From IMG/VR virus record IMGVR_UViG_3300022741_000079, positions 1 through 34,894 of that record: a DNA stretch of 34,894 nt, one strand, 5' to 3'. This document shows positions 1 through 34,894 of this stretch, in pieces (the first letter of the stretch is position 1; every line of letters begins with the position of its first letter). The translations under genes were made by a program, and so were the position numbers. The notes beneath the pieces are model-generated. The model was given only the letters and a program-made list of their open reading frames with translations. It was not told where the DNA came from and ran no database searches. Source of the DNA: a virus (Duplodnaviria; Caudoviricetes).

Positions 1-918
1 CAGACGCTGCGCCAGCGTGGCGCGGTTGTCCTTCAGAAGACGGGCGGCAGCATCCGCAGCCGCTTCGGCATTCTTGGCATCTGTCAGGCGGTAGGCCTTT
101 GCGGTATCCGGCATGAACTGGAAAAGACCCGCCGCGCCGCTTTTCGGGTTCACGGCATCGGGCTTTCCGGCGCTTTCCAGCATGGCAATGCGCGCCAGAA
201 CGAGGCCGTCAACGCCGTGCTTCGCCCCTGCCTTACCGGCAACCTCCAGCAGCGCCTTTTGCGGCCCCGGCTTGGCGGTCAGCAGGCGGATCTGTTCCTC
301 CAGCGGGCGCATCTGGATGCGGTCCGTGGCATAGCTTTCAACGTACTTCATGCGGGTGCTTGCCGCTTCCTCGGCCCCCATATACCCGCGCTGCATGGCG
401 GCGCCGATCAGTTCGGAGGCATTGCCGAGCAAGGCAATACTGTCCGCATCGCTCCCGCTCAGTGCGGCTGTCCGGTTGCGCTCCAGCTGCTCCAGCAGCG
501 TGGCCCGCCCGAAATCCTTTTCCTTGGCGCGGCGCTTGGCCTGCACGGTCGCCATGCCGCGCGCGGTCATCACGCCCATGTCCAGCTCGAACTGTTCGCG
601 CAGGCGCGGGTCGGAAATCAGGTTCAGCGCTTCCTGCCGTGCCTGATTAAGGCGCGTGCCATATCGCTGCTCGTAGGTCTGGAAATCGTTGTCCTCGTCC
701 AGCGCGCTCTCGGCCTCGATGCTGGCCGTCAGGACATGCGCCTTGGCGCGTTCGTAGTCGAACTTGCTCTGCTGGAGAATGTCGTCATCTGCCCTGTCGG
801 ACATTCTTTTGCCCACAGCGGCCATCGTGCGGCCGATGTCGCTTTGCGCCGCGGAAACGATGCCGCGCTGCGGTGTCGGTGTAGGACGGCGATCAGACGC
901 GTCAGGAAGTCTTGGCAT
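1..918 (-). CDS. Internal virion (ejection) protein with lytic transglycosylase (SLT) domain; 3' end runs off the window
   Basis: Not in the ORF track because it has no stop in the window. Manual translation from ATG 918: MPRLPDAS...ARIAMLESAGKPDAVNPKSGAAGLFQFMPDTA, which has the SLT catalytic ES and GLFQ motifs. Lies directly after the gp14-like gene. Confidence 0.85.
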   Translation of the reverse strand, partial: MPRLPDASDRRPTPTPQRGIVSAAQSDIGRTMAAVGKRMSDRADDDILQQSKFDYERAKAHVLTASIEAESALDEDNDFQTYEQRYGTRLNQARQEALNLISDPRLREQFELDMGVMTARGMATVQAKRRAKEKDFGRATLLEQLERNRTAALSGSDADSIALLGNASELIGAAMQRGYMGAEEAASTRMKYVESYATDRIQMRPLEEQIRLLTAKPGPQKALLEVAGKAGAKHGVDGLVLARIAMLESAGKPDAVNPKSGAAGLFQFMPDTAKAYRLTDAKNAEAAADAAARLLKDNRATLAQRL

Positions 919-921
919 CCC

Positions 922-1566
922 TTACCTCCCGAAACGTTTACGCATGGACGACGAGCCATCAATGATGGTGCCGGCGGCCCCCATCAGGCCAGATGTCAAG
1001 GCGAAGCGGCCTTGACGGCGGCGCTCCCTCGCTCCGGTCAGCAGGCCGCGGGCGCGGTCTTCGCCCTCCCAGAGGGTATTCAAGGCGCGGTATTCGCCGT
1101 CCTCTTCGATGTCGCCGATGACATCGACCACGGTCGGATCGACTGCGCCGCCACCGGACGCGGCGGAAACCGCCTGCGCGCGGGATTGCAGCAGCTGCGT
1201 CTGGCGGCGCTCTTCACGGGCGCGGCGCTGCGAGGCAGCCCTTTCTTGCCCCGCTTGCACCTCCATCTGTTTGGATTCGAAATCGGCCCCGCGCTTCGCG
1301 TTGACCGCATCAAGCGCCGTGCCTCCAGCCTGCAGGATGGTGCCAGCCGTTCTGGCGGCGTTCAAAACCTGCGCCGTGGTCGCCGCGGCGCCACCAACGG
1401 CGGAGGCCACGCCCATGTCGGTAATTGCCTTGGCGGCAAGACTTGTCGCCGTCTTCGCAACGGCGGAGCCTGCCAAAAGACTGCCGCTGCTGACCACGCT
1501 GCCAAGGCTGGCGTTGACGGCCGCTGTCGTTCCCGCCTTTGCGGCAAGCCCCAGCATCAATTCCAT
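922..1566 (-). CDS. Internal virion protein (T7 gp14-like ejection protein)
   Basis: Ala/Gly-rich 214 aa with a QAVSAASGG motif; position between the GNAT-like gene and the SLT protein. Confidence 0.7.
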   Translation of the reverse strand: MELMLGLAAKAGTTAAVNASLGSVVSSGSLLAGSAVAKTATSLAAKAITDMGVASAVGGAAATTAQVLNAARTAGTILQAGGTALDAVNAKRGADFESKQMEVQAGQERAASQRRAREERRQTQLLQSRAQAVSAASGGGAVDPTVVDVIGDIEEDGEYRALNTLWEGEDRARGLLTGARERRRQGRFALTSGLMGAAGTIIDGSSSMRKRFGR

Positions 1567-1916
1567 TGATAGATATCCCCCTCAAGAGACGGTTGAAGAA
1601 GCCTGAACCCGAGGCTGCGCAGAAACTTGCCAGCCCGCGGCAGTTCAGGGTTTGCCCGCGCGACCAGCGGCAGGCGGTGTTTTTGCATTTCGGCGAACAG
1701 CCGGCGCGCTTCGCGCAGGATGAGCCTTGTCGGCAGGCCGTGGTTTTCCTTCATCACGGAAAACGCATAGGTGTAGCCCGGCTCCAGCGCATATCCCGCC
1801 AGCGCCACAAGCTGCCCGTCGGCCTCGGCAGCCCATGCGCGGCACGTCCGCGGCCAGGTCTCCCCGTGGAACGCCATGAAGTCCTCCCGCGTGGCGGGCC
1901 GGATCTTGACCTCCAT
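1557..1916 (-). CDS. GNAT-fold protein (T7 gp13-like internal virion protein A position)
   Basis: IRPATRED N-terminus, FLRSLGF C-terminal motif; directly after tail tubular B. Confidence 0.65.
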   Translation of the reverse strand: MEVKIRPATREDFMAFHGETWPRTCRAWAAEADGQLVALAGYALEPGYTYAFSVMKENHGLPTRLILREARRLFAEMQKHRLPLVARANPELPRAGKFLRSLGFRLLQPSLEGDIYQWN

Positions 1917-1919
1917 GGC

Positions 1920-4604
1920 TTACCCTTTGTCGTTTGCCGTAATATTCAGAACGACGCCCGTCACCGTGCACGGATATGGCGCTTCCATCTGAAGGCAGAG
2001 GCGCGGATCCGTGCCCCATTCGCCCGCAAACTCGAACATATCGGTTTCGTAGTCGCTGTAGATCGTGTCCTGCTCGACCGGCGCGCCTTGATACACCTGC
2101 GGCAGGTCGTCCAGCTTGTCGAAGTTCGGCCCGTATTTGAGGCCAAGATGGTGCGTGTCGATCAGGATCAGCCCCATCTGGTTGACTTTCTTGCGCTGCG
2201 TCAGCGCCGTGCCCATCATGGCCGCATAGGCCAGCTTGGCGCTTTTGAACCGCCCGCGATAATACAGCCCGACCACCGCCTTGCTGACCGCCGCAGGCAG
2301 CGTGATGGCGCCGGCCGTGACCGTGAACACGCCGGCGATCCTGCGGCCGTCGGCCCAGACGATGACATTCCGGCCTTCCAGATGGCCCAGCCCCGTGATG
2401 GTGTTCGTCGCCGCGCCATCGTAAACGATATGACTGTCGACGAGCTTGCTGATAAGCCCGCCGCGGCACTCGGACGTTTTCGCGCAGCGTTCCAGATACC
2501 GCACCGTATTGCCGTTGACCGTGCGGCGCACGGTGTAATAGACCAAATCCTCACCCGCCCCCGGCAGGATGACGACGTCCTCGATGAAGCCGTCCATTTC
2601 GATTTCGATCCAGCACAGGACGTTTTCTGCTGCATCCTTGACCAGCACCGCGGCCTTGCCGTCGGCGCGGACGCAGTGAATGCGCGTGTCTGGATTGCGC
2701 TGAACGCCAAGGCGCACAAGGCCCGGCTCCCCGATTTCCGGCACCGCCTGCATCAGGTCGCCCTCGTCGGTCATGTAATCGCCAGTCTCGACCGCATAGC
2801 GGGTTTCGTACAGCTTGTCGCCAGAGCGCCCGACGAAGATGCCGGACGAATCCAGTTTGACCGCCGCAATCGGCGCGGAGCCCCGACCGGAAGGCGACTT
2901 GATATTGAACAGCGTCGGCGTGACAGGCTCGTCCAGCGAGGACGAGCGGATGACGTGTTCACCCCCCGGCGCGCCCACCACCAAACGCATGAGGGCCAGA
3001 ACCCAGTTAAGATCCTCCGCGTTGCTGGCCGCGATACTGCGGTTGATCGGCCCGCTGTCACCCTCGACGTCAGGGTCATGGCTTTCGTAGGCATCCGACA
3101 CCGACGCCTGCACCTTGCCGTAACCCACATGCCACAGCCGCCCCTCGTCCAGAACGGGCGCTTGCGGCCAGCCGCGCAGGTCAGACCATTCGCCTTCGCG
3201 CCAGTCAGAGGTTGACGCCGTACCGCCCAGCGTCTTGAGCACAACGGCGCTGACGCTGGTTTCGCTACTGTAGGCCGTCACCCGTGCCACGCCGGTGATG
3301 CCGCCGGCAGGGTATTCCAGCGAGACGTCGGCCTGTCCGCTCGTGAACTCGCCCGTGGCAATCCCGATGCGGTAATAGACAATCTGGTTGGCAAGGCCGT
3401 CGTTATACGTCGTATCGACGTTGCCCGCCCATTGCCGGCCGGAGACGTTCACCCAAGCGCCCGGCTCGTCGAGCGAACGCTGCAAACGGACGGTACCCGC
3501 CCATGTGCCCGCGATCTTGATATTGAACGTCCGCTGCGCGGAGCCTTGACCGACCACACGGATAGGCTGCGACCATTGCCCTTCGCCCGTAATTGCGGCT
3601 TCGACCAGCTGCCCGACGGACGTGATCTGGAACAGCGCCCCGACATGCCCAGCCTTGAACAGCGGGCGGGATGCTGTCAGCGTGATGTCCCCGCTGATGG
3701 CTGAGGGCGTGATGCGCGTCACGCTGGTGTTTTCCACGCGGAACGGCCCGTCCTCCGGCTCGAACAGCACCACGGACCAAGACCGGCCGCTGCCGCGGCG
3801 CTCTATCTTGCGCGGGCGGTAGCCTTTGCAATCGGCATAAATGACGTCTCTCGACTGGTCGATGCGGATAAGGCCCATATCGGCCTCGACCCAAGGTGTC
3901 GGCAGCTCCATCACCCCTGCCGCTTCGATCGTGCAGCTGTCCACGATGACCGTATAGCGGCGCAGACTCGAGAACCTGATCCAGAAATTCCCCGTCGGCG
4001 TAAAGGCCAGCGAATGCGTGCCCGTGCCCAGCGATGTTTCGCGGACGTATTCATCTCCGCCGTCGGTCGAACCCACACGGAGCGTCACAGGCCCGCGCTC
4101 GACCACGATGCGCAGCGCGTGTTCCTTGTTCTGGTCACCCGCCGCGACCGTCACCTGCTGCTTGCGGATCGCCGCCGCGAAGCCGGAGCCGACCAGATTG
4201 AGCTTGCCGCCCGTGATGGTGGACGTGCTGCCGGCTTCATCCGCATCCGTCCAGCCCGTGTCCGCGCTGAACTCGCCGGACGTGACGGCCGTCGAAACCG
4301 CCACACGGCTGATCACCGCCTCGTTTATCTTGACGCGCATGGTCTGGCCCGTCAGCTCGATGATCGCCATATCCGTGGGCGAAAAGATGAACGGCAGGTG
4401 ATAGGCCTTGGCGTTGTTTCGCGTGGCGCCGGTATAAGCAAAGCCCGGGCGCAGGGATGCCGCACCCAGCACGCGCGGCATGATGTTCGTCTGTTCTTCC
4501 CCGCCATAGCGGATGCGGTTGCCTTCGAGGTCGTCCCTGCCCAGCGCCAGACGGCTGACCTTGCCACGGTTCAGGGCGGCGATAAGAACATTGGCCTTAC
4601 CCAT
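1920..4604 (-). CDS. Tail tubular protein B (nozzle, T7 gp12-like)
   Basis: 894 aa; N-terminal NRGKVS...NIMPRVLGAASLRPGF, GWPQAPVLDEGRLW, C-terminal APYPCTVTGV; follows tubular A. Confidence 0.85.
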   Translation of the reverse strand: MGKANVLIAALNRGKVSRLALGRDDLEGNRIRYGGEEQTNIMPRVLGAASLRPGFAYTGATRNNAKAYHLPFIFSPTDMAIIELTGQTMRVKINEAVISRVAVSTAVTSGEFSADTGWTDADEAGSTSTITGGKLNLVGSGFAAAIRKQQVTVAAGDQNKEHALRIVVERGPVTLRVGSTDGGDEYVRETSLGTGTHSLAFTPTGNFWIRFSSLRRYTVIVDSCTIEAAGVMELPTPWVEADMGLIRIDQSRDVIYADCKGYRPRKIERRGSGRSWSVVLFEPEDGPFRVENTSVTRITPSAISGDITLTASRPLFKAGHVGALFQITSVGQLVEAAITGEGQWSQPIRVVGQGSAQRTFNIKIAGTWAGTVRLQRSLDEPGAWVNVSGRQWAGNVDTTYNDGLANQIVYYRIGIATGEFTSGQADVSLEYPAGGITGVARVTAYSSETSVSAVVLKTLGGTASTSDWREGEWSDLRGWPQAPVLDEGRLWHVGYGKVQASVSDAYESHDPDVEGDSGPINRSIAASNAEDLNWVLALMRLVVGAPGGEHVIRSSSLDEPVTPTLFNIKSPSGRGSAPIAAVKLDSSGIFVGRSGDKLYETRYAVETGDYMTDEGDLMQAVPEIGEPGLVRLGVQRNPDTRIHCVRADGKAAVLVKDAAENVLCWIEIEMDGFIEDVVILPGAGEDLVYYTVRRTVNGNTVRYLERCAKTSECRGGLISKLVDSHIVYDGAATNTITGLGHLEGRNVIVWADGRRIAGVFTVTAGAITLPAAVSKAVVGLYYRGRFKSAKLAYAAMMGTALTQRKKVNQMGLILIDTHHLGLKYGPNFDKLDDLPQVYQGAPVEQDTIYSDYETDMFEFAGEWGTDPRLCLQMEAPYPCTVTGVVLNITANDKG

Positions 4605-5230
4605 CAGCGGCCCTCGCCGCGGTCATAGAACCGCCCTCCGCGGCGGGCATTCGCCCAGCTGCCAGACGGACGGAACTGCGCGCCCTGATTGCGGGCGTCC
4701 TTCATGCGGGCATCGGACAGCGCGCGGCGCTCGTCGCGCTTGAGGGTTTCCGTATCCGTGGCCGCATTCGTCAGTCGCTTGTGGATACGCTTCGCCAGCG
4801 AGTGCTCGACCCAGTTGGTATAGGATTCCGGCCACTTCGACAGGTTGAGGCCATAGGCCGGATCGTCGGAAACGTACTGGACATAAACGGGCTGCTGAGA
4901 GCAGAACCAATAACCCGCTTCGTCCGAATACTGCGTGATGGGGCTTTTGAAAAACTCGTCCGAGCAGAACGCCGCCGTGCGTACCCAGTCGGACGGTTTC
5001 TCATAAGCCAGCGGATGCCCGAAGTCAGGCTCCACGGAGGTGCTGGGCTCCAGCTTCACGCTGCGCATGGCGAAGTTCCAGTCGCCCTGCTCCAGACACC
5101 GCCGCAGGAAATCGCTGTCCCACACCTGATCCAAAACGCGGCGCGGCTCCCTGTTCTCCGTCAGGGTTGCCAGCGCGGATTCCCCGCACAGCAGCAGCGC
5201 GTTGTTGTAGATGGACAGCTTGTCGGGCAT
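4604..5230 (-). CDS. Tail tubular protein A (adaptor, T7 gp11-like)
   Basis: 208 aa, KLSIYNNALLLCGE...WNFA...YEKPSDWVR pattern; synteny. Confidence 0.85.
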   Translation of the reverse strand: MPDKLSIYNNALLLCGESALATLTENREPRRVLDQVWDSDFLRRCLEQGDWNFAMRSVKLEPSTSVEPDFGHPLAYEKPSDWVRTAAFCSDEFFKSPITQYSDEAGYWFCSQQPVYVQYVSDDPAYGLNLSKWPESYTNWVEHSLAKRIHKRLTNAATDTETLKRDERRALSDARMKDARNQGAQFRPSGSWANARRGGRFYDRGEGR

Positions 5231-5242
5231 GGACCTGACCCC

Positions 5243-5683
5243 TTACGCAGCCTGTTTGGTGAGGAAGTCTTGCAGCCATGCCTCGGCATCCGCTTTCTTC
5301 TGGATGCCTTCGGCCATGACTTCGCCGTCGGAGCGCACGACGCGGTGCTTCACCGCGACGCCGCCCCACTCGATCTTGTAATCCGGATGGATCTGGGCTT
5401 CGGGGGCGTCTTTCTTGGCCGCTTTGCCTTCCAGATCCACGTGGCGCAGCAGCTTGACCGTGGCGAATTGCTTTCCGGCCGTGATGACCAGCAGTTCGGC
5501 GTAGAAGCTGCCGTCCTCGGGGATAACTTCGATGGTGTCGAAAGACGCGAGGTGCGCCGCGACGTGACTCCAGAACTCGGGCTTCTGGATGTCCTCAAGC
5601 GTCGTTCCATGCTCCGGCGACACGCGGAATTCGTTGCGCTTGTAATCCGCCAGCTTGAAACGGGAAGAAGGGAGTTTTTTCAT
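5243..5683 (-). CDS. Hypothetical phage protein (late operon)
   Basis: 146 aa with RBS; co-oriented between capsid and tail genes. Confidence 0.7.
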   Translation of the reverse strand: MKKLPSSRFKLADYKRNEFRVSPEHGTTLEDIQKPEFWSHVAAHLASFDTIEVIPEDGSFYAELLVITAGKQFATVKLLRHVDLEGKAAKKDAPEAQIHPDYKIEWGGVAVKHRVVRSDGEVMAEGIQKKADAEAWLQDFLTKQAA

Positions 5684-5711
5684 ATCGGCTTGTCCTTGGG
5701 TAAAGGAGGGA

Positions 5712-5747
5712 AAGAAAAAGCCCCCGACCTGCGCCGGGGGCTTTCTT
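5712..5747 (-). terminator. Intrinsic terminator, possibly bidirectional
   Basis: AAGCCCCCG(5718-5726)/CGGGGGCTT(5735-5743) stem with A- and T-rich flanks. Confidence 0.7.
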
Positions 5748-5774
5748 GGGGTAGATCAGGCAGTCAATCAGCGA

Positions 5775-6059
5775 TTAATCGCTGTTGGTGCCGTGGGTCG
5801 CACCGGCGTTCGACAGATTGGCGGAGCCGTCCGCGTTAATGGCCATCACCGTATGGGTGGTCATAGTCCGCGGCGTTGCATCGGTCTTGTAGACGTAGAG
5901 GATATCGTCCACGCGCAGACCGCGCTCTTTCGCGTCGGAGATATAGCCGTTCGCATCGACATCAGCCGCCGCATCGGTCGATTTGTACGACCACATCGCC
6001 GGCGTGTTTCCGTTCAGGGACGGCACAATGCAGTGAAGGTTGGCAGGGATATAAGACAT
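5775..6059 (-). CDS. Small capsid-associated (decoration/cement-like) protein
   Basis: 94 aa directly after the major capsid gene; YKSTDAAADVDANGYISDA...LRVDDILYV. Confidence 0.6.
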   Translation of the reverse strand: MSYIPANLHCIVPSLNGNTPAMWSYKSTDAAADVDANGYISDAKERGLRVDDILYVYKTDATPRTMTTHTVMAINADGSANLSNAGATHGTNSD

Positions 6060-6089
6060 GGGAGTGACCTTTCGTTTTGAAAAGGCTGT

Positions 6090-6127
6090 TGAAAAGGAGA
6101 AGGGGACGGCCGTTAAGCCGCCCCCTG
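6090..6127 (-). terminator. Probable terminator after the major capsid gene
   Basis: Minus strand GGGGGCGGC-TTAACG-GCCGTCCCC followed by TTCTCCTTTT. Confidence 0.5.
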
Positions 6128-6152
6128 ATAGGCATCAGGCCCGCGTCAGGCC

Positions 6153-6989
6153 TTAGGCCGCGAACGCAGAACCGTCGTGGTTGCCGATGACGATACCAGC
6201 GTTCTGGAGCTTCGCGCCGCCCATGAAGATGGACGCGCGGGACCAGTAGTAATCGTCCTCTTCGTTGTAGCCCGCAAGGACGCTCATCTCGCCCGTATTG
6301 GCGGCATGACCGACAGCGTTGCGGTGATAGAAGAAGCACTTCTCGGCATTCGTTCCACGGCCCGGCAGGCGGGAGTGGAATATCCAGTTGAAGCCCGCCC
6401 AGCGGCGCATCTTGACCGCGGGGCCGGTAAAGGGCTTCACATCGACGTATTCCGCCGAAGAGAATTCCTTGACCTGTAGCAGATAGGCTTCAACCGCCGG
6501 CGTGGCGACCGCGAACATATTGTCCAGCTCGTCGGTATCCACTTCGGCGTTGCCGAGCATGGCGCGGATCTTGGCGACCCAAGCCAGCGAGGCGGTGACC
6601 GCAGCGCCGGTATTGACCGTGCCGGTGTTCAGGATCGAGATGATGTCCTGATCGATTTTGCGGTTCAGCACCTTGCGGGTGTTTTCCTGCATAATCCGGC
6701 GGCCGTCTCCCTGCGAGCCGAAGATGTTGAACTGCGTCTTGCGCGGCTTGTCGTGCCACTCTTTCAGGGTGGCCGTCGGCTGCGTCAGATTGTCCGTGCG
6801 GGCCGGGATCAGGCCGTTGACGCCGCGCGTGACGGCTTCCGCATCGCCGGTATCGGCGACGAGAAACACCGCCTCGTTACCCTTGATGACGGCTTCCGTG
6901 GTCACGGTGGCACGAAGGAAGGATTGTTTCTGTTCGAATCCGGCAATGAACTCCTGCCGGAACTGAGTTTGAAAGGCTGTGTCAGCCAT
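6153..6989 (-). CDS. Major capsid protein
   Basis: Start MADTAFQTQFRQEFIAGFEQKQSFLR at ATG 6989 with GGAG RBS; NRKIDQDII and WAGFNWIFHSRL motifs; follows the scaffold gene. Confidence 0.9.
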   Translation of the reverse strand: MADTAFQTQFRQEFIAGFEQKQSFLRATVTTEAVIKGNEAVFLVADTGDAEAVTRGVNGLIPARTDNLTQPTATLKEWHDKPRKTQFNIFGSQGDGRRIMQENTRKVLNRKIDQDIISILNTGTVNTGAAVTASLAWVAKIRAMLGNAEVDTDELDNMFAVATPAVEAYLLQVKEFSSAEYVDVKPFTGPAVKMRRWAGFNWIFHSRLPGRGTNAEKCFFYHRNAVGHAANTGEMSVLAGYNEEDDYYWSRASIFMGGAKLQNAGIVIGNHDGSAFAA

Positions 6990-7029
6990 GGCTACTTCTC
7001 CATTTGGTTGAGACACCTCCCACAGGCGC

Positions 7030-7180
7030 GGCAAAGATTGTCCCTTCGGCGGCCGGCAGATTGTCCACGGGGGATCTGCCGGACGTGCCGTCCGGATCTG
7101 TTGAAGCGTTCCGTTGGTCGGATGTTAAAAGGGTTCCGGCGGGGAAAGGATTGTCTGCCGTGCCGGAGGGAAGGCAGATC
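7030..7180 (-). promoter_or_regulatory. Structured 5' leader of the capsid gene with three GACAATC motifs
   Basis: GATTGTC (plus strand) at 7036, 7059 and 7149; two of these sit in bulged hairpins. Confidence 0.5.
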
Positions 7181-7194
7181 CGTTGTAAAAGGTC

Positions 7195-8178
7195 TTAGGC
7201 GCTTTTCTGCTTGAGCTTGTCCTGCAAGGCATAAAGCTCGCGCGCGCGCTTCTGCTTCTCGGGCGATTTCCAGTATTCTTCCGAACCGACATTAAGGCTC
7301 TTCAGCTCGTCCTCGATCGATTTGGCCGGATTGCTGGAGCCCGGGAAGGCCGTGATGGCGGGGTTTGCTTCACGCGCCAGCTGGGCGAGGAAGCGGACGC
7401 CGGCAGCATTACCGAGCAGCTTGGTGCCGTCAGCCAGGCGCGCACCGATGAGGTTGTCGCGGAATTCCTCCGGCAGGGTATCCAGATAGGCCGCGATGGC
7501 GTTCTGGTTGCGCTTGTACTCCGGCCCCCATTCGCCGCGCAGCTCCTCGACGGTGGCCGACAGGGTATTGCTGTCTGCTTCCGCCATGGCGGCACGGTGG
7601 TTTTCCTGCAGCTTGAAATACGTGCCGAGCGCTGCCTGAACGACCGCAGGCGGCGCGTTCGTGGCGTGCATAGCCTTCAGGACCTCGTCCACAATCGGCT
7701 TGTCGTCCTCGCCGATGACAAGGCCGTCCGGCAGGGCGGTATCGTATTCCTCCCACTTGGCAGGGATGCCGTTTTCCTTGCGCCATTCGGCGATCTGCTC
7801 TTCGGTCGCGTTATCCGGCAGGGCCGTGGCTTTCTTGTATTCGCCCGAGGTCAGCTTCTGCTGCAGCGCACGGTGCGCCTTGTAAACGTCGGCAGGGGAC
7901 GTGAAGGTCTCCAGCTGCTTCAGCAGCTTGGCATCGCCGCCGGCCATCTTCTGGCGCCAGTCGTCCGGCCAGTCCGCAGGGCCTTGCTTGCCGTCCACGT
8001 CCTTATCCAGAACGGTACCGGTGCCGGCTTTCGCGTCTTGGCCACCCTGCTGCTGGCCATCGGTCTGGGCCTGCTGCTGCGTGGCATCAACCTTTTGCGC
8101 AGGCTGACCGCCCTGCTGGGCTGCCTGTCCTCCGACGTTCTGGGTGGTATCCGTGGTTTGCGTGGTCTGGTCGGTCAT
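7195..8178 (-). CDS. Capsid assembly scaffolding protein
   Basis: 327 aa; Q/T-rich flexible N-terminus, WPDDWR, LRGEWGPEY motifs; directly upstream of the capsid gene. Confidence 0.8.
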   Translation of the reverse strand: MTDQTTQTTDTTQNVGGQAAQQGGQPAQKVDATQQQAQTDGQQQGGQDAKAGTGTVLDKDVDGKQGPADWPDDWRQKMAGGDAKLLKQLETFTSPADVYKAHRALQQKLTSGEYKKATALPDNATEEQIAEWRKENGIPAKWEEYDTALPDGLVIGEDDKPIVDEVLKAMHATNAPPAVVQAALGTYFKLQENHRAAMAEADSNTLSATVEELRGEWGPEYKRNQNAIAAYLDTLPEEFRDNLIGARLADGTKLLGNAAGVRFLAQLAREANPAITAFPGSSNPAKSIEDELKSLNVGSEEYWKSPEKQKRARELYALQDKLKQKSA

Positions 8179-8504
8179 GTCGGTTCCTTCTTTGTTTTCC
8201 GAAAGGCTGAAAGGTTGATGTTCACAAGCTTGACGACCTGCAGGCCGATGGAGCGCTTGCCGCAGGCATAAGCCGTGTCGCGGTCGCCCTCTGACCCACC
8301 GGGCCGGAATGGTTCGTCATAGGTGCCGCAGGCCTCGATCAGCCATTTCAAGGCCCGCGTCTGTTGTTCGGGTGTCGCCTGCCCCTCGGCCAGCATCTGG
8401 AACGCTTTCGCGTCCGGCAGGTCCCACGGATGCGGGATCATCGGCGAAGGCGCTTCGACCTTCCCGCTGGGCTTGACGGGTTTTTCAGTCTTCACGGCCA
8501 GCAT
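8175..8504 (-). CDS. Conserved podovirus protein between portal and scaffold (Bbp19-like)
   Basis: DRDTAYACGKRSIGLQVV motif; ATG 8504 chosen as start. Confidence 0.65.
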   Translation of the reverse strand: MLAVKTEKPVKPSGKVEAPSPMIPHPWDLPDAKAFQMLAEGQATPEQQTRALKWLIEACGTYDEPFRPGGSEGDRDTAYACGKRSIGLQVVKLVNINLSAFRKTKKEPT

Positions 8505-8775
8505 CCATAATTCGGACAGACAGCCACGAGCACGCGCCACTGAGCAGAAGCGGGTTGTCCTGCCCGGCCATGGAAAAGGCCGTGGTGACACCCCCGTCTT
8601 GCAACGTGGCTGCGATGGCGACGCTTTGCATCTCTCCGGCGCGGGCGCTTTTCAGCGCCTGTTCCAGATACGCGACGGCCTCATAGTTCGGCGGCAAGCG
8701 CTTCGCGCGGAATACCCGCAGCTCCGCGCCGCCGTGCTTCAGTTTGACCTTGCCGAGGTAGCTGCCAATCGTCAT
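8485..8775 (-). CDS. Hypothetical protein, 96 aa
   Basis: ATG 8775 overlaps the portal stop (ATGA); LEQALKSARAGEMQSVAIA. Confidence 0.65.
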   Translation of the reverse strand: MTIGSYLGKVKLKHGGAELRVFRAKRLPPNYEAVAYLEQALKSARAGEMQSVAIAATLQDGGVTTAFSMAGQDNPLLLSGACSWLSVRIMDAGRED

Positions 8776-10397
8776 TCGGCACCCGCCATGGCCTGCTCGG
8801 CCTTGCCGACCTGTTCGGCCACGCCAGCCGCGCCGCCGACGGCCGCCATGGTTTCCTGCATGGCCTGCATCTGGGCGTCCTGCTGGGCCAAGGCCTCGAC
8901 TTCCTCTTCGCTGGCCAGCCACTCCTGCGGCACACGCGCGCCCAGAACATCCCGCACCGCGATGCGCGGCTTGATGATGTGGCGCACCGACGGGTCGAGC
9001 GCCGCGCCGGAAGCGATAACCTGCTGCGCCTCGCCGAAGGCCTGCGCCTTCTGCATCTCGATCGCATCGTGCAGCGGGCTTTCGAAACGGAATTCGATGT
9101 TCGCGCCACGGATGCTATCCGGAATGTCATCGACCGGGCCGAAGGCACCGGCGCGCAGCATGATGTCAAAGGTGCGCTCGCACAGCTGGCCGTTGTATTC
9201 GACCTCCATCGGCTCGAACAGCGGCAGAGCGTTGCGGATATATTCCTGCACGAGCTGGCTGATTTCGTAGGCCGTCCGGTTGCCCGTGTCCGGCAGGTTC
9301 AGCTTGTCGAGAAAGAACATCTCCTTGATGATTTTCCACTGGCGGTCGGCCATCTCCATGCCGAACGGCAGGCCGGAATTGTCGCGGCGCATGGGCGCGA
9401 TGGCGTCTTCCAGACGCTGGTCCTTGTCCAGATCGACCCATGTAATGCCGCCGCGATAAATCTGCATGTCGCCGCGCACAGCCTCTTCGCGGGCCATCAG
9501 CGGCGGTTCGACCGCCATCTCGCCGGCTTCCAGCAGCGTCAGCGTAATCTGCTGGATCAGGCGGGCGTCGGGCATGGCCACGATGGTGGCCGGCGAATAC
9601 GCGTACTGCGAGCCGGAGACCTTCTGCCAGCCGGGGATGAGGTAGAACGGATCGGGCCGGTTGACCTCCTCCATCACATGCTGGTTCTCGACATCCACCC
9701 AGATGGACACCCACGGGTGCTTCCACTTCTTGCCCGTGTCATATTCGTCGGCCGGCACGATGATGTGCCGGACGTTGATTTCCTTGAACGGCTCTTTCTC
9801 GGCGCAGGCCTTGACCTTTGCATGCACCTTGTCCCGGAACTTCCGGACCAGCTCATGCGCCGGCGCCGACCAGTTGCGGTGCACGGCTGCCGTCATGCCG
9901 TACATGTCGTCGCGCCATGCGACGTCCTTCAGGTGGTACAGCTGATAAATCATGCCGTCGGCACTCTCGTTGAGGTCGATCGACATGATGGGCTGACCGA
10001 AGGCCGCAAAATCATGGTCGGCGCCGGACGTCGTCCGCACGAACTGGGAGCGTCGGTCATACATGGCGCGGAACATGACGTCCCGCTTGTCCTGCAGCCA
10101 CAGCTTGGCCCAGTGATCCTCGCGCTCAGGGCGGTCGGTTACGACATGCGCCCACTTCTTGCCCCGCGGGCGAAGCATCGAGGTGAAGGCATTGCCCAGC
10201 TCGCGCCGCGCCAGCACCGGCTGCCCCGTGGTCAGGTGGTCCGCGAACTCCTGCCCGAGCGAGCGCGTGGACGTGAAGAATGCGCGCTCCGGATAGAAGT
10301 TATCGGCGATTTCCTGACACAGGCTGTCGTATGGCCTCTTTTTCGCAAAGAGGGCATCACCTTCCTGCAGCAGATGCTTGACGCGGGAATCGACCAT
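8772..10397 (-). CDS. Portal (head-tail connector, T7 gp8-like)
   Basis: 541 aa; DFAAFGQ, SQYAYSPA, AVEPPLM, RTAYEI, FRFESPL motifs; follows terL. Confidence 0.92.
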   Translation of the reverse strand: MVDSRVKHLLQEGDALFAKKRPYDSLCQEIADNFYPERAFFTSTRSLGQEFADHLTTGQPVLARRELGNAFTSMLRPRGKKWAHVVTDRPEREDHWAKLWLQDKRDVMFRAMYDRRSQFVRTTSGADHDFAAFGQPIMSIDLNESADGMIYQLYHLKDVAWRDDMYGMTAAVHRNWSAPAHELVRKFRDKVHAKVKACAEKEPFKEINVRHIIVPADEYDTGKKWKHPWVSIWVDVENQHVMEEVNRPDPFYLIPGWQKVSGSQYAYSPATIVAMPDARLIQQITLTLLEAGEMAVEPPLMAREEAVRGDMQIYRGGITWVDLDKDQRLEDAIAPMRRDNSGLPFGMEMADRQWKIIKEMFFLDKLNLPDTGNRTAYEISQLVQEYIRNALPLFEPMEVEYNGQLCERTFDIMLRAGAFGPVDDIPDSIRGANIEFRFESPLHDAIEMQKAQAFGEAQQVIASGAALDPSVRHIIKPRIAVRDVLGARVPQEWLASEEEVEALAQQDAQMQAMQETMAAVGGAAGVAEQVGKAEQAMAGAE

Positions 10398-10555
10398 TAA
10401 CCGAAGCGCTCCGCGTTATCGGACAGGATGGTGCTTTCGCGCCCGCTGCGTGTCGTGACCTCGGACACCTTGCGCTTGCGCGCTTTCTTCAGCTCGTCCT
10501 CGTCCGGCATCGGCGTCGGCTTCGGCGCCTTCGGCTTGCTAAAAAGACTTGTCAT
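10397..10555 (-). CDS. Small virion assembly protein (T7 gp6.7/gp7.3-like position), 52 aa
   Basis: Manual translation MTSLFSKPKAPKPTPMPDE...RSGRESTILSD; GGGAG RBS; stop overlaps the portal ATG. Confidence 0.7.
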   Translation of the reverse strand: MTSLFSKPKAPKPTPMPDEDELKKARKRKVSEVTTRSGRESTILSDNAERFG

Positions 10556-10564
10556 AGGAACTCC

Positions 10565-12124
10565 CTATCGTTTGCGGTTTGCATACCCTCGAACTACCTT
10601 CGGCGGCGGGCCGCGACGCGCCAGCGTCTTGCGGAAGGCCACGCCGCCCTCGGACAGGCACATCGTCACGACGTCGCCCTTGTCAGGCGAGCGCCCGATG
10701 CGCTTCTTGATTTCCTTCTTGTCCTCGATCTTGACGATGCCGCGCTCCATGTACTTCGGGTCGAAGCGCACGGCCGTCAGGTCGGCGACCATCTCCGGAT
10801 CGGGCGGCAAAGCAATGCAGGAGCCGCCTTCCTGCGCGGGGTCGAGGGCTTCGCGCGTCCGCCAGTAGGCCTCGGCGCGCTTGTTGAAGAACTTCAGCTT
10901 TGCCCCGTCTGCCGACGTCTCGCCGGAGGTATTACCCCCCTTGAAGTCCACAATCTCGATTTCGTTGTCGCCAAGGCGCAGCTTGGCCCCGCCGCCATAA
11001 CCGCCACCCATGTCGAGGATGACCGGGCAGCTGTCGCGGCGGTTCTCGATGACCATCACGGCGATCGCGCCCCCGTCCGGCGTCTGCGCACCGGGCTTGC
11101 TCACCAGCGGCGGGAAGTATCCGCCGTAGCGCGTGGCCAGAACGGAATTGTCGGCACCGCCCTGCGCGATATCCACCGCCAGCGCCGTCATCGCCACGCC
11201 GGCCGGAATGACCGGCGTCCAGCGTTTCTGCGCCTCGATGACCCACATCGAGGGAATAACCTGACATTGGTCGTCCTGCCGCGCGGCCATGAAGTTGCCG
11301 TCGCGCACCGCGGAGCGTACCGGCTCCGGCAGGGCGTCCAGCTTGGCCTGATACCCCGTGTTGATCAGAAACGGGTTGTCCTTCAGCGCCGCCGGAATGA
11401 ACGTCCGCGACATCGGTATCAGCGTCCGGCCGCCCTGCTCCACAGGGTTCGGGCCGTCCACCTCGAAATCCTTGCCCAGCTCGTCCGTGATGAACCAGCG
11501 CAGCTCCCCCGGCTTCGCCGGCTTGTGGTGCGTCAGGTCCAGCCATGGCCGGAACATGCCAATCAGGTACTGGCCGTCCGACGACAGCGGCGGGTTCGTT
11601 GCCAGCACCGTGCGGGTGCGCTGGCCGGGCTCCGTGGTGCGGACCCAGCCCATCAGGAACCGGATCTGCTGTTCCAGAAACTGCGCCGCCTCGTCGACCC
11701 CGAGGAGGTCGTGGGCTTGGCCCTGTTTCTTTTGCTCGTCGCCCAGATACTGCGCCGCGCCAAACTTGATGACGCGGTTGTCCTGCGTCAGCAGGCGCGG
11801 ATGCGGCGACGACGAAAACCCGTCCCGCGTGCCGTTGAACTTGATCAGCTCCTCGGTCAGCGCCTCAAGGTCGGCATAATGCCGGCGCATGATCAGCGAC
11901 CGCTTGTGTTCGTTCAGCGCCAGCCCCAGCAGCAGGGCAGACTTGCCGCCCCCGCCCTGCCCGCCGTACAGCAGGATGTCGGCCTTGCTGAAATAGGCTT
12001 CCGTCTGGGGGCCGGGCGACGGAATGAACTTCATGTGCGCCGTCGCGGCCATCACATCCGCTTGCAGTTCTTCCCGTTCCTCCGGCGGCAGGTTGTTCAC
12101 CCGCGCCAGAAGGTCATCAAGCAT
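10565..12124 (-). CDS. terL: Terminase large subunit
   Basis: Walker A LYGGQGGGGKS, Walker B LGVDEAAQF, ATNPP, nuclease AVDIAQGGADNSV, GRSPDKGD. ATG 12124 preferred; the ORF extends to TTG 12133. Confidence 0.95.
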   Translation of the reverse strand: MLDDLLARVNNLPPEEREELQADVMAATAHMKFIPSPGPQTEAYFSKADILLYGGQGGGGKSALLLGLALNEHKRSLIMRRHYADLEALTEELIKFNGTRDGFSSSPHPRLLTQDNRVIKFGAAQYLGDEQKKQGQAHDLLGVDEAAQFLEQQIRFLMGWVRTTEPGQRTRTVLATNPPLSSDGQYLIGMFRPWLDLTHHKPAKPGELRWFITDELGKDFEVDGPNPVEQGGRTLIPMSRTFIPAALKDNPFLINTGYQAKLDALPEPVRSAVRDGNFMAARQDDQCQVIPSMWVIEAQKRWTPVIPAGVAMTALAVDIAQGGADNSVLATRYGGYFPPLVSKPGAQTPDGGAIAVMVIENRRDSCPVILDMGGGYGGGAKLRLGDNEIEIVDFKGGNTSGETSADGAKLKFFNKRAEAYWRTREALDPAQEGGSCIALPPDPEMVADLTAVRFDPKYMERGIVKIEDKKEIKKRIGRSPDKGDVVTMCLSEGGVAFRKTLARRGPPPKVVRGYANRKR

Positions 12125-12254
12125 GCTGGCCAAGCGTCACCAGCAGCTTGAGGAATTCGTATCCATTGACCGCTGCGCGCGTATCCGTCCCCGCCCACCA
12201 GTCGTCGGTCCGGAATTCGTGGATACGCGCTTCGCAGCGTTCAACGGTCAGCAT
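12117..12254 (-). CDS. Small hypothetical protein, 45 aa
   Basis: MLTVERCEAR...LGQHA fills the gap exactly and overlaps the terL start. Confidence 0.4.
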   Translation of the reverse strand: MLTVERCEARIHEFRTDDWWAGTDTRAAVNGYEFLKLLVTLGQHA

Positions 12255-12256
12255 GG

Positions 12257-12700
12257 TCAGGCAGCAGCCTGTTCGGTGTCGGTCTGCTGGGTTTCGCCAG
12301 CGTCAGGCGGGTTGTCGGCGTCAGTTGTAGGCGCAGCCTTCAGAATGGAGGCATCCTCGAACCAGCCCTCGCACGGCTCCCCGGTCTCCGGGTCAGTCCA
12401 AGTGCAGCGAACTTTGACCTTGCCTTCATGTTCATCGAACTTGAAGGCATCGACCTTCAGCACCGGACCGCCGCTTTCAAGCTGGACTTCATCGCCGACG
12501 GAAAACGGCGCGACGAACTCAACGCCGCCAGCGCCCTTGTCGCCTTCAATGGCAGCGGCGCAGCCACTGTCATCCGACACAGCGGACGAAACGACCTCGA
12601 CGCTATGCGCATGCGGGCAGGTTTCCAGCCACTTCTGCAGCGCGGTCACGCAGGTGTCGGCGTTTACGGTCAGCACGACCGTCAGTTGTTTTTTGCTCAT
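12257..12700 (-). CDS. YodC/DUF2158-like domain protein
   Basis: FSVGDEVQLESGGPVLKV...VRCTW...GWFEDASIL. Confidence 0.65.
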   Translation of the reverse strand: MSKKQLTVVLTVNADTCVTALQKWLETCPHAHSVEVVSSAVSDDSGCAAAIEGDKGAGGVEFVAPFSVGDEVQLESGGPVLKVDAFKFDEHEGKVKVRCTWTDPETGEPCEGWFEDASILKAAPTTDADNPPDAGETQQTDTEQAAA

Positions 12701-12748
12701 TGGTTCTTGGTTCCTTGGTTATGGTTACTGGCAACCGGCCAGCGCGGC

Positions 12749-13390
12749 TTACTTGTCGCCGAGGTTGACCCAGTGCAGCGTAATCGTGCCGTTCACGATC
12801 AGGTTGGCCGGCGTCGTCGTGACGTCGTGGTCGGCGTCATCGACAAGGAAGTTCAGGTAAAAATCGTTGGCCGTGTCCGTGCCGTCCAGCGTGGCGGCGG
12901 CTGTGGAAACACCCTTCGCCGTGGTCGCGCCGGCCACTGCCTGCGGCGTCGCCGTGCTGGGGATGACGTTCGCCTCGGTCGAGGACAGCGTGTTGTTGTT
13001 CGATGCGGTGACGGTACCGACGGCGAAATCGCCATCAAAGGCATCGTTAACGCCCGCGCTCGACTTCGTGACAGCCAGATTGGCAACAGCGCCGAGGACG
13101 TGCAGCAGGCCGGCAGGCGCGTCGAAGAACTTCAGGCCGCCATACGCGACAACGCCCGCGGCGTCCGCCAGCGGGATGACGACATCGGCGAAGGTCACCA
13201 CGGTCTTGTTCAGCAGGCCGTTGCCGGTGGTTTCAGCGGTCACGCCTGTACCAGCCGCAGCGCCCAGCGCAGCAGAAAGGTCGGCAATCACCTGCGACTG
13301 GCCCGTCAGCGGGTTGCGCAGGATCAGCTCGTCGTTGTTGCCGAGCCCGATGCGGTTGCCGTGCAGGCTGGTCAGGATATCTTTTTTCAT
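12749..13390 (-). CDS. Putative virion structural protein (beta-rich), 213 aa
   Basis: Ala/Thr/Val-rich with strong RBS; C-terminal GTITLHWVNLGD. Confidence 0.6.
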   Translation of the reverse strand: MKKDILTSLHGNRIGLGNNDELILRNPLTGQSQVIADLSAALGAAAGTGVTAETTGNGLLNKTVVTFADVVIPLADAAGVVAYGGLKFFDAPAGLLHVLGAVANLAVTKSSAGVNDAFDGDFAVGTVTASNNNTLSSTEANVIPSTATPQAVAGATTAKGVSTAAATLDGTDTANDFYLNFLVDDADHDVTTTPANLIVNGTITLHWVNLGDK

Positions 13391-13412
13391 TTTGGAAAAC
13401 TCCTATAGGGGG

Positions 13413-13745
13413 TTAAGAACTGTAGAACGATGCCGTGACAAGCGTGGCCGAGGCCGCCGCGACGGCAATCTTGGCAACGCCAGCCACCATGAAGGTGCGG
13501 CTTTCGACAGGCGTGGCGGGATTCACCAGCTCGTTGGCCGTCCCGTCGTCCGTATCCGCCGGAACCGTCGCCGTCGGGTTCGCGCCGAAGGCGACATGGA
13601 ACGGCAGCGTGCCGGACAGCACCACATGCGTGGCGCCGGCAGGCACCGTGATTTGTTCCGAACCCGTCACGGCTGCGCGGGCGCAGACATAATCCGAAGG
13701 GCGGCGCGCACCGCTGCCATCGATCAGCTTTTCAAAAGCTTTCAC
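13413..13745 (-). CDS. Putative small structural protein, 110 aa
   Basis: Overlaps the terS stop; VPAGATHV...FGANPTATVP beta-rich pattern. Confidence 0.6.
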   Translation of the reverse strand: MKAFEKLIDGSGARRPSDYVCARAAVTGSEQITVPAGATHVVLSGTLPFHVAFGANPTATVPADTDDGTANELVNPATPVESRTFMVAGVAKIAVAAASATLVTASFYSS

Positions 13746-14356
13746 TCGTCACTCTCCTGTTGCTTGCAGGCCCGCGCCAGCATGAATGCCGTGCGGCGGG
13801 CCAGTTCTTGGTCAGAAACCTCGGGCATCAACGGCGCGCCGTCCTTGCCCGTGACCTCGTGTTTGATCGGCGCGAACATGCCGAGGTGCTTGGCAATACT
13901 GTCGAGCGCCGCCTTCTTGTCGACGATCTTGTACTTCCGCACCGTCGACAGCACGTCGCGGGTCTCGGGCTTCTCACCCTCGACCTCGACCAGTGCCAGC
14001 TGGCTGTTGACCTCAAGCCCGGCAATCGCCGCCGCCGTGTCGTCGTCCAGCTCCGTGATTTTCTTCGGGTTTCCGTTCTCGTCGAACAGCTTGCGCGGGT
14101 CGAAGAACGCCAGCTTGGCGTATTCCTGCAGCACCCGCTCGCGGGTGATTTCGGTCTTTTTTTCGAGCTTCGCGTGCAGCTGCTGCGTCAGCTCGTGGAT
14201 TCTTTCGGAAACTTTAGCATCGCTTAGCAGCCGCGACGCCGTGACGTGGGCGCTCTTCTCGCTGTAACCGGCGCGTATCGCGGCCTTCGTGCCGTTATGG
14301 TCTTGCAGGTATTCGCGGGCAAAACGCTCGCGCTTGTCATCCTTCAGCGGCGGCAT
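13742..14356 (-). CDS. terS: Terminase small subunit
   Basis: KRERFAREYLQDHNGTKAAIRAGYSEKSAHVTASRLL...ERVLQEYAKLAF...DKKAALDSIAKHLGMF; ATG 14356. Confidence 0.92.
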   Translation of the reverse strand: MPPLKDDKRERFAREYLQDHNGTKAAIRAGYSEKSAHVTASRLLSDAKVSERIHELTQQLHAKLEKKTEITRERVLQEYAKLAFFDPRKLFDENGNPKKITELDDDTAAAIAGLEVNSQLALVEVEGEKPETRDVLSTVRKYKIVDKKAALDSIAKHLGMFAPIKHEVTGKDGAPLMPEVSDQELARRTAFMLARACKQQESDE

Positions 14357-14532
14357 GGACGGCCTACGCCGTTTCTCGCGCGAATGGCGCGCAAGTCGGC
14401 GCCCTTGTACTTGTTTCTGCATCCCCAGCGGTCACTGGTGACCTTGGGGAAATAAACCGGCACATGCGTGAACGACAGCAAGGAGGCGAAGCGCTCGGAC
14501 AGTCGGCGGTACATCGTGGGCTTGGGGTCCAT
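14344..14532 (-). CDS. Small hypothetical protein, 62 aa
   Basis: AAGGA RBS before ATG 14532; overlaps the terS start. Confidence 0.45.
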   Translation of the reverse strand: MDPKPTMYRRLSERFASLLSFTHVPVYFPKVTSDRWGCRNKYKGADLRAIRARNGVGRPCRR

Positions 14533-14544
14533 GGGGGTTCCTTG

Positions 14545-14580
14545 AAAAGAAAACGCCCGCGGGCCGTGAAGCCTGCGGGC
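14545..14580 (-). terminator. Intrinsic terminator at the head of the late operon
   Basis: Minus strand GCCCGCAGG...CCCGCGGGC followed by GTTTTCTTTT. Confidence 0.55.
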
Positions 14581-14696
14581 GCAAGTGTGTAACAAGAGGA
14601 GGGTGTCAAGAGGAGCGCCAGCCCCGGCGAGGCAGCCTTCAGGGGGACAGCACGCCGGAGCTGGCCGCGCTGCAGCGAACCCACCTCCGCAGCGCG

Positions 14697-14730
14697 AAAA
14701 GCAAAAGCCCCGATCCTTTCGAACCGGGGC
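14697..14730 (-). terminator. Intrinsic terminator ending the replication operon
   Basis: Minus strand GCCCCGGTT...GATCGGGGC followed by TTTTGCTTTT. Confidence 0.7.
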
Positions 14731-14779
14731 CTTGGAAACCTTGTGAAGCGGGCATAGCTCCGCCATCACGAGAACCACG

Positions 14780-15148
14780 CTATTTCAAATCATCGGAACG
14801 GTCAACAGGTTTTTTCGGCAAGCCCAGTTTTGCACGGACCTCATCGTCCAACTGGCGCTGCCACGCTTTTTCTGGGTTATGAAACTCCGTATACCCGTGG
14901 CGCGATGGCCTTACTGCCTCTATGCGCGCTTCGTACTTCGTCAGACCGAGCGTCTCCGGAACGATCATATACTCGCCGGGTTCGCGCGGCGCGCAGCGTT
15001 TCGACAAGGCCGCCACATTCGCGACCATGCCCGCGCGACGACAGCGCCAGAAATCCTCCCAGTCCACCGCCTGCGCGAACGGCAAGTTCGCCTTGTCGCG
15101 GATGCCGTGCACCTGCAGCGGCGTACGGATTGAGGTCAGGTTAATCAC
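14780..15148 (-). CDS. Hypothetical protein
   Basis: 122 aa, coupled to the upstream gene. Confidence 0.55.
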   Translation of the reverse strand: MINLTSIRTPLQVHGIRDKANLPFAQAVDWEDFWRCRRAGMVANVAALSKRCAPREPGEYMIVPETLGLTKYEARIEAVRPSRHGYTEFHNPEKAWQRQLDDEVRAKLGLPKKPVDRSDDLK

Positions 15149-15275
15149 GCAGAGCCACCACGACAGCGATGAAGGTAGAAAACGCCAAGGCCACCGCCGA
15201 TGTTGGAGAGTAAAACAGCATCACCGAGAACAAACCGCAGCAGACGATAGGCATCAGTTCGCGCAATAACCTCAT
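15141..15275 (-). CDS. Small hydrophobic membrane protein, 44 aa
   Basis: MRLLRELMPIVCCGLFSVMLFYSPTSAVALAFSTFIAVVVALRD; ATGA overlap with the upstream gene. Confidence 0.5.
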   Translation of the reverse strand: MRLLRELMPIVCCGLFSVMLFYSPTSAVALAFSTFIAVVVALRD

Positions 15276-15898
15276 GCTCTCTCTCCCCAAACATCCGCAT
15301 GCGCCCGCTCCATCGCATCCGACAGGGCGTCGAGCGCATCCAGAACAGCCGGGCAGACCAGACGGAAGGCCGTGATATGCGCATCCACAAGACTCTGCTG
15401 CATATCCCGCCGCGCCTTGATGCGCAGCCATTCGGCCAGATCGTCCGCGCTCTCGGGCTTCTTGCCGAGCGACACAGGTGCCGGCGGCGGCATCGCGTCG
15501 ATGCAGTAATCCGCCAGCAGCTTGAAACGGCGGCCGAGGTACTGCGTGACCTTCAGCCATTCCGTCTGCAGCTTGTCCATCGTGGTGCCGATGTCGCCCT
15601 CGTAGGTCGGGCCTTCACCGGCCTGACCGCCGCGCGCCGCATCGCGGACGTTCGACTTCTGCGACGGATGCGTGCGGACATACAGCTCGAAGAACGCCAG
15701 CCCGTCATCATGCCGGCGCGACGCCTGCGGCTCCGGCCCCAGCAGGCCGACGTCGTGCAGAAAGTCCAGATAGCAGTGCCAGGCATCAACCTGTCCCACG
15801 CTCACCACGTTCCCGCCCGCGCTCACTTCGCGCGGCTTCAAAAGAACCTTGCCCTTGCCCGCACGCTCCGGCGTGGCCAGTTTGATTTCATCCGTCAT
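15272..15898 (-). CDS. Hypothetical protein, possible late-gene regulator (Q-like position)
   Basis: GGAGG RBS; 208 aa; near the end of the replication operon. Function inferred from position only. Confidence 0.55.
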   Translation of the reverse strand: MTDEIKLATPERAGKGKVLLKPREVSAGGNVVSVGQVDAWHCYLDFLHDVGLLGPEPQASRRHDDGLAFFELYVRTHPSQKSNVRDAARGGQAGEGPTYEGDIGTTMDKLQTEWLKVTQYLGRRFKLLADYCIDAMPPPAPVSLGKKPESADDLAEWLRIKARRDMQQSLVDAHITAFRLVCPAVLDALDALSDAMERAHADVWGERA

Positions 15899-16244
15899 GA
15901 CGTTCCTCCCCTGAATGTCGAAGCACATGCGCAAGGCGTGCCGCCGCCGCGGCGTTCGGCGTGGCATGCGGCGCCTTCATCGGCTGCGCATAGCGCGGCC
16001 CCTCGATCTCGACCGGCCCCAGTACCATGCGCAGATACGGCTTGAAGGCCGCGGCCCGCTCGACCAGCTCCGGATTGTGGAAGCTCAAAACCACCGTGCC
16101 GGTTTTGTGGTTCATGGCGTAAATCGCGTGACGGAAGATGCCGATCACCGCCATCGGCGGGATATGCTCCGCGAGCGCGAGATGCCAGCCCTTCGGCTTC
16201 CATCCGTACCCGAGCGCCAGACGTGTCAATGCCACCGCCGTCAT
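15888..16244 (-). CDS. Hypothetical protein
   Basis: MTAVALTRL...; ATGA overlap, GAGG RBS. Confidence 0.55.
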   Translation of the reverse strand: MTAVALTRLALGYGWKPKGWHLALAEHIPPMAVIGIFRHAIYAMNHKTGTVVLSFHNPELVERAAAFKPYLRMVLGPVEIEGPRYAQPMKAPHATPNAAAAARLAHVLRHSGEERHDG

Positions 16245-16462
16245 GCTGCCACCTCGTGGTAAAGCCCGCACGCGCGGCACAGCACCGCGCCCACAGCCTG
16301 CGCATCGTCGACAGCCAGATAACCGCGACGCCCGCAGCTGCTGACATCCGCGGGAATGTATGCAACGACCTGCTTCTTAACCGGCTCTCCGGTCACGGCA
16401 GCTTTGCGCTTGCGCTGAATGGACGCGACCTGCCCGCCCAAAAACTTGCTGGATTGTTTCAT
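16241..16462 (-). CDS. Small Cys-containing hypothetical protein
   Basis: MKQSSKF...SCGRRG...LCRACG; GGAG RBS. Confidence 0.55.
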   Translation of the reverse strand: MKQSSKFLGGQVASIQRKRKAAVTGEPVKKQVVAYIPADVSSCGRRGYLAVDDAQAVGAVLCRACGLYHEVAA

Positions 16463-16467
16463 CGCGC

Positions 16468-16626
16468 TCACTCCTGCAGCCAAAGACCGACCATGCCCGC
16501 GACGAGCGACGAGATGGACGTGTCCTGTTCCTTGGCGATGCGGTCAAGTTCCTGCGCGGTCTTCTGGTCGAACGCAATCGCGATGCGTTTCACGCTGGTC
16601 TGCGTCTGATTCCTTCCCCTTGGCAT
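16468..16626 (-). CDS. Ribbon-helix-helix (CopG-like) DNA-binding protein, 52 aa
   Basis: Manual translation ...VKRIAIAFDQKTAQELDRIAKEQDTSISSLVAGMV; GGGAG RBS. Confidence 0.7.
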   Translation of the reverse strand: MPRGRNQTQTSVKRIAIAFDQKTAQELDRIAKEQDTSISSLVAGMVGLWLQE

Positions 16627-16777
16627 GTTCGATCTCCCTTTTCAGTTGCTCCGTTGTTTTGCGGCGCTGTTCATCCAGCGCTCTTCTGTAACCCCTCGTA
16701 TCCATCCGGTCTCTGGCCAGCGTCAGCGGCGTCAGCCGCTCGATCCTGATCATCCAGCGCCAGATGCGAATTCTCAT
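16544..16777 (-). CDS. Hypothetical protein
   Basis: GGAGG RBS and ATGA overlap with the upstream gene; 3' end overlaps the RHH gene. Confidence 0.4.
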   Translation of the reverse strand: MRIRIWRWMIRIERLTPLTLARDRMDTRGYRRALDEQRRKTTEQLKREIEHAKGKESDADQRETHRDCVRPEDRAGT

Positions 16778-17043
16778 TCCTCCGGCTCCCCCAGCATGCG
16801 CTTCACGCTTTGCCGCGCCGGATCGTCGCCCTCGGCCCGCTTGCGCGCGAAGTGGTTCAGCGCATCGCCGACCGCCTTGCCCTTGGCCAGCAGGTCATGC
16901 TTGCGCAGCGCGGCCTCGATGCCGTCGCGCAAATCGTCCGGCAGCGCGAACCAGTGACGGAAGCAGAACACATTCGCCTTCGGGATGCTGTTGCTGCACC
17001 CGGGCGCGGGGCAGTCCTTCCAGTGCTTGCGCGCTTTACCCAT
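16774..17043 (-). CDS. Small zinc-finger protein, 89 aa
   Basis: CPAPGC...FCFRHWFALP motif; GGAGG RBS. Confidence 0.65.
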   Translation of the reverse strand: MGKARKHWKDCPAPGCSNSIPKANVFCFRHWFALPDDLRDGIEAALRKHDLLAKGKAVGDALNHFARKRAEGDDPARQSVKRMLGEPEE

Positions 17044-17321
17044 CAGCCCCTCCTGACCATGCTGAAACCTTCGGACTGCAGGAAATCGCGAAACGCGGCC
17101 AGCTTGGCCCGCACGAATTCCTCGGCGCTCCGGTCGCCCTTCTCCGCGTTGCACTGCAGGCAGGCCGCAACCGCGTTGCCTTGCCCGAGCGTCCCGCCCT
17201 TCGACTTCGGCACCACGTGGTCGAGCGTCGCGCTGCGCAGCGGACGGCCGCACCAGAAGCACAGGCCGAACTGTTTCTGCACCAGCCGGTACCGCAGAGC
17301 TTTTTTGCCCTTCGCTTTCAC
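17043..17321 (-). CDS. HNH endonuclease
   Basis: CFWCG...TLDHVVPKSKGG...NAVAACLQCNAEKG; GTG start overlapping the initiator stop. Confidence 0.85.
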   Translation of the reverse strand: MKAKGKKALRYRLVQKQFGLCFWCGRPLRSATLDHVVPKSKGGTLGQGNAVAACLQCNAEKGDRSAEEFVRAKLAAFRDFLQSEGFSMVRRG

Positions 17322-17989
17322 GCAGGCGGCCTCCCCTTGGTGTAGGCAGCACACCATTTCGGAAAAGCGGCATCGGCACTGCGCGGGCGTGGCATCTTCC
17401 CGCTGTTCACGTTCTCGTCGTACACCCGCATGAGCAGCTGGATGTCCCAGCCCGGCGCAGCGCTGCGCGCCCGCACCCGCGCCATGTCGGACAGCAGGTG
17501 GTCGATGCGGAAGGGCGAAGACGTTTTTCCATCTTCTGAAAAACCCCCGCTTGGAGAGTTCTTTGGAGTGTTCAATGGAGAGTTACACTGAACCTCGTTC
17601 AGTGCCTTTACGTCGCGACGTTCAGTGCCTTCCGGAACGACGTTCAGTGCCTTTCCGCGCGAACGCGCTGAACCACGTTCAGCGCGTTTTCCGAACTGGA
17701 AACCATCCGGCAGGCGGGCCATGTACTCGTTCCGCGCCCAGCCCTGACCCCCGAAACCGTGGCGGGCTTTTTCCAGCAGACCGGCCTCGACGGCCAGCAC
17801 CAGATGCGTGCAGACCGCGCGCTCGGACAGGCCGGTATCCAGCGCCTGTTGCCGCGTCGTGGGATAGCAGCACTCGCCAGCTTCGTTCATGTAAATGCTC
17901 AGATTGAGCAGAACAAGCTTCGTCGTGGGCTTCAAAGCCGACCGCTGAACCGCCTGCCGCCAAGACCAGACTTCCACCACAGCCGTCAT
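17318..17989 (-). CDS. Phage replication initiator (N-terminal winged HTH, lambda O-like organisation)
   Basis: KLVLLNLS...CYPTTRQQALDTGLSERAVCTHL...GLLEK...NEY; iterons inside the gene; downstream of cro. Confidence 0.8.
   Translation of the reverse strand: MTAVVEVWSWRQAVQRSALKPTTKLVLLNLSIYMNEAGECCYPTTRQQALDTGLSERAVCTHLVLAVEAGLLEKARHGFGGQGWARNEYMARLPDGFQFGKRAERGSARSRGKALNVVPEGTERRDVKALNEVQCNSPLNTPKNSPSGGFSEDGKTSSPFRIDHLLSDMARVRARSAAPGWDIQLLMRVYDENVNSGKMPRPRSADAAFPKWCAAYTKGRPPA
17586..17688. repeat. Iteron array, putative replication origin
   Basis: CGTTCAGTGCCTT at 17596, 17619 and 17641, variant at 17676; palindromes CACTGAAC-CTC-GTTCAGTG and AACGCGCTGAAC-CAC-GTTCAGCGCGTT. Confidence 0.75.
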
Positions 17990-18102
17990 GCAGCACCTTC
18001 CAGCGCCAAGGCCAAAACAGGAACGCCGCCTCTAAGGGCGGCGGTAATGGTATTCGGTGTATGGAAACCGGCCTTGCAACCGGACGCACGTGGATCGTGC
18101 AT
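17986..18102 (-). CDS. Small hypothetical protein, 38 aa
   Basis: Manual ORF with G-rich RBS; stop overlaps the initiator ATG. Confidence 0.35.
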   Translation of the reverse strand: MHDPRASGCKAGFHTPNTITAALRGGVPVLALALEGAA

Positions 18103-18144
18103 GAAGCCCCCTGAAAAAACTTACGTTTGCACCCCTGCAAAACC

Positions 18145-18166
18145 TTGACTTATTTCGATAAGTCAA
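18145..18166. promoter_or_regulatory. Perfect AT-rich palindrome downstream of cro
   Basis: TTGACTTAT-TTCG-ATAAGTCAA. Confidence 0.5.
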
Positions 18167-18198
18167 TTAGTTATGTTTAGTTTTTAGAGCCCCGTTTC

Positions 18199-18408
18199 TT
18201 AGGCGACGGGTTGGTAGAAATCATTCGCTGTGAAAAAGTCAGGCGCGGTCTTAAGGAACTTTCGGATGACCGACGTTGAGAAGTCCTTCTTCCCGTTCTC
18301 TATCTCGCACAGGTAGCTCGGGGAAAGACCAAGAGCGGCTCCCGCTTGTACAAGCGTGAACCCCTCTCTCATACGCCACGCCCTGACTTTTTCGCAGATT
18401 GCAGTCAT
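18199..18408 (-). CDS. cro: Cro-like XRE HTH regulator
   Basis: VRAWRMREGFTLVQAGAALGLSPSYLCEIENG; divergent from the repressor; ATG 18408. Confidence 0.8.
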   Translation of the reverse strand: MTAICEKVRAWRMREGFTLVQAGAALGLSPSYLCEIENGKKDFSTSVIRKFLKTAPDFFTANDFYQPVA

Positions 18409-18415
18409 GCGTGAA

Positions 18416-18444
18416 AACTTCGCATAGGACGAAATTCGCGTCAA
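18416..18444 (-). promoter_or_regulatory. Lytic promoter (PR-like) with operator TTCGTCCTATGCGAA (18419-18433)
   Basis: Minus strand TTGACG-N17-GAAGTT with the operator inside the spacer. Confidence 0.7.
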
Positions 18445-18470
18445 GCGCATTTTCGCTTATGGGTTATGGA

Positions 18471-18498
18471 TTGACAGAAAGCAAGCCCGCAAGATGCT
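18471..18498 (+). promoter_or_regulatory. Repressor promoter (PRM-like), probably leaderless
   Basis: TTGACA-N16-GATGCT; ATG 18503 follows with no RBS. Confidence 0.5.
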
Positions 18499-18502
18499 CC
18501 GC

Positions 18503-18829
18503 ATGATCCACAGACTGGCTGAACTGCTGAAAGACAGAGGCGCGAAGAAGCGCCTTGCCGACGCGCTGAACAAGCCGCCGAGCATCATCAGCGACCTTTG
18601 CGCAGGCAAGGATCGTCTCAACGACGACCTTATCCGCGACATCAGCGCTGCGCTGAACATTCCCCCGTGGCAGCTCTTCGTGAACCCGCGTGACGTGGTT
18701 CCGCAGGAATACCGCGCGCTCATGGACGACTATCGCCGCCTCGGCCCGGATGACAGGCGCATCGTGGATGCGATCTTCACCGCGGCAAGGCTCACCGACA
18801 ACGGCGCCCCAAAAAAAGCCAAGGCTTGA
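18503..18829 (+). CDS. cI: CI-like XRE HTH repressor with no peptidase domain
   Basis: RLAELLKDRGAKKRLADALNKPPSIISDLC...ISAALNIPPWQLF; divergent from cro; alternative ATG at 18494. Confidence 0.75.
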   Translation: MIHRLAELLKDRGAKKRLADALNKPPSIISDLCAGKDRLNDDLIRDISAALNIPPWQLFVNPRDVVPQEYRALMDDYRRLGPDDRRIVDAIFTAARLTDNGAPKKAKA

Positions 18830-18881
18830 CCAAGCGCGGCAACGTCATCTACCTTTTCCCGAACAGCAAGGAGCCCGCGCC

Positions 18882-19268
18882 ATGGAAAGACTGATTTACC
18901 TCTCGACCATCACTGCCGCCATCGCCACCCTCTTGACAGGCTGCGTCGATGCGCCAAGCGCCGACACCCTGCGTTACGTCGATGCCACCTACGGAAAGGT
19001 CGTCTATCAGGAAGTGACCGACACCGAGGACACATGGCGCGTCTTCGACAACGCGCGCGAAGGCAAGCTCATCGTCACCACAAGCCTCGACACCGCGATC
19101 AGCAGCGGCAAGGCCGAAGGCGCAACCCTCGGTCTGGTGAAGGCCGCGCCGCAGCAGGAGAGCTTCCAGCGCGTGGCCGAAACCTTCTTGAAAAAGCGCA
19201 AGTGCAGCGTCGCTGAATCCCGCAAGATCACCCGCCTCGATTACGAATTCACCTACACCTGCCCGTAA
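18882..19268 (+). CDS. Lipoprotein (candidate superinfection exclusion)
   Basis: Signal peptide with lipobox LLTG-C; AAGGAG RBS; co-oriented behind the repressor. Confidence 0.7.
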   Translation: MERLIYLSTITAAIATLLTGCVDAPSADTLRYVDATYGKVVYQEVTDTEDTWRVFDNAREGKLIVTTSLDTAISSGKAEGATLGLVKAAPQQESFQRVAETFLKKRKCSVAESRKITRLDYEFTYTCP

Positions 19269-19277
19269 CCCCGCGCG

Positions 19278-19547
19278 GTGAAACCGGACTGGGAAGCCAG
19301 GCGCGCACAAAGGCTGCGCCGTGAAAAGCGGGAACGCCACGGGATTCTCTTCACCGTCGCTTTCTGCTTCGTCACCGCCGCGCTATGCGGATTCTTCGGC
19401 ATCATCGAGAGTGACCGCGACAGCCACTTGAACACCTTCCTGACACTCCTGTCCATCCTCGCGGCCAAGGGTTTCTGGCACTGGTTCATGAACAGCGCCC
19501 TCATCGACCGGCTATACGACGACCGGCCGCAAGACCGCGACATCTAG
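19278..19547 (+). CDS. Small two-TM membrane protein
   Basis: Two hydrophobic segments; immunity region. Confidence 0.6.
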   Translation: MKPDWEARRAQRLRREKRERHGILFTVAFCFVTAALCGFFGIIESDRDSHLNTFLTLLSILAAKGFWHWFMNSALIDRLYDDRPQDRDI

Positions 19548-19583
19548 GCCTGCCGCCCATCTGGTCATAATTCGAAACAAAAT

Positions 19584-19636
19584 TTCGTCCCCTGCGAATT
19601 TTTCCCGTTGACTGCTTTTTCGCTCTATGCGAATGT
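19584..19636 (+). promoter_or_regulatory. Early promoter (PL-like) with two operators
   Basis: TTCGTCCCCTGCGAA 19584-19598 and TTCGCTCTATGCGAA 19619-19633; TTGACT(19608)-N17-GAATGT. Confidence 0.7.
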
Positions 19637-19666
19637 TTGCAGGCCAACAACCCACAGGGGGACACC

Positions 19667-19963
19667 ATGACCAACGTCTTTTCCATCCACACCCGCCGCG
19701 CGCTCACCGAACGCGGCCTCACCACCACCGCTTCCATCGTGCCCGGCAGCAACCGCGCCAGCTTCGTTGACCGCGTCCTGCACGCGGCCCGCGCCGGCAA
19801 GGCTGCCTTCCAGATCGGCGACAAGGTCGCTGACAAGCTCGACCCGCAGACCGTCGGGACGGTGCTGAAGGTGCATTACGCGGCCGAGGTCGAATACCTC
19901 GTCAGCTTCGGATGCTTCCGCTGCATCGTCGGCCAGTCCCGCCTGCAGCCGGCAGGTGCGTGA
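19667..19963 (+). CDS. Hypothetical early protein
   Basis: GGGGG RBS; first gene after PL; FQIGDKV SH3-like C-terminus. Confidence 0.6.
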   Translation: MTNVFSIHTRRALTERGLTTTASIVPGSNRASFVDRVLHAARAGKAAFQIGDKVADKLDPQTVGTVLKVHYAAEVEYLVSFGCFRCIVGQSRLQPAGA

Positions 19964-20271
19964 TGACCGAGAAGCAAATCACCGAGGCGTGGAGGGTACA
20001 CGAAGGCGAGGATTATCTGACAGTCTATGTCACGACTTTCACAAACGATCCAACCGTCTTCACCATCAATCACCCGTCCGCTGAAGACCGCCGCCGCGCC
20101 AGCATTGCCGCCGCCGCGCCAGCCATGAAGTCCATCATCGAGAGACTTATTCAATGGGACAAAGATTTTCCGGTCAACTGCCACAACGGCTACGCCGGAC
20201 TGCAGGAGCTAAATAAAATAATTGCGGACGGCGCTGCCATTGTCGCCAAAGCAAAAGGCGGTGCAGCATGA
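19963..20271 (+). CDS. Hypothetical early protein
   Basis: TGATG coupling; ASIAAAAPAM motif common in phage early proteins. Confidence 0.6.
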   Translation: MTEKQITEAWRVHEGEDYLTVYVTTFTNDPTVFTINHPSAEDRRRASIAAAAPAMKSIIERLIQWDKDFPVNCHNGYAGLQELNKIIADGAAIVAKAKGGAA

Positions 20272-20744
20272 CCCAGATCATCACCGAGCAAGCCCTGTCC
20301 AGCGCGAAGATGGAGGACTTCGAGTCCGCCGTCTGCCGCATCGACCACATCCTGCATGTCGCATCCGCCGTCGCCTGCGACAGAGTGTCCGACGAGTTCG
20401 AAGAATTCGCGGAATGGGCGATTGAGGACGACGCCAAGATGCGGCAGGCCTTCATCAAGGCCCTGTCCGAATGGGAAGGCGTGTTCCGCGACATGGACGA
20501 ATACGAACATGACGCGACAGAGCTGCCCGGCATCATGCTCGATTACGGCATCTGCGCCGGATACATCTTCAAACTCAGCACCCCCGTCCCCAAATGGCGC
20601 CGTGACCGCGCTAGTGCCAGCTACTCATGGGGACATACCAAATTCACATGGCTCTATGCTGAAACGCTGGAGGAAGGCGAGCAGGCCTGTCTCGCGTGGT
20701 CCAAAGCATTCTGGGAATCGCAAAAGACGGAGGCGGAAGAATGA
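20268..20744 (+). CDS. Hypothetical acidic early protein
   Basis: 158 aa; ATGA overlap; YSWG...TWLYAETLEE. Confidence 0.65.
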   Translation: MTQIITEQALSSAKMEDFESAVCRIDHILHVASAVACDRVSDEFEEFAEWAIEDDAKMRQAFIKALSEWEGVFRDMDEYEHDATELPGIMLDYGICAGYIFKLSTPVPKWRRDRASASYSWGHTKFTWLYAETLEEGEQACLAWSKAFWESQKTEAEE

Positions 20745-20944
20745 CCGTCGATCCGAACATCGCAAGACGGATGCGCACAGCGCAGGACGAAGAAGCCCTG
20801 ACGCGCAGCGCCGGCCAGATCACCGACCCCTACGAAGACGACGAAGGCATCCAGCCGGAGATGTTCTTCCGCAGCATCGCGTGGTCGCTGGCCATCGGCG
20901 CGTTCCTGATAGCCCTCGCCGTCTGGCGCGTCATCGAAAGCTGA
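20741..20944 (+). CDS. Small protein with a C-terminal TM helix
   Basis: ATGA overlap; SIAWSLAIGAFLIALAVW. Confidence 0.55.
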   Translation: MTVDPNIARRMRTAQDEEALTRSAGQITDPYEDDEGIQPEMFFRSIAWSLAIGAFLIALAVWRVIES

Positions 20945-21027
20945 TTACTACCGCCAACGGCACAGGCGGCCCACTGTGCCGAGAACCCACAGGGAAGGGG
21001 CGGGCCTTAAACCCGCCCCTCTTGAGG

Positions 21028-21423
21028 ATGCTGCTACCGAAAGACCCCGCGCTGCGCGACCGCAAATGGCTGGACGAACTCCGGAACCGCCCCTGCGTCA
21101 TCCTCGGGCACGGATCGCCCGTGCGTGTCGGCGCCCACGTCCGCTGGCGCGGTAACGGCGGCGTCGCCCTGAAACCGTCCGATGACCGTGCTGTGCCACT
21201 GGATAGTGGCCTCCATGTCCGGCAGCACAACATGGGCGAGGTCGATTTCTGGCGCGAGCATCTGCCGCAGAACCCTGCCTTCAAGCGCGCCTGCTGGGCG
21301 GCGCTCCAGCGCACGGGCAACCTTCCCAAAGACGCGCACCCGGACGAGCTGATGATGCTCGCCATCCTCGCGTGGGCCAGTCAGGAATACCGCATCTGGA
21401 AACAACACGGAGCCATGCCATGA
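21028..21423 (+). CDS. DUF968-like (HNH-related) putative nuclease
   Basis: RDRKWLDELRNRPCVI...AHVR...GGVALKPSDDRAVPL...H..QH..GE..FW. Confidence 0.7.
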   Translation: MLLPKDPALRDRKWLDELRNRPCVILGHGSPVRVGAHVRWRGNGGVALKPSDDRAVPLDSGLHVRQHNMGEVDFWREHLPQNPAFKRACWAALQRTGNLPKDAHPDELMMLAILAWASQEYRIWKQHGAMP

Positions 21424-21590
21424 CCCAGTACACCGAAATCGCCGTCCACATCGTCCACGAAACCGACCGCGCCCTGCTGGTCGATGGCGGCTTCGGGCAG
21501 GTCCGGGTACCCAAAAGCCAGATCACGTCATGGACGGCCAACACCATCACCCTGCCGGAATGGCTGGCCAAGAAGAAACGCCTCATCTAG
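21420..21590 (+). CDS. Small hypothetical protein (paralog 1)
   Basis: HETDRALLV...VPKSQ...TLPEWLAKKKRL. Confidence 0.7.
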   Translation: MTQYTEIAVHIVHETDRALLVDGGFGQVRVPKSQITSWTANTITLPEWLAKKKRLI

Positions 21591-21607
21591 CCGAAAGGAG
21601 AACCCCG

Positions 21608-21784
21608 ATGAACCAGACCGTCACCATCCACGCCCGCCGCGTCAAGGAAACCGACAACGCGCTGCTCGTCGAGACGCCGCAGGGCCGGCGCGAATGGCTT
21701 CCCAAAAGCCAGACGAACTGGAGCCAGTACACCACCAGCTATGAAATCCCCCTCTGGCTTGCGCGCAAAAAGCGCCTCGCCTGA
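21608..21784 (+). CDS. Small hypothetical protein (paralog 2)
   Basis: KETDNALLV...WLPKSQ...EIPLWLARKKRL; AAAGGAG RBS. Confidence 0.7.
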   Translation: MNQTVTIHARRVKETDNALLVETPQGRREWLPKSQTNWSQYTTSYEIPLWLARKKRLA

Positions 21785-21868
21785 TTGCGTTTATGTAATC
21801 CCTCTGGGGGGGGTAAATCATCCGGCGGAGCGCCCCCACGCTTCGCCTCACAAGAAGGAACCACCATC

Positions 21869-22099
21869 ATGATCGACCGCCAAATCAAACAGGAACTCGC
21901 CGAAGAACTCAAAGGCCAGTTCATGGCCTTTCACGCTCTCGCCCTGATTAAAACCGTCATCTCGAAGCCCGCAGAAGGCGCGGACATGGATGCAGCCGCA
22001 TCGAAGATGGTCGCCGAACAGGGCAAGGATGCCGCCGTATGGGCCGAGAAGTTCATGGACAAGATCGAGGCCGCCTATGCGGCACGGGTGCCTGCATAA
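21869..22099 (+). CDS. Hypothetical protein
   Basis: AAGGA RBS; MIDRQIKQEL... Confidence 0.6.
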   Translation: MIDRQIKQELAEELKGQFMAFHALALIKTVISKPAEGADMDAAASKMVAEQGKDAAVWAEKFMDKIEAAYAARVPA

Positions 22100-22107
22100 A
22101 CGCTTAT

Positions 22108-22178
22108 GGGGCGGTCGGCGTGGAATGGTGCTAAAAACCATGCCGAGTAATTCCAGCGCACTCGGAGCCGCCCCACCA
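22108..22178 (+). ncRNA. Candidate structured RNA with a tRNA-like acceptor stem and 3' ACCA
   Basis: GGGGCGG/CCGCCCC-A-CCA closing stem around ATGGT/ACCAT and CCGAGT/ACTCGG hairpins; intergenic. Confidence 0.4.
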
Positions 22179-22201
22179 ACCTTTAACAACCGGAGGAATC
22201 C

Positions 22202-22435
22202 ATGACCACCATCAACGACCTGCCCCCCAACGTCCAAGCCCGCCTCGACCAGATGACGGCCGCCTACAAGGCGCTGCACGGCATCTTCGGCGACGGCACG
22301 CACTTCGCGCTGCTCGTCTTCGCGCCGAGCAAAGCGCCCGACAGCCGGCAGGACTTCACCACCAGCTGCGACAACAAGGCCGAAGCCATCGAGGCCATGC
22401 AGGTTTTCATCGACGGCCAAACCGCACGGAGCTAA
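22202..22435 (+). CDS. Hypothetical protein
   Basis: GGAGG RBS; FALLVF motif. Confidence 0.65.
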   Translation: MTTINDLPPNVQARLDQMTAAYKALHGIFGDGTHFALLVFAPSKAPDSRQDFTTSCDNKAEAIEAMQVFIDGQTARS

Positions 22436-22440
22436 CCGCC

Positions 22441-23190
22441 ATGACTGCACAGAAAGCTATAGATAAATTACCCACCCCAGAGCTTCTGCCTTGCCCGTTT
22501 TGCGGGTGTAAGGACATTGACCCAGAAGGTGTTGCCTATTATCCGCAGGGAGACAAGGATAAAGGATTGCACCATGATCCCGCGTGTAATCAATGCAGCG
22601 CAACAACTGCTTATCCATGGAACACCCGCGCCGCGACAAAGCCAGCCGTGCCGCAGCAGATGATCGACATCGTGCAGCAGCTGAGCGCGAATGTTCAGGT
22701 GCTGATGAACGTCATCAAAGACCCGGCCGGCGGAACGGAACCGGCAAAGTGGATGGTTCTGCAAGTAGCGCAAGACACCGTTGACCGGGCAAAAGAGATT
22801 ATCGGAGCGCAGCCACCCAGCCTTCCCTGCGTCTGCTGCGGCAAGCCCGCGCAAACCGCGACACCGGACGATGCAGAGATGTGCCACGAGTGCTTCGGCC
22901 AGTTCAACGCGACAGAATATGGCAACCTGCGCAAGCGCTTCGAAGAGCTGATCCAGCGCGACTACCCTGACGCCGATCTCGAAGACGCGCTCGACCCCTG
23001 CCGGCCGCTGCCGGACAGTCCGATCGCACGGCTGCAGGCAGAGAACGAGGTCATGACCGAGGCCCTGCTCTACTACGCTTCCCCCGAAACCTATGAAGAC
23101 GCGTTCGACCGCATCTTGCGCGACGGCGGGGATAAAGCCCGCGCCGCCCTCGGCAAGCATGACCAAACGCAGGAGACCCGCGCGCCATGA
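22441..23190 (+). CDS. Lar-family restriction alleviation domain protein (mosaic)
   Basis: ELLPCPFCG...CNQCSA...WNTRA N-terminus; second Cys cluster CVCCG...CHEC. Confidence 0.65.
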   Translation: MTAQKAIDKLPTPELLPCPFCGCKDIDPEGVAYYPQGDKDKGLHHDPACNQCSATTAYPWNTRAATKPAVPQQMIDIVQQLSANVQVLMNVIKDPAGGTEPAKWMVLQVAQDTVDRAKEIIGAQPPSLPCVCCGKPAQTATPDDAEMCHECFGQFNATEYGNLRKRFEELIQRDYPDADLEDALDPCRPLPDSPIARLQAENEVMTEALLYYASPETYEDAFDRILRDGGDKARAALGKHDQTQETRAP

Positions 23191-23354
23191 AAGTCTGGGA
23201 ATTGATACAGCGCCTTGAGCGGATGCCTGCCGGTGCCGATGTCCTCATCAGCAAAGGCGAAACAAGCTGGCACGTCCTCGACGTTGATGGTGGCGGCTTG
23301 GAGCAGGAGTTCATCTGCCCCGTGAGCATCTACCCCGGCAGAAAGGACGCCTGA
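23187..23354 (+). CDS. Small hypothetical protein, 55 aa
   Basis: MKVWELIQRLERMPAGADVLI; ATGA overlap. Confidence 0.6.
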   Translation: MKVWELIQRLERMPAGADVLISKGETSWHVLDVDGGGLEQEFICPVSIYPGRKDA

Positions 23355-23356
23355 TG

Positions 23357-23557
23357 CTAGTCGCCCAGAAACCGACGCTCACGCATCGGCGCGACTTCCG
23401 TCTGCCCTGCGCACATCCAGCAGGAGCAGGCGCGGCAATGCACCGCAGCCAGACGCCCGACCTCTCGGACCGATGGCGCGGGCACCCGCCACAGCCGCAT
23501 GACACGGCGGGCGCGGTCCTTCATCCGCTGTTCGTCCTGTCTGCGCCGCGCTCTCAT
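23357..23557 (-). CDS. Small basic Cys-motif protein, antisense to the operon
   Basis: GGAGGG RBS; Arg-rich; HCRACSCWMC motif. Confidence 0.6.
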   Translation of the reverse strand: MRARRRQDEQRMKDRARRVMRLWRVPAPSVREVGRLAAVHCRACSCWMCAGQTEVAPMRERRFLGD

Positions 23558-23604
23558 CCCTCCATTGTGACTCGACCAACCCCCTAAACGAAAGGACCAC
23601 GCCT

Positions 23605-24327
23605 ATGCACGATCCCCATACAGTCGCCTTCGAGATCAAATATCCATGGAAGCGCAAGCCCTGCAAGCTATGGCCAAAGGGATACCGCGCCACCTTCATC
23701 ACAATCTGGCACGTCGATCCCGAGAAGGACGGCACAGACGACAGCTGCGGATGGTTCAAACGCGCGCGCCATGGCGACGAGCAGATGCTCGCACGCATTA
23801 AGAAAGACTTCCGCTTCGATTTCGACCATGGCTGGTTTGCGGAAGACGGCAAACCGCGCCTCTCTACCATCGCTATCGGCCTTGGCATGTTCAGGGTCGC
23901 GGCTTGGGAATTTTACAACCATGACCGCCGCCGTACCGACAGGTTCATGAACGAGTACCTGTACGACATCATTTCCTTCTCGGAAAACAACGTAGACTCA
24001 CTGCACAACTCCATCGTCGGGACGTACGGATTCCCCGACAAGGAAGAGCGGATTTCCTACTTCGCAGCCATTGTCTACGGCTGCCTGCTTCGCTGGACGC
24101 AGCCTTGGTATAAGCATCCCCGCTGGCATGTCTGGCACTGGCGCATCCAGTTCCATCCTTGGCAAAACCTGAAACGCCGGTTCTGGGATCGCTGCTCCAA
24201 ATGCGGGAAACGTGGCTTCAAGCCGGAGCATGGCAGCGCGGTCGGCAACTGGTCTGGTACCGAGATCTGGCATAGCACCTGCGACGGCCAAGCCCAAGCG
24301 GCAAAGCCCGACAAGGAGGCCGCATGA
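23605..24327 (+). CDS. Hypothetical Trp/His-rich protein
   Basis: 240 aa; ITIWHVDPEKDG, HPRWHVWHWRIQ, CSKCG; AAAGGA RBS. Confidence 0.7.
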   Translation: MHDPHTVAFEIKYPWKRKPCKLWPKGYRATFITIWHVDPEKDGTDDSCGWFKRARHGDEQMLARIKKDFRFDFDHGWFAEDGKPRLSTIAIGLGMFRVAAWEFYNHDRRRTDRFMNEYLYDIISFSENNVDSLHNSIVGTYGFPDKEERISYFAAIVYGCLLRWTQPWYKHPRWHVWHWRIQFHPWQNLKRRFWDRCSKCGKRGFKPEHGSAVGNWSGTEIWHSTCDGQAQAAKPDKEAA

Positions 24328-24530
24328 CAATCCCCGCCCACATCACCGACAGCATCGCCCACCACCTCGACCAAATCGGCCGTTTCTTCAAGAACCCGAA
24401 AATCACCCTCGTTGTCCGCGCGCCAGACCTCGCCGATGGCGATCTGGTCATGACGGCCGACAACCTCGATGACGCCATCGCGGCCATCCAGCGCCTGCAA
24501 GCGCGTCAGGCAAAGGCAGGTGCAGCATGA
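24324..24530 (+). CDS. Hypothetical protein
   Basis: GGAGG RBS, ATGA overlap. Confidence 0.65.
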   Translation: MTIPAHITDSIAHHLDQIGRFFKNPKITLVVRAPDLADGDLVMTADNLDDAIAAIQRLQARQAKAGAA

Positions 24531-25045
24531 CCGACAAAACATACTTCATCGTCAAGGAGCCGGGCATGTCACCGCGTGAGATGCGCCCGATAGGTAGCGA
24601 GTTCGAGTTCGCTAAAAAGCTGATCGCTCAATGCCCGGAGGGAACAGCGATTATCCATGTCCTCATCTGCGGGGACAACCTATATGCCGAGGACGCCAGC
24701 ACCTTCGTTGTCATGGTCGAAGCCATGGTGGCGATGAACAAGGAACAGGAGGCTATCGTTGACCGGAACGAACAGCTTCTTCGGCAGATGGTCGGCACGT
24801 ATACCGGCGCATATGTTGCGGACATCCGTCGCTGCCTTTCGGAGGCCGAAGCACCCAGCAGCTGGGCGCCCCTCGAAATCGTAGACAAGCCAACCGGGCA
24901 ATCGCAGGACGAGGACTGGGGCTCCTTCAAACACGTCTTTGTCGACCAGTATCAAGACGGCGGCATGGAGGGCGACAGCTTCGCCGGATACATCTACATC
25001 CCCCTGCCCGACGGCAAATACCTCAAAGCCCACTATTCCTGCTGA
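24527..25045 (+). CDS. Hypothetical protein
   Basis: ATGA overlap; VFVDQY...GDSFAGYIYIPL. Confidence 0.65.
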   Translation: MTDKTYFIVKEPGMSPREMRPIGSEFEFAKKLIAQCPEGTAIIHVLICGDNLYAEDASTFVVMVEAMVAMNKEQEAIVDRNEQLLRQMVGTYTGAYVADIRRCLSEAEAPSSWAPLEIVDKPTGQSQDEDWGSFKHVFVDQYQDGGMEGDSFAGYIYIPLPDGKYLKAHYSC

Positions 25046-25060
25046 CGAAAGGCCCCGCCC

Positions 25061-25351
25061 ATGTCCCTCAAAGCCAAACTCCAACTGCACATGAAGCTGC
25101 ACAAAGGCGGCAGCGTTTACGTCTGGGAGGCCACCGACTATCCCGGTCTGCAGATCTGCGACCGGCGCGAGACCAGCAAAGACCCTGTCGTCCGGACGAT
25201 CACCTACAAGGATCAGGAATACAAGACCATTGCCGATGCCGTCGAAGCAGCGAAAGCCGCTGCGCCTGTTCTTCAGCCGGGTTTGGTCTGCGCAGGATGC
25301 AACAAGCCGACCACGCTCTTCAAGCCTATCTGCGACGATTGCCTGCCATGA
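25061..25351 (+). CDS. Hypothetical protein with a C-terminal zinc finger
   Basis: CAGC...CDDC. Confidence 0.6.
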   Translation: MSLKAKLQLHMKLHKGGSVYVWEATDYPGLQICDRRETSKDPVVRTITYKDQEYKTIADAVEAAKAAAPVLQPGLVCAGCNKPTTLFKPICDDCLP

Positions 25352-25626
25352 CCGCCAGCGACCTCTTCGGCAATCCGGTATCCGCAGCCGCCCTGCAGCG
25401 TAAGCCTGCGCTGTTGAAGGGAACGCGGCGCGAAGCCCGCGCCTCGGATCTTCCCGGCCCTGCCGGCGAAACCTGCAGGACGTGCCGTCACGCCTATTAC
25501 CGGCAGCAAGGCAAGCGCTACTGGAAATGCGCCATCGCCAAACGTGCAGCCACGAATGGCCCCGGTACCGACATCCGCCTTAAAGACCCCGCCTGTGCGC
25601 GGTGGGAAAAGGAAGACACGCCGTGA
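25348..25626 (+). CDS. Small Cys-rich hypothetical protein
   Basis: GPAGETCRTCRH...YWKC...TDIRLKDPACARW; ATGA overlap. Confidence 0.65.
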   Translation: MTASDLFGNPVSAAALQRKPALLKGTRREARASDLPGPAGETCRTCRHAYYRQQGKRYWKCAIAKRAATNGPGTDIRLKDPACARWEKEDTP

Positions 25627-25648
25627 TGCCTGTTCCCTGCCCCGTCAG

Positions 25649-25831
25649 CTTTCTCCGTTTGCGTACCTCTCAAGCATCGTGCTGTCCCATGCCATACGCG
25701 GGCGCTTCCCGCGTCAACAGGAATAATCGGTTCCCCCTGAAGGTTTCCCCCAATTTTCCTGTATGACGCCGCCCCCGCTGCTGGCTTTTCGGGGACATGC
25801 CCGAGAGGCAACGCAAAACAAAAGGAGAAAG
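25649..25831. promoter_or_regulatory. Long imperfect hairpin; putative ssDNA (Frpo/ssi-like) promoter 1
   Basis: Nested pairs CTTTCTCC/GGAGAAAG, TTTGCGT/ACGCAAA, CCTCTC/GAGAGG, TGTCCC/GGGACA, GCGTCAACAGGAA/TTCCTGTATGACGC. Confidence 0.65.
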
Positions 25832-25834
25832 ACC

Positions 25835-26041
25835 ATGACGAAGAAGAAAGAGAACAAGGCCCCCACGATGTCCGCATTCCACGTCCGCAAGGGCAGAGAC
25901 GGCGGCAAAGGCTTCTGGACCCGCATCGGCGCCGCATGGCCGCACGAAGACGGCAACGGCTTCAACATCCAGCTCGACTGCGTGCCGGTAGACGGCAAGA
26001 TCGTCCTGCGCAAGGCCGACGAAGACGAGGCGGGCGCGTAA
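25835..26041 (+). CDS. Small plasmid-type protein, putative ssDNA-binding (DUF736-related), 68 aa
   Basis: FWTRIGAAWPHEDGNGFNIQLD motif; AAAGGAG RBS. Confidence 0.65.
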   Translation: MTKKKENKAPTMSAFHVRKGRDGGKGFWTRIGAAWPHEDGNGFNIQLDCVPVDGKIVLRKADEDEAGA

Positions 26042-26084
26042 GCGCCCCCTCTCTTCCCTTCAACAGCAAGACGGAGGACTGAAC

Positions 26085-26303
26085 ATGACGGTAACCCGCG
26101 CAGCCATATCGGCCAACCTGCACGCGCTTGGCGAAATCCTCGACGATGCGCAGCTCCGAGTGTCCGAAGGCATCATGGCCATCGATGCTGAAGGCAACCA
26201 GAACGGCGCCATCGGCTCTGTCCTCGACCTCGACCGCAAGCTCGAAAGCGCCCTCGCGCTCCTGCGCGCGGCTCTCGCTCTTCACCGCAATGGAAAGGCT
26301 TAA
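26085..26303 (+). CDS. Hypothetical helical protein
   Basis: GGAGG RBS; GNQNGAIGSVL. Confidence 0.65.
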   Translation: MTVTRAAISANLHALGEILDDAQLRVSEGIMAIDAEGNQNGAIGSVLDLDRKLESALALLRAALALHRNGKA

Positions 26304-26305
26304 TC

Positions 26306-26638
26306 ATGGCAAAGCAGTACACCGTCCGCTTCAGCGAAACCGTTCATTACGCAGCCACCGTCACGGCCGACACGCCGCAGGACGCCTGCGCACAGGTGCG
26401 GGAGCAGTTCGAGCAAGGCGGATACGTCCACGAGGAAACGACCTCCGTCAGCGACTACGTGGCAGAAGCCACCCCGAAAGGCACCGCCTTCGACCTCCTG
26501 CAGCAGGCAGATGGTCACATCTCGAAGGCTGCGAAAGCCTGCCGCGAAAACGACCAGAACGGCGTCCTCGGCGCTCTGATCCACGTCACGGCCATCCTGC
26601 AGTCCGTCAGGCGCAACATCCGCAACCTCATACCTTAA
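26306..26638 (+). CDS. Hypothetical two-domain protein
   Basis: YTVRFSETVHYAATVTADTPQDA N-domain; C-domain resembles 26085-26303. Confidence 0.65.
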   Translation: MAKQYTVRFSETVHYAATVTADTPQDACAQVREQFEQGGYVHEETTSVSDYVAEATPKGTAFDLLQQADGHISKAAKACRENDQNGVLGALIHVTAILQSVRRNIRNLIP

Positions 26639-26661
26639 CCCTTAACCCGAAAGGTAAAAGC

Positions 26662-26853
26662 ATGACCAGCAGCATCAAATGGAACAGTCGCGAGTACCAG
26701 ACGCTCAGGAAGTGCGCCGAAGCGCTCGCAAACTCCAGACCTGACAAAGGTTTCGAGGCACGTCACAAGCAGGCGTATATGGAAGCCGCCAAACTGCTGA
26801 ACGACATCGGCGATCAGCACGACAAGGCTCAAGAGAGTGCAGGTGCAGCATGA
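26662..26853 (+). CDS. Hypothetical protein, 63 aa
   Basis: AAAGGT RBS; MTSSIKWNSREY... Confidence 0.55.
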   Translation: MTSSIKWNSREYQTLRKCAEALANSRPDKGFEARHKQAYMEAAKLLNDIGDQHDKAQESAGAA

Positions 26854-27074
26854 TGACCACCGTAAAACAAGCTTGGGAAATGTGCTGCCCGAACTGTGGC
26901 GCAGATAGCCGCATCGACGTTCTCGCTCAAATCTGGGTTCGCCTTCTGCCCAATGGCACCGACGCTGCGCAGGCGTCTGAAGCCAGCGAAGAGTGGGATA
27001 ACAATTCCCCCTGCATCTGCGAGCACTGCGGCCACAGAGGCACCGTAGGCGACTTTGCCACCGGACAACCGTAA
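26850..27074 (+). CDS. Zinc-ribbon protein
   Basis: CPNCG...CEHCG. Confidence 0.7.
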   Translation: MMTTVKQAWEMCCPNCGADSRIDVLAQIWVRLLPNGTDAAQASEASEEWDNNSPCICEHCGHRGTVGDFATGQP

Positions 27075-27103
27075 CTATCCACCCCAACCGAAAGGAAACC
27101 ACC

Positions 27104-28930
27104 ATGACCGACATCCAGCACATCCCCCTGAACAAGCTCATCGCATGGGAAGGCAACGCCCGCCGCACCGTGTCCGATGAAGGTATCAACGAACTGGCCG
27201 CATCCATCGCGGCCGATGGCCTCATCAACCCGCTGACCGTCATCCCCGCCAAGGGCAAAGGCCAGAACTTCCACGTCGTCGCCGGCAGCCGACGCCTGCG
27301 CGCGCTGCAGCTGCTTGCCGACCGCAAAGAGCTGAAGGCCGCAGACGGTATCCGCTGCACCGTCCTGCCCGCCGATGCCGACGCGGAACAAATCAGCCTG
27401 GCCGAGAACGTGGTGCGCGAGAACATGCACCCCGCCGACGAGTTCGAGGCATTCCGTGACCTCATCGACAAAGGCAAATCCATCGATGATGTCGCCGCCG
27501 CCTTCGGCAAAGCCCGTGCTTGGGTTGTGAAGCTACTGAAGCTGGCCCGCGTCAGTCCCAAGGTCATCGAGGCATACCGCGCCGGGAAGATCACCCTCGA
27601 CATGGTCATGGCCTTCGCCATCACCGACGACCACGAAGCGCAGGAAGAAGTGCTGTCAAAGCTGCGCCCGCATAACGATGCCGATGACGTCCGCGGCATG
27701 CTGACCGAGGATGACATCCGCATTACCGACAAGCGCGTGAAATTCGTCGGTCTCAAGGCTTACGAAAAAGCAGGCGGCACCGTCAAACGCGACCTGTTCA
27801 GCAACGACGAGAAGGACGGCTATGTCGAAGACACCGCCCTGCTCGCAAAGCTGATCACCGACAAGCTCGACAAGGCCGCGGCAAAGCTCCAGAAAGAGGG
27901 CTGGAAATGGGTCGAAGCCCGCGAGGAGTTCGACTACACCGCCCGCAACAAGTTCAAGCAGGTCTATGCGCAGAAAGCCCCGCTGCCTGCGGAGCTGGAA
28001 GCCGAGGTCAAAAAGCTCGGAGAAGAACGCGCAAAGCTCGAAGCCGAATACGATGCCGATGAGGATGCCGAATGGCCTGACCGCATCGACGAGATTGACC
28101 AGCGTCTCGAAGAAATCGAGGACGGCCGCGAGGAATCCTTCACACCCGAGCAGCTGTCATACTGCGGCGCCGTGGTCAGCATGGACTACTACGGCAAGCA
28201 GGAAATCTATCGCGGACTCGCGCGACCGGAAGACCTGCCGAAGCCTGAAGGCAAAGCCAAAGGCAAGGCGTCACCTGCAGCAGACGGTCAAACCGAACCG
28301 GCAGAGCAATCCCCCGCCCTGTCCGCAGCCCTCATCGAGAGCCTGACCGAACACAAGTCGGCCGCCATCGCAGCCTGCCTGATGGACGACCGGCGCATCG
28401 CGCTTGCCGCGGTGGTCTACACCATGGCGCTTGAGGTGTTCGACAACTACGTCGAAAGCTGCCTTGGCTTCCGCATCACGTCCCGCGACCTCGACGCGGT
28501 CGAAGGCTCCAAGGCGTTCGACAAGTTGGAAGCAGCCCGCGAAAACTGGGGCCACAAAATCCCCGGCACGCCGGATGCTCTGTGGTCATGGTGCATGTTG
28601 CAGGACATCAATACGTTGCTCGACCTGCTGGCCTTCTGCACGGCAAAGACCGTCCACGCTGTGGAGCGCAAGAACGACCGCCGCGGCGACAGACTCGAGA
28701 ACGCGACGCAGCTGGCCTGCGAGTTGAACCTCGACATGGCCGAATGGTTCACGCCCACGGCAGAGAACTACTTCGGCAAAGTCGGCAAACCGCAAATCGT
28801 CGAAGCCCTGCAGGAGGTCGGCGCTTCCCTGCCCCCGGCAACGATGAAGAAAGGCGACATGGCCAAGTTTGCCGAGGAGCAACTGGCCGGCAAAGGCTGG
28901 GTGCCTGAAATCCTCCGTCTCCCCTCGTAA
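27104..28930 (+). CDS. Long ParB-domain protein (plasmid leading-region type)
   Basis: 608 aa; ELAASIAADGLINPLTV, VVAGSRRLRAL, SLAENVVRENMHPADEFEAF, HTH, YEKAGG..KRDLF, WFTPTAENYF, GWVPEILR. Confidence 0.9.
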   Translation: MTDIQHIPLNKLIAWEGNARRTVSDEGINELAASIAADGLINPLTVIPAKGKGQNFHVVAGSRRLRALQLLADRKELKAADGIRCTVLPADADAEQISLAENVVRENMHPADEFEAFRDLIDKGKSIDDVAAAFGKARAWVVKLLKLARVSPKVIEAYRAGKITLDMVMAFAITDDHEAQEEVLSKLRPHNDADDVRGMLTEDDIRITDKRVKFVGLKAYEKAGGTVKRDLFSNDEKDGYVEDTALLAKLITDKLDKAAAKLQKEGWKWVEAREEFDYTARNKFKQVYAQKAPLPAELEAEVKKLGEERAKLEAEYDADEDAEWPDRIDEIDQRLEEIEDGREESFTPEQLSYCGAVVSMDYYGKQEIYRGLARPEDLPKPEGKAKGKASPAADGQTEPAEQSPALSAALIESLTEHKSAAIAACLMDDRRIALAAVVYTMALEVFDNYVESCLGFRITSRDLDAVEGSKAFDKLEAARENWGHKIPGTPDALWSWCMLQDINTLLDLLAFCTAKTVHAVERKNDRRGDRLENATQLACELNLDMAEWFTPTAENYFGKVGKPQIVEALQEVGASLPPATMKKGDMAKFAEEQLAGKGWVPEILRLPS

Positions 28931-28947
28931 CCGCCATGGTCAAACTC

Positions 28948-28980
28948 GCCCCGGTGCCTTCGGGCATCGGGGCATCTTTT
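28948..28980 (+). terminator. Intrinsic terminator
   Basis: GCCCCGGTGCC-TTCG-GGCATCGGGGC-ATCTTTT. Confidence 0.75.
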
Positions 28981-28999
28981 CAACCCCTCAAATGAGTAA

Positions 29000-29752
29000 A
29001 TGATCATGACATCACAGCAAGACAGACAGCGACCGCCGCCCGACAAATACGCCAAGCTCATCGAGAAGCTGAAAAAGCTTTTCTCCCTCGCCAATTCCGC
29101 GAACCAGCACGAGGCCGAAGCCGCGCTCGGCATGGCGAACCGCCTTATGACGGAACACCAGATTGCTTTGGCCGACATCGATTTCAGCGACAGCGGGAGC
29201 GTAACGCGCGAGGATATGGAGCTGGACGGCGGCCGGCAATCGACGTGGCTTGCATCCCTCGCCGGCAATGCGGCCATGCTGTATGACGCGCAGGCGTTTT
29301 ACTATTCGGGGCGCAGCGGACCGAACCTTCAGCTGCTGTTTGTCGGTACGCCGCCCGATATTGCTGCGGCCAAAATGACCTTCACCTATCTGCATCGCTC
29401 ATGGCAGAGCATCGTCAAGCTCGACCAGCAAGAGTATCGGCCGCGCAACGTCCGTACGTTCAGGCGCTCCCACGGCATCGGTTTCAATGCGGCAATCCAC
29501 AAGCGCGTGAAAGAGCTGGTCGAAGAGCGGCAGCGCAATGTCAGGTCCGCAACCGGCCGCGACCTCGTCGTCGTGAAAGACGCTGCCGTGAAGGAATTTC
29601 TGGAAGACCTCAACATCAAATCCAGAAAGCCCACCGGCGATAACGACAAGACAGGCCTTTATGCCGGATACCAGCGCGGCAAAGAAATTCCGCTGCACGG
29701 CGCCATCGAGGAAGAAGACAAACCGCTGATGCTCGAAAGCCGCAATCGTTGA
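29000..29752 (+). CDS. DUF2786 domain-containing protein
   Basis: KLIEKLKKLFSLANSANQHEAEAALGMANRLMTEHQI...FVG...GYQRGKEI. Confidence 0.8.
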   Translation: MIMTSQQDRQRPPPDKYAKLIEKLKKLFSLANSANQHEAEAALGMANRLMTEHQIALADIDFSDSGSVTREDMELDGGRQSTWLASLAGNAAMLYDAQAFYYSGRSGPNLQLLFVGTPPDIAAAKMTFTYLHRSWQSIVKLDQQEYRPRNVRTFRRSHGIGFNAAIHKRVKELVEERQRNVRSATGRDLVVVKDAAVKEFLEDLNIKSRKPTGDNDKTGLYAGYQRGKEIPLHGAIEEEDKPLMLESRNR

Positions 29753-29773
29753 CTCTCGGGCCGGCCATGCGGG

Positions 29774-30715
29774 ATGATGGCTTCGACGGGTCTGATGACG
29801 ATAAGTATCCCTCACCCCATCCCCTATCAGGGCAGCAAGCGCCGCCTCGCCACGCTGATACTCAGCTACGCGCCCGAGCGCGTGGCCACCATGTACGAAC
29901 CCTTTGCAGGCTCGGCGGCAATGACGCTGGCCGCAGCGGCGCGGAACGTGGCGGCGCGGTACGTCATCGGGGATTCCCTCGACCCGCTGGCGTCCCTCTG
30001 GAAAGCCATCATCGAAGACCCGAAGCAACTGGCCGACGACTACGAAGCGGTATGGGAAGCGCAGAAAGAAAACCCGCGCGACCACTATCTGCAGGTGCGG
30101 TCGGAATACAACCGCAGCCACCAGCCCGTGCATCTGCTGTACCTGATGGCGCGCTGCGTGAAGAACGCCGTCCGCTTCAACGCCTATGGCGAATTCAACC
30201 AGTCAGCCGACCATCGGCGCACGGGCATGAACCCGCAGAAGATGCGCCAGCAGATCCTCGGCGCCAGCAAAATCCTGTCGAAGCGCTGCCGCGTGCAATG
30301 CGCCGATTATGCCGACCTGATGCAGGAGGCCACGTCCAAAGACCTCGTCTATATGGACCCGCCGTATCAGGGCGTCAGCGGCGTCCGCGACCCGCGCTAT
30401 CACCAGCAGCTGAACCTCGGCAAGCTCATTGACAATCTGGAACGCCTGAACATCCGCGGCGTGCCGTACTTGCTCAGCTTCGACGGCCGCCTCGGCGACA
30501 AGGAATACGGGCAGGAGCTGCCGAAGTCGCTGAACCTGACGCGCGTCCTCGTGAACACCGGCAGGTCGTCGCAGGCGACGCTCAACGGCGACACCGCCGA
30601 GACGGTGGAATCCGTCTATCTATCGCCCGGCTTGGGCGATGGCATCGAGGTCAGCGTCACCTTGTCGCCGGAGGAAACGCCCGTCGACCAGCTCGACCTG
30701 CTGGCGACGGCTTAA
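29774..30715 (+). CDS. DNA adenine methyltransferase (Dam/D12, alpha class); cognate MTase of the adjacent endonuclease
   Basis: PIPYQGSKRRLA, YEPFAGSAA (motif I), VYMDPPY (motif IV); start may be ATG 29795. Confidence 0.9.
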   Translation: MMASTGLMTISIPHPIPYQGSKRRLATLILSYAPERVATMYEPFAGSAAMTLAAAARNVAARYVIGDSLDPLASLWKAIIEDPKQLADDYEAVWEAQKENPRDHYLQVRSEYNRSHQPVHLLYLMARCVKNAVRFNAYGEFNQSADHRRTGMNPQKMRQQILGASKILSKRCRVQCADYADLMQEATSKDLVYMDPPYQGVSGVRDPRYHQQLNLGKLIDNLERLNIRGVPYLLSFDGRLGDKEYGQELPKSLNLTRVLVNTGRSSQATLNGDTAETVESVYLSPGLGDGIEVSVTLSPEETPVDQLDLLATA

Positions 30716-31425
30716 CCCTTCTCGTCCAGAATCTTCTTGATGTAATCGGGCAGCGGCATCTTCGCCTGCAGCGCGTGCTTCAACAGGCGCGCATGGTTTT
30801 TGACCTCGTCGTCCGTCCACGTCACGACTTCGCGCCGCACCTGCTGCATCGCCAGATGCGTGTAGGCTTCGGGCGTGCCCCAATAGCAGGACATGCACGT
30901 CTTGCGGTCTTTTATCTTTTGCCAGTTCGGGCAATGCTCGCACGTCCATGACTTGCCGCGCTGACAGGAGCCGCATATCAGCATGAACGCGGCCTGATTG
31001 GACTGGTCCGCTACGTCGTCGCCGGCCACCTCATACGGCACGCGATGGTCGATCTGCAGGTAACGGTCTTCGTATTCCTGAAAGCAGATGGCGCAGCGTC
31101 CGTCCTGCTTCGCATACAGGTCGGTCTTCAGCAGCTTCGAAAAAACCTGACGGCCGCCCAGCTTGTGGCGCTCGACCTTCGACAGGTCGCCGAAGCGATA
31201 CGCCGCGATGCTGCGGCCATGCGCGCCCTTGAGCGAGAAGGTTTCGAGAGGGATGCCCTGCTCCCGCACGTCACGCGCGGCGCGCGGCGGATGGTCGTAT
31301 CCGTAAACGTCCTTCAATTCCTCGGTCGTGATGTGGCCGTGTTTGAGGATATGGTCGATGACCGTCTTGGCACGCTTGGCCGTTATCTTCGCCAGCGCGT
31401 CGAGGAATTCCTGCGGCGGGTTCAA
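30712..31425 (-). CDS. HNH-family type II restriction endonuclease (SphI/NspI-like)
   Basis: [49 protein letters not shown]; convergent with the MTase, downstream of the C gene. Confidence 0.8.
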
Positions 31426-31643
31426 AATAGCTCCCGCGCTGGCACATCCAGCGCATCGGCAATCTTCTGGATGTTGACGAGGCTGACGTTTCTCTCGCCG
31501 CGCTCGATGCCGCCGATGTAGGTTCTATCCAGATCGCACGCGAGGGCGAGGGCTTCCTGCGAAAGCCCTTTCGCGGTGCGCAGCTCGCGCACACGCTGGC
31601 CGAACGCCTGCTTGATTGCCTCATCATTCTCTTTTCGGGGCAA
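31422..31643 (-). CDS. R-M controller (C) protein, XRE HTH
   Basis: [52 protein letters not shown]; C-boxes upstream; overlaps the endonuclease start. Confidence 0.88.
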
Positions 31644-31665
31644 GCCCTATCGAATCACCGCTGAT

Positions 31666-31691
31666 GACCATAAGTCCACGGACTTTAAGTA
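31666..31691 (-). promoter_or_regulatory. Tandem C-boxes
   Basis: Minus strand TACTTAAAGTC-CGTG-GACTTATGGTC, matching the GACTTATAGTC-type double C-box, 22 nt upstream of the C start. Confidence 0.8.
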
Positions 31692-31704
31692 CCGTCCCCA
31701 GCCG

Positions 31705-31731
31705 TGTTACAGAATTGGTAATTCTGTAACA
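31705..31731. other. Palindromic recombination (res) site of the adjacent resolvase
   Basis: TGTTACAGAATT-GGT-AATTCTGTAACA perfect inverted repeat; related half-site TTCTGTCACA at 31820. Confidence 0.65.
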
Positions 31732-31841
31732 GCCAGCCGCCCGCCGCGCAGCCCAAACCCGCAGAAAAGCCCGACTTCCCTGCCCCTTGCAGGCGGCGAC
31801 CTGATACAGTAATCATGAGTTCTGTCACAAACGGGGCAAAA

Positions 31842-32423
31842 ATGCAGATTTTCGACCAGCAAGGACGCCGCCTCTACTTCACCGAGGACGAGCGCAAGGG
31901 CTTCCTCCGGGCAGCCCAGAAGGCCCCCCGCGAGGTGCGGTCGTTCTGCTCGACCATCCTCTATACAGGCTGCCGGATATCCGAGACCTTGGCCCTGACC
32001 CCGCAGAGCATCGACCTGTCCGGCCGCGTCATCACCTTCGAGAGCCTCAAGAAGCGCAAGAAGGGCGTGTTCCGTCAGGTGCCGGTACCGCCCGACCTCA
32101 TCGACACGCTCGATATGGTGCACGGCATCCGCGAGCTGCAGCGCAAGGGCGGCAGCAGAGCAGCCCAGCGTCTCTGGCCGTGGAGCCGGATGACGGGTTA
32201 TCGCAAGGTGCAGGACGTGATCGATGCTGCCGGCATCGCGGCAGGCCCCCACGCCTGCCCGAAAGGTCTGCGTCACGGGTTTGGCATTCAGGCTGTCAGC
32301 AAGGGCATCGCCCTGAACATGGTGCAGAAGTGGCTCGGCCATGCGCAGCTGACCACGACAGCTATCTACGCCAATGCTGTTGGCGAAGAAGAACAGAGCA
32401 TCGCAGCCCGCATGTGGTCATGA
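31842..32423 (+). CDS. Small tyrosine recombinase (plasmid resolvase type)
   Basis: YTGCRISE, PKGLRHGF, WLGHAQLTTTAIY catalytic motifs; catalytic domain only; alternative ATG at 31815. Confidence 0.9.
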   Translation: MQIFDQQGRRLYFTEDERKGFLRAAQKAPREVRSFCSTILYTGCRISETLALTPQSIDLSGRVITFESLKKRKKGVFRQVPVPPDLIDTLDMVHGIRELQRKGGSRAAQRLWPWSRMTGYRKVQDVIDAAGIAAGPHACPKGLRHGFGIQAVSKGIALNMVQKWLGHAQLTTTAIYANAVGEEEQSIAARMWS

Positions 32424-32463
32424 CCACTCCCCCACGTTCCAGCAATCCAGCGCAGTGACGTTG

Positions 32464-32683
32464 ATGTCGGTTTATCCATAAGCGCCCCTTGGAGGCGTTT
32501 CAACTTCACTGGACACCTAACAGGCCCGCGCGTCCCGTCAATGACGAATTTTCCCCTCCCGCCGCATGTTCCACATGCAAAGCATGGCGGGATTCCTCGC
32601 GGGGCCAAAATTCTATGACCGTCCGCGCCTTCAGGCCTGTTTGACGGTGGCCATGTTGAACCGCACAAAGGGAGCGAAGACAT
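32464..32683. promoter_or_regulatory. Long imperfect hairpin; putative ssDNA (Frpo/ssi-like) promoter 2
   Basis: Nested pairs TTCAAC/GTTGAA, TGGACACC/GGTGGCCA, AACAGGCC/GGCCTGTT, GAATTTT/AAAATTC, TCCCGCC/GGCGGGA. Confidence 0.65.
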
Positions 32684-32777
32684 GGATACCGAAGATTTCA
32701 ACCTCGACCTGGCCGCCGAGATTCTGGAAGCGCACGAGCGCGAGCTGTTCGACGACGCCTTGGAGGTGCTGCAATGA
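32682..32777 (+). CDS. Tiny acidic protein, 31 aa
   Basis: MDTEDFNLDLAAEILEAHERELFDDALEVLQ; GGGAG RBS; stop overlaps the next ATG. Confidence 0.55.
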   Translation: MDTEDFNLDLAAEILEAHERELFDDALEVLQ

Positions 32778-32944
32778 ACACCTTCGACCAAGAGAACATC
32801 ACCGCCGAGCAGGCGCTGCACGATTCGATGGACTGCCTGCGCATGGCCGAGAAAATCCTGCGCGATCTGGGCCGAGCCGCTGTCGCTGACCTGATGCGCC
32901 AACAAGCTGACAAGAGCCTTCGGGTGCTGGGAGGCCGCGCATGA
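32774..32944 (+). CDS. Small hypothetical protein, 56 aa
   Basis: MNTFDQENITAEQALHDS...; GGAGG RBS; ATGA overlaps at both ends. Confidence 0.6.
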   Translation: MNTFDQENITAEQALHDSMDCLRMAEKILRDLGRAAVADLMRQQADKSLRVLGGRA

Positions 32945-33585
32945 CCATCATCACCGGCGACTGCACCGAGGTGCTGAAGACCCTGCCCGACGCCAGCGTG
33001 GATCTGGTGCTGACCGACCCGCCCTACTTCGTCGCGTACCGCGACAGGTACGGCCGCCGCGTCCGGAACGACGGCGCCGGCGACACGGCCGTCCTCGGCG
33101 CTTTCGCCGAGGTGTACCGTGTCATGAAGCCGGACACGCTCTGCGTATCCTTTTATGGATGGCAGGCCATCGATGCCTTCATGGCCGCATGGAAGGCCGC
33201 GGGCCTGACGCCCGTCGAGCATATCGTCTGGCGCAAGAAGTACGCATCCAGCCGCCGCTTCCTGAAGCGCACCCACGAGCAGGCCTATGTCCTCGCCAAG
33301 GGTCGGCCTTCCCTGCCCCGCCAGCCGCTCGACGACGTGCAGCCGTGGCACTATTCCGGCAACCGCTTCCACCCGACCGAAAAGGCGGTCGAAACGCTCT
33401 CGCCCCTCATCGAGGCTTTCACCGACCCCGGCGACGTCGTGCTCGACCCGTTCGCCGGCAGCGGCAGCACGCTGGCCGCCGCCGCGCTGCTGCGCCGCAA
33501 ATACATCGGCATCGAGCTGGAACCCACATATTGCGCACACGCGCACAAACGCCTCAAAGGCGTGGCGCGTTATCTGGCCGCGTGA
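32941..33585 (+). CDS. Beta-class amino-methyltransferase, M.EcoGIX/YubD-like plasmid family
   Basis: VLTDPPY, SFYGW..IDAFMAAWK.AG, HEQAYVLAKGRP, YSGNRFHPTEK, VLDPFAGSGST. Confidence 0.88.
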   Translation: MTIITGDCTEVLKTLPDASVDLVLTDPPYFVAYRDRYGRRVRNDGAGDTAVLGAFAEVYRVMKPDTLCVSFYGWQAIDAFMAAWKAAGLTPVEHIVWRKKYASSRRFLKRTHEQAYVLAKGRPSLPRQPLDDVQPWHYSGNRFHPTEKAVETLSPLIEAFTDPGDVVLDPFAGSGSTLAAAALLRRKYIGIELEPTYCAHAHKRLKGVARYLAA

Positions 33586-33898
33586 CGGCCTCCCGGGCGC
33601 TTTCGTCCGACCACAGCAGGCGCTCGGCCGTCCGCGCGATCGACGCGCGCTTGCGCCGCGCTTCGCCCTTCAGCAGCGGAATGGTGCGCCACCAACCCAC
33701 GGCGGGCTCGACCTCGCACCGCTTCAGCGTGACGGTCAGCCATTCCGCGTCGGCCTTGACCACCTGCCCGACCAGCTTGCGCGTCCCGATCTTCACCGGC
33801 TTTGCCTTCTTGCGGCGCGTCGGTTTCCAGACCGCCTCCGTCCAGCGGATGACGTCGCCCTCGATGATGTCCTGCCCGCATGTCGTCCAATTTGCCAT
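33554..33898 (-). CDS. Hypothetical basic protein, 114 aa
   Basis: MANWTT...GDVIRWTEAVW...RLLWSDESAR; divergent from parA. Confidence 0.6.
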   Translation of the reverse strand: MANWTTCGQDIIEGDVIRWTEAVWKPTRRKKAKPVKIGTRKLVGQVVKADAEWLTVTLKRCEVEPAVGWWRTIPLLKGEARRKRASIARTAERLLWSDESAREAVTRPDNAPRL

Positions 33899-33912
33899 CT
33901 GCTGCCCCGCTG

Positions 33913-33996
33913 TGAGTAAATGAGTAGGTGAGTATATGAAGCCAAGCCCTTGAAGTTTTGAGGGTTTGAGTATTTGAAGTTTTGAGGCTATACTCA
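33913..33996 (+). repeat. 8-bp periodic repeats: centromere/operator (parH-like) overlapping the parA promoter
   Basis: TGA(G/A) units at 33913, 33921, 33929, 33937 and 33951, 33959, 33967, 33975, 33983; inverted ACTCA at 33992; TTGAGT-N17-TATACT promoter. Confidence 0.8.
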
Positions 33997-34023
33997 CGCG
34001 CAGGGGACAGCAAGAGGCAAAGA

Positions 34024-34680
34024 ATGACAGTCATATCGCTCCTGAACCAGAAGGGCGGGGTCGGCAAGACCACGCTCTCTATCCACATCGCAACCGCACT
34101 GGCCGAATGCGGCACCGTGCTGCTGGTCGATGCCGACCCGCAAGGCTCGGCGCTCGACTGGAAAGCGCAGCGCAGCGCGCCGGACAAGTTTCCGGTCATC
34201 GGCCTGCCCAAGCCGACGCTGCACCGCGAGGTCAGCGCCATCGGCCAGCATTACGACTGGATCGTCATCGACGGCCCGCCGCGGGTGAACGAGCTGGCCA
34301 AGTCCGCCATCGCCGCCAGCGACATCGTCCTGATACCCGTCCAGCCGTCACCCTTCGACGTCTGGGCCGCGCAGGACATCATTGACCTCGTGAACGAATG
34401 TTCGGTCATCAAGCCCGACCTCCAGACCCGCTTCGTCATCAACCGGCTTTTCTCCGGCACGAAGCTCGGGGCAGAGGTCAACGAAGCCCTTGCGGGTTTC
34501 GAAATCCCTGTCATGCACGCCGCCATCCGGAACCGGACGGAATATGCAAAGGCCGTGCGCCTCGGCATGACGGCCGTCGAAACCGAACCCGCAAGCCCCG
34601 CCGCGCAGGACGTACAGGCGCTGGCGCAGGAAATCCGCGCTCTGATGGTCAGGGAGAGCCTTAATGTCGCAGCAGGTTAA
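34024..34680 (+). CDS. parA: ParA (type Ib, ParF-like) partition ATPase
   Basis: NQKGGVGKTT, LVDADPQGS, VIDGPP, IPVQPSPFD; short form with no N-terminal HTH. Confidence 0.92.
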   Translation: MTVISLLNQKGGVGKTTLSIHIATALAECGTVLLVDADPQGSALDWKAQRSAPDKFPVIGLPKPTLHREVSAIGQHYDWIVIDGPPRVNELAKSAIAASDIVLIPVQPSPFDVWAAQDIIDLVNECSVIKPDLQTRFVINRLFSGTKLGAEVNEALAGFEIPVMHAAIRNRTEYAKAVRLGMTAVETEPASPAAQDVQALAQEIRALMVRESLNVAAG

Positions 34681-34894
34681 TTGGGGGCAGCGCCCCTCGA
34701 AGAAGCCGGAGGGCAGCGCCGTTGCCACCGAACAGCTGGAAGCCTTCGTCAACCCGAAGGCCAAGACCAAACGCCTGAACGCCGAAATCCCGAGCGACCT
34801 GCATGCCCGCGTCAAAGCAGGCTGCGCGCTTGAGGGCAGGGAAATGACGGATGTCCTTATCGAGCTTCTGGAACAGCGGTTTCCAGCGCGTTGA
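34664..34894 (+). CDS. ParG-like ribbon-helix-helix centromere-binding protein
   Basis: KRLNAEIPSDLHARVKAGCALEGREMTDVLIELL; flexible N-terminus; overlaps parA. Confidence 0.8.
   Translation: MSQQVNWGQRPSKKPEGSAVATEQLEAFVNPKAKTKRLNAEIPSDLHARVKAGCALEGREMTDVLIELLEQRFPAR

Follow-up and report, generated by a model that had tools for sequence, protein, structure and literature searches.

The 34,894-nt stretch of DNA analysed here (the window) belongs to a temperate podophage joined to the backbone of a mobilisable plasmid. We put at about 65% the probability that the two make up what is likely one circular element of ~51.5 kb, which would persist as a plasmid and spread in virions as well as by borrowed conjugation. 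Gene content, linkage and the junction between the two parts are shown directly, the junction also in an independent relative. An initial annotation of the window had proposed a phage-plasmid with two routes of transfer, and a predicted relaxase, a coupling protein and a candidate oriT were indeed found to the right of position 34894, where it had placed relaxase and oriT. The combination of virion spread and spread via another element's mating channel in one element is rarely reported.

To the right of the window, the sequence was followed in L081, a 51,656-nt contig that is letter-for-letter equal to window positions 21815-34894 (13,080 nt); the right edge of the window (34894, plus strand) is L081 13080. 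Past parG, L081 continues with RepA and its origin, followed by a type IV coupling protein, a candidate oriT, and the genes for MobC and a relaxase of the MOBP type; all of these genes are on the plus strand. A single 49,074-nt contig spans window 14900-34894 together with the whole of L081 607-20606, with 0 differences. Two assemblies break off at the same two points, which lie ~2.5 kb from each other. The initial annotation had named a coverage break at ~25630 as a possible refutation; no such break was found, and the junction between the phage and the leading region lies within single contigs in three runs. Two of these runs, X1 and X2, possibly represent the sample from which the window itself came. 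Run X3, from another habitat and year, holds an independent wastewater relative (~94-97% identical) with the same junction, of the kind that the annotation had suggested looking for. The X3 evidence consists of two separate contigs, one of which links hairpin 1 and ParB to phage early genes, and the other of which runs from the restriction system to the relaxase via a different par/rep block. Support for the junction comes from assembled contigs, and contigs alone might also result from a chimeric assembly of phage and plasmid. We consider this explanation very improbable, since separate assemblies are identical across the junction, no long repeat is present there, and the diverged X3 relative shows this junction within a single contig.

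The extent of the element was estimated from contig sizes. Another assembly, 51,670 nt long, contains the whole of an 844-aa gene that is cut in the 51,656-nt contig, and the differing break points of the two assemblies therefore indicate one circle of ~51.5 kb. An exact look-up of the element's own proteins, phage and plasmid, found 23/23, the longest contig being 51,670 nt for each. A circular element is thus what the sizes of contigs with unread ends point to. Its total of ~51.5 kb fits the contigs of the nearest three large-terminase relatives outside its own cluster (73-78% identity; 49,856, 51,390, and 52,136 nt). The sequence read amounts to 42.4 kb, with the remaining ~9.2 kb of the contig outside the analysis.

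The left part of the window is a phage genome by Pfam and PHROG matches. The virion and packaging module (1..14356, minus strand) encodes internal virion proteins, tail tubes A and B, the major capsid protein, a scaffold-like protein, a head-tail connector, and the large and small terminase subunits, so the virion and packaging genes by which a phage-plasmid is recognised are present. The SLT internal virion protein is cut at window position 1; its full-length form (P0136, 844 aa) is identical across its first 306 aa. There follow a lambda O-like replication initiator (17318..17989, minus strand; PHROG 1032/391), which may serve lytic replication, and a divergent pair of HTH genes (18199..18829), cro-like at 18199-18450 on the minus strand and cI-like at 18494-18829 on the plus strand (111 aa). 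The plus-strand early operon of small ORFs (19278..25626) completes the phage part. Connector (PF12236), tail tubes, and internal virion proteins are shared with the BPP-1-like temperate podophages (Bordetella BPP-1, Caulobacter SR18/RapA, and the IMG/VR genome G012); the terminase is 41% identical to that of BPP-1, and the late-gene order is the same as in G012. In contrast to the element described here, none of the long phage relatives (0/31) has either a relaxase or ParA, and among 36 capsid relatives a ParB domain was found once, in an unrelated 574-aa protein.

Is the phage still capable of making particles? Particles are predicted here from the genes, and no endolysin, holin, or tail fibre was seen in the 42.4 kb read; G012 has its lysis and receptor-binding genes where the unread 9.2 kb falls. 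A mobilisable plasmid whose phage no longer makes particles would resemble the P1-derived plasmids that gained mob after losing phage genes, and in the available part of PMC10879196 such a defunct phage is the usual reported fate of P1-like elements with mob/oriT. We nevertheless consider this unlikely here, although it is the foremost of the alternatives. All 12 phage genes checked (12/12) are open frames without internal stops, end-to-end matches to relatives at 88-97% were obtained for the terminase, portal, tail tube A, and virion protein, and the total size agrees with the contigs of the clade.

An ordinary prophage inserted site-specifically in a mobilisable plasmid, which excises, packages only its own DNA, and is a passenger in conjugation, would account for the same gene content. 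Backbone relatives do carry exchangeable cargo between the relaxase and hairpin 1 (as in the MAG-integrated locus G041), which is the phage's place here; a tyrosine recombinase is found in 14/31 long phage relatives; and co-integrates are known, according to the portion of PMC10123127 available. However, the early operon ends without an integrase, where G012 has one at the matching place and the mobilisable-plasmid backbone stands in its stead, and no canonical integrase was found within the 42.4 kb read. There is also no direct repeat of at least 11 nt between 25301-25700 and the 1.3 kb right of the relaxase, the phage part alone would be ~35 kb, compared with 44-60 kb in 11/12 relatives rated at least 90% complete, and X3 has the same junction. 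We judge this explanation to be improbable, slightly more so than a defunct phage.

The annotation had described the early operon as running into two long hairpins. Its last ORF does stop 22 nt before hairpin 1 (25649..25831, minus strand), but hairpin 2 (~32470..32650, minus strand) lies 6.8 kb on. Both are candidate single-strand promoters, Frpo-like in the case of hairpin 1, with minus-strand TTGACG words at 25717-25712, in the stem, and at 32541-32536, respectively. Hairpin 1 has z-scores of -4.9 on the plus and -5.5 on the minus strand (0/200 shuffles as good), and hairpin 2 has a z-score of -3.07 (1/200); a scan of 845 windows, corrected for GC, placed them third and fourth after two coding windows. 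Hairpin 1 is kept at 77-83% in four MAG loci. TTGAC is kept in 5/7 and 6/6 aligned sequences of hairpins 1 and 2, respectively, with poor -10 boxes, and covariation was based on six sequences. Rfam gave nothing above threshold for the hairpins, and a sigma-70 scan, a method blind to fold-back promoters, gave chance-level counts.

Between and beyond the hairpins, the establishment genes (ParB-like protein, methyltransferase, and small ORFs) are all on the plus strand to the left of the candidate oriT, that is, pointing towards it as the annotation had anticipated; the exceptions in strand are the restriction nuclease, its controller, and the 114-aa gene. The first ORF (25835..26041, plus strand) encodes a 68-aa protein, predominantly beta-strand, from a large family without a name and with a faint resemblance to DUF736 (DUF736 match in 2/88 homologues). 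Its annotation as SSB-like found no support: Pfam, a PDB profile, the ESM Atlas (best named rows 0.76-0.77), and a model at pLDDT 78 (best structural Z 2.8) yielded no significant SSB match, a missing fold match being no proof against this identity, and no SSB, PsiB, or Ard family appeared among the profile matches of the window ORFs. Four small plus-strand ORFs of 72, 110, 63, and 74 aa (26085..27074), the 72-aa one with a homologue in locus L169, continue the leading operon. They precede the 608-aa ParB-domain protein (27104..28930, plus strand), which is as annotated and is homologous over its whole length to a family that many conjugative plasmids carry. At least 80% of this protein is covered in 4983 of the best 5000 plasmid records but in only 2/50,697 phage records, both unannotated; a homologue at 91% lies on a 43,340-nt contig.

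A DUF2786/DUF7168 protein (29006..29752, plus strand) is followed by a type II restriction-modification system that the annotation had missed (29774..31643; PADLOC, Pfam), with a Dam-like methyltransferase on the plus strand and a nuclease (30712-31425) and controller (31422-31643) on the minus strand. The supposed resolvase (31815/31842..32423, plus strand) has to be reassigned to the tyrosine recombinases (PF00589, catalytic domain only), and its role as a plasmid resolvase is likely; it is nearest to the recombinases of small alphaproteobacterial plasmids. The neighbours of a 198-aa recombinase in G058 had no match to the backbone. The DNA methyltransferase (32941..33585, plus strand) was recognised correctly; it belongs to the PRK13699 family (274.5 bits against a cut-off of 244), was matched at E 1e-40 by none of 50,697 phage records, and is presumably M.EcoGIX-like, a predicted single-strand methyltransferase. 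The term M.EcoGIX is absent from the main text of PMC7736820.

Replication and partition genes link the leading region to the mobilisation module. A conserved 114-aa backbone protein (33554..33898, minus strand; homologues in nine backbone loci) lies upstream of parA, and a cluster of TGAGTA repeats, candidate ParG sites, opens the plus-strand partition locus (33913..34894), in which ParA (34024-34680) and ParG (34664-34894) are as annotated. In L081, RepA (13109-14065, plus strand; RepA_C) is followed by an origin with three 15-nt iteron-like repeats (~14070-14200). An initiator with its origin and a partition system, the plasmid side of a phage-plasmid, are thus both present, and this replicon supports the proposed lysogeny as a plasmid.

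The mobilisation module, with its genes all on the plus strand of L081, comprises a coupling protein with a DnaJ tail (14666-16891; PF02534, 249.5 bits), the candidate oriT (17022-17048), MobC (17453-17875; PF21983 above cut-off), and the relaxase (17872-19290; PF03432 above cut-off). The relaxase shows an N-terminal Tyr and a His triad, and its nearest plasmid relatives are typed MOBP; the features of that type, an intact relaxase with an accessory RHH protein, are found here together with the element's own coupling protein. An oriT-like core with a variable-arm hairpin upstream of the relaxase occurs in 13/18 loci, compared with ~0.02 expected per locus. Reading the minus strand, the hairpin is 5' of the core, a placement that fits minus-strand transfer, but a related word on the plus strand beside the hairpin leaves the choice of nicked strand ambiguous at the level of sequence. 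A YAWCYTG-type word (L081 ~16915-16921) considered as nic was dropped, as it is not conserved. A scan of 65 ORFs in the window and a further 11 in L081 found no mating-pore (T4SS) genes, and the module is therefore probably mobilisable and not conjugative; the annotation's conjugative donor plasmid has to be amended in this respect, while the relaxase and candidate oriT lie where it predicted. The unread 9.2 kb probably has little room for a T4SS, as the remaining virion genes must also sit there.

The element might instead be a genuine phage-plasmid in which Rep and Par alone are in use, the relaxase, oriT, and leading region being relics of the donor plasmid. Phage-plasmids carry conjugation genes sporadically, as the accessible part of 10.1101/2025.11.07.687105 describes, and the fusion may be young because the sibling phage core (88-96%), on 40,747-nt contigs, has no member in any plasmid-side cluster. 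Even so, we hold relics to be quite improbable, as the relaxase, MobC, and coupling protein are intact and the catalytic parts are those conserved relative to X3, while the adjoining par/rep block has been exchanged. The relaxase differs from that of X3 at one position in residues 1-260 and at 23 beyond, and 15/17 differences in the coupling protein fall in its first 224 aa.

Further hybrids were sought in several collections. The relaxase had no match in 50,697 phage records; IMG/VR scans with the right end of the window, ParB, recombinase, relaxase, and a single terminase found nothing; the best 120 relaxase and best 120 terminase matches had no long contig size in common and revealed no further hybrid; and 301 genomes of the order of G041 gave a single weak terminase match (40%). 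On the plasmid side, the MOBP plasmids pcai42B (Frigidibacter), pSREG01 (Sphingopyxis), and pTF4.1 (Acidithiobacillus) and the MAG-integrated G037-G041 share the order oriT motif, MobC, relaxase, with the coupling protein before the oriT motif in most. Several also share parA, the gene of the 114-aa protein, either hairpin 1 or hairpin 2, the ParB-like protein, and the methyltransferase. None matched the structural genes of this phage in the stretches examined; in place of the phage, G041 has cargo of the defence type and an integrase-like gene of its own (458 aa).

We propose that a temperate podophage with this backbone would rely on RepA, the iteron origin, ParA/ParG, and the short recombinase for lysogeny as a plasmid, with the restriction system as a stabiliser, and that lytic growth would start from the O-like initiator, the whole circle being packaged. 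Where a cell provides a compatible mating pore, MobC and the relaxase would introduce a nick into the minus strand next to the conserved hairpin, and the coupling protein would pass the nicked strand to the helper pore. The coupling protein gene would enter first, followed by rep, par, the methyltransferase gene, and the ParB-like operon. Both hairpins could fold in the entering strand and allow early expression of the plus-strand establishment genes, whereas the minus-strand restriction nuclease would be expressed only after the second strand had been made.

Phage-plasmids are treated as moving in virions instead of by conjugation. Like the P1, N15, SSU5, and F116 community, as far as described in the available portions of PMC7969092 and PMC12282955, the element combines temperate tailed phage genes with an initiator and partition, without a canonical integrase (here, in the part read); in that comparison, only the element here has a relaxase, MobC, coupling protein, candidate oriT, and leading region. 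It is of the podovirus type, which the part of PMC7969092 consulted gives as uncommon among phage-plasmids. In the sections available of PMC10123127, six phage-plasmids of a set (222 E. coli, 1 S. aureus) had conjugation elements and, at ~175 kb, were read as possible co-integrates or artefacts; they are much larger, whereas the element here has the usual size of its clade. The P1-derived mobilisable plasmids also join phage ancestry to mob/oriT (PMC10879196, in part). Phage-ICE tandems (PMC13651849) and prophages on conjugative megaplasmids (10.64898/2026.02.21.707213), to the extent that these sources were available, likewise spread prophage DNA by conjugation, but in those cases the prophage is carried by a distinct element that is itself self-transmissible (in tandems, the prophage using its own integrase), unlike the one small replicon without a detected mating pore found here. 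Relaxase-bearing phage-plasmids have so far been read, in the same portions of PMC10123127 and PMC10879196, as oversized co-integrates, artefacts, or ex-phages.

Here, an intact phage core and an intact mobilisation module occur together at a likely size that fits the clade's capsid, and the junction is repeated in an independent relative. We regard the chances as evenly poised that they represent a stable, capsid-sized phage-plasmid lineage with two working routes, virion infection and relaxase-driven conjugation via a helper pore. Provirus trimming can hide such elements, as the virus record ends with the stop codon of parG and so falls just short of rep and mob. If the lineage is as described, the element would enter receptor-less cells as ssDNA, protected by its leading region, and would afterwards face a choice between plasmid lysogeny and zygotic induction. 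If both routes work, the host range of the phage would be uncoupled from receptor binding, and the element would offer a direct test of how a prophage arriving as ssDNA avoids or uses zygotic induction.

The plasmid genes of the element continue past the right edge of the window, a virus record of 34,894 nt whose last codon is the parG stop. The initial annotation had anticipated a relaxase beyond 34894, and one was found after parG, along with a coupling protein, in L081, a metagenome locus from a 51,656-nt contig matched by the recombinase in a metagenome scan (L081 1-13,080 equals window 21815-34894). The first gene after parG encodes RepA (L081 13109-14065; PF04796); three 15-nt repeats and DnaA-box-like words lie between it and a coupling protein whose tail is a DnaJ domain (L081 14666-16891; PF02534), followed by MobC (L081 17453-17875; PF21983) and the relaxase (L081 17872-19290; PF03432). 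In pcai42B, a J-domain ORF occupies the place corresponding to the DnaJ end of this coupling protein. The closest plasmid relaxases are of the MOBP type and lie on mobilisable plasmids, and 50,697 phage records held no match to the relaxase. No mating-pore gene was found in the 76 ORFs scanned, L081 ending 9.2 kb before its contig does, and the conjugative backbone proposed initially is amended to a mobilisable one.

A candidate oriT (L081 17022-17048) consists of a 9-nt word and then a hairpin whose arms vary yet still pair. Of the 18 loci with a relaxase N-terminus, 13 have both word and hairpin ahead of the relaxase; the motif was defined on 8 loci and seen again in 5 of 10 new ones (chance expectation 0.02 per locus), two of the misses having <500 nt of upstream DNA. 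According to PMC4652767, an oriT has a conserved nic-holding core with a hairpin on its 5' side. The candidate matches this geometry on the minus strand, in agreement with the minus-strand transfer suggested initially, so that the coupling protein, rep, par, MTase and ParB operon would be transferred first and the relaxase last, although the plus strand has a similar word too, which makes this direction somewhat uncertain.

To the left, the phage early operon (plus strand) ends at 25626 and runs into hairpin 1 (25649-25831), as had been described. In run X1, a single 49,074-nt contig spans 14900-34894 and L081 607-20606 with 0 differences, the 25.6-kb junction included, and a 7,207-nt contig of run X2 crosses the junction; X1 and X2 may both be the source sample. 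Run X3, from wastewater and of a different study and year, is independent, and in one of its contigs (7,442 nt) phage early genes are followed by 25343-26468, which crosses the junction, and by the ParB gene, at ~94% identity. We consider a chimeric assembly, in which phage and plasmid would have been joined in silico, extremely improbable. The X3 evidence lies on separate contigs, and linkage is seen within each of them. A second one (17,780 nt) runs from the restriction system to past the relaxase at 96-98% identity, with a different 2.6-kb block at par/rep (against L081 12075-14538), and in a third, covering the repressor region, part of the lytic initiator is replaced (17585-17999). Judged from these sequences, both replicons look like exchangeable cassettes. 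Compared with X3, the relaxase has 1 difference in its first 260 residues and 23 in the remainder, the coupling protein 15 in its first 224 and 2 in the other 517, and MobC is 98% identical. This distribution fits selection on the catalytic parts and may partly predate the fusion; that the mobilisation genes are relics seems quite improbable.

Both hairpins of the leading region were confirmed, but they are not adjacent, hairpin 2 lying at ~32470-32650. Hairpin 1 has folding z values of -4.9 and -5.5 and hairpin 2 of -3.07, and they rank 3rd and 4th among 845 GC-corrected windows. Two coding windows, 9851-10050 (connector gene) and 33051-33250 (MTase gene), show stronger GC-corrected minus-strand folding than either. 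In each of four MAG loci, the DNA that precedes the 68-aa or the ParB gene matches hairpin 1 at 77-83% identity. TTGAC occurs on the minus strand of both hairpins, in the would-be non-template arm (5/7 and 6/6 sequences); two-sided changes affect 9/48 and 8/27 predicted pairs (6 partly redundant sequences per hairpin), and the -10 boxes are far off consensus. Both resemble the Frpo candidates described in PMC11541004 and may act as single-strand promoters. The ParB-domain protein matches over its full length a family found on thousands of plasmids, most of them conjugative (3761 of the 5000 best records), and nearly absent among phage records, and the MTase exceeds the PRK13699 cut-off; according to PMC7736820, ParB and M.EcoGIX homologues belong to the DNA that is transferred early and point in the direction that allows their expression from the entering strand. 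The supposed resolvase is indeed a recombinase, but of the tyrosine type without an N-terminal domain. Another methyltransferase makes up a type II system together with a nuclease and a controller. For the SSB label of the 68-aa protein (25835-26041) no support was found. Its family is very large and unnamed: at E 0.001 it has 1867 representatives, several of which match in two stretches. W and G residues are conserved in it, and the fold has no clear match. A 114-aa gene (33554-33898, minus strand) has no family match and recurs in 9 loci of the backbone family, adjoining parA where checked. TGAGTA repeats cluster at 28993, 33913-33934, L081 13086-13107 and L081 19679-19692; the first three clusters precede DUF2786, parA and repA, the last one follows the relaxase, and all are candidate ParG operator or centromere sites.

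The gene calls of the left 25.6 kb are those of a temperate podophage: minus-strand virion and packaging genes, the first cut by the left edge of the window, an O-like initiator, the early operon and, between these two, a divergent HTH pair. In its large terminase the phage shares 41% identity with BPP-1. The cI-like repressor (18494-18829) has just 111 aa and no peptidase domain was found in it, one cluster member having 254 aa; induction may need an antirepressor. G012 is a BPP-1-like phage and, at 72%, one of the two nearest by capsid among the relatives retrieved; its late genes follow the same order, its early operon terminates in an integrase, and it lacks the plasmid genes of the window. 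Among 31 long IMG/VR relatives (picked from 80 loci with the capsid and 79 with the terminase; all of them distant and many fragmentary), 14 have a tyrosine recombinase and none a relaxase or ParA.

The 51,656-nt contig starts at about window position 1, within an 844-aa virion gene, and X1 extends left of that by 6,363 nt. In full length, the 844-aa protein is recorded on a 51,670-nt contig, identical over the window's 306 residues, and the same length was that of the longest contig for 23/23 own proteins with an exact match (5, 9/10, 9/10); four other own proteins had none. Two assemblies 14 nt apart in size with different starts are best explained by a circle. Two common assembler overlaps, 141 and 127, differ by 14, and with these the circle would, from the assembly lengths, measure ~51,530 nt. 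X1 and X2 end at the same points, 7,817 nt right of 34894 and 6,363 nt left of position 1, ~2.5 kb apart on such a circle and near the expected tail-fibre position; a repeat, variable or invertible segment there is possible. Outside the element's own cluster, the nearest terminases (73-78%) come from contigs of 49,856, 51,390 and 52,136 nt, and complete G012 has 49,554 nt, so the whole fusion fits the size of the clade, whereas the phage part alone would be ~35 kb. That the plasmid carries a dead phage is, we judge, unlikely.

Acidobacterial and alphaproteobacterial MAGs and small plasmids have the backbone but not the structural genes of this phage. In the MAG G041 (C1 ~1,584,000-1,623,400) it is an integrated element with RepA, origin, ParA and its own integrase-like gene (to L081: RepA 63%, origin 80%, coupling protein 62%, relaxase domain 63%), and ~28 kb of cargo lies between relaxase and hairpin 1, the position which, if the element is circular, is taken by the phage here. 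Of 301 genomes of G041's order, 83 have a match to the relaxase family, and an alphaproteobacterial host is likely. Contigs of 40,747 nt carry a sibling phage core (terminase 96%, portal 90%, tail tube 91%, virion protein 88%) and have no member in any plasmid-side cluster, which counts against an old union of phage and backbone. An excisable prophage sitting in a plasmid is a somewhat less likely alternative still than a dead one.

Six phage-plasmids with conjugation elements are reported (among 222 E. coli and 1 S. aureus; ~175 kb), possibly co-integrates or artefacts, in PMC10123127; podoviral phage-plasmids are few according to PMC7969092, and fusions are treated as likely impaired or sporadic in 10.1101/2025.08.29.673033 and 10.1101/2025.11.07.687105. 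PMC12282955 is a further phage-plasmid paper for comparison. Phage-ICE tandems (PMC13651849) differ in being separate elements travelling together. Among the top 20-25 papers of each search, no title or abstract beginning described a podophage-plasmid of capsid size that has a relaxase, a coupling protein and a leading region; Figure S14 of PMC10123127 and Table S4 of PMC7969092 may list cases. For the element as a whole, the gene content, the linkage of the two parts and their junction are shown by the sequences, and circularity, packaging, nicking, the single-strand promoters and transfer are inferred from them. Taken together, the initial observation is confirmed and its interpretation supported with amendments: we regard the element as a phage-plasmid variant and hypothesize, with a probability of about 0.65, that it is one replicon that would lysogenise as a plasmid, be packaged whole and be mobilised by a helper mating pore.
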